A stretch of DNA of 52,290 nt from a virus (lineage: Duplodnaviria; Caudoviricetes): the IMG/VR virus record IMGVR_UViG_3300024259_000046, positions 1 to 52,290 of that record, one strand, 5' to 3'. The notes beneath the pieces were generated by a model that was not told the origin of the DNA, ran no database searches, and saw only the letters and a program-made list of their open reading frames with translations. This document shows, in pieces, positions 1-52,290 of this stretch. How positions within the stretch are numbered: the stretch's first letter is position 1; each line of letters starts with the position of its first letter. Both the position numbers and the translations under genes were made by a program.

Positions 1-2335
1 CAATAACCCCGCGGTGGATATTGATGTGTTGGACGAGAATGTGTCAGCCCAGATGGTCGATTGGGTGTCCACGGAATATCCCGGGGGTCTGATACGGGTG
101 GGCCGCGCGCCAAAGACGCTATTGGCGTATCGTACAGACTCCCCATTCAGAAAAGTAAGAAGCGCAACGTACGAATCTCCAGATGGTAATAACCACGCTG
201 TTGAGATACTAAGTGACGGTCAGCAGTACGTCGCGTTTGCTGAACATCCTGATACCCTACAACCGTACGTTTGGAATGGTCAAAGCATCGTCGATGTCGA
301 GTCTGATGATCTACCGGCGATAGACGCCGACGATGCTTTGGCCATCGTGCGCGAATTCGAACGGGTCGCTGATGCGATTCCGGAATGGACAAAAATTCGG
401 GAGGGGACTGGTTCGACGTCGACCAGAGTGGGTAGCGCCGAAAGCGGTGAGGCCATGCTTGAGGGCGAACGCGCCACCAATTTTGCTACCCTTCGTCCCC
501 CTCTCGATATCACAACGCAACAGATACGACGAGACCTAGCATCGATTCAGTCCCGTGCCGACAACTACGATTCGTGGTTACAGGTTGGTATGGCACTGTG
601 GCACCAATTTGATGGTGATGAAGAAGGATTAGAACTGTGGGATGCGTGGTCGGCGTCTTCTGATGCGTACGACGGCGCAGATGCTCTACGTAGTAGATGG
701 TCGGGTCTACGCCCTGACCCCAGTAGACGTCCTACCACGTTTGCCACTGTTCGACGCTGGGCGAATCAGGAACGGATGGATGACGACCCCGAAATGGAGT
801 TCCTGCACAGGTATGTATACGTCGCGGATGGTGACTTTGTGCATGACCTTGCTGGCTCTCCACATGACAAACCTTTCGAAATGAAGGAGTTCCGGAACTT
901 TACGTCAAATATCAGGACGACTATTGAAGTGCCGGCTCCGATTGTTGCCAATGAAGATCGCACAGTTGAAAAAGTGGTACCTGTCCACAGTCAGTGGATG
1001 GTCTCGACCGAAAGAAAGTCCGCCAATGCCTTCACTTACGTACCCGGAGCCTCCAGAACCCTTCGTTCTGCCGATGGTAGACACTACATTAATCGATTCC
1101 ACACGCCGATTTTCCCCGACCCGTGCGCCGGTGACAGCCAGTGTGAGGAAGACCTTCTTGGACCCTTCTTTAGACATATCGAGTTCATTGTTCCAGTGGA
1201 GGTTGAACGAGAGTGGTTTATCTCGTGGATGTCGTACAACCTCCAATACCCCGGGAAACGTTGTAAGGTTACCCCGCTCCTCATTGCTACAGACCACGGT
1301 ACCGGAAGAGGGTGGATTGTTGCTCTGATGAATTTATTGTTGGGCTCTTGGAACTGTAGTAAAACGAAGATGAGCACCCTGAACGGCGACTCATCAGCCG
1401 GCCAGTACCAAGACTTTATGAACGAAACACTGCTATGCGCAGTTGAGGAGGTCAAAGATGCGGATAAACCCTATGGTGTACTCGACTCGATTCGCTCGTA
1501 TCTTACGGAAGACTCTCTTGAGATTAATCTTAAATATGGAGCTAAGGAAACTAAGCGCGTTTATACGAACTTTCTATGGAATTCGAACCATTCGGATGCA
1601 CTTGTCCTTAAGGCCGAAGACAGGCGAATAAACGTATTTAAAACGGAAGACGGACCGAAAGGAGCCGATTACTATGAAAGGTTATACAACTGGCTGGAAC
1701 CTTCTGGAGGAGAGTCTGATAATCTGCTGTACGGCGGTCAAGCTGGCGGGGCTATGTCTGATGCTCGTGGTAGTGTGCCTTCCATGGGAGGTGATCAAAC
1801 TGATCAGGAACTGGATGAGGACTTCTACGACCGGAATGGACTAAATGTCGGTCCCGGGGTGGCCTGCCTGTGGCACTATCTAATGAGAAGAGATTTATCC
1901 GGCTTCCGAGATAATCGGCCTATCGATAATAAAAGTAGGCGTGATCTCATAGAATCCTGCCAGACTGATGTCGAATCTCTCTTCTTAGAGATGGTGAAAT
2001 CTCCACCCGCACCGTTGATGACGATGTCAGAAATCCACCAATATCTGGAGTCTGAGAAGGAAAACTTTACCACTAGTGGTAATGATAATTTATCTATGTT
2101 TGGGGGTCTGTCTGACTCTGAAAAGAGACAAATTAAGAAGCTTTGTGGGCATCATTTGGGGCGTCAAGAACAGGTGAAAATCTCGTACAAAATTGTGAAA
2201 AACGTGGGACTCGATGGAGTCATGTGTGAGACCCGTGAGGCCCGAGAAAAACCGTGGAAGGTGCGAAGTTGGAGTTTTCGGAAGAATTGGAAGTACTCTG
2301 TTGAGGATATTCGGGAGATTTATGAGAGAAAGTGA
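1..2335 (+). CDS. Bifunctional primase-polymerase / PriCT-2 / SF3-type (DUF5906-like) helicase, 5'-truncated by the window
   Basis: Frame open from the window start (NNPAVDIDVLD prim-pol motif); PriCT-2-like YDSWLQVGMAL...WDAWS; P-loop-like HGTGRGW, AVEEV, and DRR motif. Confidence 0.85.
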   Translation, partial: NNPAVDIDVLDENVSAQMVDWVSTEYPGGLIRVGRAPKTLLAYRTDSPFRKVRSATYESPDGNNHAVEILSDGQQYVAFAEHPDTLQPYVWNGQSIVDVESDDLPAIDADDALAIVREFERVADAIPEWTKIREGTGSTSTRVGSAESGEAMLEGERATNFATLRPPLDITTQQIRRDLASIQSRADNYDSWLQVGMALWHQFDGDEEGLELWDAWSASSDAYDGADALRSRWSGLRPDPSRRPTTFATVRRWANQERMDDDPEMEFLHRYVYVADGDFVHDLAGSPHDKPFEMKEFRNFTSNIRTTIEVPAPIVANEDRTVEKVVPVHSQWMVSTERKSANAFTYVPGASRTLRSADGRHYINRFHTPIFPDPCAGDSQCEEDLLGPFFRHIEFIVPVEVEREWFISWMSYNLQYPGKRCKVTPLLIATDHGTGRGWIVALMNLLLGSWNCSKTKMSTLNGDSSAGQYQDFMNETLLCAVEEVKDADKPYGVLDSIRSYLTEDSLEINLKYGAKETKRVYTNFLWNSNHSDALVLKAEDRRINVFKTEDGPKGADYYERLYNWLEPSGGESDNLLYGGQAGGAMSDARGSVPSMGGDQTDQELDEDFYDRNGLNVGPGVACLWHYLMRRDLSGFRDNRPIDNKSRRDLIESCQTDVESLFLEMVKSPPAPLMTMSEIHQYLESEKENFTTSGNDNLSMFGGLSDSEKRQIKKLCGHHLGRQEQVKISYKIVKNVGLDGVMCETREAREKPWKVRSWSFRKNWKYSVEDIREIYERK

Positions 2336-2520
2336 CTTTTTCTCTTTTTCAGGTCTCACACTTGAGATGTAGTGAGGCCTGACTTAACTTTTTGTTTATA
2401 ATATTTTATGGGTTTTCTTCTAGGACTCACACTAACCTTAAAACCTATATGAATTTTGATTAACTTGAGATTACTATAAGTCTTGGGAACGTAGTGAGTC
2501 CTGAGTTCGTGAGTCCTGAG
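2226..2520. repeat. Putative replication origin: GTGAGNCCY iterons in both orientations around AT-rich tracts
   Basis: Copies at 2226, 2235, 2351(rc), 2372, 2422(rc), 2494, 2509, at the primase 3' end and just downstream. Confidence 0.5.
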
Positions 2521-2551
2521 GGAAAATAACAACGTCAGAAATGGAGGAAAT

Positions 2552-3046
2552 ATGGAAGACTCTTTTGAAGATTTGAACGAAAGAAACCGTAATTATATTG
2601 CGGATGCAAATAACCGGAACCTAATGGAGAAACTCACAGATTTTGGTACGGGGGCGACCAGATGTTCCGATGCAGATGAGGAGAGATTTGATTTAATTTC
2701 TCCTTACTTTCTACAGAGGCTTTCAAAAATTATGGCACAGGGGGCAGAAACTCATGGGGAAGATAACTGGAGATTGGGGATTCCGATATCCGTTACTTTG
2801 AACCATTTGGAAAGACACCTGAACCAGTGGAAGCGGGATGTTCTTTCGGGTGAGATAGCAACAGAGGACCACTTAGCCAAAGTGGCCTTTGGCATCATGG
2901 CGATATGTCACTATCAAGCTGTGGGTCCATTAAAGTGGGGTAGCTTTACAGATAAGGATAGGTTGAAGGACTACCTTGGGTTTGGTAGTAAAGAGCCTCA
3001 AATCGAATCTGAGGCGGGCAGTTCTAGTAAATCGGCCACTTCTTGA
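2552..3046 (+). CDS. dATP/dGTP diphosphohydrolase-like (DUF5664-type) protein
   Basis: GAETHGEDNWRLG...HLERHL...EDHLAKVAFG motifs; GGAGG RBS. Confidence 0.75.
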   Translation: MEDSFEDLNERNRNYIADANNRNLMEKLTDFGTGATRCSDADEERFDLISPYFLQRLSKIMAQGAETHGEDNWRLGIPISVTLNHLERHLNQWKRDVLSGEIATEDHLAKVAFGIMAICHYQAVGPLKWGSFTDKDRLKDYLGFGSKEPQIESEAGSSSKSATS

Positions 3047-3279
3047 GAAATCGTGAGCTTCTTTCCTAGTAAATACCGCTCACGGATTCGTTGTAAAAAG
3101 TTTTTTACATTGTTCTTCTTTGTCACTGGTATTTCGATCATCCTTCTTTCTTCTTCTCTTGGTATCTTCTCAATGCGAGGGGGGTAGTCCATTGTGATAA
3201 TGCGGGTGAATTTCCTCCCGGTGTCAATGTGGACTACCACCCTAGTATTGAACTGGGATGTGTAGCGAACTAATTTCAT
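2998..3279 (-). CDS. Hypothetical protein
   Basis: 93-aa ORF with AAGGA RBS, in the leftward cluster. Confidence 0.6.
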   Translation of the reverse strand: MKLVRYTSQFNTRVVVHIDTGRKFTRIITMDYPPRIEKIPREEERRMIEIPVTKKNNVKNFLQRIRERYLLGKKLTISQEVADLLELPASDSI

Positions 3280-3425
3280 ACATTATCCTTTATGTTTTAA
3301 GGCTCTTAATTTGTTTTGGTATTTCAATAACAGGCCCGCTATTAAATTCCAGTCCCTAGATGGGCCGCATCTCAAATTAGCTCTATAATAATCAATTTGG
3401 GATTGGTAGAAGTCTTTTTTATTCA

Positions 3426-4094
3426 TTACTCTACATCCTGTACAAAGCCGGAATAGTCTTTCTTCGCTTTCCCTTTTGCAGTAAGCGCGACTATTCGATT
3501 CTTGGGATCGAGGAAGCGTAGGTCGTGATCATCCCCGTCAATAACTTTTATTCCATTCCACGTTTTCTTGGTGTACTTTTCACGAAAGACTACAGCAACG
3601 TTGAAACCTTTGTTGATGTAATACTTAACACAGTTGGGGGTGTTGTTTTTCCCATAGCTGAATGTTAAGTGATAGTTTTTCAGTTTCTTTTCTGACAGGT
3701 AAAGTTTCGAATAATCATAAAACTGAATGGTGGGAAATTTCTTGATAGTTGCTAGCCAGTTTAGATCGGACGTTCCGTTTAACCTGATTGCTACCTTCAT
3801 ACCTTTTTTCTGTGCAAGCTTGTCAAGGTTTGAAATCTCTTTGTGTAGTAAAGCAAGGAATAGGTCACGTTCTTCAAAATACATTTTTGTGCGTTTGATT
3901 CGTGCTTCTTGGGTCTTAGTAAATGCGCCTCGGCCAGCAGTGTTCAAGCATGCCGCTTCGCATCCCGCCTTCTTTGCCATTGGGCAAACATGATACCAGC
4001 TCGACTTTGCCGGGGCGAGGTGGAGGATACCTGTCAAGTATCCTTTGGCTTCACCCTTCATGGTTTTGGGGTTTGATACGGTTAGTAATCTCAT
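3426..4094 (-). CDS. GP88-like protein (radical-SAM-like Cys cluster)
   Basis: CPMAKKAGCEAACLNTAGRG, RLNGTSD, FYDYSK, DGDDHDLRFLD motifs. Confidence 0.75.
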   Translation of the reverse strand: MRLLTVSNPKTMKGEAKGYLTGILHLAPAKSSWYHVCPMAKKAGCEAACLNTAGRGAFTKTQEARIKRTKMYFEERDLFLALLHKEISNLDKLAQKKGMKVAIRLNGTSDLNWLATIKKFPTIQFYDYSKLYLSEKKLKNYHLTFSYGKNNTPNCVKYYINKGFNVAVVFREKYTKKTWNGIKVIDGDDHDLRFLDPKNRIVALTAKGKAKKDYSGFVQDVE

Positions 4095-4106
4095 TGTAAA
4101 TTCCTT

Positions 4107-4178
4107 TAGTAAAATGGCTAGTAAATCCGCTAGTAAACACGCTAGTAAACACGCTAGTAAACTAGCTAGTAAATTAGC
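4107..4178. repeat. Six tandem 12-bp repeats TAGTAAANNNGC
   Basis: Units at 4107, 4119, 4131, 4143, 4155, 4167, directly upstream of the GP88-like gene. Confidence 0.9.
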
Positions 4179-4272
4179 ATTTCACTACCAGATAGCATTG
4201 CCCTGTAAAACTCTATTGAAGTATAAAACATTCCTGAAACTGTGAATGTAACATTTAAAACTAAAGGAAAGC

Positions 4273-4298
4273 GGGAACCCCTATGCAAGCGGGTTCCC
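4273..4298 (-). terminator. Probable intrinsic terminator / hairpin
   Basis: GGGAACCC-10nt-GGGTTCCC with a U-rich run on the minus strand, after the 4317 gene. Confidence 0.5.
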
Positions 4299-4316
4299 TG
4301 TATTGCGGTTAGTATG

Positions 4317-5345
4317 TTAGGAGATTTCTATATACTCTGATTCTGAAATCTCAACTTGACGGGAATCAACCAATCCAGAATCTTGAACAGGTTGAGAATT
4401 GAGGAATTTGAATTTGCTAGGATATTTAATCCCGACTGGAAGGTTGAACAATCCGGCATCATTTAAGGGCCAATATAATTGACTTTGCAATTTTGCTTTT
4501 ACTTCGCTGGAATTTTGCTTTTCACCGAACAAGGTGCAAGCATTAAACAAACGATAAGCGGTTTGCTCTTCGTTGCGAAACCACGGATTTGACAAATCAT
4601 TATAGTAATTTGTAATTTCCTTAACATTAGAACCGGATAAGATATTATTCATTATCCCACTATGCATAAATTTTGCAACTTGTTCAGGGCTAACGGGGGT
4701 TTGTTGCATCTGAATTATATCGTTATTCAAACCGTTATAAACCTGACTAGCACTATTCAAACCACGAATAAGCATATCTCGAATATCGAGGTTTTTGGTA
4801 TGTTTGTGGGATACTTTGAAAAATTCAAAAGTCCCCGACATACCGTTTAAACATTGCAATTCCCAACCAAAAAGCGAAACATTGAACGCCCGCCTTTGAG
4901 CAACACTACCGGAAATGGATAAGGCATATTGCCCGTTACCTCTTGCCAGTGTTTGTAATTCCCTTTTTCCTTCAACCTCTTTATAGATATTAACAGGGAT
5001 TTCAAACTTATATTCTGTGTTACCTTTTCCCCAATGGGAAACACGACCAAAGGAACTAATTTCTGTTTCCCGGTCGTGCTTATCATCCCCGCCTAGTCTT
5101 TCAATATCAGTTGGCTGAATGATAATCTTGTTAGCATTTCCAAAGGGCGAATCAAGAAAAGCAAGACCGCCTTGGTCGTTTTCCTTAAAGACGTTTTGTA
5201 ACATTTCATTTACTTCCAAAGGTGTAACAATCTGGTGACGTTTACCCGGTTCAATGGTATCCGTTGAAACATTTAGATTTTCAAGGTCTTCAATATTTCT
5301 ACTTGTACGGGTTCCAGTGGTACGGGTTCTAGTGGTCGTTTCCAT
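4317..5345 (-). CDS. DUF932/DUF945-like protein
   Basis: ELQCLNGM and HKHTKN motifs, terminal TAYRLFNACT helix pattern. Confidence 0.55.
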   Translation of the reverse strand: METTTRTRTTGTRTSRNIEDLENLNVSTDTIEPGKRHQIVTPLEVNEMLQNVFKENDQGGLAFLDSPFGNANKIIIQPTDIERLGGDDKHDRETEISSFGRVSHWGKGNTEYKFEIPVNIYKEVEGKRELQTLARGNGQYALSISGSVAQRRAFNVSLFGWELQCLNGMSGTFEFFKVSHKHTKNLDIRDMLIRGLNSASQVYNGLNNDIIQMQQTPVSPEQVAKFMHSGIMNNILSGSNVKEITNYYNDLSNPWFRNEEQTAYRLFNACTLFGEKQNSSEVKAKLQSQLYWPLNDAGLFNLPVGIKYPSKFKFLNSQPVQDSGLVDSRQVEISESEYIEIS

Positions 5346-5384
5346 TTTGTTTTATCCTTCAATAGAATTTTACAGGGTTCGTTC

Positions 5385-5692
5385 TAATCTACTCAATAGA
5401 AGGAAGGAAAAGATTATAGAAATTCTAAACAGTTTGTTTTTGCGTTTCGATATTTCAATCCGGTACAGCCGTATGATTGCCCGATACTGTCTAAGGGTTC
5501 AAAACTCGAATCGTCGTCGCTATATCCTTCAAAATATAGTTCGTTATCATCATCATAAAGTCTGAAAAAATAAGGGAATTTGGATCTTTGTTCGGGGGTT
5601 ATTTTTACGGGGGTTTGTTCGTCTATTATGTTATGAGTTATTATAAACATGTTACCCCTTTGGGAAATTCCTTCCTTCTATAGAGTAGATTA
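5385..5692. repeat. 25-bp inverted repeat (24/25 identical) flanking a small ORF
   Basis: TAATCTACTCAATAGAAGGAAGGAA (5385-5409) versus TTCCTTCCTTCTATAGAGTAGATTA (5668-5692). Confidence 0.9.
5414..5650 (-). CDS. Hypothetical acidic protein
   Basis: 78-aa ORF, FRLYDDDNELYFEG motif, first gene of the leftward cluster. Confidence 0.65.
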   Translation of the reverse strand: MFIITHNIIDEQTPVKITPEQRSKFPYFFRLYDDDNELYFEGYSDDDSSFEPLDSIGQSYGCTGLKYRNAKTNCLEFL

Positions 5693-5955
5693 AAACGTTT
5701 GGTAATATAGGCCTTTCATGGCAGTCTTATAAACCGCTAACACCCATTCCAATAGCATCTAAAACGATTAGCCGTACAAACCTGTAACATCTCTAATCCA
5801 GAATCCCGCTATTGATAACACTTTCAGGCGGTTATAACCTTCTAATCGGCTCTTATGTTACAGCAAGGTCAAAGTCACCTATCAGGTACAAGGGCTGTAA
5901 CTCCGGTCTAACTTCCACGCCCTAACTCGCTTGCTTGCCTTCTATCCTTATATAA

Positions 5956-5972
5956 TGCAAACCACGTGCCAA
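5956..5972 (-). promoter_or_regulatory. sigma54 (RpoN) -24/-12 promoter facing the leftward gene cluster
   Basis: Minus strand TTGGCACGTGGTTTGCA matches consensus YTGGCACG-N4-TTGCW. Confidence 0.8.
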
Positions 5973-6023
5973 ACTCATAAACCCTTATAAAACAAGGGTT
6001 ATCGTTTTAAGCACCTGTGGAAA

Positions 6024-6355
6024 CGCTATAAAATGTAGCACTATTTCGTGCCTGTTTAGACACAGTGAAATAAATCCTTTGTTATCAACGACTTAACGTG
6101 CCTCAAAATGAAGCACCAGAAATGGTAAATGCTACAAAATGAAGCAAATTCAAAATATTGACAGGGGTGTATGAATTTTCATAACAAAGCGTCACAATAT
6201 TGACGATATTTATCTAAAATCATATACTTCAAAACATCCGATAAAATAAGATAAGAATATGATGGACTTTTTGACGGTGTATAGATTTAGATAAATGATA
6301 ATTACAAAATCATACACCTGTCTCAATATGAGACGACTTGTCTCAAAATGAGACG
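6024..6355. promoter_or_regulatory. Cluster of 16-17-bp palindromes (Fis/NtrC-family enhancer-like) plus an IHF-like site
   Basis: CGCTATAAAATGTAGCA 6024, TGCCTCAAAATGAAGCA 6099, TGCTACAAAATGAAGCA 6130, CGTCACAATATTGACG 6190, TGTCTCAATATGAGACG 6319, TGTCTCAAAATGAGACG 6339; TATCAACGACTTA 6083-6095 fits WATCAANNNNTTR. Confidence 0.6.
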
Positions 6356-6492
6356 CTCTTAAATGCCGTTGTTTAAACAAAGAATATTTTCTAAGGGTAA
6401 CATAAGGGGGCGATTTGAACCGAGCGAAATAAAGACACAGACGCTTAGAATCGACAAACTCACCTTATCACCTTATCACTATCACTATCGCT

Positions 6493-6622
6493 TTGGCATG
6501 ATTCGTGATAAAGCAATAATCGTGCCAAACCTATGACAGCTTATTGGTATGATACTTGCAAGGTGCAATACCTATGCCAGCTTATTGGTATGATAATTGC
6601 AGGGATGCAAGGGTCGTGCCTT
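6493..6622. promoter_or_regulatory. Six sigma54-type boxes in three head-to-head pairs
   Basis: +6493 (degenerate), -6512..6528, +6544..6560, -6564..6580, +6585..6601, -6606..6622; five have GG-N10-GC. Confidence 0.7.
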
Positions 6623-6762
6623 CATGGTGATATAGTTATGAAGTGAATTATCGTTTTTCCGATATAGCGACCCGGCCCCCCAAGCCCACCGCCCCATGCC
6701 AAATTTATATCTTTTGTATACGAAAATTTTGGAAATTCAAAAGGCACCCCCCTAAATAACTA

Positions 6763-6792
6763 TTGACCCACCCCCCTAAATTATGTTATCAT
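6763..6792 (+). promoter_or_regulatory. sigma70-type promoter
   Basis: TTGACC-18-TATCAT with extended TG. Confidence 0.5.
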
Positions 6793-6823
6793 CCAATAAC
6801 AATAATTTTTTGGGGCAACACAA

Positions 6824-7591
6824 ATGGAATTGATAAAAGACGGTGGGAGGATGTGTACAATGTCTCCCGAGGAGAGGTTCGATATAAAATATTCCGAGAA
6901 TTCTAATGGTTGCTGGGAGTGGCTCGGAAACATGAAAAACCATAGGACGGCCACTTTCATGGTTCGGGGAGAAAAATACCCCGCGTCTAAATTTTCTTAT
7001 GAGAGATTTGTCGGCCCAGTCCCAAAAGGTATGTTTATACAAAAAACATGCAATAACTCCCGGTGTGTTAACCCCAAACATTTGATTTTATCCCAATCTG
7101 CCACTGGGGGTAAAACACTGACCCACAAAATCCCGGAGTTTTGCCGAAGGGGTCATAAATATGAACCGGTTTACCGACCGCCGGGGTCGGGAAAAAACAG
7201 AGCGTGTAGAGAATGCCGAGCGGAAGATAAAAGAAACACAAAACAGCGCGCTCGGGTAAAGTATCTTTCTGAAACCCTGTCGAAATATAACAGTGTTAAC
7301 AAAATAACATCAGACAAATTATTAGAACATTCCGTTCAACTGGATGTGGGGCATTGTGTGTATTTTCTTTTCGACGACAGCGAAATTGTTTATATAGGCA
7401 GATCAGGGAATGGCCCCTTTAGGCGATTGGCAGACCATCTTATGAAGAAAAAAATGATCTTTGACAAGATGGCCTTCATATTATGCACTGAGAAGGAATC
7501 GTCTACAATCGAAGCGGCTTATATAAACGCCCACAACCCCAAGTATAACATAGCCAAGATAAATTTAGATTTTTTGCAAAAAAGTGCTTGA
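6824..7591 (+). CDS. Chimeric HNH-like/Zn-finger + GIY-YIG endonuclease
   Basis: CWEWLG...TCNNSRCVNPKHL; CRRGH...CRECR; VYFLF...VYIGRS...RLADH...E...NPKYN. Confidence 0.75.
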   Translation: MELIKDGGRMCTMSPEERFDIKYSENSNGCWEWLGNMKNHRTATFMVRGEKYPASKFSYERFVGPVPKGMFIQKTCNNSRCVNPKHLILSQSATGGKTLTHKIPEFCRRGHKYEPVYRPPGSGKNRACRECRAEDKRNTKQRARVKYLSETLSKYNSVNKITSDKLLEHSVQLDVGHCVYFLFDDSEIVYIGRSGNGPFRRLADHLMKKKMIFDKMAFILCTEKESSTIEAAYINAHNPKYNIAKINLDFLQKSA

Positions 7592-7616
7592 CACCCTATA
7601 GGGGGTAGTGTAGGAT
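7588..7616 (+). promoter_or_regulatory. sigma70 promoter of the tRNA operon
   Basis: TTGACA-17-TAGGAT, 15 nt before the first tRNA. Confidence 0.8.
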
Positions 7617-7631
7617 GGGTCTAGAAAATTT

Positions 7632-7706
7632 GCTCGTATCGTCTAACGACCAAGACACCTGTTTTGTAATCAGGTAATCAGGGTTTGATTCCTTGTATGA
7701 GCTCCA
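7632..7706 (+). tRNA. tRNA-Thr(UGU)
   Basis: Cloverleaf, loop ttTGTaa, encoded CCA. Confidence 0.85.
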
Positions 7707-7710
7707 ATTC

Positions 7711-7800
7711 GGAAGATTGACTGAGTCTGGCTTAAGGTTCCCGTTTTGAAAACGGATGGTGGTCAAACACCCGTGGGTTCGAATCCTACATCTTCCTCCA
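7711..7800 (+). tRNA. tRNA-Ser(UGA)
   Basis: Loop ttTGAaa, long variable arm, CCA. Confidence 0.92.
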
Positions 7801-7804
7801 ATTC

Positions 7805-7890
7805 GGTAGGTTGGCAGAGTGGTAATGCACCCGGTTGCTAACCGGCACGCCGTCAAAGGCGCAGAGGTTCGATCCCTCTACCTACCTCCA
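7805..7890 (+). tRNA. tRNA-Ser(GCU)
   Basis: Loop ttGCTaa, long variable arm, CCA. Confidence 0.92.
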
Positions 7891-7946
7891 TAAGAGAACC
7901 GTGGAACGGGACTGATAACCACATGAAAAACTAATCCCACATATTC

Positions 7947-8021
7947 GATGCTCTGGCTGATTGGTCAGGCACCAGCTTGCAAAGCTGGCACAACTCGGTT
8001 CGATTCCGAGGGGCATCTCCA
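7947..8021 (+). tRNA. tRNA-Cys(GCA)
   Basis: Loop ttGCAaa, U73, CCA. Confidence 0.9.
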
Positions 8022-8025
8022 ATAC

Positions 8026-8113
8026 GTAGTCTACGGGAATGGTTCCCAAGCCGGCTGTAACCCGGCGGCTTCCGAAAGGGGCACAGGTGGTTCGACTCCA
8101 TCCGGCTACACCA
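8026..8113 (+). tRNA. tRNA-Tyr(GUA)
   Basis: Loop ctGTAac, long variable arm, CCA. Confidence 0.88.
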
Positions 8114-8121
8114 ATTAGTTG

Positions 8122-8150
8122 TTGACAAGTGTTGACAACAAGAGTAGTAT
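8122..8150 (+). promoter_or_regulatory. Internal sigma70 promoter in the tRNA array
   Basis: TTGACA-17-TAGTAT, 16 nt before tRNA-Ala. Confidence 0.8.
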
Positions 8151-8166
8151 TAGTTTTAGAAATTAT

Positions 8167-8245
8167 GGGGCATGGGACTGCATGCGGTGGTCACTTGTTT
8201 TGCAATCAAGATATCAGCGGGGTTGGATTCCCTGATGCTCCACCA
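8167..8245 (+). tRNA. tRNA-Ala(UGC)
   Basis: G3:U70 pair, loop ttTGCaa, CCA. Confidence 0.85.
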
Positions 8246-8350
8246 ACGACTTTGACGGTAGTTTGATCGAAAACAATTTACGGAGCTTCTAGACAGACCG
8301 TAAAGAGACGCGCTAGCTTCGAATAGCGCCCCGATAAGGTAAAAAATTAT

Positions 8351-8424
8351 AGTCCTTTAGTTCAAAAGGAGAACGCCTGTTTTACAAGCAGGATACGAGG
8401 GAGCATTACCTTCAAGGACTACCA
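8351..8424 (+). tRNA. tRNA-Val(UAC), non-canonical T-loop
   Basis: Loop ttTACaa; T-loop AGCATTA; CCA. Confidence 0.82.
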
Positions 8425-8430
8425 TATCAA

Positions 8431-8500
8431 GGCCTCGCCGCGAACGGCTGAAAACCCTGACGAGGGGATAATCATGGTTCAATTCCATGAGAGGTTACAA
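8431..8500 (+). ncRNA. Degenerate tRNA-like RNA (possible Val-GAC relic)
   Basis: GGCCTC/GAGGTT stem, GCCG-CGAA-CGGC arm, ctGACga loop, CATGG-TTCAATT-CCATG T-arm; no CCA. Confidence 0.5.
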
Positions 8501-8503
8501 TAC

Positions 8504-8579
8504 AGAGTGAAAGCAATTGTGGTCAATGCACCTGCTTGAAACACAGGCCAATTCGGTTCGAAACCGGGTCACTCTACCA
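8504..8579 (+). tRNA. tRNA-Phe(GAA)
   Basis: Loop ttGAAac, CCA. Confidence 0.85.
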
Positions 8580-8649
8580 AAAAGCTGTGTGATGGGGTAG
8601 GTCCATCTTGGCGGTTACGGCTACGGCATAACCGGACGGACAAATTAAA

Positions 8650-8721
8650 GCGGCTGGTGTCTGGTGCTCACAGAGGTCTTCCAAACCACTAGTCAGGGTT
8701 CGATTCCCTGTTGCCGCTCCA
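8650..8721 (+). tRNA. tRNA-Gly(UCC)
   Basis: GCGGC acceptor, U73, loop ctTCCaa, CCA. Confidence 0.85.
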
Positions 8722-8728
8722 AGGAATA

Positions 8729-8802
8729 GGTCGAAAATGAGGGTTTCGAAACCCCTCTCCCGAGCAACAGTCTCGGGGTCGTCTAAAGGCAGGACGTCGG
8801 CC
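8729..8802 (+). ncRNA. Circularly permuted tRNA / YrlA-like Y RNA
   Basis: Order is T-arm, loop-closed acceptor stem, D-arm, all enclosed by GGTCGA/TCGGCC. Confidence 0.7.
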
Positions 8803-8810
8803 GCGATTAT

Positions 8811-8882
8811 GGTGTTTGTTCCTGAGTGGACTCTTCGGCTGTGACCCGAGGAGATTGGGGGCAGTACCCAACATTCACCCCA
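8811..8882 (+). tRNA. tRNA-His(GUG)
   Basis: G-1/C73, loop ctGTGac, CCA; atypical T-loop GGCAGTA. Confidence 0.8.
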
Positions 8883-8968
8883 ATTAGGTTGAGAAGCCGC
8901 TACCGGCGTCGTTGGCCCGAGTCGTTGCGTAGGCATCCGGAATCGGGTCATATTTTCAAGGCGAAGGC

Positions 8969-9085
8969 ATGCAGTATATTTTTTGGACATGCAAAAGGTG
9001 CGGTAAGAATGTTGGCCCTTGGGTCAAGTTTGTAGAATTTGTTTTTAATACACATCAGCATACGTGTATAAAGTTTCAACTATAG
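8969..9085 (+). CDS. 38-aa Cys/His peptide (possible Zn finger) inside the tRNA array
   Basis: MQYIFWTCKRCGKNVGPWVKFVEFVFNTHQHTCIKFQL; AAGGC upstream. Confidence 0.45.
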   Translation: MQYIFWTCKRCGKNVGPWVKFVEFVFNTHQHTCIKFQL

Positions 9086-9159
9086 TATTGTCGTCTAACT
9101 GGTAAGACGCCGGTCTGTTAAACCGGAAAATGTAGGTTCGAATCCTACTGATACTGCCA
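9084..9159 (+). tRNA. tRNA-Asn(GUU)
   Basis: Loop ctGTTaa, G73, CCA. Confidence 0.9.
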
Positions 9160-9168
9160 ATTCAGAGC

Positions 9169-9242
9169 GGGTCAATGGTGTAGTGGTAACATAGATGCCT
9201 CCAAACCATTTGACTGGGGTTCGATTCCTCGTTGGCCCGCCA
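9169..9242 (+). tRNA. tRNA-Trp(CCA)
   Basis: Loop ctCCAaa, G73, CCA. Confidence 0.85.
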
Positions 9243-9340
9243 GATATACTTGGGTAAGGGTCTACAAGTCGTGCGGTGATCACGTTAAAACGCCCGAGGG
9301 TGGTGCGGCGAACCTCGCAAAAAACCGCTCCCCAAATTAT

Positions 9341-9414
9341 TGCGGTGAGAATTGGTAATTCAACCACGGCTCATATCCGTGGCTCCGCGGGTTCAATTCC
9401 CGTCGCCGCTACCA
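9341..9414 (+). tRNA. tRNA-Met(CAU), initiator-like
   Basis: Loop ctCATat; U1.U72 mismatch, G2-C71, C3-G70, A73. Confidence 0.85.
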
Positions 9415-9417
9415 ACA

Positions 9418-9491
9418 TAGGGTGTAGTATTAATTAAATACGTTCGGGAAATCGAGTACCGGAAGATGTGGGCCAAACCCCTCCACCCCAG
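9418..9491 (+). ncRNA. tRNA-like cloverleaf with an 11-nt anticodon loop
   Basis: TAGGGTG/CACCCCA, GTAT/ATAC D-arm, TTCGG-GAAATCGAGTA-CCGGA, GTGGG/CCCTC T-arm. Confidence 0.55.
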
Positions 9492-9497
9492 AAATAC

Positions 9498-9571
9498 GGC
9501 TTTATAGCTTAATGTAAAGCACCATCCTGTCAAGATGGGAGACACGGTATCGATCACCGTTAAGGCCGCCA
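9498..9571 (+). tRNA. tRNA-Asp(GUC)
   Basis: Loop ctGTCaa, G73, CCA. Confidence 0.87.
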
Positions 9572-9631
9572 TACGCAATGCATTAGAGAGTTGGGCTGGC
9601 TCTAGTGGGCGAAACTGGTCCACCAAATTAA

Positions 9632-9705
9632 CGCGGTGTCTTCTAATGGCAAGAAACCCGGCCGATAACCGGGCAACGAAGGATCGATACCTTCCACTGC
9701 TACCA
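9632..9705 (+). tRNA. tRNA with GAU anticodon (Ile) on an initiator-like body
   Basis: Loop ccGATaa; acceptor CGCGGTG/CACTGCT-A; CCA. Confidence 0.82.
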
Positions 9706-9713
9706 AATAGTGA

Positions 9714-9792
9714 TGTTGGTTCGTTCAAAATGGACTAAGGATACTGGGCTTTGAACCCGGTGATGTGGGTTCGAGTCCCACACCGACTTCCA
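9714..9792 (+). tRNA. tRNA-Gln(UUG)
   Basis: Loop ctTTGaa, CCA. Confidence 0.88.
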
Positions 9793-9800
9793 AAATAAAT

Positions 9801-9877
9801 GCTCCTCTAGCCCAATTGGCAGAGGCACCCGGCTTAGACCCGGTCCAGTGAGGGTTCGAATCCTTCGGGGAGTACCA
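9801..9877 (+). tRNA. tRNA-Leu(UAG), short variable loop
   Basis: Loop ctTAGac, A73, CCA. Confidence 0.9.
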
Positions 9878-9881
9878 ATAC

Positions 9882-9958
9882 GCTCGTGTAGCCCAATTGG
9901 AAGAGGCGACTGGCTCAAACCCAGTTGGTTGAAGGTTCGAATCCTTCCATGAGTACCA
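9882..9958 (+). tRNA. tRNA-Leu(CAA), short variable loop
   Basis: Loop ctCAAac, CCA. Confidence 0.9.
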
Positions 9959-9959
9959 A

Positions 9960-10036
9960 GCTCTTCTAGCCCAACTGGTAGAGGCAGGCGCCTTAAAAGC
10001 GCCAAAGTGTAGGTTCGAATCCTACGAGGAGTACCA
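9960..10036 (+). tRNA. tRNA-Leu(UAA), short variable loop
   Basis: Loop ctTAAaa, CCA. Confidence 0.9.
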
Positions 10037-10042
10037 AATTAC

Positions 10043-10122
10043 GTCACTGTCTTCTAAACAAGGACTAGGAATCTGGGTTTTCACCCCGGACAATGCGGGT
10101 TCGAGCCCCGTCAATGACCCCA
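10043..10122 (+). tRNA. tRNA-Glu(UUC)
   Basis: Loop ttTTCac, CCA. Confidence 0.85.
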
Positions 10123-10128
10123 ATTAAC

Positions 10129-10204
10129 GCCCTGTTAGTTCAACTGAACAGAGCACTTGGCTACGAACCATGAAATGCGGGTTTGAATCCTGCACAGGGC
10201 TCCA
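10129..10204 (+). tRNA. tRNA-Arg(ACG)
   Basis: Loop ctACGaa, CCA. Confidence 0.88.
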
Positions 10205-10251
10205 AATTATGACAACTTCAACTCAAAAGACTAAACACGGCGACAAATTAT

Positions 10252-10328
10252 GCCTCCGTGGTGAAATTGCGTATCACATCGGTCTTTTAAACCGTAAGTT
10301 GCAGGTTCGAGTCCTGTCGGGGGCACCA
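10252..10328 (+). tRNA. tRNA-Lys(UUU)
   Basis: Loop ctTTTaa, CCA. Confidence 0.88.
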
Positions 10329-10345
10329 ATAGCTTAAGGAGACGA

Positions 10346-10420
10346 CCTCCTGTAGCTCAATGGCAGTAGCACCGGCCTTATAAGCCGGCGACCTTGGATC
10401 GTAACCAAGCAGGAGTACCA
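10346..10420 (+). tRNA. tRNA-Ile(UAU)
   Basis: CCGGC-ctTATaa-GCCGG; C1.U72; T-loop ATCGTAA; CCA. Confidence 0.82.
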
Positions 10421-10426
10421 AATTAC

Positions 10427-10502
10427 GCCCTGTTAGTTCAACTGAACAGAGCACCGGGTTTCTACCCCGGGGATACGGGTTTGAATCCTGTACAGGGCCC
10501 CA
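10427..10502 (+). tRNA. tRNA-Arg(UCU)
   Basis: Loop ttTCTac, CCA; 5' 28 nt identical to tRNA-Arg(ACG). Confidence 0.88.
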
Positions 10503-10508
10503 TAATAA

Positions 10509-10586
10509 CTGTGAGTAAGTCAGTCTGGCCAGACGACCCGCTTTGGAAGCGGGGGGACGCAGGTTCGAATCCTGCCTCGCAGACCA
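10509..10586 (+). tRNA. tRNA-Pro(UGG)
   Basis: C1-G72, A73, loop ttTGGaa, CCA. Confidence 0.9.
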
Positions 10587-10593
10587 ATTCGTC

Positions 10594-10758
10594 ATGAAGA
10601 CAATTCCAATAAACCATGTCCTTAACCAAATGCAGTCTAAACGCTTTCACACCAAAGTGAAAGCTGATAAAACGAAGTACGACCGAAAGAGGGAGAAAAG
10701 GCATGAAGAACGCGATGGAAGTTATTCGCAAGGCAAAGATTATAGATCATCCCACTAA
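10594..10758 (+). CDS. Small basic protein, ArfA-like pattern
   Basis: INHVLNQMQSKRFHTKVKADKTKYDRKREKRH. Confidence 0.45.
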   Translation: MKTIPINHVLNQMQSKRFHTKVKADKTKYDRKREKRHEERDGSYSQGKDYRSSH

Positions 10759-11413
10759 AACGGATGCGTACGAATTCAAAATCTGCGTAATGGGCTTTGG
10801 TCCGTCTAACGCGGAAGCCCCACTGGATGATCCAAGCTGGAAAAAGTTTGGGCTCCCGTGGGATGACAAATGGGAGAAGTTCGATAATCTCTACGAAATG
10901 CATGAACAGAATGTCATGCAACTTTCGAACGCACTGGTGCTCACCGAAGAGTGGACCGGCGAACGAATTGAAACACAAGCCCACCGACCACAGAATTACC
11001 TCAAGATTTTAGATCAGATCACAAAAGACCCAGATAAAACCCTATATATGCAGGAAGCGTACTTCCCCGGGGTATTGGCGTACCCGTTCGAGAAAGTCAT
11101 AGCGAACACCAGAGATTATTTTATTTCCTCAATAACTTACATGCTCTCTCACGCTATTTCTATGAACCCAACACATCTCGCGTTGTACGGCATTGACCTG
11201 ATGCCAGACGAGGAATGGGACTACCAACGCGCTTGCGTTGAGTATTTACTGGGGGTTGCAGAGGGTAGGGGCATCAAAGTGACTATCCCAGACGGTTCAG
11301 CGCTGTTAAAGTTTCAACCGCAACTGGTCCGGTTTGGCGCTATTTTTATTGAATACCATGAAAGATATGGTATACTGGGACCGAAACCTCAAAAATTTCA
11401 AAGGTGGCTATGA
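10703..11413 (+). CDS. Conserved phage protein, possible sialyltransferase/MptE-like Rossmann fold
   Basis: VMGFGPS, SSITYMLSHA, LALYGIDL, EWDYQRACVEY motifs. Confidence 0.45.
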   Translation: MKNAMEVIRKAKIIDHPTKTDAYEFKICVMGFGPSNAEAPLDDPSWKKFGLPWDDKWEKFDNLYEMHEQNVMQLSNALVLTEEWTGERIETQAHRPQNYLKILDQITKDPDKTLYMQEAYFPGVLAYPFEKVIANTRDYFISSITYMLSHAISMNPTHLALYGIDLMPDEEWDYQRACVEYLLGVAEGRGIKVTIPDGSALLKFQPQLVRFGAIFIEYHERYGILGPKPQKFQRWL

Positions 11414-11961
11414 CGGAAGAGACTGTATTTGGGGAAATCCCCATTCAAGGTCCAGTGGCCCCTACGGTAAAACGTAAGGCTGGAAGACCAAGAGGATCAA
11501 AAGGTAAAAAACCAAAGTTTGAACCAACCGAGGAACAAAGACATCTGGTTAATATGATGTCTACTTCCGGGGTTAAACAGGTCGACCAAGCCAAGGCTCT
11601 TGGGATTCACGAACATACCCTCCGGAAGTTTTTCAGACAAGAACTGGACCACGGCAAAGTGGTGTGCACCAGCCATGTGGTAGGCGCTTTGTACAATAAC
11701 GCCGTCGTTAAAGGGAATGTGACGGCTCAAATTTTCTGGTTGAAGTCACAGGCGGGCTGGCGGGAAGCTGACCGACTGGAGCTCACGGGCGCTAATGGTA
11801 AGAGCCTTGAGAACTTGACTGATACTGACAAGGAACAACGCATCATGAATGCCATGATGAAGGCTAAAGGGATACTCCCAAGAAATATTGAACCAATAGA
11901 GGTTGCGAATGTGGATTCTGGTATTCATCCAATTAACCCTAGCACCGTACCCGCAGGTTGA
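11410..11961 (+). CDS. terS: Terminase small subunit
   Basis: HTH (QAKALGIHEHTLRKFF), GNVTAQIFWLK; upstream of TerL. Confidence 0.75.
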   Translation: MTEETVFGEIPIQGPVAPTVKRKAGRPRGSKGKKPKFEPTEEQRHLVNMMSTSGVKQVDQAKALGIHEHTLRKFFRQELDHGKVVCTSHVVGALYNNAVVKGNVTAQIFWLKSQAGWREADRLELTGANGKSLENLTDTDKEQRIMNAMMKAKGILPRNIEPIEVANVDSGIHPINPSTVPAG

Positions 11962-12112
11962 GCAGTTGATTTTTTCTCCCCAACCATATTACAGTGAAGA
12001 ATCATGTATTATGGAAGTGAGAAAAATAGTTCAGACAGAACGGGCGGAAGGCCGCGAAATACCTAAGACAATGTTCATGACTTGCGAACCTTTCCCGAAA
12101 CGAGGAGTTTAG
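11903..12112 (+). CDS. Small secreted/membrane protein
   Basis: Hydrophobic N-terminus, two Cys. Confidence 0.5.
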   Translation: MRMWILVFIQLTLAPYPQVEQLIFSPQPYYSEESCIMEVRKIVQTERAEGREIPKTMFMTCEPFPKRGV

Positions 12113-12153
12113 ATGGCGAATTTAACACACGGGATGAGGCGGTAGCATAATAT

Positions 12154-13746
12154 ATGGTTGAATTGGAAAATTTGCTGGAGCAGTATAACTCACTGCCCCC
12201 AGCGGAAAAGGCAGAAATTGATCACATGCTTCTGGATGATGCCAATGAAGTACCTTGGCGTCCCCTGATAAACGTAAAAAATCCAGAACAGATCACCCCT
12301 CAAAAACAGGCGTATGATTCCCTCGCCGACATATTACTTTTCGGGGGTGCGGCTGGAGGGGGGAAATCAAGTCTGATGATTGGGCTGGCTTTAACGGCCC
12401 ACAAACGTTCTGTAATTTACAGGCGTGAAGTCAAACAACTGGGACCATTCGAAGATGAAATCATCAGAATCAGAAAAACCAGAGTCGGGTTCAACGGCCA
12501 ATTACATCGCTTTGATTTGGGTAAAGACCGGGGAATTCGCTTGGGTGGGATGCAATACGCGGGAGATGAGATCGCTTACATGGGAGACCCCCGTGATCTT
12601 ATTTGTTTCGATGAATTAACACAATTTTTGGAGTCACAATTTCGTTTTGTTACAACATGGAATAGAACAACCGATCCGAACCAACGCTGTCGAATTGTCT
12701 GTGCTACCAACCCTCCGACTACCGCAGAGGGGCAGTGGGTTATCGACTATTGGGCTCCGTGGCTTGATCGAGAGCATCCAAACCCAGCTAGGCCGGGTGA
12801 GTTACGTTGGTTCATCAGTGACGAAGACGGTAAAGACAAAGAAGTAGAAGGTGGGGAACCAATTTGGATGGGGAATGACTGGGTTCAGCCCCGGTCAAGA
12901 ACATTTATCCCGTCCTGTATTGACGATAATCCGTTCTTGATCAATTCTGGATACAAAGCGGCTCTTCAAGCGCTTCCAGAGCCTCTAAGATCGCAGATGC
13001 TGATGGGGGACTTCTCCGCCGGAGTCAGAGACGACCCGTGGCAGGTTATTCCTACCGCATGGATCGAGGCCGCTCAAGAACGTTGGACAGAAAGCCCGCC
13101 AAAAGGGGCGAAAATGGACACTCTCGGTACCGATCCGGCGCGAGGCGGAGAAGACGACTTCGTAATGACGCCGAGATATGGCAATTGGGTTGGTGAACAA
13201 ATAGTTTTACCGGGCTGTTCGACACCAGACGGCCCTTCCGGAGCCGCGATATGTACAACGTACGTCAGAGATGGCGCACAAATCATGCTGGACATCATCG
13301 GTGGCGCCGGTGCATCAATATTTGACCACTTAAGAGGGAATGGGATAAATGTCCATGCCATAGACGGTAGAAAGAAGTCATTCGAACGCGACGAATCGGG
13401 CTCATTAGAGTTTTTCAACGAAAGAAGTATGATGTGGTGGCGGGCGCGAGAGGCGTTGAACCCTGCGAACCCCGTCAAGCTGGCAATACCACCAAGCCGT
13501 GCCATGAAAACGGATTTAACGGCCCCCAAGTGGCAATTAACGACCCGGGGCATCCAAGTTGAAGGTAAATCGACCGAATGTAAGGACGGGTTCGGCGATT
13601 TGAAGAAAAGACTCGGCAGATCGCCGGACAAAGGTGATTCCTTCGTCTATTGTCTCCCTAAAGCGAAAAAACGGCTTGGGTTTGGCGCGCAGATGCCAAC
13701 AAGGACAAATTCGAAGTATAGACCCCAAAGGGGTATGATGAGATGA
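12154..13746 (+). CDS. terL: Terminase large subunit
   Basis: Walker A GGAAGGGKS, Walker B FDELTQF, ATNP, nuclease GTDPARGGEDD and RSPDKGD. Confidence 0.95.
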   Translation: MVELENLLEQYNSLPPAEKAEIDHMLLDDANEVPWRPLINVKNPEQITPQKQAYDSLADILLFGGAAGGGKSSLMIGLALTAHKRSVIYRREVKQLGPFEDEIIRIRKTRVGFNGQLHRFDLGKDRGIRLGGMQYAGDEIAYMGDPRDLICFDELTQFLESQFRFVTTWNRTTDPNQRCRIVCATNPPTTAEGQWVIDYWAPWLDREHPNPARPGELRWFISDEDGKDKEVEGGEPIWMGNDWVQPRSRTFIPSCIDDNPFLINSGYKAALQALPEPLRSQMLMGDFSAGVRDDPWQVIPTAWIEAAQERWTESPPKGAKMDTLGTDPARGGEDDFVMTPRYGNWVGEQIVLPGCSTPDGPSGAAICTTYVRDGAQIMLDIIGGAGASIFDHLRGNGINVHAIDGRKKSFERDESGSLEFFNERSMMWWRAREALNPANPVKLAIPPSRAMKTDLTAPKWQLTTRGIQVEGKSTECKDGFGDLKKRLGRSPDKGDSFVYCLPKAKKRLGFGAQMPTRTNSKYRPQRGMMR

Positions 13747-14030
13747 CGGTCCGGAGAGTATTTTACGGCCACAACCAGATAAAGAAGAAAAAACCGGTTG
13801 AAGAAGAAGAAGCCCCCGTGGTTACTGCGCCGGAACCGGTGGAAGAGGAGGTTGATGACGGCAGTCTAAAGCTTACCCCGGAAGAAATCAAGAACGGTTG
13901 GACTCCGGAGTCGCTACAGGCGTATATTGACGGCCGCAACGTGGCCCAGTCGAATAACATCCTGAATAAGCCCAAAGTGCGCCCAAGAATGCAGAAAAGT
14001 AAGTATAACCCTCATAAATGGAGAAGATAA
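13743..14030 (+). CDS. Hypothetical protein
   Basis: ATGA-coupled to terL. Confidence 0.7.
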   Translation: MTVRRVFYGHNQIKKKKPVEEEEAPVVTAPEPVEEEVDDGSLKLTPEEIKNGWTPESLQAYIDGRNVAQSNNILNKPKVRPRMQKSKYNPHKWRR

Positions 14031-14140
14031 TGTCCAAAAAGACCAAAAAAGGCGACGATGGCAAACGAGATGGAGTTAAAAAGCCAAATACACAATCTCA
14101 AGGCGGAATTGTCAAAAGACCTCAATTAGGTTCAAAATGA
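14030..14140 (+). CDS. 36-aa basic peptide
   Basis: TAATG and ATGA overlaps with both neighbours. Confidence 0.45.
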   Translation: MSKKTKKGDDGKRDGVKKPNTQSQGGIVKRPQLGSK

Positions 14141-14514
14141 AGTGCGTTGTAACATTTAGGCCTTCGCACGGGCCGGTTCGGCACCCACTGGACTGGATGC
14201 TGAAAGAAGGCTTCAAACACTGTGCCATAGCGGTCAGAACCGCGCAGGGCTGGATTGAAATCGATTATGCTATTGGGGTGCCGATTGTCAAAGTTATCGC
14301 CGGCAGAGATTTCGATATTGAGCAATGGTACAAAAATCAAGGATTCATTACATTCACAACGAAACAGGCTATAAATAAACACTTCCGTTTTAACCTGTTT
14401 CGTGGTAACATGTTTGTATCTAACTGTGTTGGGCTGGTAAAAGCTATCTTAGGCGTGAGCTATTTTTCCATTACCCCTTATCAACTTTACAAGAGACTAA
14501 AAAAATGTCATTGA
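14137..14514 (+). CDS. Permuted papain-like (NlpC/P60 YiiX-type) protein
   Basis: GFKHC...SNCVGLV...ITPYQLY. Confidence 0.5.
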   Translation: MKCVVTFRPSHGPVRHPLDWMLKEGFKHCAIAVRTAQGWIEIDYAIGVPIVKVIAGRDFDIEQWYKNQGFITFTTKQAINKHFRFNLFRGNMFVSNCVGLVKAILGVSYFSITPYQLYKRLKKCH

Positions 14515-14738
14515 TCCCCGGTTTTGGTTCCAGTCCCCCAGCGCCTCCGCCACCTCCTCCGCCACCTCCGCCACCGCCACAGCGGGCGGACCCTGCTATT
14601 GCGGCCGCGAAGAAGAAATTAGTAGACAGTGAAAAAAACCGTAGAGGTCGTGCGGGTTCTCAATTAACAGGAACGAATGTTAGCGGTGGCAGTGTATTAA
14701 GGGCAACGGCCGGGACTGACGAAAACACACTAGGATAA
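14505..14738 (+). CDS. Polyproline virion protein (T7 gp7.3-like position), paralog 1
   Basis: MSLIPGFGS, P12 tract, RRGRAG, ends LG. Confidence 0.7.
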   Translation: MSLIPGFGSSPPAPPPPPPPPPPPPQRADPAIAAAKKKLVDSEKNRRGRAGSQLTGTNVSGGSVLRATAGTDENTLG

Positions 14739-14742
14739 CAAT

Positions 14743-14985
14743 ATGAGCTTAATTCCCGGTTTTGGGTCACCACCTCCGCCACCTCCGCCACCACCTCCGC
14801 CACCTCCACCACCTCCGCCACCCGCTCCAGTTGCCCCAACAGGCAAAGTAGTGGACAAGGCAGATGCGAAGAAATCTATACTGGCTCGAAGGGCCGGTAG
14901 AGCAGGAGCACTCGTTCAAAACACCTCCGGCGGGCTTGGCGGTGTATCAAGTCAATCTGCCAGCGATGGTGGTAAATTAGGATAA
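14743..14985 (+). CDS. Polyproline virion protein, paralog 2
   Basis: MSLIPGFGS, P18 tract, RRAGRAG, ends LG. Confidence 0.7.
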   Translation: MSLIPGFGSPPPPPPPPPPPPPPPPPPAPVAPTGKVVDKADAKKSILARRAGRAGALVQNTSGGLGGVSSQSASDGGKLG

Positions 14986-14987
14986 TC

Positions 14988-16670
14988 ATGGAACTAGACA
15001 CAGACCAAGCAATTGTTCAGCACCACATTAAACAACAAGCCGCGGCATCCAACCGTCGTTCACAGTTTGACCAGCACTGGGAAGACTTGGGCAGAGTAAT
15101 GCTCTCTACCCGTCAAGGGTTTACATCAACAATTATTGATGGGGACTACAGACTGGAAGATGTGTATGATGGGACACCTATGCAGAATGCTAGAAGTTTA
15201 GCTAATACTGTGGGGGCAATGATCCGACCAGAAGGTGAAGACCTCGTCAGATTGAAAGCCGAGGATGATAGCATAAATGACCAAGGTGACGCGAACGACT
15301 GGTTAGGCCGTGCCAGCATGATTCTAAATCAATCGATGCGTGAACCGAGAGCCAGATTCAGACAGGCCACCGGTGAAGTCGACCTTGATCTTGTGGTAAT
15401 GGGAACTGGGATTTTATTTGCCGGCTTGGCACAGTCACAGGACCATTTGATATACCAAAGTGTGCATCTGAAAGACGGCTTCCCAATGTTTAACGACGAA
15501 GGTAACCCGCACGGATTGTACAGAACCAAGAAGGTTTTTATCTGGCAGGCAGAACTGATGTTTGGCAGAGAAAATCTTTCAACCGAAGTTCAAGAGAAAA
15601 TACAGGCGAACCAACATGGTGACATTAAGATCGATCTCTTATATTGGGTGGGGAAGAGAAAAGGCGCACAAGAAGATGATCCAATCTTTGCTACCAACTT
15701 ACCATACGAAGAAATTTGGATGGAAGTTCAAACGAAGCACATCATCGCAGAAGGCGGCTTCCACGAATTCCCTTTCATTATCCCACGGTGGGACACTACA
15801 GCAGGAGAGGAGTACGGTCGATCTCCGGGTATGATCGCTCTACCTGATGCTAACACACTTCAAGCAATGGGCGAAACCATCTTGGTTGCTGGTCAGCGAT
15901 TAGCTGATCCTCCAATCATGGCTCCACATGATGGTATGTTCCAAGAAGTTATGACGTTCCCCGGGGGTATCACTTATTACGATCCGGCTTCGGCCGCCGC
16001 TGTTGGTGGTAACCCATTCTTCCCAATGGTGTCTGGAAACAACTTACCCGTTACTCGGGATATGCAAACAGATATAAGGAATCAAGTCTCTGCGGCTTTC
16101 TTTAGAAATATACTGAACTTGCCTCAAGATGGTCCCCAAATGACTGCGACAGAAATCATCCAACGAAAGGATGAGTTTATTCGCGAGGTTGGTCCGGTAT
16201 TTGGTAGATTCCAAACAGACTATAACGAACCACTGGTTAACCGTTCGTTCCGTATTCTGTTCCGTGAAAACGCCTTCGGTGAACCACCGGAGTCATTGGC
16301 TGGACAAAATATCAAGTTCGTATTTGACCTACCGGTTAACAAGATCAAGAAACAAGTTCAAGCGGCCGCGGCAACGCAGTTTGCTTTGGAAATGCTTCAA
16401 CTGTCTCAAGCCTATCCACAGGCGAAACACATTGTTAACGTGGACGCGCTGGCCCGTCACAACGCTGATGCCGCCGCACTGCCACATGACATTGTGAATT
16501 CGAAAGAGGAAGTGGCTCAGAAGGTCCAAGCTGAACAACAAGCTCTGGCCGAACAACAAAAAATGGCTATGATGGAGCAGGGCGCCAACACAGCAAGCAA
16601 GGGCGCTAAAGCCATGAAGGACGCGGGGCTTGTACAAGACCCGAATAAACCTGTAGAAGGAGAAGCTTAA
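14988..16670 (+). CDS. Portal (head-to-tail connector, T7 gp8-like)
   Basis: FPFIIPRW...GEEYGRSP, MTATEI motifs. Confidence 0.93.
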   Translation: MELDTDQAIVQHHIKQQAAASNRRSQFDQHWEDLGRVMLSTRQGFTSTIIDGDYRLEDVYDGTPMQNARSLANTVGAMIRPEGEDLVRLKAEDDSINDQGDANDWLGRASMILNQSMREPRARFRQATGEVDLDLVVMGTGILFAGLAQSQDHLIYQSVHLKDGFPMFNDEGNPHGLYRTKKVFIWQAELMFGRENLSTEVQEKIQANQHGDIKIDLLYWVGKRKGAQEDDPIFATNLPYEEIWMEVQTKHIIAEGGFHEFPFIIPRWDTTAGEEYGRSPGMIALPDANTLQAMGETILVAGQRLADPPIMAPHDGMFQEVMTFPGGITYYDPASAAAVGGNPFFPMVSGNNLPVTRDMQTDIRNQVSAAFFRNILNLPQDGPQMTATEIIQRKDEFIREVGPVFGRFQTDYNEPLVNRSFRILFRENAFGEPPESLAGQNIKFVFDLPVNKIKKQVQAAAATQFALEMLQLSQAYPQAKHIVNVDALARHNADAAALPHDIVNSKEEVAQKVQAEQQALAEQQKMAMMEQGANTASKGAKAMKDAGLVQDPNKPVEGEA

Positions 16671-17020
16671 TGGTAGCACCTATCATAGCTGGGGCCCTTA
16701 GATTGGGGGCTAGATTATTGTCTGGAAAAGTGGGGAAAGACCGCGCCAAAGCCTTAGCTAAGAAGCGTGTTGAGAACCGAAGAAAGAAAAGCGACAAGCG
16801 AGTGGCTAAGAAGAAAAAAGAGTCGAATAAAAAGCGCGACGAGGTAAGGGCAGAAATGAAAAAGAGGCAGGAAAAGAAACAAAAAGAAAAAGCAAAATCT
16901 TTACGTTCTAGAGAAGAGGTCGCGTTAGATTTTGCTGTTAAAGCCGGGGCTACCGGAGCCGCCTTAATAGGAGGAGCCGCCGCTATCGACAGAAGTAAGA
17001 ACAAGAAGAAGGAAAAATAA
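16670..17020 (+). CDS. Lys/Arg-rich hypothetical protein
   Basis: TAATG-coupled to portal. Confidence 0.65.
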   Translation: MVAPIIAGALRLGARLLSGKVGKDRAKALAKKRVENRRKKSDKRVAKKKKESNKKRDEVRAEMKKRQEKKQKEKAKSLRSREEVALDFAVKAGATGAALIGGAAAIDRSKNKKKEK

Positions 17021-17203
17021 ATGGGGACCAAAGAAACGGCGAAAGAAAGAGCTAAAAGAATAAAGAAAGAAAAAGAAGCTCTTGAACAACTCCGCTTGAA
17101 AAAGTGGTTTGACGACGACAGGCCTAAGCCTAAAATGAAGCTTAAAAAAACTGAAGTTACACACCATGGGAGACAAGGCGCTCAAGTGGCCTCAAGGAGA
17201 TAA
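17021..17203 (+). CDS. Small basic protein
   Basis: Tightly packed ORF with AAGGA RBS. Confidence 0.55.
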   Translation: MGTKETAKERAKRIKKEKEALEQLRLKKWFDDDRPKPKMKLKKTEVTHHGRQGAQVASRR

Positions 17204-17538
17204 TGGTAGTCAAGGCGAAAAAGAAAGTAGTTAGAAAGAAGAAACCCGTGATCGATGATCTGGACATGTTGGCCCGGGTTTCCCAATACGAAAATGACTT
17301 GGACAGGCACAATGACTTTAAGACCGTGTTTGAAACCGAGCAAGGCAAGAAGGTATTACGTGAAATTTTAGGTATGGGGTACATCCTCAATGACAACATT
17401 AAAATCAATAAGTACGGCGTGGACACGAGTGCTACGCTTATTTCAACAGGGGAGCGCAAGCTTGCTTTGGCTATCCACAGGATTACCACGGTAGAGCCTT
17501 TGACTTCCCCACCACGAAAACAAATAACGAGGCGATAA
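17203..17538 (+). CDS. Bbp19-like head-module protein
   Basis: FKTVFETEQGKKVL...GERKL motif, between portal and scaffold. Confidence 0.65.
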   Translation: MVVKAKKKVVRKKKPVIDDLDMLARVSQYENDLDRHNDFKTVFETEQGKKVLREILGMGYILNDNIKINKYGVDTSATLISTGERKLALAIHRITTVEPLTSPPRKQITRR

Positions 17539-17541
17539 ATT

Positions 17542-18441
17542 ATGACAGAGGCGACTGAAACAGCAGATGCACCGGCACCCACAGCGACAGAAGACGTCCT
17601 AGAAACCCCAACAGCAGAAGATGGTGTTGGAGAGGAGACATCCCAAGATGCCACTCTCACATGGCGGGACGGGATTCAAGACGACGGTTTGAAGAAACAC
17701 GCGGAGAGGTTTACATCGTTGGATGCCCTCGTACAGGGTAACGCGGATTTAAGGAAACAAGTTTCTAAATCGATTTCAAAACCGGGTGATGATGCTACAA
17801 CAGAACAAATTGACGCTTTCAGAGAAGCTGTGGGGGTTCCTAAAGAATCTTCTGAGTATGAGTTTTTCTTCGAAGAAGGTAAAGAACTCAGCGACCGAGA
17901 ACAAAAGTCTCAAGACCACTGGGCTGAATTGTTTCATAAGAACAACGTGCCTAAAGACACGGCTGATGAACTCGTCAAAGAATTCCGAACAGAGTTAGAA
18001 GCTGTCATGACCGAGCGCGTCAAGGAGGACGGCAAGGTTGTTGAGCAATCGAAAGAAGAATTAAAAGAGGCTTGGGGGGATGACTATGATAAGAATATCA
18101 TCTTCGCCGCCAAGGCCAGTGAGAAGCTCTTCGGGGAGGATTACGAAGAAGCTCGATATATAGAGGACAAGCACGGCAATTTTGTTCTCGACAACCCCAT
18201 TATGAACAAGCTTATGGCCAAATTGGGCCGGCAAATGGGTGAAGGCGCTCTTATGGGTGTGGTAACCGGCGAAGAACGTGATACGATCATGGGCAAAGCT
18301 GACACATACCGTGAGAAAGCACAAGAAGCATACAACAAAGGCGACACCAAAACCGCTAACAAGTTCTCTGAACTGGAACGACAGGCTTTAGAAGCACTTG
18401 ATAGCGGCGCCATAGTTGGAACTCACGGGAGACAGGCTTGA
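17542..18441 (+). CDS. Capsid scaffolding protein
   Basis: Acidic helical protein, LKEAWGDDYDKN, upstream of the MCP. Confidence 0.8.
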   Translation: MTEATETADAPAPTATEDVLETPTAEDGVGEETSQDATLTWRDGIQDDGLKKHAERFTSLDALVQGNADLRKQVSKSISKPGDDATTEQIDAFREAVGVPKESSEYEFFFEEGKELSDREQKSQDHWAELFHKNNVPKDTADELVKEFRTELEAVMTERVKEDGKVVEQSKEELKEAWGDDYDKNIIFAAKASEKLFGEDYEEARYIEDKHGNFVLDNPIMNKLMAKLGRQMGEGALMGVVTGEERDTIMGKADTYREKAQEAYNKGDTKTANKFSELERQALEALDSGAIVGTHGRQA

Positions 18442-18713
18442 GCCACGAGAAAAGCGCTACATTTGGGTTTGAAGAAGGCCACGTTGTTGTCAACACGGCT
18501 GGGTTCCGATCAGACAAAGCGGCTATAAACGCCACTATGTCCAAGAAAAACCGGAAACGCGTTAAACCCAAGTTTCACAAAACGGAGAAGGAAGCTACCA
18601 AAGCTTCTAAGAAGCGTTCGCGGAAAACTACGGCTAAAAAGCTCCGCAATTCTCAAGGACGGTTTGGAGCTAGGCTTTTACCGCTACCTCACGACCATGA
18701 TAAACATAAATAA
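18438..18713 (+). CDS. Basic hypothetical protein
   Basis: TTGA-coupled ORF, 91 aa. Confidence 0.55.
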   Translation: MSHEKSATFGFEEGHVVVNTAGFRSDKAAINATMSKKNRKRVKPKFHKTEKEATKASKKRSRKTTAKKLRNSQGRFGARLLPLPHDHDKHK

Positions 18714-18716
18714 TAG

Positions 18717-18752
18717 TTGACATTTAGGGCATAATCTTGTATTATGCCCTAA
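18717..18752 (+). promoter_or_regulatory. sigma70 promoter for the capsid gene, overlapped by a perfect 12-bp inverted repeat
   Basis: TTGACA-17-TATTAT; TTAGGGCATAAT-5-ATTATGCCCTAA. Confidence 0.8.
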
Positions 18753-18893
18753 TAAAGCAGTACCCTACATTACCGACGCCCCGTTTAACCAAATGATGGC
18801 CTCCTCACGGACTTCCCTGAATTGCGGTTAGCATAACGGCTTCCCGAAGTAACGTAATAGTTTACATCTTATTACTCTCACTTGGAGGCTTAA

Positions 18894-19790
18894 ATGTCTA
18901 CCACAATTAACAATGCGTTTATTACGCAGTATGAACGCGATGTTCATGACGTCTTCCAACGTAATGGTTCGGTTCTAAAACCAACTGTTCGTTTTAAGTC
19001 TGACGTTGTTGGTTCTGTGGCCACGTTCCAAAAAATCGGAAAAGGTCTAGCCACAACTAAAGCGCGTCACGGGACTATCACTCCCATGAACCAAACACAT
19101 ACAGCGGTTTCTACTACGCTGGCTGATTTCTATGCCGGTGACTGGGTAGATAAACTGGACGAAGCTAAAATCAACATCGACGAGCGTAAAGCTATCGCGC
19201 GCGGTGGTGCTAAAGCTCTCGGACGGAAAGTTGACGACCAGCTTCTAACGACACTGGACACAACTTCTCAATCAACTGTTACTCTGACAGTTACAACTTC
19301 TGCACAAGTTCGTAATGGACTGCTGGACATGATCGAAGCAATGATCGTGAACGACGCCTACGAACCCGGAAACATGTATGGTGTTATGTCTCCCCACCTA
19401 TGGGCGGCCGCATCTACAATCAAAGAGTTCGCTAGCGCGGATTACGTTTCTGGAAACGGTCTACCTTTCATGGAAGGTGCTCCGGTCGGAATGTTCAAGC
19501 GTTGGGGTCAAGTTCTATGGACAGTACACTCAGGTGTGCCAAACGTAGGAACGGCAACTTCGAAAGTGTTCTTGTGGAATAAAGACGCGGTTGGATACGC
19601 GGCTGGTAAAACACCTGCGAACCTTGCTGGTGCCGGAAAAGAGACATCTGTCGGTGCTGATATTACATGGCATGGTGACAGAGCGGCTCACTTTATTAAC
19701 CACGCCATGTCAGGTAACTCTGTCATGATCGATGACGCCGGTGTTATTGAGGGTAACCTTAATGATGGGGCCACTCTTCCAACAGCGTAA
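18894..19790 (+). CDS. Major capsid protein
   Basis: MSTTINNAFITQY, DWVDKLDEAK, ALGRKVDD; GGAGG RBS. Confidence 0.9.
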   Translation: MSTTINNAFITQYERDVHDVFQRNGSVLKPTVRFKSDVVGSVATFQKIGKGLATTKARHGTITPMNQTHTAVSTTLADFYAGDWVDKLDEAKINIDERKAIARGGAKALGRKVDDQLLTTLDTTSQSTVTLTVTTSAQVRNGLLDMIEAMIVNDAYEPGNMYGVMSPHLWAAASTIKEFASADYVSGNGLPFMEGAPVGMFKRWGQVLWTVHSGVPNVGTATSKVFLWNKDAVGYAAGKTPANLAGAGKETSVGADITWHGDRAAHFINHAMSGNSVMIDDAGVIEGNLNDGATLPTA

Positions 19791-19808
19791 CGTAGGAGGA
19801 ATTGAATT

Positions 19809-20480
19809 ATGGCTTATACAGCGGCGGATTTATACTACCAAGGGGATACATATCCCGGTAGAGCAAGTTACACTTATACATCAGACACGGATACCCAAGC
19901 CACAGTTCTTGCGGCTGGGTATTTTAACAACTCTGACAACGATCTAAACTTGACTGTCGATGACCAAATTCAGGTTATTGGCGATCAAGGTAATTACATG
20001 ATGAGCGTTGTTAGTATTTCATCCGGCTCTGTCACTACCAAGCTTGTAACCGGTGATGATGGGTCCATCGGATGTGGTGCTACTCTCACAGTAAGTAAAG
20101 CCATCCACGATGGCCGTACTATTTACTTGGACACAGCGGCGGGATCGGTTCTTACGCTTCCTGCGGCTACCGGTAGTGGTATGAAACTTAAAGTGGTTGT
20201 GAGTGTTGGTGTAACAAGTAACACCCACAATATCAAGGTTACTGGCGACGACACGTTTGCTGGTCACATTCTCCAAACTGACGTCGATACCTCTGATGCG
20301 CTTGTCTCTTACCCGGCAATTGCGGCGGATACTTTCGACGACATTTCCATGAACGGAACCACTACTGGTGGTCTAATCGGGGACTGGTTTGAATTGGAAG
20401 ATGTTATCACTGATACTTGGGTTGTTAAAGGTCTTACCAACGCAAACGGCACTGTAGCAACGCCGTGGGTAACTACCTAA
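19809..20480 (+). CDS. Capsid decoration / head fibre protein
   Basis: Follows the MCP; AAGYFNN domain plus VLTLPAATGSG beta domain. Confidence 0.6.
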   Translation: MAYTAADLYYQGDTYPGRASYTYTSDTDTQATVLAAGYFNNSDNDLNLTVDDQIQVIGDQGNYMMSVVSISSGSVTTKLVTGDDGSIGCGATLTVSKAIHDGRTIYLDTAAGSVLTLPAATGSGMKLKVVVSVGVTSNTHNIKVTGDDTFAGHILQTDVDTSDALVSYPAIAADTFDDISMNGTTTGGLIGDWFELEDVITDTWVVKGLTNANGTVATPWVTT

Positions 20481-20493
20481 GTTTTATTTTTAT

Positions 20494-20519
20494 CGGGGAG
20501 GTTCGCCTCCCCGGTTTTT
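20494..20519 (+). terminator. Intrinsic terminator
   Basis: CGGGGAGG-TTCG-CCTCCCCG then GTTTTT. Confidence 0.85.
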
Positions 20520-20540
20520 AACCTTAACAAAGGAACAACA

Positions 20541-20837
20541 ATGGCTTTTGACACTAGTGAACTAGCTTCGTTGGGACACGTTAACGGTTACAATTATTAC
20601 AGATACGATACCCTCGACGCTCACACCGATGTCGATGGAGCCGGGTACTTCAACAACATTGACGACGACCAGAACTTTGCGGTCGGAGAAATTATATATG
20701 TTGTTGTTTGGTCTACGGCGGTTCGTACGGGGACTATCTCTACATACGGTACACACATCGTTAACGCGGTGAATACGTCTACCGGAGTCGTAGATACTTC
20801 TAACGTAACAACTGGAACTGTTACTGACTCAGATTAA
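20541..20837 (+). CDS. Capsid decoration protein, paralog of the 19809 N-terminal domain
   Basis: YDTLDAHTDVDGAGYFNN versus YTSDTDTQATVLAAGYFNN. Confidence 0.6.
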   Translation: MAFDTSELASLGHVNGYNYYRYDTLDAHTDVDGAGYFNNIDDDQNFAVGEIIYVVVWSTAVRTGTISTYGTHIVNAVNTSTGVVDTSNVTTGTVTDSD

Positions 20838-20841
20838 CGGG

Positions 20842-20863
20842 AAGGGCCTTCGGGCCCTTTTTT
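20842..20863 (+). terminator. Intrinsic terminator
   Basis: AAGGGCC-TTCG-GGCCCTT-TTTT. Confidence 0.88.
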
Positions 20864-20884
20864 AATTTCTACATAGGAGACTTT

Positions 20885-21388
20885 ATGTCAATCAAGGCGA
20901 AAACGCACAACCTCAACAAGCCGGAAGACGGCAACTACGGAAAACAGTTCAACTACATTTGTAAAGACCACGACGTTCAGACATGCTTCCAACCGAATTT
21001 CTTTGACACACTGGCTGGGAACTTCATGGCCGGCGATACCATTCGCTGTTTAAAGATTGTGAAAGAAAGAGTCACACATATGTGTGAAGGTGTTGTCCTT
21101 TCAGTTAACATCGATGGGAACAAACGTGAAGTTGATTTTCGCCCGATTGTAGCGAAGATCATGACTTTTCCGGAAGTCAACTATTTGCACGACAACGATC
21201 AAAAGCTGGAAGAAAAAGAGTCACACGAAGAATACATCAAGAAGGACGGTGTGGCGAAGTACAATAAGAAAACACGGCAGTACGAAGTATTTGTAGATGA
21301 TATTATTGTTTACGCAAGTCAAAATAAAAAATTCGCGGAAGAAGTAGCCCGCGGGGACAAAGCGATCCCGGAAAGACCTAAAAAGTAG
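20885..21388 (+). CDS. Hypothetical virion-module protein
   Basis: AGGAG RBS; 167 aa. Confidence 0.7.
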   Translation: MSIKAKTHNLNKPEDGNYGKQFNYICKDHDVQTCFQPNFFDTLAGNFMAGDTIRCLKIVKERVTHMCEGVVLSVNIDGNKREVDFRPIVAKIMTFPEVNYLHDNDQKLEEKESHEEYIKKDGVAKYNKKTRQYEVFVDDIIVYASQNKKFAEEVARGDKAIPERPKK

Positions 21389-21979
21389 ATGCCAAGTGAA
21401 ACTGATATCGCCAACGTGGCCCTTCGCCTCGTTGGTGGTACTCGTATAACGTCGCTGACACAGGGAACACCCAACGCGAACGCTGTACAAGACATTTATA
21501 CGGAAGTCAGAGACCAGATGCTGGAGTTCCCATGGAACTTCGCAACCAAGCGTGTGAAATTAGCCCAGTCGGCTACTGATCCTACGTTCGGTTACGACAA
21601 CGCATTTGCCTTGCCATCTGACTGGATGTTCACAATCTCCGCGCACGATAACGATGAAGGCGTGGGGACAATTGACTACAGAGAAGAACAGGTTGGCGGA
21701 CAGAAAGTTATCGTCACCAATTATTCTGATGTGTATCTCATCTACACGTACAAAGAAACAGACCCAAACATTATGACGCCAGCGTTCAGAATCGCACTGG
21801 CGTCCGCTCTCGCAAGAGACCTCGCCATTACGATTGCAAACAGCAACGTCTTGGAGGACCAATTATCTAAGAGAGCCACCAAGGATTTAATGAAGGCCAA
21901 ATCTCTCGACGGCATGGGCTCATTCCCAGAGCAGAGACCAAGAGGTTCTTGGGCCAACTCACGAAACGGTTATAGATAA
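21389..21979 (+). CDS. Tail tubular protein A (adaptor, T7 gp11-like)
   Basis: DIANVALRLVG, PWNFATKR, ALPSD motifs. Confidence 0.85.
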   Translation: MPSETDIANVALRLVGGTRITSLTQGTPNANAVQDIYTEVRDQMLEFPWNFATKRVKLAQSATDPTFGYDNAFALPSDWMFTISAHDNDEGVGTIDYREEQVGGQKVIVTNYSDVYLIYTYKETDPNIMTPAFRIALASALARDLAITIANSNVLEDQLSKRATKDLMKAKSLDGMGSFPEQRPRGSWANSRNGYR

Positions 21980-24468
21980 TGCCCAAGGTTCATCCATTAA
22001 CACCCTCAATGAACACTGGGGAGTTATCTCCCCGTCTGTCAGGTAGGGTCGATTTTAGTAAGTACCCAAGCGGGCTTGCTACGCTGGAAAACATGCTCCC
22101 TCTCCCAGAGGGTGGTGTATCCAGACGAGCCGGTACACGGTATGTTGCGGCCACTAAAACAGGCGCTACTGTAAAATCTCGTCTTAAGAAGTTCGAATTC
22201 TCAACAACACAAAATTACATCATCGAAATGGGCGCCGGCAATATGCGCTTCTATCGAGACCAAGGCCAGATTACCGTTCCAGATATAACAGCTTCCATTA
22301 CGAACGGGACGTTTGATTCAGACGTAAGTAGCTGGACAGATAATTCAGGTGCTGGGTCGTCTATATCACATGATGCAACGAACGACCGGATGAACCTTAC
22401 ATCCAACGGTACAACGGAAGCAGAAGGCGAACAGCAAGTTACAAACGCTTCCGCGGTAGAACACGTTTTACAATTCCAAGTATTAGGAGCGCCGGGCGAC
22501 TATGTATTTTTCAGTGTTGGTACGGCATCAGGGGGCACACAGCTAGTTGATAGTTTTATCGCAGAGGTTGGGTACCACGCGTATTCATTCACAGCCACTG
22601 CGGCAGATTTCTATATCAGGTTCCATAATGAACTTGGTAAAGCTGTACAGATCGACAACGTTGCGTTGCTTGACGACGCACCGGTTGAATTGAATACTCC
22701 GTATGCGGAGGCTGATTTATATGAAATCGAGGGCCCGCAGTCCGCCGATATTTTGTATATGTTCCATGGTTCTTATCCGACGTACCGGTTAGAACGCCGG
22801 GGGCACACAACTTGGTCGTTAATTGAAGTACCGTGGCAGGACGGACCGTGGTTACCAGAGAATACAACTACAACTACTATGACCGCCTCGGCCGCTACAG
22901 GCTTGGGGATAACGGTTACCGCTTCGTCAGTTAATGGTGTTAACGGTGGCGCTGGTTTCCAAACGACCGACATTGGTAGATCAATAAGAATTTCAGACGA
23001 CTCAACTGTCAACTGGGGTTGGGGAGTTATCACGGCCAGAGCCAGCACAACATCGGTAACGGTGGATATCGAAAGAACTTTCGTAGTCACAACTGCAGAG
23101 GTTTCTTGGCGCCTTGGTATTTTATCAGGCACTACAGGTTACCCATCAACGGGAGCGTTTTTTGAACAGAGATTATATGTTGCGGGTACTACGGATAAGC
23201 CACAAACGTTTTGGGCATCAAATACCGGGGACTTCGAAAACCACGCGCCGGACTCCGATCCTACTTCGGGTACTTTCGATGGCACAGTGGAAGACGATGA
23301 TGCTCTGGATTTTACCATTTCTGCTGATAATGTTAATGCTATTCGCTGGATGTCAGCCGGTGAGGATACGTTGTCTATTGGTACTACCGGAGGAGAGTGG
23401 ATTCCTTCTTCCACTGGATCAGTTATCACGCCATCAGATATCACCGTTCGGAGACAAACGACGCATGGATCGGCGCAGATTGCTCCAGTACGAGTTGATA
23501 ACATCGTCTTGTTCGCACAACGTGCTAAGCGGAAAATTAGAGAATTTGGATTCACATTCGAAACAGACGGGTACCAAGCGTTTGACATGACAAGATTGGC
23601 CCAACACGTTACCCAAGGAGGTATCGTGGAAATGGACCACGCAGAAGAGCCTGATTCGCAGGTATGGGTGGTCCGTGGAGACGGGCAGTTACCGGGGATG
23701 ACATTCCGGAGACAGGAAGATATTGTAGGATGGGCCAGACACAAGCTCGGGGGTGTTTTCAGCACCGGCCACGCTATCGTGGAGAGCGTAGCCGTCATAC
23801 CGGGCGCTAATGGGTCAGGACAGGTACACAGTTCCGAAACGAGGGACGAAGTATGGGTTCAGGTTAAAAGGACCATAAACAGCGCTACAGTGCGTTACGT
23901 GGAGTTCATAGAAAGGGACTACGACGACGATCAGGATGCCAACGATGCTGTTTACAGTGACTGTGCGATCACATACGACAGCACATCCACCTCAACTATC
24001 TCAGGATTGGATCATTTAGAGGGTGAAACGGTTAAGATTTGGGCAGATGCGGCTCTACAGGCGGATAAAACCGTGGCCAGTGGCAGTATTTCACTGGATG
24101 TAGCGGCAACACACGTTCAAATCGGGTTGGGTTACACCCACAAAATCAAGACTTTGAAGTTTGAGGGCGGTAATGCGTCCGGGACTTCGGTTGGGCGAAC
24201 AAAAAGAATAAACGGCATCACTTTTGTAGTGCTTTATAGCCATACATTGGAGTATAATGTAGACGGTTCAAGTACATTTCAAAAGAATGATTTCAGGGAG
24301 GTTTCTGACGTCATGGACTCAGCGACACCCCTATATACTGGTGAACTATTTGTAGAAGTAGAAGGAAACTGGGAATCTGATCCACGACTGTACATAGAAA
24401 GTGATGATCCAGCCCCTTTCACACTACTTGCTGTGGCGCCGGAAGTGAAGATTAACGCACAGAAATAA
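21979..24468 (+). CDS. Tail tubular protein B (nozzle, T7 gp12-like)
   Basis: GELSPRL..R.D, GGVSRRAGT, YPSTGAFFEQRL, FWASNTGDFEN. Confidence 0.88.
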   Translation: MPKVHPLTPSMNTGELSPRLSGRVDFSKYPSGLATLENMLPLPEGGVSRRAGTRYVAATKTGATVKSRLKKFEFSTTQNYIIEMGAGNMRFYRDQGQITVPDITASITNGTFDSDVSSWTDNSGAGSSISHDATNDRMNLTSNGTTEAEGEQQVTNASAVEHVLQFQVLGAPGDYVFFSVGTASGGTQLVDSFIAEVGYHAYSFTATAADFYIRFHNELGKAVQIDNVALLDDAPVELNTPYAEADLYEIEGPQSADILYMFHGSYPTYRLERRGHTTWSLIEVPWQDGPWLPENTTTTTMTASAATGLGITVTASSVNGVNGGAGFQTTDIGRSIRISDDSTVNWGWGVITARASTTSVTVDIERTFVVTTAEVSWRLGILSGTTGYPSTGAFFEQRLYVAGTTDKPQTFWASNTGDFENHAPDSDPTSGTFDGTVEDDDALDFTISADNVNAIRWMSAGEDTLSIGTTGGEWIPSSTGSVITPSDITVRRQTTHGSAQIAPVRVDNIVLFAQRAKRKIREFGFTFETDGYQAFDMTRLAQHVTQGGIVEMDHAEEPDSQVWVVRGDGQLPGMTFRRQEDIVGWARHKLGGVFSTGHAIVESVAVIPGANGSGQVHSSETRDEVWVQVKRTINSATVRYVEFIERDYDDDQDANDAVYSDCAITYDSTSTSTISGLDHLEGETVKIWADAALQADKTVASGSISLDVAATHVQIGLGYTHKIKTLKFEGGNASGTSVGRTKRINGITFVVLYSHTLEYNVDGSSTFQKNDFREVSDVMDSATPLYTGELFVEVEGNWESDPRLYIESDDPAPFTLLAVAPEVKINAQK

Positions 24469-24920
24469 TGAAACGTTTCTCCGACTGGCCTGAAAGGCTA
24501 TCAATGTTTCTCGTGAAACGAGATAAGACCCCAATGGAGTGGGGTAAGTCAGATTGCGTGTTGTTAATGCTGGACGGTGTGCAAGCCAGCAACGGTGAAG
24601 ATTTAGGAGAGAAGTTCAACGTCCGGGGCCGATATACAAACATGCGTCAGGCGTTCAAACTTTTGAAGAAGTTCGCAGGAGGCGGGGTTGAAGAAGCTGT
24701 TACAGAAGTTTTCCTACGAATGGGGTACGATCAGATACCTGTGGAGAAAGCGAATTCGGGCGACCCGGTGTTACTTGATATTGAGACTGAGGAAGTTGAT
24801 AATCTTGGTTTCGGGTTAACTGGTGGATTTATGATAAGCAATGACACAGCCGTAGTTCAAGGGAGAACCGGGCTGTTGTATATTGAAAACCCAAAAGTGA
24901 TGAAAGCTTGGGCCATATGA
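24468..24920 (+). CDS. NlpC/P60-like (DUF6950-type) protein
   Basis: DWPERL, EWGKSDC, GDPVL motifs. Confidence 0.65.
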   Translation: MKRFSDWPERLSMFLVKRDKTPMEWGKSDCVLLMLDGVQASNGEDLGEKFNVRGRYTNMRQAFKLLKKFAGGGVEEAVTEVFLRMGYDQIPVEKANSGDPVLLDIETEEVDNLGFGLTGGFMISNDTAVVQGRTGLLYIENPKVMKAWAI

Positions 24921-25525
24921 TTTTAGCTTGTGAAAATATAGAACAGGAAATGCACAGACGGTGCCACTGTCTTACAGCGTCCGCCATGGTTTTGATGGGC
25001 GCCTCTCAAGCGGCGGCCGGTGGGGCGGCTATAGCGGCCAACATAGCTCTTGTCGGAACCGTGATGTCTACAGTCGGTACGATTCAACAAGGTAAAGCGG
25101 CGGCGGGGCAAGCAAGGTTCCAATCACAGGTAGCGAACAACAACGCAATCGTCGCTCAACAACAGGCTGACAGGGCTGTTCAACAAGCGAAGGTTGACGA
25201 AGATGATTTCAGAAGACAACAAAGCAGACTGCTTGCCAGTCGTAGAGCAGTATTAGGTAACTCCGGAGTTGAAGCCGCGGCTGGTAGCCCACTGCTGGTA
25301 TCAGAAGACTTCGCCGGGGAATCAGAATTGAACGCTTTGCGTATCAGAAACCAAGGCGCGGTAAACGTAAACAGACTGGAACAGAATGTTCTAAACCAAC
25401 AAGCACAATCAGGGCTGTTCGCCAATCAAGCGCAGACAGCGGGACGAAACGCTTTCTTCCGAGCCGGCAGTACACTATTAAGCGGCGCGGGCACAATTTC
25501 AAATATAGCTAGAGGAAGAGCATAA
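24917..25525 (+). CDS. Internal virion (ejection) protein, gp14-like
   Basis: Ala/Gly/Gln-rich, SGVEAAAGSP. Confidence 0.7.
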   Translation: MILACENIEQEMHRRCHCLTASAMVLMGASQAAAGGAAIAANIALVGTVMSTVGTIQQGKAAAGQARFQSQVANNNAIVAQQQADRAVQQAKVDEDDFRRQQSRLLASRRAVLGNSGVEAAAGSPLLVSEDFAGESELNALRIRNQGAVNVNRLEQNVLNQQAQSGLFANQAQTAGRNAFFRAGSTLLSGAGTISNIARGRA

Positions 25526-28041
25526 TGGCACAAGACGGAGCACTATTCAGAGTACCAACAGATTCAGGTAAATCACCTAAGAAAACACAGGTGATCAACG
25601 CTGGTAACGCTGTGCAACGCGTAGCCGGGGCACCGGATGGTAGAAGCGCCAACGTTCAGTTTGCAACTCCACAAGAACAGTTTGGTTCCGGGTTAGAAAT
25701 TCTTACAGATGTAGGAAAACTACTAACGTCTCAAGCCATAGAAATCCAGAACGCTGAAATTAAAAAACAAAAAGCTATCGCGGCCTCAGAAGAAGTAGAA
25801 GTTGACCTTCGAATAAAAGAAGCAGACGCTAAACTGGGGGAACTCGCTGGGCAGGTTGATACAAGAACATTTACTGGTGAGGGGTTATCACCACTTGATA
25901 AATACCGTCAAGACAGTCAGGCGTTGATTGACAAACAACTTCAACAAGCGGAAAAAGAAAACGCATCTGACACATTCAAAACAAGTTTGTCCAACAAGCT
26001 AAAGAGCAAACTTATCACACACAACACGGCAGTAGCTTCTACTCTGCAAGATTTAAAAATCGCTGAGTTCGAAACAATAACAGAAGGTGATTACAACAAC
26101 GCCGCTATCAACAACAAAGACGACATGGTTATGTGGCTACAAAACAACGCCGCTATCCACGAAGAACGCAAACTGGTATTAGGGGAAGCAAAAGCTAACG
26201 CCTTAAAGAAATCTGCCGACGCAGATGCGCTGACTTCTATAGCCAACGCCCGGTTTGCTATTGGGGACTTGGATGGGGCGGAAGAAGCTCTTAATGACTC
26301 ATTCGTAGCCGCGGCTCTGCCTAGGTCCGAAAGGTCTGCGTTCATGAAGAAACTTGCGGAGACCAGATTTAATAAAGCCGTAGCCGCGGAAGTTAAAGCC
26401 AACACAAACGAAGCTGGCTTCTTCAAAACCGGTGGAGACGGGTCTCTTATAGACATAAGAACAAACAAAAAAGTTCCCGGGTCCGAAGACCCCAAAGCCA
26501 GTCGTATAGAACACGCTTCTGGAATATGGGTTAAAAATGAGCAAACTAACAAATGGGATTTGATCGAGGGATCAAAACCGGCTAGTGAGCAAACCGACCA
26601 AGAAAAACGAGACGAAACAAAAAAATTCTTGACTGATAGTGGTGTTCTGTTTACACCTGATCTAGCGTTGAGGCTTGCTAATTTAGAGCCTAAAGAACTT
26701 TCTGCTTTCAGCCAAAGCGTTGCTATCTTAAAAAATATCCAAGACCCGGAGGTGCGGCAGTCTGCGTTAGAAGGACTGGCGTTAGGACTGAAAGTTTCGG
26801 AAACAGAACAGCAAGTACAAACATTAAAAGCTATTCCTTTTACCGACACATGGACACCTGAGATGCTAGAACGCGCGTTAGCCGCCGTAGGGACAGGCGG
26901 GGCTGATATTAGCACACCACAAGAAAAAGGTGAAAATAAGGGGTTAGAGAATATAGCACAAGCTAAAACAGAAAAAGCCGGCGGGCTACCCGGGCTTAAA
27001 GGAGAAGCCGCAGGTCAGCAAGATATAGCAGAAGCGGAAACAAAATCCGCCGCGAAATTCGCTGAACCTTTCGTTGTTGATTCTAAAGCTACGAACTCAA
27101 TTAAAGCGTTGGCTAAAGAATATGTAACATTGGTTAGCCGAAACGGAAACGTTCAACTTATCGACGGGGGAGCGCAACTACTCGGACAGATTGTTAACGA
27201 CGCAGAACAAATCCTATTGGATGGTGACGCTAGCACAATCGGTCAAGCCACGTGGTTAGCCTTTAACAGCCTATCTGACCAACAACGCGCTGGTATGGAG
27301 CGTGTAACCGGATTGAGCCAAGTTAAAGAAATGCTTGGCGTAGCAGACACACCCGGCGAAGAAGCGGATGACGCAACACTCAACTCAGACGCGGTTAATG
27401 TTGAGTTGGATAACGCTAAGGCTATGAGTGATATCGAAAATCTCGGCCTCGAAAATATCGAAGGGTTGAGCATCAGTAACGCCACCGGAATAAAATCAGC
27501 GCTTCGTGCGCTTGCCGGGGCCACAATTGGCCAAGTGTTTGAAGGGGCGGAAAACAGAGAAGTTACTAAATCCAGACTTATGTTGTCTCTTATCGCTCGT
27601 GACGTTGTTCGGATGATTTCTCTTAGCCCACGTTTCGCGGTTAAAGAGCAAGAATTGATTCAAAGCATGTTCCCCGGTCCGGAAATATTCAACTCCCCAA
27701 GACAGGCTCTGAACAAAATTAGAACAATGCAAAGTGTTATTGATTCTAAACTTAAGAAAATCATGTTGGACCTTGGCAGACAACCGGCGTTCGATAAGGA
27801 GTCTGAACTGGTCGGGGAAGCTAGCCAGCTTATAGAAATAAAGGGGCGAATGAATATGTTTACGTTCGACCTTATTCCTATCGGAGACGTTAAAAACGCT
27901 AAGGATGTTACTAAGTTGGGCGTAGAAAGATCACAGAAATTCTGGAACTCTTTGTCAGCCGTAGAGAAAAAGAACTTACCGCGATCAGCTAAAGAAGCAA
28001 TATTTCTTAACAAGCAGAAACAAAACAAGAAACGTAAATAA
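25525..28041 (+). CDS. Internal virion (ejection) protein
   Basis: 838-aa helical protein in the gp15 position. Confidence 0.65.
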   Translation: MAQDGALFRVPTDSGKSPKKTQVINAGNAVQRVAGAPDGRSANVQFATPQEQFGSGLEILTDVGKLLTSQAIEIQNAEIKKQKAIAASEEVEVDLRIKEADAKLGELAGQVDTRTFTGEGLSPLDKYRQDSQALIDKQLQQAEKENASDTFKTSLSNKLKSKLITHNTAVASTLQDLKIAEFETITEGDYNNAAINNKDDMVMWLQNNAAIHEERKLVLGEAKANALKKSADADALTSIANARFAIGDLDGAEEALNDSFVAAALPRSERSAFMKKLAETRFNKAVAAEVKANTNEAGFFKTGGDGSLIDIRTNKKVPGSEDPKASRIEHASGIWVKNEQTNKWDLIEGSKPASEQTDQEKRDETKKFLTDSGVLFTPDLALRLANLEPKELSAFSQSVAILKNIQDPEVRQSALEGLALGLKVSETEQQVQTLKAIPFTDTWTPEMLERALAAVGTGGADISTPQEKGENKGLENIAQAKTEKAGGLPGLKGEAAGQQDIAEAETKSAAKFAEPFVVDSKATNSIKALAKEYVTLVSRNGNVQLIDGGAQLLGQIVNDAEQILLDGDASTIGQATWLAFNSLSDQQRAGMERVTGLSQVKEMLGVADTPGEEADDATLNSDAVNVELDNAKAMSDIENLGLENIEGLSISNATGIKSALRALAGATIGQVFEGAENREVTKSRLMLSLIARDVVRMISLSPRFAVKEQELIQSMFPGPEIFNSPRQALNKIRTMQSVIDSKLKKIMLDLGRQPAFDKESELVGEASQLIEIKGRMNMFTFDLIPIGDVKNAKDVTKLGVERSQKFWNSLSAVEKKNLPRSAKEAIFLNKQKQNKKRK

Positions 28042-31000
28042 TGGCAACTAAACTACCCGGAAAGAAAAAGACAAAACGTATTTCTCCGGATATTCTACAT
28101 AAAGCGGGCGTAAGAACCTTCGAAGAAGCTATACCCGAATCGGGTGTGGACCAGCAAAGTGTTGAGTTTTTCAATGAAGAAGTAGCACAGGATATTGAAA
28201 AACCCAAAACTAAGTCTGACGTCAAAGCTATGTCTGATGAGGAACTTAACGCCGCGTTAGACCAACAGCAGTCTCCTATTGTTACACATGCAGATGCGCC
28301 GTCAGGGCCAATCGGGCCGGAGGATCAATTCACGGACCCACACATAGGCGGGTCTACTACGCTGTCTCAAGTGTCAGACGAACAATTAGACAGCATGCTG
28401 AACGAGCAACAAGCTCAAGGTATGACTACGCGTAAGGCGCTACAAACTATCAACGCCGGTATTGCTGACATTCTTGATCTGCCGGGTGACGTAGCCGCGG
28501 GGGTAACTAACATGATTGGTGGTTTACTGGGTATGGAAGAAATTCCATCCGGGGGTATCCGTCAATTGATGGAATTAGTGGATTCACAATTAGGAATATC
28601 ACTCACGCTACCGGAAAATGAATTACCACAGGGGCCTGTTGCCGACGCTTTTAGATTTTTAGGGCAAAGTATTGGGCTACTACCTGTAGCGGGGCTATTA
28701 CCTAGAATCCCAGCGCAGACAGCCGTACCCGTAAAGCCAAGTACTATGACAGGTAAGATAGTTGAAAAAGTAATACCAAAAGGGGCCTTAAAACAAACAG
28801 GTCGATTCATTGGTCAATCTGCTGTTGACGCTCCCGTTGGTTTCGCGGTGACAGAAGCGGCGTCAGGATTTGGAGCGGGTCTTTTATTCGGGGAATCTAA
28901 AGAGCACACGGACGACCCCAGCATGCAGTTCCTTGCTGGTGTTACAGGTGGGCTAATGCCTTCTATATCTATGCAAATATTAAAAGGGTTTGGGTTTATG
29001 GGGTTCAGGCTGTTGAACGACGCCAGAATGTCATTAACAAAATCCAAAGGTGACCCAAGAGCGGCCGACAGGTTAAACAGAGAACTAATACATGACGACG
29101 AAGTTGTTAGTTTCAAAGACGAAGATGTTCTAGAAGAATTTCTTAAGTTTGAATCTCCCGCTCAATCAACTGGGAACAAAGCGCTTCTATCTATAGAAAG
29201 AGCCATCTTAGAATCAGACGACGTTTCTATGGCGGTTAAGGCAGAAGGTGACACTCGGCTAGCGGAACTCAACAACGTTATTATCAGGTCATTAAATACT
29301 GACACAGGAGAGCCGGGTGATTTTGTTGCGACGTTAGAACAACTACGAGCGCAACAGGGTTACATGAAAACGATGTGGAAAGCTAGAATCGACATAGCAC
29401 AGAAGAGAGCTAAACTCCGTATAAAAGAAGTGGGCCCAAAAATAAACAAAGAAGCATCTCAAAAAATTGTTAACGAAGAAATCCAATCCGCTCTCAAAGA
29501 CGCGGTGGAAACTCAAAAACAATTGTGGGCCCGTTCTCCGAACCCAAAAACGTCCGCGGTATCTTTAAAACAGGCGTGGCGAAAACTTATATCAGATAGA
29601 ACGCGCGTGACGAGTAAGGGTGATTTACGTTTTTCAGACTCGTCAGCGGATGATCTGATAAAAGAGTTGGGGCATATGGACTATAGTGGCGGGGGAGAAA
29701 CTGGGGTGTTTGTTCCCGGTAGAATGCCGGATGAGGTGTCCGTGAAATTCCTGCAAGATTTAAGATCACGTATACTGGATGACATCAGAAAAAAACAGGC
29801 TACAGAACCTTCAAGCAACAAGAAACGAATTTTTCATGAGCTACAAAACACTATTCTAGGAATTTTTAAAAATCTCGAAAGCGATATTATAAAACTGAAC
29901 CCAGACGGTACTTTCACACCACCTGATCAGCGGCTATTGAATGCCATTAATTTCACAAGAGAAATGAACCAGAACTTTAATCAGGGCCCGCTGGCACCAG
30001 TTCTTAAAAAGAACACCCAAGGAGGGTATGTTGTAGAACCCACTATGACACTAAACGTACTTATGGGCAAAGGTTTATCCGTCGAACAAAGAACCGCTAA
30101 CATGAGGGCATTAAAAACAGCTATCACCAGAGAAACAAAAGCGGCCGATGCCGCTAAACGCCTCGGCGTAGAAAATGACGCAGACAGTTTTAGACCAACT
30201 ACGGAAGCCGTGCAAGCATACATCAAACACACTTTTGTAGAAGATATGGTAGACCCAAATGGCCGCATCATGGTCGATAAAGCTAACGCATGGTTTAAAG
30301 AAAACCGGGAGTTCTTCAAGCTATTCGACTCAAGTTTCAAAAAGCAATTCAGAGACGCTATAGATGCAGACGCCCCACTGTCTTTGGTGGAGGATCAATC
30401 AACCACTATCAAAGGAATAATGAACAACAAGGAACGTGCGTCTGCTGTCAGATTCATAGAACAAGACCCCATAAAGATTTTTGATGATGTTATAGGAAGT
30501 TTCAACGCAGATTTTGTCAGAAAAGATATGAATATATTAGTCCGTAAGGTCAAACGGGATAAATCTGGTGAAGCCCTGAAAGGCTTTCAGCAATCAGTAT
30601 TTGACTGGATTCTAGAGAGGTCTATTTTAACCGGAGAAAAAGGCCTAGACGGGCACGATAAAGCATTTGTTTCTGGTTTCAAAATGACTGAATTCTTGAA
30701 ACAGAAGCAGGTCCGTGCTATAATAGAGACTGTACTCTCACCAGAACAACAAAATAGATTAACACTGGCTCACAACTCTGCTAAAAAGCTAGACGCTTTC
30801 CGTAGAACGGGGGCTTCCGCCGAAGGAATTATAGCCGATAGCCCGGCTTGGATTCTGGATTTCATCGGGCGAGTTGGTGGGGCGCAAGTTGGTAGACAAG
30901 TAGCCGGTAAACTGGGCGGCGGTACTGTTCAAACACCGGGGGCTTTCGCCAGTAGATCAACAGTTTTGCTTAGGGCTCTTGTTAAAGACCACGCGAAAAA

Positions 31001-31163
31001 CGCTTTAATAGAAGCATTTACAGCGGATAGCCCAGACAGGTTGCGGGCTCTTCTTATGATAGCCAGAACACCGGCGGAGCAAGCTTTCCAAACACAACAA
31101 TTAGACGCGTGGTTCGTAGAACTGCTCATGAGATATAATATAGACCCGGAGAACCAAGAATGA
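28041..31163 (+). CDS. Large internal virion (ejection) protein
   Basis: 1040 aa, hydrophobic Gly/Ala segments, gp16 position. Confidence 0.65.
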   Translation: MATKLPGKKKTKRISPDILHKAGVRTFEEAIPESGVDQQSVEFFNEEVAQDIEKPKTKSDVKAMSDEELNAALDQQQSPIVTHADAPSGPIGPEDQFTDPHIGGSTTLSQVSDEQLDSMLNEQQAQGMTTRKALQTINAGIADILDLPGDVAAGVTNMIGGLLGMEEIPSGGIRQLMELVDSQLGISLTLPENELPQGPVADAFRFLGQSIGLLPVAGLLPRIPAQTAVPVKPSTMTGKIVEKVIPKGALKQTGRFIGQSAVDAPVGFAVTEAASGFGAGLLFGESKEHTDDPSMQFLAGVTGGLMPSISMQILKGFGFMGFRLLNDARMSLTKSKGDPRAADRLNRELIHDDEVVSFKDEDVLEEFLKFESPAQSTGNKALLSIERAILESDDVSMAVKAEGDTRLAELNNVIIRSLNTDTGEPGDFVATLEQLRAQQGYMKTMWKARIDIAQKRAKLRIKEVGPKINKEASQKIVNEEIQSALKDAVETQKQLWARSPNPKTSAVSLKQAWRKLISDRTRVTSKGDLRFSDSSADDLIKELGHMDYSGGGETGVFVPGRMPDEVSVKFLQDLRSRILDDIRKKQATEPSSNKKRIFHELQNTILGIFKNLESDIIKLNPDGTFTPPDQRLLNAINFTREMNQNFNQGPLAPVLKKNTQGGYVVEPTMTLNVLMGKGLSVEQRTANMRALKTAITRETKAADAAKRLGVENDADSFRPTTEAVQAYIKHTFVEDMVDPNGRIMVDKANAWFKENREFFKLFDSSFKKQFRDAIDADAPLSLVEDQSTTIKGIMNNKERASAVRFIEQDPIKIFDDVIGSFNADFVRKDMNILVRKVKRDKSGEALKGFQQSVFDWILERSILTGEKGLDGHDKAFVSGFKMTEFLKQKQVRAIIETVLSPEQQNRLTLAHNSAKKLDAFRRTGASAEGIIADSPAWILDFIGRVGGAQVGRQVAGKLGGGTVQTPGAFASRSTVLLRALVKDHAKNALIEAFTADSPDRLRALLMIARTPAEQAFQTQQLDAWFVELLMRYNIDPENQE

Positions 31164-33604
31164 CACTTACAGCAACTACCAATAAAGTCGCATATGCGGG
31201 GGACGGCGCTACAGTCTCATTCCCGGTAACCTTCATATACTGGGACGATACCGGGGTCAAGGTTATATTATCCAACGACACCACGGGGGTAGAAACTACG
31301 TGGGTGGACGGAACGGAATACACGCTCTCAGGGGGCGATGGGGCTACAGGTACATTAACAGTTGATACCTCACCTACCGACTATACGCCGGCCAGTGGGG
31401 AAACGCTGACAATCAAGAGTAACGAGCCAGATACGCAGACCACTTCCCTACCGTTGGGGGGTTCTCTACCTTCAACGTCTGTTGAAGAACGTCTGGACAA
31501 GAGCGTACGGCTAACTCAACAATTACAAGAAGAATTAGATAGAACTATCCAGTTTCCGGAGAGCTCGACTACGACCGGCGTTTCTATTGAAGACTTGACG
31601 GCTCTAGAGCTTCTCAGAGTTGATTCTGCGGGTACAGGCATAGAAGGGGTGTCTCTAACGGACCTTTCATTAGGGCTAGGTACGGCAACCAAGTGGAGTT
31701 TTGATTCTTCTACAACAATGGCAGACCCCGGGACAGGGGATATAAGGCTGAATAATGCCACTCTCGCCAGTGTGACGCAGATCGCCGTAGACGCGCTTTC
31801 AGCACAATCAGGTAACCCAGACATTTCAGACTGGGTAGCGACGTGGGATGACAGCAATTCAGCGGTTCGTGGTTATATCATGATCCACGAGGACGGTACG
31901 CCGTCAAATTTCTGGGTTGGGTATGTAAACGGGGCCATTACAGACAACACCGGTTGGCTACAGATTCCTGTTACTCATGTTGATTCTGGGGGGTCATTTG
32001 CGGCCTCTGACAGCCTTGTAGTTGGGTTCTCGCGAACAGGGGACGCCTCAACACAAGGCGTATCATTGCTATGGGATTCTGACACAACTGACGCCGACAG
32101 CGGAGCCGGTAAAGTTTGGTTCAATAATGCTACTTTAGCTTCTGTAACAACTGTTTATGTTGATGACGTTGACACTAACTCCGTCAACATTAATACATTT
32201 GTCGATTCGTTCGACGACGGTGGGAGCACTATTACGGGTAGTATTCTCGTTATCAAGAAAGGGGATTCTTCTGTATATGCGTTGTATGACGTAACAGGAG
32301 CCGTAACAAGCGCCTCAACATATTCTAAAGTAGCGGTTACACACGTTCAATCAAACGGTACATTTACAGACGCCGACCCCGTGGATATGGTCTTCACACG
32401 GGCGGGCGATAAAGGTGATACTGGATCAACCGGGTCAACTGGAGCAACCGGAGCAACCGGTTCCAGTGCGGGAGGTTTACACTATCAATTTGAAACATCA
32501 ATTACCGACGCTGATCAAGGCGCCGGGAAACTGTGGTTAAATAATGGCACTGTTGGCTCTGCTACCGTTTTGTATTTAGACGACGACGATAACGATGGGG
32601 TGGATGTATCTGCATTTACGGCAACGTGGGATGATTCTACGCACACGGCGTTACGCGGGTATATAAGATTCCAAGCGCGAGACACTTCCACTGACTGGGC
32701 GCTGTTCAGCATAACGGGTGCGACAACAGACGCAACAGCTTACCAAAAATTCGCGGTTACCCACATAGCTAGTGCTGGTACATTTTCCGATACCGAAGTC
32801 TTGGACGTATATTTCTCTCGGACAGGGGATGATGGGACAGGCGCTTTAGATAATATCGTTGAAGACACCACACCGCAACTTGGTGGAGCTCTTGATACAA
32901 ATAGCTTTGCGATCAATGAGAGTGAGGGCGCGGCTGTTGCCTCCGCCACAACCACAGATATTTTCGGGGGGAATGACGGGAATACTCTACACATAACTGG
33001 GACTACTACCATAACAGATTTTACTGACGCATCTAGTGTTGGCCAGTGGCGAAAAATAATTTTTGATGGGGTGCTAACGCTAACTCACGGTAGTGGTATA
33101 ACGCTCCCCGGTTCCTCTAATATAACTACGGCGGCGGGGGATTATGCTTTCGTGTATGCTGATACGGTAAGCGCGTTCACAGTCCTTTATTTTAAGGCTG
33201 ATGGCACCGCGCTCGTAGCATCGGCGGCTTACACAGGCCCAACATTTGGCTACGATTCAGGCAGTCATGATATGACCACAAATGGAACGCTGACACTTAA
33301 CTCTATGGGCATTACCCCAGATATTATTTGGGTAGTGGCAGGAACAAGTGGTAGTTCAAACCAAAACCTACATACAATCTGGTGGGACTTTACAACTAAC
33401 GTAGCCTACTGGCAATGTAGAACTAATCCGGGCGTTATGAATAGACACGCATCTGGTACTGGTAAATTTAGGATGTATTCAACGGCATCGGAATATGACA
33501 CCGTAACAATGGCTCAAGTGGCTGGCGGTGTTTCATTCACGTTTGTAGAAAATAGTGCTTCAAGTGCGGTGGCTAGTATTGACTGTCACGGATTTGCATG
33601 GTAA
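31160..33604 (+). CDS. Tail fibre protein
   Basis: gp17-like N-terminus (YAGDGATVSFPVTF, EERLDK...QQLQEELDR), three tandem domains, collagen-like GXT run. Confidence 0.85.
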   Translation: MTLTATTNKVAYAGDGATVSFPVTFIYWDDTGVKVILSNDTTGVETTWVDGTEYTLSGGDGATGTLTVDTSPTDYTPASGETLTIKSNEPDTQTTSLPLGGSLPSTSVEERLDKSVRLTQQLQEELDRTIQFPESSTTTGVSIEDLTALELLRVDSAGTGIEGVSLTDLSLGLGTATKWSFDSSTTMADPGTGDIRLNNATLASVTQIAVDALSAQSGNPDISDWVATWDDSNSAVRGYIMIHEDGTPSNFWVGYVNGAITDNTGWLQIPVTHVDSGGSFAASDSLVVGFSRTGDASTQGVSLLWDSDTTDADSGAGKVWFNNATLASVTTVYVDDVDTNSVNINTFVDSFDDGGSTITGSILVIKKGDSSVYALYDVTGAVTSASTYSKVAVTHVQSNGTFTDADPVDMVFTRAGDKGDTGSTGSTGATGATGSSAGGLHYQFETSITDADQGAGKLWLNNGTVGSATVLYLDDDDNDGVDVSAFTATWDDSTHTALRGYIRFQARDTSTDWALFSITGATTDATAYQKFAVTHIASAGTFSDTEVLDVYFSRTGDDGTGALDNIVEDTTPQLGGALDTNSFAINESEGAAVASATTTDIFGGNDGNTLHITGTTTITDFTDASSVGQWRKIIFDGVLTLTHGSGITLPGSSNITTAAGDYAFVYADTVSAFTVLYFKADGTALVASAAYTGPTFGYDSGSHDMTTNGTLTLNSMGITPDIIWVVAGTSGSSNQNLHTIWWDFTTNVAYWQCRTNPGVMNRHASGTGKFRMYSTASEYDTVTMAQVAGGVSFTFVENSASSAVASIDCHGFAW

Positions 33605-33614
33605 GGAGATAAAA

Positions 33615-34076
33615 ATGATTTATTGCAAGGAAATTCTGACAGGGAAAATAATCCAAGTCAGAAAAGAAGATGGGGACAATGTTGACGCATTGGCTACCGC
33701 TTTGGCAGATGGCCTCACCTGCAAGAACAAAGCTCAGGGGCGAAACTTTATTGAGTCTGAGCTGGAAATCGGGATTGACACGCAGGACAGTATTGATGCC
33801 CAAAGGTTAGTCACGGCATTGTCTGTTGATATTGCCTTTGGTATGTTTGAGGACAGGTTCACAACTCAAGAGTGGGATGATGCCACGGATTATGTCTATG
33901 AAAACGACACCACAACAGGCAATCCAAAGCGCAGGGCCTTAGTTCAAGGCTTGGCTAGGGCTATGTCGCGGGGCGTTGTTGACTTAAAACACGCCAAGAC
34001 AATTGCCTTTATGGATGCTCTGGTTGCTGGCGCAATTATAACCCAAGCGCGAATGAATATTATTTTAACACCATAA
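33615..34076 (+). CDS. Tail fibre-associated / assembly protein
   Basis: AAGGAG RBS; C-terminal ITQARMNIIL motif, after the fibre. Confidence 0.6.
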   Translation: MIYCKEILTGKIIQVRKEDGDNVDALATALADGLTCKNKAQGRNFIESELEIGIDTQDSIDAQRLVTALSVDIAFGMFEDRFTTQEWDDATDYVYENDTTTGNPKRRALVQGLARAMSRGVVDLKHAKTIAFMDALVAGAIITQARMNIILTP

Positions 34077-34358
34077 ATGGAATCTCTCATCAACGTTGTT
34101 ATTTCTAATTTAGCCCCGTGGGCCATTTTTGTTTTGGTCGCGGTGAAACTATATCTTGATTATCTAGGCAAGAAAAAGGAACGAATTGGCGGAAAAGACC
34201 CGAAGGACTTAACCCGGGAGATGATCAGTCAGATTCACAGTTGGCATTTTGACAAGGACGTCACAGGGAACCTCTTACCACGCTCGCAACCCTGCCAGTG
34301 CAGACATGAATTAAAAGAAATCAAAGAGCTTATTGCGGAGGTTAAGAATGCTACTTGA
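34077..34358 (+). CDS. Single-TM membrane protein (holin/antiholin candidate)
   Basis: N-terminal TM helix, lysis region. Confidence 0.45.
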   Translation: MESLINVVISNLAPWAIFVLVAVKLYLDYLGKKKERIGGKDPKDLTREMISQIHSWHFDKDVTGNLLPRSQPCQCRHELKEIKELIAEVKNAT

Positions 34359-34421
34359 ACTAGCTTTGTGCACGTTTGCGTTGCTTTACATATTTAATCA
34401 AGCCTAAAACAGGAGGTAAAA

Positions 34422-34514
34422 ATGGACAATTTTTGTAAGTGGGTTTGCAGTGGGAAGTACTACATTCTAGCATTCCTAGCTATGTCAGGAATGTTTTGCA
34501 TGTTCATGAGGTAA
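34422..34514 (+). CDS. 30-aa hydrophobic peptide
   Basis: AGGAGG RBS; MDNFCKWVCSGKYYILAFLAMSGMFCMFMR. Confidence 0.55.
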   Translation: MDNFCKWVCSGKYYILAFLAMSGMFCMFMR

Positions 34515-34573
34515 ACGAATCGGGGTAGTAGTGTTACGGGTACGCCTTGCCCTTCCTGCATTACGACTCCACT

Positions 34574-34603
34574 GGCCGTACGGTTCGCCGTACGGCCTTT
34601 TTT
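34574..34603 (+). terminator. Intrinsic terminator ending the late operon
   Basis: GGCCGTACGG-TTCG-CCGTACGGCC-TTTTTT. Confidence 0.9.
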
Positions 34604-34616
34604 CTTTGAGGCGATT

Positions 34617-34937
34617 ATGACTAAAACAGACGTAAAGAAATTTCTTAAAACGCTTGACAAGCTCGACATCATTAGGGTAGAGTGGGTTGATGCCGAGAAA
34701 GACGACGGCGGGTGGCTCAGTTTAGAGGAAGCCATACCAAAAAACCAGAAGTACGTCACGGCGGTCACAGTGGGATTCTACATCGGGCACAGCAAAGAAC
34801 TGTTGCGATGTACGTCCGACTATGATAAAAGTAATAATAAGATTTACGGTACGAACGATATTCAACTGTCAAACGTAAAGGAAATAAGGCGATTAGAACT
34901 TACCAAATCATCTTCATCGAATGCCTCGCCTCAATAA
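34617..34937 (+). CDS. Conserved phage hypothetical protein
   Basis: VEWVDA...GW...TVGF motif. Confidence 0.7.
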   Translation: MTKTDVKKFLKTLDKLDIIRVEWVDAEKDDGGWLSLEEAIPKNQKYVTAVTVGFYIGHSKELLRCTSDYDKSNNKIYGTNDIQLSNVKEIRRLELTKSSSSNASPQ

Positions 34938-35116
34938 CCACACTATGGAGTATCTTCCTATTCACACACGACATAATTTTCCACGGTGCAGTGGCCGGGG
35001 CAGTCAGCGGTGTGTTCTGGTTTGGCACGATCTTTGCACGGAAAGCGTGGGGGCTACTACTGGTAGAAATACCGGCGGTAACATTATACATTCTTAGAGT
35101 ACTGGAGGGGCAATGA
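34892..35116 (+). CDS. 74-aa three-TM membrane protein with probable AUU start (holin candidate)
   Basis: No ATG/GTG/TTG between the in-frame stop at 34838 and ATT 34892; AGGAAATAAGGCG before ATT; TGA overlaps the endolysin ATG. Confidence 0.55.
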   Translation: MRTYQIIFIECLASITTLWSIFLFTHDIIFHGAVAGAVSGVFWFGTIFARKAWGLLLVEIPAVTLYILRVLEGQ

Positions 35117-35550
35117 GGGAAATAAAAAAGATTATAGTTCACTGTTCTGATTCCGACTGGGGGACAGTTAAGGACATAGACAAGTGGCACAACGAACGTG
35201 GATGGGATGGGTGTGGTTATCATTATGTAATAACCAACGGGGTTCAGTGGTCAGGATATAAATATGCGGCTAAGGATGATGGTATCATACAGATTGGCAG
35301 ACCAGAAGAGAAGACTGGGGCCCACGTTAGGGGTCACAACTCAGATAGTATAGGTATATGTGTTATTGGTAAACACCACTTCACTGGTAAGCAGATGTAT
35401 GACTCCCTGCCCAACTTGTTGCGTATGATGATGTTCAAATACAGCTTGACAACAGAGGACATTTATGGGCATTATCAATTCGACCCGGGCAAGACCTGCC
35501 CGAATTTTGATATCGACACCATCAAAGAATTACTCAAAGTGGAGGAGTGA
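35113..35550 (+). CDS. N-acetylmuramoyl-L-alanine amidase endolysin (T7 gp3.5-like)
   Basis: IIVHCS, GYHYVI, GAHVRGHNSDSIGIC, GH...KTCP. Confidence 0.93.
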   Translation: MREIKKIIVHCSDSDWGTVKDIDKWHNERGWDGCGYHYVITNGVQWSGYKYAAKDDGIIQIGRPEEKTGAHVRGHNSDSIGICVIGKHHFTGKQMYDSLPNLLRMMMFKYSLTTEDIYGHYQFDPGKTCPNFDIDTIKELLKVEE

Positions 35551-35853
35551 ATGTTTTTTGAATGCCGAGTCCTCGATAAAGATGGTAAGATCAAAAAGAT
35601 CATAAGCGCAGAGGAAGTTAAGAAGCGACACTGGGAGAAGATCGACGCCACTTGTGATATTGTAGACTGGGAGGAGATAGACGGGCGGATGAAAGAAATA
35701 GAAGAAATGGACAAGACCCGGTTCTTCATCTGCCCAACCTGTGGTGATTCAGATAGAACCAACAGGGATACCAAGATATACTGTAGCCCAAGGTGTCAAG
35801 AAATCGCTAAAACCTTACGAAGACGAGAGAAATTACAGAGGAAGTTTCCGTGA
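35551..35853 (+). CDS. Zn-finger protein
   Basis: CPTCG...YCSPRC. Confidence 0.6.
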   Translation: MFFECRVLDKDGKIKKIISAEEVKKRHWEKIDATCDIVDWEEIDGRMKEIEEMDKTRFFICPTCGDSDRTNRDTKIYCSPRCQEIAKTLRRREKLQRKFP

Positions 35854-36191
35854 AAAAAATACTTGCATTTATTATTCTGTTCATGATAGTATTAGCCAAG
35901 ATCAGTTCTGCTCAAGAAATTGCTGAGTGGGACACCGCACCGGACGGCTCCATGGTAGTAACCATTACCACCATAACAAAGAATGGTGTTCAAGAAAGAA
36001 GTTATAAGCACAAAGTTCTAAGACGAGCAAGCAAGAAACCGGAATGTAACGAAGTCCAGATAAAGGATAACGAACTGTGGCTGATAACACAAGAACAAAA
36101 TCCCTCATTATACATAGTGGAGCGAGAGCCCTACGAAATCTTAGAAGACATTTACATAGTTCAAAGGCCCTACTTGGATTGGGTCAAATGA
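35850..36191 (+). CDS. Secreted hypothetical protein
   Basis: Signal peptide MKKILAFII...SSAQE. Confidence 0.6.
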   Translation: MKKILAFIILFMIVLAKISSAQEIAEWDTAPDGSMVVTITTITKNGVQERSYKHKVLRRASKKPECNEVQIKDNELWLITQEQNPSLYIVEREPYEILEDIYIVQRPYLDWVK

Positions 36192-36351
36192 TTAACCGCG
36201 CCTTGGATTCATCAAGCCGGCTGGTGCTGTGTCGGGCGCGCAAAGGACAGGGGGCCCCGCTCTCTGAAATGCGACACAGGTATTCATGAAGGCGACGGGG
36301 GACGCCTAGCCGTCCTTCCCCCAACCAACTTTCTAACAGGAGAACAAGGCA

Positions 36352-36717
36352 ATGGGCGTATCTACTGATGGCAAACTTTTTTACGGAATTTGTTTTGAAG
36401 AAAGAGAAGAAGAAGAAGAGTTTGAATTAAAAAATGTGCCGGAGTATGATGAGGAAGATTACTCAGGCCCGATGCAGTTTCTAGAGAACGAGTGTGAAGA
36501 TAAAGAAGTTATTATAAGTTCGCATTGTTCTTATGATTACCCTATGTATTATGTGGCTATAACATCTACAAACTATACGGCGAGTAGGGGTTGCCCGAAA
36601 GAAATAAAAGACTTCGCCGTGCAAGATGATTGGGATCAAAAGATAAAAGATTTTTGTAAAAAATACAACTTACCTTATAAACAGCCCACATGGAATCTTG
36701 CTAGTATGTTGGGTTAA
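36352..36717 (+). CDS. Acidic hypothetical protein
   Basis: AGGAGAACAAGGCAATG leader. Confidence 0.75.
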   Translation: MGVSTDGKLFYGICFEEREEEEEFELKNVPEYDEEDYSGPMQFLENECEDKEVIISSHCSYDYPMYYVAITSTNYTASRGCPKEIKDFAVQDDWDQKIKDFCKKYNLPYKQPTWNLASMLG

Positions 36718-36746
36718 AAATACTCATTAATCAGGAGAACAAGGCG

Positions 36747-37151
36747 ATGACGGATAAAACGAAGAAAACGAAAAAAGAAACGATGGAAGAACGAGTAGCA
36801 AACGCATTCTTTATGCTGGCCAAGGTGGTCGAGCAGAACACCATGATGTATGAAGCTCTGATCGTGGCTATCAACAGCGCCCCATCTACGGTTACGGCAG
36901 AACAAGCTTCGCTACAAAAAACTAAAGACAGAATAGAAAAAGAAAAAACCACGCCGGTTAAAGAACACCATTACACCATAGACGACTGCAAAGTTGTCCT
37001 CACCAAACTTGTAACAACCAAGGGGAAAGACCAAGGTCTTGCCCATCTCAAAAACTACAACGCTACCTCGATCAGTCAGGTACCGGAGGATTGCTATGAG
37101 AACTTTGTACTCGTTGGTCAACAGCGTATTGACGGGGGCTATGACTCATGA
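36747..37151 (+). CDS. Conserved protein upstream of DUF2800
   Basis: C-terminal LKNYNATSISQVPEDCY motif. Confidence 0.7.
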   Translation: MTDKTKKTKKETMEERVANAFFMLAKVVEQNTMMYEALIVAINSAPSTVTAEQASLQKTKDRIEKEKTTPVKEHHYTIDDCKVVLTKLVTTKGKDQGLAHLKNYNATSISQVPEDCYENFVLVGQQRIDGGYDS

Positions 37152-38353
37152 GTCACCAACCAGCCCATGCAAAACTGTCAGCGAGCGGATCACACCGGTG
37201 GCTAGCATGCCCCGGTTCCGTTATACTGGAAGAGCCCTTCCCCGATACGACGTCAGAGTACGCGGAGTACGGGACGGCTGGACACCGACTAGCGGAGATG
37301 TGCCTCAACGACAAGAAGAATGCAAATCACTACCGTGGGGTTATTCTTAACCAGACAGATGAATACCCAGACGGGTTTGAAGTTGATGATGAAATGATCA
37401 ACGCCGTTCAAATGTATCTGGACTTCTGTCGAGACACCCCGGGTCAACACGAGTTCATAGAACAACGTGTCGACTTCTCTCAATGGGTGCCAGAAGGTTT
37501 CGGTACGTCTGACTATATCAAACTGGACAAAAACAAAGAAGGCCAGATCATCCACACCATTGATCTTAAAATGGGGAAGGGCGTTCAGGTCTTCGCGAAA
37601 GATAACCCACAGGGTATGCTGTATGCCCTTGGAGTAATTAACTCCCTTGATATGGCGTTTGAGTTCAACGATTTTGACCTTGTCAACATTGTTATCGTAC
37701 AACCGCGACTTGACCACATTGATGAATGGTTCATCACAGTGGGTTCTTTGAAGGAGTGGGCTGACAAAGTTGTCAAACCTACCGCGGACCAAGCATGGAA
37801 CGGTCACCTTGAATTCCACCCCGGTGAGAAACAATGTAAGTTCTGTAAAGCGAAAGCCAGTTGTAAGGCACTGGCCAAGCACGGTCTATCTAGTGCGATG
37901 ACTGTGTTCAAGGAATTACCAGACCCCGGTATGCCATTAAAGGATGTTCACATGATGTCAGCCGATGAGATTGGTGAGTTACTACCACTGGTTGATGTCA
38001 TTGTAGACTGGGCAAAGTCATTACAAGGTTACGCTTTCGAACTGGCCAGCAACGGTACACCTGTGTCCGGGTACAAGATTGTAATGGGCCGGGCGGGCAA
38101 CCGTAAGTGGTTGGACGACCTTCAAGTAGAACAAGAATTAGATTCAATGAGAATCAAGAAGAGAGAAATGTTTACGAGAAAACTTCTCTCTCCTGCACAG
38201 ATGTGCAAGATGCTCAAGGCTAAGAATATTAGCCAAGATCAGATTGCCAGCCTTTGGCATCAGCCAGAGGGTAAACCAACGTTAGCGACACTGGCAGACA
38301 AACGTGATGAGATAGAACTCAACATCGAGTCTGTGTTTGAAGCTATCGAATAA
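37148..38353 (+). CDS. DUF2800 Cas4-like PD-(D/E)XK exonuclease
   Basis: HAKLSASGSHRWLACPGS, GFGTSD, IDLKMGKG, CKFCKAKASC. Confidence 0.9.
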   Translation: MSHQPAHAKLSASGSHRWLACPGSVILEEPFPDTTSEYAEYGTAGHRLAEMCLNDKKNANHYRGVILNQTDEYPDGFEVDDEMINAVQMYLDFCRDTPGQHEFIEQRVDFSQWVPEGFGTSDYIKLDKNKEGQIIHTIDLKMGKGVQVFAKDNPQGMLYALGVINSLDMAFEFNDFDLVNIVIVQPRLDHIDEWFITVGSLKEWADKVVKPTADQAWNGHLEFHPGEKQCKFCKAKASCKALAKHGLSSAMTVFKELPDPGMPLKDVHMMSADEIGELLPLVDVIVDWAKSLQGYAFELASNGTPVSGYKIVMGRAGNRKWLDDLQVEQELDSMRIKKREMFTRKLLSPAQMCKMLKAKNISQDQIASLWHQPEGKPTLATLADKRDEIELNIESVFEAIE

Positions 38354-38372
38354 CTTTAAAACGGAGAAACGT

Positions 38373-38987
38373 ATGAGCGAACTAACGGCAGACGAGACAG
38401 CAGGACTAACGGTAACATTTGGCGACTACTTAAAGCCAGCGCGTATTTCCTACGCGAAAATCTTTCAACCGGAGAAGAACGACCTCTCTGGTAAAGACGA
38501 GTATTCCGCAATGTTCTTGATCGACAAGGACAACACAGTTGTATTGGACGCTTTAGAAAAAGCTATCGATGCGGCTATCAAGAAAGAATGGGGAGACGAC
38601 CGCCCCGCACGACTTCGTATCCCTCTCCGGGACGGAGACAAGGACGGCCCGGGCGGTGTTCCGGAAAGTGCTACTGCCGGTGCAGAACCCTACGGTGGAC
38701 ACATGTTTATCAACGCGAAGAACGGGTACAAACCCGACGTTCGTGACCAGAAGTCAAACATCATCCTCGACCCACACGCTATCGTGTCCGGTGATTATGT
38801 TCTCGCTTCGGTCAAAGCATGGGCCTACGACAACAAGTCTAAAGGGGTATCATTCAGCCTGAATGGTATCCAACTGGTTCGTAAGGGCGACCCACTGGGT
38901 AACTCTTTTGACGGATCAAAAGTCTTCGGGAAAATCCCTGTTGCGGCAGACGTCGCCGGCAGTGATCTTGACTCGATGATGAAATAG
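38373..38987 (+). CDS. DUF2815 ssDNA-binding protein
   Basis: RISYAKIF, PLRDGD, KGVSFSLNGIQLVRKGDPLG. Confidence 0.88.
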   Translation: MSELTADETAGLTVTFGDYLKPARISYAKIFQPEKNDLSGKDEYSAMFLIDKDNTVVLDALEKAIDAAIKKEWGDDRPARLRIPLRDGDKDGPGGVPESATAGAEPYGGHMFINAKNGYKPDVRDQKSNIILDPHAIVSGDYVLASVKAWAYDNKSKGVSFSLNGIQLVRKGDPLGNSFDGSKVFGKIPVAADVAGSDLDSMMK

Positions 38988-39090
38988 GGTAGAGGGGGCT
39001 GGTTCCGGTTCGAGGCCGGGGCGTGGTAGTTAAGTAAATCATTGGGGATGGCCAGCCCCCTATATCTCCAACCTTAACAAGGCGACACAA

Positions 39091-39282
39091 ATGTTAAATG
39101 AACGTGGTGCATGCGGCGAAGAGATGCATTGGATGATTATGATCATGCTATATATTATAGGCACTGGTGTTATAGGATGCCTACTGGCTTTGATCTTCTT
39201 GGGGGTTTGCACACTCGCGGAACAATTATTTAATGTTGACATACCAAAGAAAATGAAGGATAAATGGGGGGGCGGATGTTAA
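39091..39282 (+). CDS. Small membrane protein
   Basis: Single TM segment. Confidence 0.45.
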   Translation: MLNERGACGEEMHWMIMIMLYIIGTGVIGCLLALIFLGVCTLAEQLFNVDIPKKMKDKWGGGC

Positions 39283-39393
39283 TAGCTTTATTTGGTGCCG
39301 TCGTTTCAAGTATTCTGTACGTTGGCATAGATCATGCATGGAAAAGTTACCAGAAGGACAAACGAAAACAAAAACGAAAGGATAAAAAAGGCG

Positions 39394-40644
39394 ATGTTTA
39401 AAAAATTAGGTATTTACGGAACAGGTATAGGTTTGATCTTTGTATTTTTCTTCGGCTCACAACTCTTGTCCACGGTGGAGAAGGGGACGTTCGAAGTCAG
39501 GCAGTTCCCGGTAACGGGTACGATTGATGTCCGCAACACCCCCGGAACATGGTGTAAGTGCTTCGCGACTCTGGACATCTGGAAGAAATCAAAGACGTTC
39601 AAGTTTGATGGGAAAGAACACTCACTCCTACCCGTCCGGTTTAATGACGGGTCGGCCTCGCATGTCAAAGGTGAAGTACGGGTAGAGTTCCCATCCTCAT
39701 TGAGCGCAGTCAATAACTTCCTGGAAATGGGTTACGCTAACCAGCATGATGTTATGGAACGGTTGGTCTACCCCCACTTGCTACGGGTTATGCGCTTACA
39801 GGGGAACTTCATGACCGCTAAGGAATCTTACAACCAGAAGCGGCCGGACTTTGACAGTAACTCTTTCGACCAGTTGCAGTTTGGTGTATATAAAACTAAG
39901 ACCCAGACCGTAACAGAGAAAGACATCATGACCGGTGAAGATAGAACGAGGGAATTTAAGATCGTTCTATATGGTGAAGACGGAGAACCTCTCCGTGAAC
40001 AGAACCCACTGGAAGGCACGGGTATTACTTTCAACGCTTATGTTATTGAGAGTATCAAATACCCTGATGTTGTGAACGAACAGATTGAAGCTCAGCGTAA
40101 AGCCATCATGGAAGTTGAGACTGCTATCGCCGAAGCTAAGAAGTCCGAGCAGGATGCTAAGACTATCAAGATGGAAGGTGAAGCCAAAGTTATGACAGCC
40201 CGGTACGAGAAAGAACAGGAGAAAGTTCGGGCTACTGTTGAAGCGGAGAAACGTAAACAAGTAGCAACACTGGACGCTGAAAAACGACTGGACGTTGCGA
40301 AGCTTGACAAACTGGCCGCAGAACAGTATAAAGAAGAGCAGATTTTGAAGGGGCAAGGTGAAGGTGAGCGTAAGAAGTTGGTTATGCAAGCTGACGGAGC
40401 TCTTCAACAAAAGCTTGCCGCTTGGGTTGATGTTAACACCAAGTACGCCGCGGCTATTAAGGGTTTTCAAGGCGACTGGGTTCCAAGGTTGGTCATGGGT
40501 AACACCGGTGAAGGCAAAGGCGCATCCGCCAGTCCGGCCAATGACCTGATAAGTCTGTTTACAGCGAAGACTGCCGGAGATATTTCATTGAGCATGGATA
40601 TCCCACGTAGTAATCACAAGCATAAAACAGATTTAACCAAGTAG
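39394..40644 (+). CDS. SPFH/band-7 family membrane protein
   Basis: N-terminal TM, VRFNDG core, AEA-rich coiled coil. Confidence 0.8.
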   Translation: MFKKLGIYGTGIGLIFVFFFGSQLLSTVEKGTFEVRQFPVTGTIDVRNTPGTWCKCFATLDIWKKSKTFKFDGKEHSLLPVRFNDGSASHVKGEVRVEFPSSLSAVNNFLEMGYANQHDVMERLVYPHLLRVMRLQGNFMTAKESYNQKRPDFDSNSFDQLQFGVYKTKTQTVTEKDIMTGEDRTREFKIVLYGEDGEPLREQNPLEGTGITFNAYVIESIKYPDVVNEQIEAQRKAIMEVETAIAEAKKSEQDAKTIKMEGEAKVMTARYEKEQEKVRATVEAEKRKQVATLDAEKRLDVAKLDKLAAEQYKEEQILKGQGEGERKKLVMQADGALQQKLAAWVDVNTKYAAAIKGFQGDWVPRLVMGNTGEGKGASASPANDLISLFTAKTAGDISLSMDIPRSNHKHKTDLTK

Positions 40645-40654
40645 GAAAACTGTT

Positions 40655-40670
40655 GGGGCCTTCGGGCCCC
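40655..40670 (+). terminator. GC hairpin with UUCG loop (weak terminator or stabiliser)
   Basis: GGGGCC-TTCG-GGCCCC, poor U-tract. Confidence 0.5.
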
Positions 40671-40691
40671 GCTTAACTTAAAGGCGAATCC

Positions 40692-41522
40692 ATGATATTC
40701 CTAAACAAAGAACCTGTAGAGACACACAAATTCAGCGGCGGAGAATGCCATGTCAAACTCCCCGTTCCTTATCATAAAGAAGAAGCACACATCGACGCAT
40801 GTCTGTATAACTCCGATGATATTATGTCGTTGATGATGACTGTAGATGCGCTTCGACAGATCAATGGAATGATGAAGATCAATGTCACCATACCTTACTT
40901 CCCCTACGCTAGACAGGACAGGGTGTGTGAACCCGGCGAAGCTTTCAGCTTAAAAGTAATGGCTGACCTGATCAACTCTCTTAAGGTGGACAGCGTGGTA
41001 GTCATTGACCCGCACTCCAAAATGACACCGAGTCTTTTAGATAACTGTATGGTGTATGATCAACATGCTTGTGTTACAACACACATGTGGCACATGCTAC
41101 GTAACACAGACACCACACTTGTAGCACCTGATGAAGGCGCAAAAGAGAAGACTTTAAATTTGGCCTGTGATTTGGGCGTAGATTATATCACCTGCACAAA
41201 AGTCAGAGACACCAAGACCGGTGATATAACTAAAACATATGTCCCGCAAGGTAACCCGACTAGGAACTACATGATCATCGATGATATATGTGATGGGGGG
41301 AGAACTTTCATAAATATCGCAAATATTCTAATGGAAGATGGCGTACCAAGAAAAAACTTGTCTTTGTACGTGACCCATGGTATATTTTCGAACGGCTTTG
41401 CAGAACTGGTAAGCCGATTTGAAAAACTTTATTGTTATCATCTGTTCCCGAACGTGGATACACACACCTTACCGTTCGGTTACTTAACCGTATTCAAGGG
41501 AGAAAAAAGCTATGTTCATTGA
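40692..41522 (+). CDS. Ribose-phosphate pyrophosphokinase-like enzyme (Adps-like)
   Basis: FSGGE, PYFPYARQDR, DPHS, APDEGA, IIDDICDGGRTF, VTHGIFS. Confidence 0.9.
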   Translation: MIFLNKEPVETHKFSGGECHVKLPVPYHKEEAHIDACLYNSDDIMSLMMTVDALRQINGMMKINVTIPYFPYARQDRVCEPGEAFSLKVMADLINSLKVDSVVVIDPHSKMTPSLLDNCMVYDQHACVTTHMWHMLRNTDTTLVAPDEGAKEKTLNLACDLGVDYITCTKVRDTKTGDITKTYVPQGNPTRNYMIIDDICDGGRTFINIANILMEDGVPRKNLSLYVTHGIFSNGFAELVSRFEKLYCYHLFPNVDTHTLPFGYLTVFKGEKSYVH

Positions 41523-42990
41523 CCCATTTGCGTGTACAGATTTCTATAAGATAGGCCACATCAAACAGTACCCCAAACGTACTGAAATGGTTTACTCCAA
41601 TATGACTGCGCGGGATAGTTCTCACGCCAACACTATCTTCGGTGATAAGTTTGTAATCAACTTCGGATTGCAGTATGTTATCCAGAAGTTCTTGGTGGAA
41701 GACTGGAACCAGAACTTCTTCGACCGACCGGAAGAGGAAGTTGTCGCCCGGTACGAACGACGTATCAGTGCTACTCTGGGTGAGCCTCATGCAGATTCCA
41801 CCCATGTACGGGCCTTACACAAGCTCGGTTACCTGCCTATCCTGATAAAGGCTCTACCCGAGGGGGCAAGAGTACCTGTTGGGGTTCCTCTGTTCACCAT
41901 TCAAAACACCGAGCCCGAGTTCTTCTGGTTGACCAACTTCTTAGAGACAGCGTTGTCCGGCTTCTTGTGGAAGCCCATAACTTCTGCAACAATGGCTTAT
42001 GAATACCGCAGACTGTTTGATCAGTATGCAGAGGAGACAGGTGGGGACAAAGAGTTCGTTCCTTTCCAAGGGCACGACTTCTCCTTCCGTGGTATGTCCA
42101 ACGTGGAAGACGCCGCGTTAAGCGGAGCCGCTCACTTGACAAGCTTCGTAGGGACTGACTCTATCATTGCTATCGACCTACTGGAACAATACTATCAAGC
42201 TGATGTCACCAAAGGTTTAGTCGGGTGTTCTGTGCCGGCCACGGAGCATTCTGTAATGTGCATGGGCGGTGAGTTGGACGAGAAGGCTACGTTCGAACGC
42301 CTGATCGGTGAGTTGTACCCCGCTGGTATCGTTTCCATTGTGTCTGACACTTGGGACTTCTGGAAAGTTGTCACCGAAACTCTGCCGGAATTGAAGTACA
42401 AAATTCTGGAGCGTGATGGTAAACTTGTCATCAGACCAGACAGCGGCGACCCGGTTAATATTATTTGTGGTGATCTTGGCGCGAAAAGAGGAAGCCCAGA
42501 ATTTAAGGGGTTGATCGAATGTCTTTGGGATACCTTCGGAGGGGAGACAAACGAGAAGGGTTATAAGAAACTAGACTATCACATAGGAGCCATCTACGGT
42601 GACGCTATCAATCTGGTACGGGCCGAAGATATTATGCGCAGGTTAGCGGACAAAGGATTTACTTCCGACAACGTTGTGTTAGGTATTGGTTCCTTTACAT
42701 ACCAGTACGTGACGAGAGACACACATGGGTTTGCTATTAAATCTACCGCCGGGCAGTTGGACGGTGAAATTGTAGAGATATTCAAAGACCCGAAGACAGA
42801 CAGTGGTATTAAGAAGTCCGCCAAGGGTCTACTGCGTGTGTCTAAGAACCAGCAACGGAAGTATGAACTGCACGATCAACAAACACCAGACGAAGAGAAG
42901 GAAGGTGAGTTGAAGACCGTGTTTATTAACGGCGAACCCTTCAACCGCTGGTCTCTTGAAGATATCAGGGAGCGTATCGCTAATGGTTAA
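41512..42990 (+). CDS. Nicotinamide phosphoribosyltransferase-like enzyme (Namat-like)
   Basis: TDFYKIGH, HDFSFRG, SVPATEHS, SIVSDTWD, VIRPDSGDP, KKSAKG. Confidence 0.93.
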   Translation: MFIDPFACTDFYKIGHIKQYPKRTEMVYSNMTARDSSHANTIFGDKFVINFGLQYVIQKFLVEDWNQNFFDRPEEEVVARYERRISATLGEPHADSTHVRALHKLGYLPILIKALPEGARVPVGVPLFTIQNTEPEFFWLTNFLETALSGFLWKPITSATMAYEYRRLFDQYAEETGGDKEFVPFQGHDFSFRGMSNVEDAALSGAAHLTSFVGTDSIIAIDLLEQYYQADVTKGLVGCSVPATEHSVMCMGGELDEKATFERLIGELYPAGIVSIVSDTWDFWKVVTETLPELKYKILERDGKLVIRPDSGDPVNIICGDLGAKRGSPEFKGLIECLWDTFGGETNEKGYKKLDYHIGAIYGDAINLVRAEDIMRRLADKGFTSDNVVLGIGSFTYQYVTRDTHGFAIKSTAGQLDGEIVEIFKDPKTDSGIKKSAKGLLRVSKNQQRKYELHDQQTPDEEKEGELKTVFINGEPFNRWSLEDIRERIANG

Positions 42991-45034
42991 GACTCACTTC
43001 GACTTCGAGACCTACTCGGAAGCTGACATAAGGAAGGTCGGGGCGTGGGCGTATTCAATACACCCATCGACCCGAGTCCTTTGTGCGGGGTACGCTCATA
43101 ATGACGAGCCCCCACAGTTGTGGGTGCCCGGACAGGAGATGCCCAAGTTTCTTGTGGCTCCGTGCACACACGATCAGTTCCATGCTTGGAACAGTTTCTT
43201 CGAGTGGGCTATCTGGAAGAACGTTTTGAAGACCCACATGCCTCCGCTTGTACAGTGGTATGACACGGCGGCTTTGTCCAGTGCCATGGCTTTGCCTCGT
43301 GCGCTAGGGTATTGCGGCGCGGCGCTTGGTGTGTCAGAAGACAAAGCCAAGAGCAGACGCGGGTACGAACTCATTAAACTTTTGAGCAAGCCAAACAAGA
43401 TGAACGACAACCCGGCTCTGCTTAAAGAGATGTATGCATACTGCATGCAGGATGTTGTTGCGGAACGTGAGTTGTCAAAGAAACTGTTCGACCTGAACCC
43501 AACAGAAAGGAAAGTGTTCATCCTCGATCAGAAGATCAACACAACAGGTATCGCATTGGATGTTGAGTCAGTTGACAACGCGATTGAAGTTTATGGTCAC
43601 GCCTATAATTCACTGATGGAATCGCTGAAAGATTTGACCGGCCTCGACAACCCGAACAGCGCGATACAATTTTTCAATTGGTTGACGAGTAAAGGTCACA
43701 TCATAGATAACGTTCAGAAGGCTACTCTGCAAGCACTGTTGAATCTGGAAGACAAATACAATACACATACCGCAATCCGGATGCGCATGAAGCTGGCAAA
43801 AGCGGCCCCTAAGAAATATTCGGCTATGCGCGACAGGGTAGGGAACGGGACTCGTTTACATGGAAACACAATGTATCATGGTGCCTCTACGGGCCGTTGG
43901 GCTTCGACTGGTGTGAACCTGCAGAATATCGCCCGGCCAACGGTAGACGCTGATGAATCAATCGCCCTGATAAACACGACAGAGCCGGCAATATTCGATA
44001 TGCTGGATATGGACCCGATGGAAGCTCTAAGTAGCTCTATAAGGGGTATGCTGATACCCTCTAAGGGGAAAAAGTTCATTATAGGGGATTACGCGAGCAT
44101 CGAATCCCGGGCTTTGGCGTGGTTGGCTGGTCAGGAGGATAAACTGGAAGTTTTCAGGGGCCACGGTAAAATATACGAGCACGTTGCCGCGAAAATCTAT
44201 AACATATATTCTGAACACGGGCAAAACGCCATTGAACTTGTTACACAACCACAGCGTTTCGTTGGAAAAATTGGAGAATTAGCCTGCGGCTTCGGCGGGG
44301 GCGCCGGGGCAATTACCGGTATGGCCAAAATCTACAAAGTTGACATGACAAAGCCGGAAGCCGAAAAAATCAAAAATGACTGGAGAGCAGAAAACCCGGA
44401 AATATGCCAATTCTGGAAAACAGCAGAAAACGCCGCCGCTTCGGCAGTGGCCCACCCGGGCGAAGTGTTTCAAGCCGGTCGGGTGAAGTTTATGGTCGCT
44501 CACAACTTCTTATGGTGTCAGTTGCCTTCTGGTAGGCGTCTTGCTTACCACAGGCCTTTTATCAAGGTAGAGACCGTGACTTTGATCAAGGTGCCGGCCA
44601 CAGAGGACGAGGGAGGCTATAATATCATGTATAGCCCCCACGAGTACACCAAAGAGGAGTTTAAGGCCCTAGCGGACGCTAAGGGGCTCACAGTGGAGAG
44701 TTTCGACGCCCCGACGATATATTTCTGGGGTACGGACTCACAAACCCGAAAATGGCGTGTACACTCCACATACGGTGGGAAACTGGTTGAGAACATTACA
44801 CAGGCTGTGGCGAGAGATTTGATGGCAGAATCTATGTTAATTTTGGACGATATGGGGTATAATATAGTTTTGACCGTTCACGACGAAATCATCTCGGAGG
44901 TTCCCATTGACACACCCCACGACGAACAATACTCAGTTGAAGAGTTCACCACACTTATGGAGACAACCCCAACATGGGCAGATGGTCTTCCCGTTCGTGT
45001 TGAAGCGTACGAAGCCACGAGGTACAGAAAATGA
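42983..45034 (+). CDS. DNA polymerase family A with 3'-5' exonuclease
   Basis: DFETYS, TGRWAS..NLQN, DYASIESR, GKIGELACGFGGG, TVHDE. Confidence 0.95.
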   Translation: MVKTHFDFETYSEADIRKVGAWAYSIHPSTRVLCAGYAHNDEPPQLWVPGQEMPKFLVAPCTHDQFHAWNSFFEWAIWKNVLKTHMPPLVQWYDTAALSSAMALPRALGYCGAALGVSEDKAKSRRGYELIKLLSKPNKMNDNPALLKEMYAYCMQDVVAERELSKKLFDLNPTERKVFILDQKINTTGIALDVESVDNAIEVYGHAYNSLMESLKDLTGLDNPNSAIQFFNWLTSKGHIIDNVQKATLQALLNLEDKYNTHTAIRMRMKLAKAAPKKYSAMRDRVGNGTRLHGNTMYHGASTGRWASTGVNLQNIARPTVDADESIALINTTEPAIFDMLDMDPMEALSSSIRGMLIPSKGKKFIIGDYASIESRALAWLAGQEDKLEVFRGHGKIYEHVAAKIYNIYSEHGQNAIELVTQPQRFVGKIGELACGFGGGAGAITGMAKIYKVDMTKPEAEKIKNDWRAENPEICQFWKTAENAAASAVAHPGEVFQAGRVKFMVAHNFLWCQLPSGRRLAYHRPFIKVETVTLIKVPATEDEGGYNIMYSPHEYTKEEFKALADAKGLTVESFDAPTIYFWGTDSQTRKWRVHSTYGGKLVENITQAVARDLMAESMLILDDMGYNIVLTVHDEIISEVPIDTPHDEQYSVEEFTTLMETTPTWADGLPVRVEAYEATRYRK

Positions 45035-45261
45035 CCAATGGAATGGAGAAGATGTATCAGAACACTACGGTAAAACCAATCACGGTTCAGAGAATGACCG
45101 AGGTAATGGTCGAAGTAATGAAAGAAGTTAATAATCTTGACTTCGAACGACGTAATTACGTAGCGCAGATGCTACTTATGGAAGAGAAATGTTATGCTAT
45201 TTGCAAAGCCGAGGGCATCCTCTATGACGAGGGAGTCCATAATAGAAAAAAAGGTGTGTAA
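45031..45261 (+). CDS. Hypothetical protein
   Basis: ATGA-coupled to the polymerase. Confidence 0.55.
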   Translation: MTNGMEKMYQNTTVKPITVQRMTEVMVEVMKEVNNLDFERRNYVAQMLLMEEKCYAICKAEGILYDEGVHNRKKGV

Positions 45262-45541
45262 TTATGCAATCACACAAGGGTGGGTCACATTCAAATGGAC
45301 TTCTCCTAGTAGCCGGTTTGTGCCCGACAGACTTTATTTCAAAGACGGGAAAGTTAAAATCGTCGAGTTTAAAGCGCCCAGGTGTAAGCCTACTAAGGCT
45401 CAACGTATCGTGCACGGGATGCTCAACAATCACGGGTTTACCGTCCATATTATCGATAACATAGATGAAGGAAAACTATTATTCACAGAAAAGGATAAAG
45501 GCGAGAAAGATATGACATGTTCGCATGGGGGGAAGCTGTAA
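45224..45541 (+). CDS. VRR-NUC nuclease
   Basis: ESIIE, VPDRL, VEFKAP..KPTKAQ. Confidence 0.88.
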   Translation: MTRESIIEKKVCNYAITQGWVTFKWTSPSSRFVPDRLYFKDGKVKIVEFKAPRCKPTKAQRIVHGMLNNHGFTVHIIDNIDEGKLLFTEKDKGEKDMTCSHGGKL

Positions 45542-45915
45542 AAGGCGTTACAGATTTAGTTGGGCAATTTGTTGAAGACAAAGATCAAGCAAATGCCTTA
45601 GAGAACCAGATCAAAAATAAATTATTATCAGTAGAGCAAGAAGTCATAAAAGCTCAGTCAGCCGCAGTGGTGGCGGAAGCGAAGAGTTCCAGCTTCATAG
45701 CAAAAAACTGGCGACCAATTATGATGTTGACATTCGTCGCGATTATTGCTAATAATTATATATTGTTTCCGTACATAACATTGTTCGGAGGCACAGCGAT
45801 AGCCCTTGACATCCCACCTGACATGTGGGGGCTTCTTAAAATAGGTGTAGGTGGGTACATCGTAGGCCGCAGTGGTGAAAAAATGGTTAAGAGCTACTCG
45901 GAGAATAGAAACTAA
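45517..45915 (+). CDS. 3TM-type holin (GTA-holin-like)
   Basis: EAKSS...WRPIM...GGYIVGRSGEK. Confidence 0.8.
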   Translation: MFAWGEAVKGVTDLVGQFVEDKDQANALENQIKNKLLSVEQEVIKAQSAAVVAEAKSSSFIAKNWRPIMMLTFVAIIANNYILFPYITLFGGTAIALDIPPDMWGLLKIGVGGYIVGRSGEKMVKSYSENRN

Positions 45916-46104
45916 AATGACAGGAGACGCGAGTCCCCCGGGTAATATTGGTTTGATCACCTTTATTAGTTACCGGACAAAATCTCGTTGCCTCCCAGAG
46001 CGGAGTAGTTTGCAGGGTGGGTAGTGCCCATTCGAAAACACCTGTCATGGGGGAGTACACTACTCCCCCAAAATTATTTATAATCTTAACAGGAGAACAA
46101 GGCG

Positions 46105-46506
46105 ATGGAACCGGTAACAATATCAGCGCAAAACTTAGCAAAGTTTCAAGGTTTGGAAGATCGGATTGACGCGGCGGTTGAAACAATGAACCAAGCTGTA
46201 TCAACTCTCATTGACATCCGTGCGAAAGTCTACGCAGAATCCCGTGAGCATTTCGAAAACGTTCTTAAAGAACATGGTGTACCGGAAGCGGACTTCACCT
46301 TGGAATGGAGCGTGGACAAAGACACGGGTATTCTGTCTATTGTAGAGCAGGAACCGGAAGCACCGGAAGAACAAAAATGGGTAGACCCAAAAGATTACCC
46401 AACGGAGCACGGTGAAAATCCGGAAGTTGAGTCGCTTATAAACGATACACGGAAAACGGAACTGTTGGACAACGACGAGCCGCCAGAAGAACCCGTAGCG
46501 GCTTAG
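46105..46506 (+). CDS. Acidic hypothetical protein
   Basis: AGGAGAACAAGGCGATG leader. Confidence 0.75.
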   Translation: MEPVTISAQNLAKFQGLEDRIDAAVETMNQAVSTLIDIRAKVYAESREHFENVLKEHGVPEADFTLEWSVDKDTGILSIVEQEPEAPEEQKWVDPKDYPTEHGENPEVESLINDTRKTELLDNDEPPEEPVAA

Positions 46507-46514
46507 GAGACAGG

Positions 46515-47903
46515 ATGTCAAGGCGAACGATGGCAGACATGCACAAATACCAGTGGACTATGATCGACTGGGTACTGAACAACCCCAAGTGCGCTCTATG
46601 GGCGGGCGTGGGGCTAGGCAAGACTGTTGTCGCACTCTCCGCAATCAACACCCTGTTGTTGCGTAAGACCATCAACAAAGTTCTAATCGTTGCACCTTTG
46701 AGGGTCGCCACTAACGTGTGGCCCTCAGAGATCAACGCTTGGGAGCATCTTAAGCACTTACGTTCCGCTCTTATTCGTGGGACGCCAGCGCAACGCAAAG
46801 AACAACTCAACTCCAGTGCAGAAATTCATCTTATTAACAAAGAACTTCTACCGTGGTTGATCGACGAATGTTCTGATCGGAACGAATGGCCTTATGACCT
46901 TACCGTTCTCGATGACTCGTCTGCGCGCAATTCCAAAACAAAACGTTTCAAATCTCTTCGTATGGTCAGGCCGCACATGCCCCGTCTTGTCGAGTTGAAC
47001 GCCACACCCGCACCCAATGGACTGCTTAACTTGTGGGGACCGATGTTCCTTATCGACGGTGGAGAACGACTGGGCCGGACAATGACTTCTTATAAGAGAG
47101 CATATTTCGATGCCGATTATATGGGGTTCAATTTCACCTTAAAGCCGGGAGCGAGTGATGACATTTACACAGCGGTGCAGGACAGGTGCTTATCCCTTAC
47201 TAGTAACGATCATTTGGATTTACCCCCTTGCAACCATAACATTATTCCTCTGGTAATGGAGCCCGGTGTAAAAGAACAATACAAAGAACTCGAACGAGAA
47301 TTTGTATTAGAACTTGAAACTGGGTTAATCACTGCATCACAGGCGGCGGTGTTGAGCAACAAGTTGATCCAATTTTGTAGTGGGGCGGTTTACACCGAGC
47401 CTGATATATGGACTACCGTTCATAACCAAAAGATGGAAGCACTCAAGGAACTGGTTGACGAAATGGCGGGACAGCCATTGCTCATTGCTTATAACTATAG
47501 GCATGAGTTAGATCGTCTCCGTTCCGAGTTCCCCAGTGGCCGTGTCCTAGACACGAAGCAAGACGAAGATGATTGGAACGCGGGCTCTGTCCCACTGATG
47601 TTCGTTCATCCACAATCTTGCGGCCACGGGTTAAATTTGCAATATGGGGGTTGCAATTTGGTTTGGTATAGTTTAACGTGGAACCTTGAACTGTTCGATC
47701 AGTTGATTGGACGGCTCGACAGGCAGGGGCAGACGAAACCTGTATTTGTTCACATGTTTATTTTTGATGACACGATTGAAGCATTAATGGTACGAAGATT
47801 GCAGGATAAGTCAGTGACGCAGGACGAATTATTAACTGCTATGAAAGAGGAACACAAATTTAAACTGAACCCGGAGTTACTGGCAACACAACCTTTCATA
47901 TAG
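46515..47903 (+). CDS. SNF2-family helicase
   Basis: GLGKT, VAPLRVA, ATP, GHGLNLQ, RLDRQGQ. Confidence 0.92.
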   Translation: MSRRTMADMHKYQWTMIDWVLNNPKCALWAGVGLGKTVVALSAINTLLLRKTINKVLIVAPLRVATNVWPSEINAWEHLKHLRSALIRGTPAQRKEQLNSSAEIHLINKELLPWLIDECSDRNEWPYDLTVLDDSSARNSKTKRFKSLRMVRPHMPRLVELNATPAPNGLLNLWGPMFLIDGGERLGRTMTSYKRAYFDADYMGFNFTLKPGASDDIYTAVQDRCLSLTSNDHLDLPPCNHNIIPLVMEPGVKEQYKELEREFVLELETGLITASQAAVLSNKLIQFCSGAVYTEPDIWTTVHNQKMEALKELVDEMAGQPLLIAYNYRHELDRLRSEFPSGRVLDTKQDEDDWNAGSVPLMFVHPQSCGHGLNLQYGGCNLVWYSLTWNLELFDQLIGRLDRQGQTKPVFVHMFIFDDTIEALMVRRLQDKSVTQDELLTAMKEEHKFKLNPELLATQPFI

Positions 47904-47913
47904 GAAAATAAAA

Positions 47914-49164
47914 ATGCCTATCAAACAAGTAATCCATAACAAAGACACAAGCGTACCGGTAAAAATCTGGACTGATGATCTTGACGACAAAACGTTAGCA
48001 CAACTCCAAAATCTCACTACCTTACCTTTTGTCCACAAGCATGTTGCCGTTATGCCAGACGCCCATCTGGGTATCGGGTGTACCATTGGGACTGTCTTGC
48101 CTACTTACAAAGCGATCATCCCGGCGGCGGTGGGAGTTGACATTGGTTGTGGTATGTCCGCAATCAAAACGAACCTCCATGCTAACGATCTGCCGGAGTC
48201 AATGACGGAAATTCGTCAGAAGATTGAACGCGCTGTACCAACCGGTTTCCGCGGTCATACCGAGGATTTGGAACTGGACTTCGAACACAACCTGATGCAG
48301 TTCGCTAACAGACGTTTCGATCCGATGGCGTTGTTCGCATCACAATCTGTTGTCAATTATTTCTTCAAACAAAATGACCCGGAAGAAGTTTTCGAGATTA
48401 AAGCTAAGAACTGGAGAGCACAACTTGGTTCGCTGGGCGGGGGCAATCACTTTATTGAGATTTGTTTAGACGAGAACGATGATGTCTGGGTAATGATCCA
48501 CAGTGGTTCCCGCGGTGTGGGGAATACCATTGGGCGTACGTTCATCCAACGGGCGAAGGAAGATATGATCAAACATCATATCACCAACTTGCCTGATGTT
48601 GACCTGTCGTACCTGTCAGAAGGAACTGACAACTATGACGAGTATATCGAGGCTGTCAGTTGGGCTCAGGAGTACGCAAAATTGAACAGACGGGTGATGC
48701 TAACCCTCATATTCAAAGAACTGGCGCACTTCTTCCCAACGGTTGCTGTCAAGGATGGTGCGTTCGATTGCCATCATAACTATGTCACGATGGAGAATCA
48801 TTATGGAAAAAACGTATGGGTTACGCGTAAAGGCGCAATTCGTGCCCGGGAAAACGACATGGGGGTCATACCCGGTTCAATGGGGGCCCAGTCGTTTATC
48901 GTACGAGGGAAGGGGAATCCGGAGGCGTTTCACTCTTGTTCCCATGGAGCAGGTCGTAAAATGTCTAGACGGGAAGCAATGCGCCTGTTTACTCTGGAAG
49001 ACGTTCGGGATCAAGTAGGTGACGTCAATATGGACCTCAGAAAAGGTTTCATCGACGAAGCCCCGGGCTCGTATAAAGATATTGCCACCGTGATGGAGAA
49101 TCAGGACGATTTGGTATCAATTGTGCATACATTAAAACAGATTGTTAATATCAAGGGGGACTGA
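47914..49164 (+). CDS. rtcB: RtcB RNA 2',3'-cyclic-phosphate/5'-OH ligase
   Basis: MPDAHLG, VGVDIGCG, GGGNHF, HSGSRG, HHN, RKGA, PGSMG, SHGAGR, DEAPGSYK. Confidence 0.96.
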   Translation: MPIKQVIHNKDTSVPVKIWTDDLDDKTLAQLQNLTTLPFVHKHVAVMPDAHLGIGCTIGTVLPTYKAIIPAAVGVDIGCGMSAIKTNLHANDLPESMTEIRQKIERAVPTGFRGHTEDLELDFEHNLMQFANRRFDPMALFASQSVVNYFFKQNDPEEVFEIKAKNWRAQLGSLGGGNHFIEICLDENDDVWVMIHSGSRGVGNTIGRTFIQRAKEDMIKHHITNLPDVDLSYLSEGTDNYDEYIEAVSWAQEYAKLNRRVMLTLIFKELAHFFPTVAVKDGAFDCHHNYVTMENHYGKNVWVTRKGAIRARENDMGVIPGSMGAQSFIVRGKGNPEAFHSCSHGAGRKMSRREAMRLFTLEDVRDQVGDVNMDLRKGFIDEAPGSYKDIATVMENQDDLVSIVHTLKQIVNIKGD

Positions 49165-49436
49165 TGAAAACATTTATATTTACTTTGCTGGGTCTTGCTA
49201 TTGTGGTCCCGGCGTATTTTCTTATTGACATGCAACGCAACCCCGGGCCCACTATGGCCGTGGAGGCCGACGAAGGTTTTAAGTGTAAAGTGCTTTACAA
49301 ATACCCGAAAGTGTGGCAATGTAGACATGAAAACGGATCGAACTTTTTGGTCGATCTGTACCTCACTCACAACGGCGTCGCCGTTATAGGAGAACAAGGC
49401 AATGGAAGACTACAAGAAGTTCCCAAAGATCGCTAG
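49164..49436 (+). CDS. Small membrane-anchored protein
   Basis: N-terminal TM, between the two ligases. Confidence 0.55.
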   Translation: MKTFIFTLLGLAIVVPAYFLIDMQRNPGPTMAVEADEGFKCKVLYKYPKVWQCRHENGSNFLVDLYLTHNGVAVIGEQGNGRLQEVPKDR

Positions 49437-50082
49437 GCTAAACAAGCCTATCGTAATCACTGAAAAACTCGATGGTACAAATGCCCAAGTCGTAATCGGC
49501 GAGGATATGTCCGTTCGTGCGGGTAGCAAGAACCGTTGGCTCACCCCCGGCAAAGAGGACAACTACGGCTTCGCCGCGTGGGTTGAAGAAAACGAAGAGC
49601 AGTTGAAAGAACTCGGACCCGGGAACCACTGGGGGGAATGGTGGGGAGAAGGGATTCAACGGAACTATGGTATGGAACGTAAAGTTTTCAGTCTGTTTAA
49701 CACGGACAAATGGCTTGACGATGTTATGCGTCCAGACTGTTGTGATGTTGTACCGGTGCTGTGGACTTGTGAAGAATTTAGTTCAACTATCATCTGGCGC
49801 GCAATGGAAGATTTGCAGTTACGTGGCAGTGAAGCGGCTCGGAAGTATAGCATCGATTTTGCATCTCCAGAGGGTGTAGTGGTATTCCACACTGCCGCGA
49901 ACTTGTGCTTCAAAGTTCCCTTCGAAGAAACTCACAAGTACGAGAAGAAACAGAAGAACAAAAGTACGCACAAAGGTAACAAAGGCGACCGCAGAGTCAA
50001 GTTTGATGTGCTCGGGATGCCACAAGCGGGAGACCCGGGTAAGGCTCCCATTGATCGAAGAGCAAAAGAACACGTTTATTAA
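49402..50082 (+). CDS. ATP-dependent RNA ligase (Rnl2-like)
   Basis: ITEKLDGTN, GEWWG, PEGVV, FK nucleotidyltransferase motifs. Confidence 0.85.
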   Translation: MEDYKKFPKIARLNKPIVITEKLDGTNAQVVIGEDMSVRAGSKNRWLTPGKEDNYGFAAWVEENEEQLKELGPGNHWGEWWGEGIQRNYGMERKVFSLFNTDKWLDDVMRPDCCDVVPVLWTCEEFSSTIIWRAMEDLQLRGSEAARKYSIDFASPEGVVVFHTAANLCFKVPFEETHKYEKKQKNKSTHKGNKGDRRVKFDVLGMPQAGDPGKAPIDRRAKEHVY

Positions 50083-50330
50083 TCGCCGCTAGATAGCTGA
50101 CCGTAAGTCGTAAGCGCAGGTCTGGGATACGAGGCGGCGAGGGGCTGGCCCTTTGCATAGGAAAAGGGACGTTGTGTGGTTCCGTATAATCAGATTACAC
50201 AAAGCGAAATCCAGCCCACAAAATACCCCAGTCTCCGGGGGCTTGCTAAAAACCGCGGGCGGGCGGGTCGGAGACACTAACCCAAAAGAGGCCAATGTCT
50301 AGCGGGGGTCCACAACAGCCCCCGCGGCCT
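50083..50330 (+). ncRNA. Candidate structured RNA
   Basis: Four consecutive GC-rich stem-closed domains in a 267-nt intergenic gap. Confidence 0.5.
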
Positions 50331-50349
50331 TTAACCTTTAGGAGGAAAC

Positions 50350-50628
50350 ATGAACGAGACAATTGTAGCGGCATACGTTTTATTACATGTAGTATTCTCA
50401 CCCCTTACCCCCGGTATGGACACCAGACTGGTGACCCACAAGGCGAAGATTATCGGGGAATCGTCTAACCTTAAACAGTGCCAAGCTAAAGAGCAAGGTA
50501 TGGTTATGTCTGAAAATTATGACCCGGCCACCAATACGTTCGGCTGTGTTATGATTGTCCACCCCACGCAGGAACAAAACATGCGTGACAAACATCATAA
50601 AGAGGAAGGCTCACACCATGATCATTAG
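50350..50628 (+). CDS. Small secreted protein
   Basis: AGGAGG RBS, hydrophobic N-terminus, two Cys. Confidence 0.65.
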   Translation: MNETIVAAYVLLHVVFSPLTPGMDTRLVTHKAKIIGESSNLKQCQAKEQGMVMSENYDPATNTFGCVMIVHPTQEQNMRDKHHKEEGSHHDH

Positions 50629-50869
50629 AACCAAAAATTCTGTCTACGAAGTCGAGACGACCGAAAACGAGGACGGCAACCAATTCAAGATCACCAAGAC
50701 CGAATCATTCAACCCGTTGTCAGTGTTCAACGAAGTGGGCCAAGTCCGCTACGCTACTCACATGGTGTTAGGCGTGGGACTGGGGGCCGTGTTCAGCGGC
50801 TGTGAGGTTACATCACTGACACCGTTGGGGATGTGGCACACTAGTGTTGTGGAGGCTATTGAGATATGA
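50618..50869 (+). CDS. Hypothetical protein
   Basis: IRTKNSVYE...HTSVVEAI motif. Confidence 0.65.
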   Translation: MIIRTKNSVYEVETTENEDGNQFKITKTESFNPLSVFNEVGQVRYATHMVLGVGLGAVFSGCEVTSLTPLGMWHTSVVEAIEI

Positions 50870-51084
50870 ACATGAGAAAAGTAACAATCAAAGTTGACAT
50901 GGATGTCGTACGCGGGCTCCGGGATCGCATGAAGCTCATGGGTTGGTCAACCTGTGAAACGGCTGAATGCGCGAAGATGGTAATGAGCGACGCTGACGAC
51001 GCCGTCCTTGATATGGTAAAGGAATTCATGGACGATTTTATTCAAGCTGATATTTCACAAGGGGACAAGAAATGCGGATGTTAA
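50866..51084 (+). CDS. Hypothetical protein
   Basis: ATGA-coupled, GGAGG RBS. Confidence 0.6.
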   Translation: MNMRKVTIKVDMDVVRGLRDRMKLMGWSTCETAECAKMVMSDADDAVLDMVKEFMDDFIQADISQGDKKCGC

Positions 51085-51329
51085 ATGATTACACACGCTG
51101 GTTTAAAATCTTCGCAGAGATGTACAAAGAAGATATAATTCTTGACAAAGATTTCCCCATTGGGGGGAAAATATTTGTTACATTCCTAATACCGCTGGTC
51201 ATACTCGGTGTGTTGGCTATCCTGTTCATGTTGATACCCAAAATCACAATAGTAATGTTGTCCACGCTGATTGTATTTGTGTGGTATGTATACTCCGAAC
51301 AGGAGAAAGCGGAGAATAAAGATGAATGA
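51072..51329 (+). CDS. Two-TM membrane protein
   Basis: Long hydrophobic stretch. Confidence 0.6.
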   Translation: MRMLNDYTRWFKIFAEMYKEDIILDKDFPIGGKIFVTFLIPLVILGVLAILFMLIPKITIVMLSTLIVFVWYVYSEQEKAENKDE

Positions 51330-51720
51330 CAAAGAACTTGCTGAAAAAGTTGCTGAGAAGTTGGGGTGGTTATCTACAGGGCAAACAGGGTGGTATGTAC
51401 CAGAAGAAATGCTGGATTGGGATTACCCGGTAGATTGCATTATTCACGGCAGGGCTGTGTTTACATGGTCCACATTCGGCCTGATGGTTGAAGATGCTGA
51501 GAGGAGAGGGTGGAGGCTTAAGATCAACAGAGGATGGATTAGTTTTTACAAGCCAGCGATGTTTAATCAGAATGAAACTGATCCGCTTGAGTGGGATGCC
51601 ACCGTCAAAGCCTGTGCCTTAGCATACGTGGAGATACCAGATAAAACAAAGCCCGATGATGGCCCACGCAATATAGGCCAGTTTCACCGTAATGAAGGGG
51701 ATATACCAGATGTCGATTGA
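51322..51720 (+). CDS. Hypothetical protein
   Basis: GGAG RBS; MNDKELAEKVAEKLGW...ACALAY. Confidence 0.65.
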   Translation: MNDKELAEKVAEKLGWLSTGQTGWYVPEEMLDWDYPVDCIIHGRAVFTWSTFGLMVEDAERRGWRLKINRGWISFYKPAMFNQNETDPLEWDATVKACALAYVEIPDKTKPDDGPRNIGQFHRNEGDIPDVD

Positions 51721-51895
51721 ATTATATGTCTTTCTGTGGGCTTTTAAGCTCATGTTATTCATACCAGACGCCCCGGGGTACACCCCTGTGGCCGTGTTCG
51801 AGACCGCGCAGGAATGTCAGGCCAACAAGTCGGAAGATGTTGACGACCTGTGCGCTCGGCACATTTACTTTATTAATGAGGAGCAAACGAAATGA
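51710..51895 (+). CDS. Small secreted protein
   Basis: Hydrophobic N-terminus, FETAQEC motif. Confidence 0.55.
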   Translation: MSIELYVFLWAFKLMLFIPDAPGYTPVAVFETAQECQANKSEDVDDLCARHIYFINEEQTK

Positions 51896-52290
51896 ATTTA
51901 GAAAAAACTTTATCTCTACACAAGGATTGGTTAAATGACAACACCGGTGGGCGAAGATGCAACCTGCAAGAGGCCTACCTGCAAGAGGCCTACCTGCAAG
52001 AGGCCAACCTGCAGGGGGCCAACCTGCGAGGGGCCAACCTGCGAGGGGCCAACCTGCAAGAGGCCTACCTGCAAGAGGCCTACCTGCAAGAGGCCAACCT
52101 GCAAGAGGCCTACCTGTGGGGGGCCAACCTGCAGGGGGCCAACCTGCAAGAGGCCAACCTGCAGGGGGCCAACCTGCGAGGGGCCAACCTGCAAGAGGCC
52201 AACCTGCGGGGGGCCAACCTGCAAGAGGCCAACATGCGGGGGGCCAACCTGCAAGAGGCCAACCTGCGGGGGGCCAAAAATTACACCCCT
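51892..52290 (+). CDS. Pentapeptide-repeat protein, 3'-truncated by the window
   Basis: MNLEKTLSLHKDWLNDNTGGRRC then about 21 x A(N/Y)L(Q/R)(E/G); 15-bp tandem repeats at 51961-52275; no stop. Confidence 0.92.
   Translation, partial: MNLEKTLSLHKDWLNDNTGGRRCNLQEAYLQEAYLQEANLQGANLRGANLRGANLQEAYLQEAYLQEANLQEAYLWGANLQGANLQEANLQGANLRGANLQEANLRGANLQEANMRGANLQEANLRGAKNYTP

Follow-up and report, generated by a model that had tools for sequence, protein, structure and literature searches.

Genome Setting and Distribution

The window, by which we mean the whole stretch of DNA analyzed, is a complete 52,290-bp virus record in IMG/VR (CheckV 100%). Its structural genes encode a T7-type portal, the small and large terminase subunits, a capsid protein, and large virion proteins, and its replication module comprises a DUF2800 nuclease, an Enc34-type SSB, a family A polymerase, an SNF2 helicase, and a primase-helicase. 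Further genes encode RtcB, an RNA ligase, NAMPT, and a PRPP-synthetase-like protein, the last two lying side by side as a possible NAD salvage pair. Together with RtcB and the RNA ligase, the 20 tRNA genes of the window (Table 1) suggest a toolkit against host tRNA-cleaving defenses. The ends of the record fall in a 15-bp pentapeptide-repeat array and the primase region, with ~20 copies of the 15-bp repeat at 51960–52267 and 1–20 and a pentapeptide-repeat protein that runs off the 3′ end. Were the record circular, the 3′-open frame at 51935–52288 would be in phase with the primase frame opening at base 2. The record ends look like an assembly break rather than a terminus.

The phage is present in many seawater metagenomes, with 20 DNA runs and no RNA run among the listed sequencing runs that contain the region. 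Contigs from four runs cover the region and show no differences, and positions 6127–7031 are identical in contigs of other seawater runs. In one seawater run, an extra 6-nt unit occurs after position 6473, within short direct repeats that abut the array described below, indicating copy-number variation within the population. Among cultured phages, we found no DNA similarity to positions 5600–7000, and the terminase and portal region returned only distant matches (Bordetella phage BPP-1 and Pelagibacter podophages), which do not single out a host. A search of bacterial genomes for the conserved core sequence adjoining the array gave 23 matches, none of them with a TerS or TerL match (21 of the 23 loci have a GC content of 58–76%), and bacterial genomes searched via RtcB likewise yielded no relative, neither route leading to a host. 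The GC content of related loci spans 0.31 to 0.47, which suggests that they infect different hosts.

Organization of the Divergent Control Region

Nearly all genes in the window are transcribed in the forward direction, the only exception being a leftward operon that is separated from the rightward genes by 1.2 kb of non-coding DNA (5651–6823; 38% GC). The features of this region, along with others discussed here, are collected in Table 1.

Table 1. Coordinates of the array, its surroundings, and other features of the window.
Feature	Position	Strand	Remarks
Leftward operon	3283–5650	−	78-aa protein, 342-aa DUF932-like protein, GP88-family protein, small ORFs; content varies between relatives
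12-bp tandem repeat (~5 copies)	4107–4174		Flanked by the GP88-family gene and the 342-aa gene
Solitary perfect sigma-54 box (11/11)	5956–5971	−	~290 nt ahead of the leftward operon; also conserved in 8 other related loci
Three 17-bp palindromes	6024–6040, 6099–6115, 6130–6146	.	Family also seen twice in relative R1; candidate activator/operator sites
Terminator-like hairpin	6052–6037	−	Between the array and the leftward operon
Candidate IHF-consensus-like site	6083–6095	+	Between the solitary box and the palindromes; weak (2 matches vs. 0.29 expected in 3.5 kb)
Two GTCA-N6-TGAC-type boxes	6150–6162 (imperfect), 6191–6204	.	Motif amplified into type B arrays
Two perfect 15-bp palindromes, 20 bp apart	6320–6354	.	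Candidate activator/operator sites
Short direct repeats	6457–6492	+	Abut the array
Palindrome 1	6493–6529	.	+ half-box 6494–6509 (−24 element only) facing perfect − sigma-54 box 6512–6527
Palindrome 2	6544–6580	.	+ box 6545–6560 (9/11) facing − box 6564–6579 (10/11)
Palindrome 3	6585–6622	.	+ box 6586–6601 (9/11) facing − box 6606–6621 (10/11)
Tandem duplication (41 bp)	6522–6603	+	6522–6562 / 6563–6603, 88% identical; source of palindromes 2 and 3
GC-rich core	6667–6703	+	Best conserved non-coding element of the phage family
Sigma-70-like promoter of the rightward operon	6745–6792	+	TTGACC-18-TATCAT with TG; flanked by two 13-nt direct repeats; −10 region conserved in the family
HNH endonuclease (HNH_3-type) gene	6824–7591	+	First rightward gene; missing at this place in most relatives
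20 tRNA genes	7632–10586	+	Between the control region and the terminase genes
236-aa protein gene	10703–11413	+	Homologue only in R1 (78% identical)
Terminase genes	11404–13746	+	Small 11404–11961; large 12154–13746
Solitary perfect sigma-54 box	35023–35038	+	Within a 175-bp gap; amidase (lysis) gene 75 nt downstream
PRPP-synthetase-like and NAMPT genes	40692–42990		Adjacent
Sigma-54-like box (10/11)	47788–47803	+	Within the 3′ end of the SNF2 helicase gene; rtcB 110 nt downstream
RtcB gene	47914–49164
RNA ligase gene	49402–50082

In the leftward operon, the 342-aa protein displayed a weak DUF932 match, and its AlphaFold model (pLDDT 68) gave no PDB fold match at an E-value of 0.001 or better. 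A pattern search found no relatives of this protein in viral contigs, and its profile returned no PDB sequence match. Across the related phages it is divergent (27–49% identity), the closest version (48%) being that of the relative L178. The leftward operon, with its differing gene content, is a variable cassette of the kind that anti-defense or early regions often are.

On the rightward side, the HNH_3-type gene that follows the core is probably a mobile insertion; a gene of this type also follows the core in the L057 locus (about 1810–2100), not in the other relatives. The 236-aa protein is a member of a viral family that has no Pfam domain, and it looks like an enzyme of that family (nearest named cluster MptE-like, score 0.82, which we treat as a lead only).

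Several further elements lie between the leftward operon and the array. Five palindromes and the two GTCA-N6-TGAC boxes are found at distances of 55–520 bp from sigma-54 boxes. A SypG-type upstream activating sequence was considered for the 15-bp palindromes and rejected, given the pattern matched 10 times in total against 10.7 expected. Likenesses of the nearby palindromes to FleQ, SypG, and LuxO sites are treated as leads only. A search of Rfam with positions 5500–6900 returned nothing above threshold. No sigma-54 or enhancer-binding ATPase domain was detected in the 27 window ORFs of at least 170 aa, and activation of any sigma-54 promoter in this phage would therefore need a host protein.

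Three Head-to-Head Pairs of Sigma-54 Boxes

The array itself (6493–6622) consists of three imperfect palindromes of 37–38 bp, each built from a box on the + strand and a box on the − strand whose −12 ends face one another. The preliminary description of this DNA had reported six sigma-54 boxes in three head-to-head pairs, and our analysis places all three pairs where they had been reported, with gaps of 2, 3, and 4 bp between the paired boxes. The boxes it had given as examples are also present, and the − strand box of palindrome 1, taken with its flanking T, is the perfect consensus it had quoted. The count of six sigma-54 boxes holds for five arms, which keep the GG-N10-GC frame and 9–10 of the 11 consensus bases each; in the remaining arm, the first + strand box, the −24 half is present and GTGAT stands in place of the expected TTGCA. 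Given that palindromes 2 and 3 derive from the 41-bp tandem duplication, these two pairs are not independent of each other. The center of palindrome 2 additionally reads TTGCA-N3-TGCAA, a LuxO-type motif occurring once in the window (0.08 expected) and not conserved in R1. With regard to neighboring genes, the − strand boxes point to the leftward operon 850–950 bp away, past the terminator-like hairpin, and the + strand boxes point to the HNH gene 220–280 bp away.

The number of boxes is far above expectation. The strict pattern TGGYAY-N5-TTGCW matches seven times in the window, compared to a mean of 0.20 over 100 shuffled sequences, none of which reached seven, and four of the seven matches fall in 6512–6601; allowing one mismatch in TGGCAC-N5-TTGCW gives eight matches against 1.49 expected. 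These counts exclude a chance origin of the boxes.

The shape of the motif was assessed in three ways. In a logo of 18 boxes, information content is highest at GG, A, and TGC and drops to ~0.1 bit directly outside the box, and the flanking TT and the G after CAC fit the extended consensus even though they were not used in selecting the boxes. Between the two arms of the three window palindromes, 26 of 33 consensus positions are the same, compared to 6 of 15 spacer positions (Fisher p 0.019), indicating constraint on the sigma-54 contacts rather than on hairpin pairing, although the logo and the arm statistics are partly circular, since resemblance to the consensus was the basis for choosing the boxes. 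In an alignment of the solitary box at 5956–5971 and its counterparts (6 loci), the invariant columns read TTTGGCA.G....TTGC, and the spacer and flanks vary. Conservation thus follows the bipartite motif, not the spacer or flanks, in all three comparisons, with the same proviso that the boxes are consensus-chosen. By our own estimate, an arbitrary iteron would match all 11–13 sigma-54 consensus positions by chance with a probability of ~1e-6, which argues that the boxes owe their identity as sigma-54 elements to either selection or descent.

Solitary Sigma-54 Boxes Elsewhere in the Genome and Family

Sigma-54 boxes are not confined to the array. Including the window, nine loci carry the box at 5956–5971, its counterparts lying in L061, L213, L063, L176, L182, and L193, plus L057 and L067, and L067 has an additional rightward box, followed after ~35 nt by a ribosome-binding site and start codon. 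Within the window, the amidase gene and rtcB are each preceded by one further, co-oriented box; a look upstream of these boxes revealed no palindrome. The rtcBA operon of enterobacteria depends on sigma-54 through RtcR, and by analogy the phage rtcB may keep the sigma-54 logic of rtcBA. Judged from the position and conservation of these boxes, the phage family clearly appears to use sigma-54 promoters productively outside the array.

An Expanded Array in a Relative

The closest counterpart of the array is found in a relative we refer to as R1; the locus L055 and the metagenome loci L189 and L224 carry its sequence identically and are treated here as a single phage. Among 20 loci found through TerL, strict boxes occur in four, with nine in L055 and one each in L061, L063, and L067. 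The nine in R1 compare with 0.03 expected, and none occurs elsewhere in its 28.7-kb record. At a threshold of at least 9/11, the R1 array comprises 12 boxes in alternating orientation with ~40-bp spacing, all within 500 bp to the left of the core. These 12 near-perfect boxes lie at the homologous place. A search with the exact box variant matched 53 viral contigs once each, of which 52 look like chance and one (L031) is again R1.

The window and R1 share their array type and differ in leftward genes. The 342-aa protein is absent from R1, where the first leftward gene is SprT-like, not DUF932-like (6906–7709, + strand, in L189), and the homologue of the 236-aa protein is the first gene after the core. 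The multiplication of boxes in R1, the solitary promoter conserved in the family, and the agreement of the palindrome arms at contact positions together uphold the earlier assignment of the boxes as sigma-54-type elements and indicate that they are not chance occurrences.

A Hypervariable Slot beside a Conserved Core

In phages whose TerL is 72–80% identical, the slot to the left of the core holds at least eight unrelated repeat types. Type A, the sigma-54 boxes, is limited to the window and R1. Type B (L061, L063, L176, L182, L193, L213, and L247) consists of 6–9 abutting GTCA-N6-TGAC palindromes, L063 having nine compared to 0.04 expected, and type C (L141, L142, L242, and L260) of CGTTATG-N10-CATAACG palindromes. 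Type D/F (L178, L201, L256, and L206) consists of TTTGGCATTAAAA..TTTTAATGCCAAA palindromes, which have only their TTTGGCAY outer arms in common with the window palindromes and lack the −12 TTGC; TTGGCA sites number 8–9 in L178 and six in L256. Type G (L246), the only non-palindromic array type seen, is a 9-nt direct repeat of ~20 copies located about 300–110 nt left of the core, and types H and I (L057 and L067) are further unrelated repeats. Several of the slot types are without any sigma-54 features.

The solitary sigma-54 promoter accompanies slot types A, B, H, and I, and was not found in types C, D/F, and G. Two GTCA-N6-TGAC boxes are kept near this promoter in the window and in L057. Amplification in the slot appears to act on cis-elements already present in the control region, namely sigma-54 boxes in type A and GTCA-N6-TGAC boxes in type B.

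Next to this variable slot, at a distance of 54–180 bp from the array, lies the core, a C-rich sequence whose 28 bp (with G-runs on the − strand) are nearly invariant across ~20 loci. Searching with the core recovered five related viral loci and ~20 related metagenome loci among the 124 occurrences examined, the rest being GC-rich chance matches. To the right of the core lies an AT-rich stretch followed by the sigma-70-like promoter, and terS starts 100–150 bp after the core in most relatives; in the window, the HNH gene, the tRNA array, and the 236-aa gene are inserted between the two. By its sequence conservation and position, the core is inferred to be a candidate cos, pac, or terminus site; contigs do not display molecule ends. 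A link between the array and a genome end is plausible but unproven.

The proximity of terS raises the question of whether TerS reads the arrays. Between types B and C, TerS is 78–83% identical, including its helix-turn-helix stretch, and within type B it is 83–84% identical; between the window and R1, it is only 61% identical despite their common array type. TerS conservation therefore does not follow array type, which speaks against TerS as the protein that reads the arrays. The primase is 51% identical to that of the type B relatives, with too few genomes for an analysis of its co-variation with array type.

Possible Roles of the Array

We tentatively favor the reading that the array is an activator-gated, two-way promoter bank built from genuine sigma-54 holoenzyme sites, while rating it at somewhat below an even chance. 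The sequences show the match to the consensus, the enrichment, the conservation, and the pattern of constraint, whereas binding, firing, the activator, and a position at a genome end are what we infer. The boxes would have multiplied as inverted pairs in the fast-evolving repeat slot of the main divergent control region, which would itself be of the sigma-54/enhancer type, given its solitary leftward promoter, palindromes at enhancer-like distances, and IHF-like site. The holoenzyme would dock on the boxes as stable closed complexes and, because the paired boxes are only 2–4 bp apart, each palindrome would accept a single polymerase at any moment, facing one way or the other. Release of these complexes would then fall to a host enhancer-binding ATPase at the nearby palindromes, with the leftward boxes (the better ones) supplementing the leftward operon's conserved promoter and the rightward boxes reading toward the core and the HNH/tRNA/terminase operon. 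Sigma-54 use elsewhere in the family and the phage precedent of YuA (see below) count in favor of this promoter bank. The type B phages also lend it some support, as their slot boxes and retained solitary sigma-54 promoter would by analogy amount to a promoter-with-enhancer layout. Against it, head-to-head boxes this close together must interfere with each other, a terminator-like hairpin stands toward the leftward operon, and transcription of the rightward operon is already provided for by a conserved sigma-70-type promoter. The hypervariability of the slot is, moreover, the pattern that would be expected of sites co-evolving with a phage protein.

That last point is central to a reading we consider possible, if unlikely, in which the palindromes are iterons or operators for a fast-evolving phage DNA-binding protein, such as a replication initiator or early-region regulator. 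Host sigma-54 would then be irrelevant to array function, and the sigma-54 look would derive from an amplified older sigma-54 promoter or from a common TTTGGCAY half-site. The eight or more different, mostly palindromic multi-copy repeat types by the core are typical of cognate protein–site pairs, TTTGGCAY arms recur in type D/F arrays that lack the −12 element, and the divergent 342-aa neighbor is closest to that of L178, whose array has TTTGGCAY arms too. The array region is also AT-rich and intergenic, as replication origins often are. However, neither a cognate protein nor an initiator was found in our analysis, the 342-aa protein being the only positional candidate, one with no informative fold and missing from R1, and TerS is ruled out by its conservation. 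A chance match to the full sigma-54 consensus is improbable by the estimate above, conservation between the arms tracks the sigma-54 contact positions, and, considering that the type A phages differ in both leftward genes and TerS, a host reader is the simpler account of their common boxes. The same TerS comparison bears on whether the palindromes are recognized as cosB- or pac-like sites by the small terminase, the alternative reader named in the preliminary description. The array does adjoin the conserved GC-rich core just upstream of terS, as do the terminase-binding repeats of lambda and SPP1, but the DNA-binding region of TerS does not co-vary with the site, and we regard this as the least probable of the readings considered. 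Hardly more probable is that the palindromes act as hairpins in + strand RNA or single-stranded DNA (a leader, priming signal, or hairpin promoter) with an incidental likeness to sigma-54 boxes. In its favor, the + strand RNA of 6480–6640 folds at −55.7 kcal/mol (z −4.1) compared to −37.9 (z −1.6) for the − strand, and the arms give seven G.T pairs on the + strand against one A.C pair. Several of these G.T pairs are nevertheless common by descent through the 41-bp duplication, in R1 there is no difference in folding between the strands (z −7.6 and −7.8), which is what an inverted DNA repeat of any kind would give, and complementarity is lost at the spacer and kept at the sigma-54 positions; Rfam gave no match, and the strand asymmetry that a structured RNA would be expected to keep is seen in the window and not in R1.

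If the sites are indeed bound by the sigma-54 holoenzyme, they may still not fire, acting instead as a sink, a roadblock, or a nucleoprotein cap by the packaging/terminus core, a reading we judge unlikely and place behind that of iterons. Sites multiplying with genome replication would titrate the small cellular pool of sigma-54. The boxes are dense, alternating, and overlapping, making them ill-suited to productive initiation, R1 packs 12 of them at its ~40-bp spacing, and the array lies beside the conserved core, possibly a genome end. Stable closed complexes awaiting an activator are established sigma-54 biology (see also the abstract of PMC3844500), and the 6–9 FleQ-consensus-like palindromes in the sister phages exceed the usual need for enhancers, which is consistent with a transcription-factor sponge. 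On the other hand, the 20-bp spacing in the window would let at most three polymerases bind at once, a poor sponge, and such sites more often serve to regulate a phage's own genes in cis, a use to which the family seems to put sigma-54 promoters elsewhere. No result separates occupancy from firing. The preliminary description had proposed a role of this kind, as an RpoN decoy, polymerase trap, or anchor; none of our results supports a decoy or trap, and the slots of sister phages hold other palindromes, some lacking sigma-54 features. A broader version, in which the slot is a swappable sponge for host transcription factors (the sigma-54 holoenzyme in the window and R1, a FleQ-type regulator in other relatives), appears to us a little more doubtful still. 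Were it true, hundreds to thousands of sites would shut down the host sigma-54 regulon (motility, RNA repair, and membrane stress) with no phage protein involved, and relatives would swap specificity by amplifying different cis-elements.

Comparison with Known Systems

The layout of the array has several partial precedents. Origin iterons of lambdoid phages and the satellite phage P4 are phage-specific, often dyad-symmetric sites in AT-rich non-coding DNA that differ between close relatives. The array shares this layout and differs in carrying a full host sigma-54 logo and in that no cognate initiator was found. In lambda cosB and SPP1 pac, terminase-binding repeats lie beside a conserved site just upstream of terS, a position like that of the array, whereas TerS conservation here does not track array type. 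The T7 early promoters A1–A3, which lie at the leading end of the genome, are of the sigma-70 type and run in tandem with a common orientation. The likeness to the present phage, a podophage with a T7-type portal, is in host-polymerase promoters bunched at a probable genome end; the array boxes differ in being sigma-54 type and head-to-head, at a genome end that is here proposed from conservation and position. Cellular sigma-54 promoters, unlike the boxes of the array, are not known to occur in head-to-head pairs. To our knowledge, few phage promoters are of the sigma-54 type, and these depend without exception on an ATPase activator from the host.

Among phages, the nearest parallel is the Pseudomonas phage YuA, for which reliance on sigma-54 as well as sigma-70 has been reported (Ceyssens et al. 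2008, as cited in the relevant part of PMC10914365). As depicted there, YuA is a lytic phage without its own RNA polymerase that uses host sigma-54 beside sigma-70, and the solitary boxes at 5956 (−), 35023 (+), and 47788 (+) are of that kind. The promoters described in that part are single; here, five to six boxes (12 in R1) alternate within 130–500 bp. We found no description of sigma-54 box arrays in phages in the literature searched.

A bacterial parallel is qrr1 of Vibrio fischeri, a sigma-54 promoter with upstream SypG and LuxO sites (PMC10162802, in excerpt). The control region resembles qrr1, as portrayed in that excerpt, in its −24/−12 boxes, dyad-symmetric sites 60–400 bp away, and a candidate IHF site, and differs in that no activator is phage-encoded and the SypG and LuxO motif likenesses are not significant. 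The FleQ boxes of Pseudomonas, given as GTCaNTAAAtTGAC and GTCAaAAAAtTGAC in the excerpted text of PMC6120874, provide a comparison for the type B sisters, which carry 6–9 boxes fitting this consensus along with the conserved sigma-54 promoter; the window keeps two. This is a resemblance only; the same excerpt calls the FleQ motif unreliable as a genome-wide predictor.

Implications for the Phage Family

The wider finding is a hypervariable palindrome-array slot by a conserved core upstream of terS in an abundant seawater podophage family. This slot constitutes a natural series of swapped cis-elements (sigma-54 boxes, FleQ-like boxes, and other palindromes) that can be compared side by side. 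If the promoter bank is real, the main control region of the phage would tie its gene expression to a specific host signaling state; should the sites stay silent, the phage would possess an anti-host device made of nothing but DNA and directed at a low-copy sigma factor. The array suggests an unusual way of plugging phage gene control into the host regulatory system.

What the first reader, a model, noticed from the sequence alone, without database searches (positions are those of the whole stretch)
8729..8802. Circularly permuted tRNA (YrlA-like topology) hidden in the array of a phage with two RNA ligases
Seen, 5' to 3': GGTCGA (anticodon-stem 3' strand), AAAT, T-arm GAGGGT-TTCGAAA-CCCCTC, acceptor 3' strand TCCCGAG, linker CAACAGT, acceptor 5' strand CTCGGGG, TC, D-arm GTCT-AAAGGCA-GGAC, G, TCGGCC (pairs with GGTCGA). 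This is a full cloverleaf opened at the anticodon loop and closed at the acceptor end. Known: permuted tRNA genes in Cyanidioschyzon and some archaea mature via a circular intermediate; bacterial YrlA Y RNAs have this T-acceptor-D order and a GNCGAA motif (GTCGAA here) and are linked to Ro60 and RtcB. No Ro60 gene is in the window. Inference: a ligase-matured permuted tRNA, a Ro60/PNPase-hijacking Y RNA, or an uncleavable tRNA decoy that resembles an already-cut tRNA.
Basis: partly seen in the sequence, partly recalled or inferred. Interest (0 to 1): 0.85.

Follow-up and report, generated by a model that had tools for sequence, protein, structure and literature searches.

The report
Anticodon-less permuted tRNA mimic in phage
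A marine phage carries, among its own tRNA genes, a small RNA gene shaped like a tRNA whose acceptor end is closed and whose anticodon loop is missing; similar elements turn up in other phages' tRNA clusters, so it looks like a working tRNA look-alike and not a decoder or a scar.

Summary
It fills its own slot between tRNA-Gly and a non-canonical tRNA-His.

Both halves are tRNA-Gln-like. ARAGORN calls the element tRNA-Gln once it is re-permuted with a stand-in loop. None of 169 natural joinings gives a tRNA, so it cannot become a decoder.

A covariance model built from it finds six more stand-alone elements of the same topology in gaps of other phage tRNA arrays, one of them in cultured Streptomyces phage Stella. 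Across the seven, 93.5% of cells pair and 17 of 22 pairs show compensatory change, including the two helices that define the permutation. The 15-48 tertiary pair also covaries.

The architecture is that of the tRNA-like domain of YrlA Y RNAs. This element nevertheless fails the Rfam YrlA model, has no room for a Ro60-binding stem, and sits in a complete genome without Ro60.

Best reading: a stand-alone, Ro60-independent tRNA-body mimic, a new tRNA-Gln-type variant of a known kind. Its partner and function are inferred, not shown. Maturation by the phage RNA ligases is not supported.

The parts
8729..8802 (+). Whole element: a 74-nt circularly permuted, anticodon-less tRNA-shaped RNA (tRNA-Gln type)
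   Evidence: The MFE is a four-way junction. CM R1 scores it 108.7 bits and R2 82.5 bits. Relatives show covariation.
8729..8734 (+). Outer helix, 5' strand (GGTCGA). It takes the place of the 3' strand of an anticodon stem.
   Evidence: Pairs 6 of 6 with 8797-8802. In relatives, 5 of 6 pairs of this helix show compensatory change. The helix is also recovered in a structure-blind alignment.
8735..8738 (+). 4-nt variable region (AAAT). Its last base, U48, is the partner of A15.
   Evidence: The column pair 10-72 of alignment A4 is U-A in 4 sequences and C-G in 3, complementary in 7 of 7.
8739..8757 (+). T arm: GAGGG / CCCTC with a 9-nt loop TTTCGAAAC (TTCGA core flanked by an unpaired T and C)
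   Evidence: The same 9-nt loop form occurs in L064. Helix cells are 100% paired in 7 sequences.
8758..8778 (+). Closed acceptor hairpin: TCCCGAG / CTCGGGG (7 bp, one G.U) joined by the 7-nt loop CAACAGT. No CCA is encoded.
   Evidence: In relatives, 7 of 7 pairs of this helix show compensatory change.
8779..8796 (+). U8-C9, D arm GTCT-AAAGGCA-GGAC, and G26
   Evidence: A 21-nt string covering it is identical to the 5' parts of tRNA-Gln genes in 27 viral contigs. A14, A15, G18, G19 and A21 are in place.
8797..8802 (+). Outer helix, 3' strand (TCGGCC)
8650..8721 (+). Upstream neighbour: tRNA-Gly(TCC), ending in CCA 7 nt before the element
   Evidence: ARAGORN.
8811..8882 (+). Downstream neighbour: non-canonical tRNA-His(GTG) with encoded G-1 and CCA and the T loop GGCAGTA. 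ARAGORN and Rfam both miss it.
   Evidence: It is homologous to the annotated tRNA-His of Streptomyces phage Jay2Jay. The same T-arm family occurs in 30 of 31 fetched metagenome loci.
8122..8150 (+). Promoter-like site (TTGACA, 17 nt, TAGTAT) that could drive the sub-operon holding the element
   Evidence: Consensus scan, 10 of 12 matches. This is inferred, not shown.
8935..8957 (+). Terminator-like hairpin with a T-rich tail, downstream of tRNA-His
   Evidence: Consensus scan. The number of such sites does not exceed shuffles, so the evidence is weak.

Best explanation
Window 8729-8802 is a real non-coding RNA gene: a tRNA-Gln-derived tRNA body in circularly permuted order. The RNA's own 5' and 3' ends pair where the anticodon stem would be. 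The T arm follows, then an acceptor stem closed by a 7-nt loop, then the D arm. There is no anticodon loop and no CCA.

It is one unit of the phage's polycistronic tRNA operon. It is presumably released by the same cuts that free its neighbours: 3' processing of tRNA-Gly, and RNase P cleavage at tRNA-His.

It belongs to a recurrent class of stand-alone elements in phage tRNA arrays that share the architecture of the tRNA-like (effector) domain of bacterial YrlA Y RNAs. This tRNA-Gln-type variant has no Ro60-binding module, and the phage has no Ro60.

Inferred mechanism: the RNA folds into a tRNA-like L shape and acts through that shape. It would be a non-decoding mimic that occupies or recruits a factor recognising the tRNA body or elbow. 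Candidates are a tRNA-targeting host nuclease, PNPase, or tRNA-processing and repair enzymes. It would not act through Ro60 tethering or decoding.

What is shown: sequence, fold, tRNA-Gln ancestry, recurrence and covariation. What is inferred: expression, processing, the L shape and the partner.
For: Fold and slot
- establish the fold and that the element occupies its own slot.

tRNA-Gln ancestry
- The 21-nt 5'-half string is identical in 27 viral contigs. By eye, 23 continue as tRNA-Gln-type genes and 4 as truncated copies.
- A 22-nt string reaching into the outer helix occurs in ordinary tRNA-Gln(TTG) genes of one bacterial MAG and one viral contig.
- Re-permuted with five loop bases borrowed from a viral tRNA-Gln, the element is called tRNA-Gln by ARAGORN at default settings.

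Recurrence
- Model R2 was run over 50 sources (357,782 bases). All 7 hits of 42 bits or more have 0 nt overlap with ARAGORN tRNAs.
- Of the next 26 hits (25-35 bits), 21 overlap tRNAs by 29-70 nt.
- The seven are: the window; L064, L075 and L085 (tRNA-Gln-type D arm); L091, L060 and cultured Streptomyces phage Stella (YrlA-type D arm).

Covariation
- Seven sequences: 93.5% of 154 cells pair, 17 of 22 pairs change on both sides, and 0 of 500 shuffles reach this. Slid controls pair at 39-47%. The outer helix has 5 of 6 and the closed acceptor helix 7 of 7 compensatory pairs.
- The four Gln-type members alone: 93.2% paired, 13 of 22 pairs compensatory. RNAalifold predicts the same junction.
- A structure-blind MAFFT alignment with flanks recovers the outer helix: 5 pairs, all compensatory, none broken.
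- The tertiary 15-48 pair covaries in 7 of 7.

No Ro60 module
- Flanks are 7 and 8 nt long and pair no better than 40% of shuffles.
- No TROVE in the window or in the complete Stella genome.

Not a decoder
- 0 of 169 joinings give a tRNA.

From the literature
- The YrlA effector domain is a permuted tRNA mimic with a closed acceptor stem and an unknown partner (10.1101/312249, passages).
- Phage Y-like RNAs bind host PNPase in vitro (PMC12135203, passages).
Against: - No expression data. No listed run that holds this DNA is on record as RNA.
- Contigs of three further runs are identical over the element, so there is no population variation to test.
- No close homologue was found in IMG/VR or JGI metagenomes by five sequence patterns. 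The 20 terminase relatives show no tRNA array. Homology with L064, L075 and L085 therefore rests on 25-33 bits from the single-sequence model, part of which is generic tRNA-Gln likeness. Convergent origin is possible.
- The alignments used for pair counts were fitted to the model, and any RNA made of two halves of one tRNA inherits paired stems.
- The T loop has 9 nt instead of 7.
- The array holds other degenerate tRNA-like units, so some decay is going on there.
- Carriers share no common partner gene. Of the three other records searched, 0 of 3 have RtcB, 2 of 3 have Ro60 and 1 of 3 has Band-7.
Confidence: 0.6

Rival explanations
1. It is a true YrlA-type Y RNA that binds the host's Ro60 (Rsr). 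Through its tRNA-like domain it would tether Ro60 to PNPase or another effector, so the phage supplies only the RNA half of the RNP.
For: - The T-acceptor-D order with paired ends is the same (10.1101/312249, passages).
- GUCGAA lies in the 5' strand.
- Related elements give sub-threshold RF02553 hits: L060 53.4 and 36.3 bits, Sixama 46.8, L091 29.5, Stella 28.2.
- Two carriers encode Ro60 within about 1.3-5.5 kb of the element.
- Stella carries an element but no Ro60, so use of a host Ro60 is conceivable.
Against: - There is no RF02553 match at the element at E<=10 in 1.6 kb, in the whole record, or in 151 nt. The weak YrlA hits in the window all lie on tandem tRNA junctions.
- The motif GNCGAAN0-1G is not met: G comes three bases after GAA.
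- The 5' strands of L064, L075 and L085 lack the motif.
- The outer helix is only 6 bp, with 7- and 8-nt flanks up to the neighbouring tRNAs and no significant flank pairing.
- The host is unknown.
Confidence: 0.15
2. It is a non-functional scar: the inner halves of a tandem tRNA-Gln duplication whose outer halves and anticodon loops were deleted. The stems would still be intact because the event is recent.
For: - Tandem isoacceptors cross-pair. The Leu-Leu pair in this array reaches 10 of 12.
- Truncated tRNA-Gln 5' halves exist in 4 of 27 viral contigs.
- The array contains other degenerate tRNA-like units.
- L091 has an ordinary tRNA-Gln directly upstream of its tRNA-His, the slot that the element occupies here.
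- The T loop is aberrant, and no close homologue was found.
Against: - It needs two deletions that both end exactly at the anticodon stem.
- The same topology, with the same boundaries, recurs as a stand-alone unit in six other arrays with compensatory changes in the two topology-defining helices.
- One copy is capped by a UUCG tetraloop.
- All tertiary-contact bases are intact.
Confidence: 0.12
3. It is a circularly permuted tRNA gene. The transcript's ends would be joined by the phage RtcB or Rnl-type ligase into a circle, and RNase P/Z would then open the acceptor loop to give a working tRNA-Gln.
For: - Gene order is 3' half, 7-nt linker, 5' half, with a 7-bp acceptor stem.
- The phage encodes RtcB and a PF09414 ligase.
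- The body is tRNA-grade once a loop is supplied.
- M. smegmatis YrlA, with a 7-bp acceptor stem, is cut by RNase P and receives CCA (PMC4201824, passages).
Against: - 0 of 169 joinings using 0-12 bases of each natural flank give a tRNA, and no U33-type loop can be formed.
- The flanks form no significant helix, so there is no BHB-like motif.
- Known permuted tRNA genes depend on a splicing endonuclease not reported in bacteria (PMC3978253 and 10.1101/312249, passages).
- The array already has a tRNA-Gln at 9714-9792.
- 0 of 3 other carrier records have RtcB.
- The L085 acceptor hairpin is closed by UUCG.
Confidence: 0.03

Closest known systems
YrlA Y RNA (Rfam RF02553), specifically its tRNA-like effector domain
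   Same: - Paired 5'/3' ends in place of the anticodon stem, followed by a 4-nt variable region, T arm, closed acceptor stem-loop and D arm.
- tRNA tertiary bases are conserved, and the 15-48 pair covaries (Chen 2014 reports the same for YrlA).
- It occurs in phage genomes inside tRNA arrays: Sixama and L060 carry it next to Ro60.
   Different: - No match to RF02553.
- The D arm and junction bases are of tRNA-Gln type (UC-GUCU...GGAC-G), not the YrlA consensus (UA-GCUC...GAGC).
- No distal Ro60-binding stems, no complete GNCGAAN0-1G motif, and no V stem-loop.
- No Ro60 gene in the genome.
- The acceptor stem is a perfect 7 bp.
Circularly permuted tRNA genes of Cyanidioschyzon, green algae and Thermofilum (PMC3978253)
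   Same: Gene order is 3' half, short intervening sequence, 5' half. The break lies at the anticodon region. CCA is not encoded.
   Different: - The anticodon loop is absent and cannot be restored from the flanks.
- No BHB motif.
- The setting is a bacterial virus, with no splicing endonuclease known.
- Relatives keep the acceptor end closed; one uses a UUCG cap.
Dimeric (tandem) tRNA junctions, the known false positive of YrlA searches (PMC4201824, methods passage)
   Same: A T arm is followed by a D arm on one strand, and both CMs give 15-35 bits on such junctions.
   Different: - The outer halves do not exist here: flanks are 7 and 8 nt.
- The acceptor strands and the anticodon-stem strands are mutually complementary, 12 of 12 against at most 10 of 12 in 12 real junctions.
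- Scores are 82.5 bits against at most 35.
Two-piece (permuted) tmRNA
   Same: The tRNA-like domain is permuted: the T arm and acceptor 3' strand lie upstream of the acceptor 5' strand.
   Different: - ARAGORN finds no tmRNA.
- The only RF04321 hit lies elsewhere, at 9386-9553 with 14.9 bits.
- Pair 3-70 is C-G, not G.U, and there is no tag reading frame.
[quoted passage not shown] Known to me only through the discussion in 10.1101/312249; the original paper (Burroughs and Aravind 2016) was not held.
   Same: A tRNA-like RNA is proposed to work with RtcB-centred RNA repair. This phage has RtcB and a Band_7 protein (39334-40644, 26.9 bits).
   Different: - b7a-tRNA is described as resembling an authentic tRNA, not a permuted one.
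- The genes here are 30-40 kb from the element.
- Band_7 is found in 1 of 3 other carrier records and RtcB in 0 of 3.

Membership tests
YrlA (RF02553) | Score at or above the family's gathering threshold (69 bits) | tested here: not met
   No match at 8729-8802 at E<=10 in 1.6 kb, in the whole record (4 weak hits, the best 21.8 bits, all on tandem tRNAs), or in 151 nt.
YrlA (RF02553) | T arm, closed acceptor-like stem-loop and D arm in that order, enclosed by paired 5' and 3' ends | tested here: met
   The MFE structure shows it, and covariation in 7 sequences supports it.
YrlA (RF02553) | Encoded within about 4 kb of, and on the same strand as, a Ro60/Rsr (TROVE) gene (criterion of Chen 2014) | tested here: not met
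   A six-frame TROVE search of the whole 52,290-base record gave 0 candidates, while the control genomes D. radiodurans and B. thetaiotaomicron were detected.
YrlA (RF02553) | GNCGAAN0-1G motif near the 5' end, in a Ro60-binding stem | tested here: not met
   GTCGAA at 8730-8735 is followed by AAT before the next G. The motif is absent from L064, L075 and L085. There is no extended stem: flank duplex -10.2 kcal/mol, equalled by 40% of shuffles.
YrlA (RF02553) | tRNA tertiary contacts kept, with a covarying Levitt 15-48 pair | tested here: met
   U8, A14, G18, G19, A21, U54 and A58 are present. The 15-48 columns are A-U in 4 and G-C in 3 sequences, 7 of 7 complementary.
YrlA (RF02553) | Binds Ro60, and is modified by TruB and DusA | not testable with these tools
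   Needs biochemistry.
Circularly permuted tRNA gene | 3' half, intervening sequence and 5' half on one strand | tested here: met
   ARAGORN calls the re-permuted body tRNA-Gln when a stand-in loop is supplied.
Circularly permuted tRNA gene | Joining the termini restores a complete tRNA with an anticodon loop | tested here: not met
   0 of 169 joinings (0-12 flank bases on each side) are called tRNA.
Circularly permuted tRNA gene | Leader and trailer form a bulge-helix-bulge motif at the processing site | tested here: not met
   The flanks pair no better than shuffles. This was a duplex test, not a dedicated BHB search.
Circularly permuted tRNA gene | Circular RNA intermediate | not testable with these tools
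   No RNA run holds the stretch.
Ordinary tRNA gene | Called by ARAGORN or by Rfam RF00005 | tested here: not met
   No call over 8722-8810.
Permuted tmRNA | tmRNA model match, G3.U70 pair and a tag reading frame | tested here: not met
   ARAGORN finds no tmRNA. There is no RF04321, RF00023 or RF01849 hit over the element. Pair 3-70 is C-G.
Phage-array permuted tRNA mimics (the class defined here by model R2) | Stand-alone unit in a tRNA array, 42 bits or more on R2, no overlap with tRNA calls, four helices kept by compensatory change | tested here: met
   The window sequence is one of the four training sequences, so its own score is by construction. The three hits outside the training set score 52.1, 50.8 and 42.4 bits.

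The most novel reading that the evidence does not exclude
Phage tRNA arrays hide a widespread, sequence-diverse class of Ro60-independent, anticodon-less tRNA-body RNAs of at least two lineages, one tRNA-Gln-type and one YrlA-type. These would be counter-defence molecules. As uncleavable look-alikes they would jam host nucleases or sensors that recognise tRNA shape, or capture PNPase, and so protect the phage's own non-canonical tRNA set. The YrlA tRNA-like domain would then be a free-standing functional module, with Ro60 an optional add-on.
Probability: 0.3. Interest if true: 0.85.

Novelty: new variant of a known kind. Interest (0 to 1): 0.68.

Why it matters
The partner of the tRNA-like domain of bacterial Y RNAs is still unknown, as 10.1101/312249 states. 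Here that domain occurs alone: no Ro60-binding stem, a complete phage genome without Ro60, and a second sequence lineage derived from tRNA-Gln. That separates the 'tRNA-shape' function from Ro60 tethering and makes it directly testable.

One carrier, Streptomyces phage Stella, is cultured, so knock-out and pull-down experiments are possible.

It also shows that the unannotated 'gaps' in phage tRNA arrays can hold structured RNAs that tRNA finders and Rfam miss. This bears on how phage tRNA sets are read in the tRNA-cleavage arms race.

My literature searches found no description of such elements in Ro60-less phages. Published surveys looked only next to Ro60 (PMC4201824, methods passage).

Tried and rejected
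Searches that found nothing
- Exact and degenerate pattern scans for close homologues:
  - 0 hits
  - 4 hits, none the element (1 ordinary tandem tRNA, 3 unrelated)
  - 0 hits
  - (metagenomes): 0 hits
  - 3 hits, the best only 10.3 bits on R1
- Megablast and blastn of the region against cultured phages gave no match to the element.
- Blastn of the whole array gave only generic tRNA hits.
- The L064 element has no blastn match in cultured phages. The Stella element matches only itself.
- 20 terminase relatives were fetched. 10 were scanned with ARAGORN and showed no tRNA, and blastn found no array similarity.

Sequencing runs
- No RNA holder is listed.
- Contigs of X2, X3 and X4 cover the element with 0 differences, and X6 does not cover it, so there is nothing for covariation.

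Side leads
- A Band-7 protein search in genome contigs found no relative. I did not follow the Band-7/RtcB/b7a-tRNA lead further, and the source paper was not held.
- The ORF at 8574-8990 (-), 138 aa, lies across tRNAs and has no Pfam hit. I treat it as spurious.

Readings considered and dropped
- A group I intron or split tRNA: no 3' half is found downstream, because 8811-8882 is a separate tRNA-His.
- A permuted tmRNA.
- A reverse-strand RNA: it would have three C.A mismatches.

Hits rejected as false positives
- L070/L077 at 3891-3963 and L081 at 2062-2133 are tandem-tRNA junctions.
- Five weaker stand-alone R2 hits were left out of the counts as unresolved, or as junctions of tRNAs that ARAGORN misses: window 9534-9662, L060 557-627, L093 1063-1126, L093 238-308 and L064 2020-2140.

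Invalid control rows
- In one search the 7 rows from L060 are not valid acceptor controls, because their registration failed (self-pairing 2-6 of 7). Only the 12 window rows are used.

Unavailable
Full report
**What is there.** The window is a whole IMG/VR virus record of 52,290 bases that CheckV rates 100% complete. It is a podovirus-like phage of about 47% GC, whose portal is about 30% identical to those of pelagiphages. Near-identical DNA occurs in seawater and marine metagenome runs of many studies.

From 7632 to 10586 the + strand carries a tRNA array. ARAGORN finds 20 tRNAs and Rfam 19 at gathering score. With three Rfam-only calls (Val, Asp, Ile by my reading of their anticodons), a sub-threshold tRNA-Ala at 8167-8242 with G3.U70 (26.1 bits; sequence), and a non-canonical tRNA-His at 8811-8882 (see below), all 20 amino acids are covered.

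Promoter-like sites lie at 7588-7616 and 8122-8150, and a terminator-like hairpin at 8935-8948.

**The observation.** The one correction is that the sixth T-stem 'pair' is a T.C mismatch, so the T arm is 5 bp with the 9-nt loop TTTCGAAAC.

The 74 nt fold on their own into the proposed four-way junction: -28.7 kcal/mol, z = -2.1, with 6 of 200 shuffles folding as well. That statistic alone is modest. The stronger evidence comes from three other points.

1. Three G.U pairs work only on the + strand.
2. The bases that make tRNA tertiary contacts are all in place: U8, A14, A15/U48, G18, G19, A21, G26/A44, U54/A58.
3. The element has only 7 nt to the CCA of tRNA-Gly and 8 nt to G-1 of the next tRNA, so no outer halves exist.

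In 12 real adjacent tRNA pairs of the same array, the acceptor and anticodon-stem strands of neighbours cross-pair at no more than 10 of 12 positions. Here it is 12 of 12, plus one further pair.

**Ancestry.** The D-arm half is identical over 21 nt to tRNA-Gln-type genes in 27 viral contigs. By eye, 23 are full genes and 4 are truncated. Over 22 nt it is identical to ordinary tRNA-Gln(TTG) genes in one bacterial MAG and one viral contig. Those genes also share the 4-nt variable region type.

When the two halves are swapped back in silico and given five loop bases from a real viral tRNA-Gln, ARAGORN calls a tRNA-Gln at default settings. With N in the loop it does not, although a control tRNA-Gln with N is still called. 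The body is therefore tRNA-grade but borderline, probably because of the 9-nt T loop.

None of 169 joinings that use 0-12 bases of the natural flanks is called a tRNA. The array has its own, quite different, tRNA-Gln at 9714-9792.

**Relatives.** Direct searches for close homologues failed. The phage's 20 terminase relatives show no tRNA array.

The breakthrough came from the neighbour. Window 8811-8882 is homologous to the annotated tRNA-His(GTG) of Streptomyces phage Jay2Jay, with an unusual T loop GGCAGTA. A scan of metagenome contigs for that T arm fetched 31 loci, 30 of which look like the same tRNA-His inside phage-type tRNA arrays.

A covariance model built from the window element alone (R1) found full-length matches lying wholly in gaps between tRNAs:

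| Locus | Coordinates | R1 bits | Context |
|---|---|---|---|
| L091 | 5490-5563 | 33.3 | 2 and 9 nt from tRNA-Phe and tRNA-Ser |
| L064 | 2331-2406 | 32.1 | after tRNA-Pro; same 9-nt T-loop form |
| L075 | 1612-1685 | 24.7 | after tRNA-Pro |

A second model was built from these four (R2) and run over 50 sources (357,782 bases). It gave 7 hits of 42 bits or more, and all 7 have no overlap with ARAGORN tRNAs. Of the next 26 hits (25-35 bits), 21 are tandem-tRNA junctions.

The three hits outside the training set are:
- Streptomyces phage Stella, OP751154, an unannotated 89-nt gap between tRNA-Pro and tRNA-Gly (52.1 bits)
- L085 993-1063 (50.8 bits), whose acceptor hairpin is capped by a UUCG tetraloop
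- L060 413-480 (42.4 bits)

**Covariation.** On the seven sequences (alignment A4), 93.5% of 154 cells are standard pairs and 17 of 22 pairs change on both sides. None of 500 shuffles reaches these values, and slid controls pair at 39-47%.

The two helices that define the permutation carry most of the signal. The outer helix has 5 of 6 compensatory pairs, and the closed acceptor helix 7 of 7.

The four tRNA-Gln-type members alone give 93.2% paired and 13 of 22 compensatory pairs. RNAalifold predicts the same junction on that alignment.

Those alignments were fitted to the model, so I also aligned six sequences with 8-nt flanks by MAFFT, blind to structure. RNAalifold still recovers the outer helix, with 5 pairs, all compensatory and none broken. 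It also recovers the D helix and part of the T helix. The acceptor hairpin is lost to loop-length misalignment.

The tertiary Levitt pair (15-48) is A-U in four sequences and G-C in three.

One caveat remains. An RNA made from two halves of one tRNA inherits its pairing. Part of this signal therefore shows that each element is internally consistent, not that the elements descend from one ancestor. Recurrence with the same boundaries is the independent point.

**Relation to YrlA.** Rfam's YrlA model (RF02553, gathering score 69) shows the same layout: stem, 4 nt, T arm, closed acceptor-like hairpin, UA, D arm, stem.

Members with a UA-GCUC...GAGC D arm give sub-threshold YrlA hits:

| Element | RF02553 bits |
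|---|---|
| L060 525-657 | 53.4 |
| Gordonia phage Sixama | 46.8 |
| L060 413-476 | 36.3 |
| L091 | 29.5 |
| Stella | 28.2 |

Sixama and the L060 contig encode Ro60 close by. Sixama's TROVE match scores 155 bits and is annotated Ro-like. L060 has a 569-aa ORF with vWA_Ro60 at 70 bits and a match to PDB 2nvo Rsr at 2e-20. That is the known phage Ro60-plus-YrlA arrangement (PMC4201824 and PMC11482910, passages).

The window element and L064, L075 and L085 form a second type, with a tRNA-Gln-like UC-GUCU...GGA(C/U) arm. This type gets no YrlA hit: the window at E<=10, even in a 151-nt search, and L064 and L075 at E<=1. L085 was not scanned with Rfam.

It is also absent from the other three Gln-type members, so here it is most simply a leftover of the tRNA-Gln anticodon stem.

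The window element has no room for a Ro60-binding stem. Its flanks pair no better than 40% of shuffles, whereas the flanks of L060 413-480 do pair (2% of shuffles).

The window has no TROVE gene, and neither does the complete Stella genome.

**The RNA-ligase link.** The phage does encode RtcB (418 bits) and a PF09414/PHROG RNA ligase, as well as a Band_7 protein. These recall the RtcB/Band-7/tRNA-like associations discussed in 10.1101/312249.

The other carrier records I could search do not share the link. RtcB is found in 0 of 3 (Stella, Sixama, and the 16%-complete L060 contig), and Band_7 in 1 of 3. The ligases are better explained as tRNA repair enzymes accompanying a full tRNA set. I found nothing that ties them to this element.

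**How it most likely works.**

Shown:
- a conserved, permuted, anticodon-less tRNA body in its own array slot.

Inferred:
- It is co-transcribed with the tRNAs and cut out by their processing.
- It folds into an L shape.
- It acts as a non-decoding tRNA look-alike towards a factor that reads tRNA shape.

Published work gives plausible partners. The YrlA effector domain has an unknown partner and is modified by TruB and DusA (PMC4201824; 10.1101/312249). Phage Y-like RNAs bind host PNPase without Ro60 in gel shifts (PMC12135203, passage). Phage tRNA sets are thought to counter tRNA-cleaving defences (cited in PMC11482910). I cannot choose among these.

The perfect 7-bp acceptor stem might be opened by RNase P, as in M. 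smegmatis YrlA (PMC4201824). The UUCG-capped relative suggests instead that the closed form is the working one.

**Verdict.** It is a new variant (tRNA-Gln-type, stand-alone, Ro60-less) of a known kind, the YrlA-like tRNA mimics. The function is unproven. Interest is moderately high, because the element isolates the enigmatic tRNA-like module and because a cultured phage carries a relative.

Noticed in passing
window 8811-8882 (+); L061-L091; L049: A non-canonical tRNA-His(GTG) with encoded G-1 and CCA, T loop GGCAGTA, no GG in the D loop and two U.U mismatches in the acceptor stem. ARAGORN and Rfam both miss it. The same T-arm family is in Streptomyces phage Jay2Jay and in 30 of 31 fetched metagenome loci, so it appears to be a widespread phage tRNA-His type.
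   Followed up: partly
window 8351-8421, 9498-9568, 9632-9702, 10346-10420: Several array tRNAs (Val, Asp, Ile, Ile2/CAU-type) have T loops without the TTCGA consensus: AGCATTA, TATCGAT, ATCGATA and ATCGTAA. A set of elbow-altered tRNAs may be relevant to evading factors that read the tRNA elbow.
   Followed up: no
window 8425-8503, 8246-8350, 8580-8649, 9243-9340, 9415-9497, 9572-9631, 10205-10251: These are unannotated units between tRNAs. Many end in CCA or ACA followed by the AATTA-type spacer that also follows the real tRNAs. Unit 8425-8503 folds as a cloverleaf with a canonical T arm but a 4-nt 'anticodon' loop. They could be further tRNA-derived small RNAs or decaying genes.
   Followed up: partly
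window 8167-8245 (+): A sub-threshold tRNA (26.1 bits) with anticodon TGC and G3.U70, probably the array's tRNA-Ala.
   Followed up: partly
window 39334-42990 (+): A Band_7/SPFH protein (phrog_11908, function unknown) is followed by a PRPP-synthetase-like protein and a NAMPT/NAPRTase-family protein. Together they look like an NAD-salvage module of the kind linked to counter-defence.
   Followed up: no
window 2552-3046 (+) and 51892-52290 (+): A dATP/dGTP diphosphohydrolase N-terminal domain protein (PF18909, 50.6 bits), and a pentapeptide-repeat protein that runs off the end of the record.
   Followed up: no
window 8650-8722, run X2: A second contig in run X2 shares the tRNA-Gly stretch exactly but diverges on both sides. 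Another genome in that sample therefore carries an identical tRNA-Gly in a different context.
   Followed up: no
L060 413-657 and 6120-7829 (IMG/VR contig of 72,447 b, 16% complete): A jumbo-phage fragment with 26 tRNAs, a tmRNA, two tandem YrlA-like RNAs just upstream of a tRNA-His, and a Ro60 orthologue inside the tRNA array.
   Followed up: partly
L097 2997-3076 (Streptomyces phage Stella, OP751154 about 16050-16129): An unannotated 80-nt permuted tRNA-like element fills the gap between tRNA-Pro and tRNA-Gly in a cultured 46.5-kb phage that has no Ro60, RtcB or Band_7.
   Followed up: partly
L044; L060 4230-4306; L089 2346-2421: Suppressor-type tRNAs occur in phage arrays: a CTA anticodon in a tRNA-Gln-like gene (read by eye), and ARAGORN 'tRNA-Stop' calls.
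   Followed up: no
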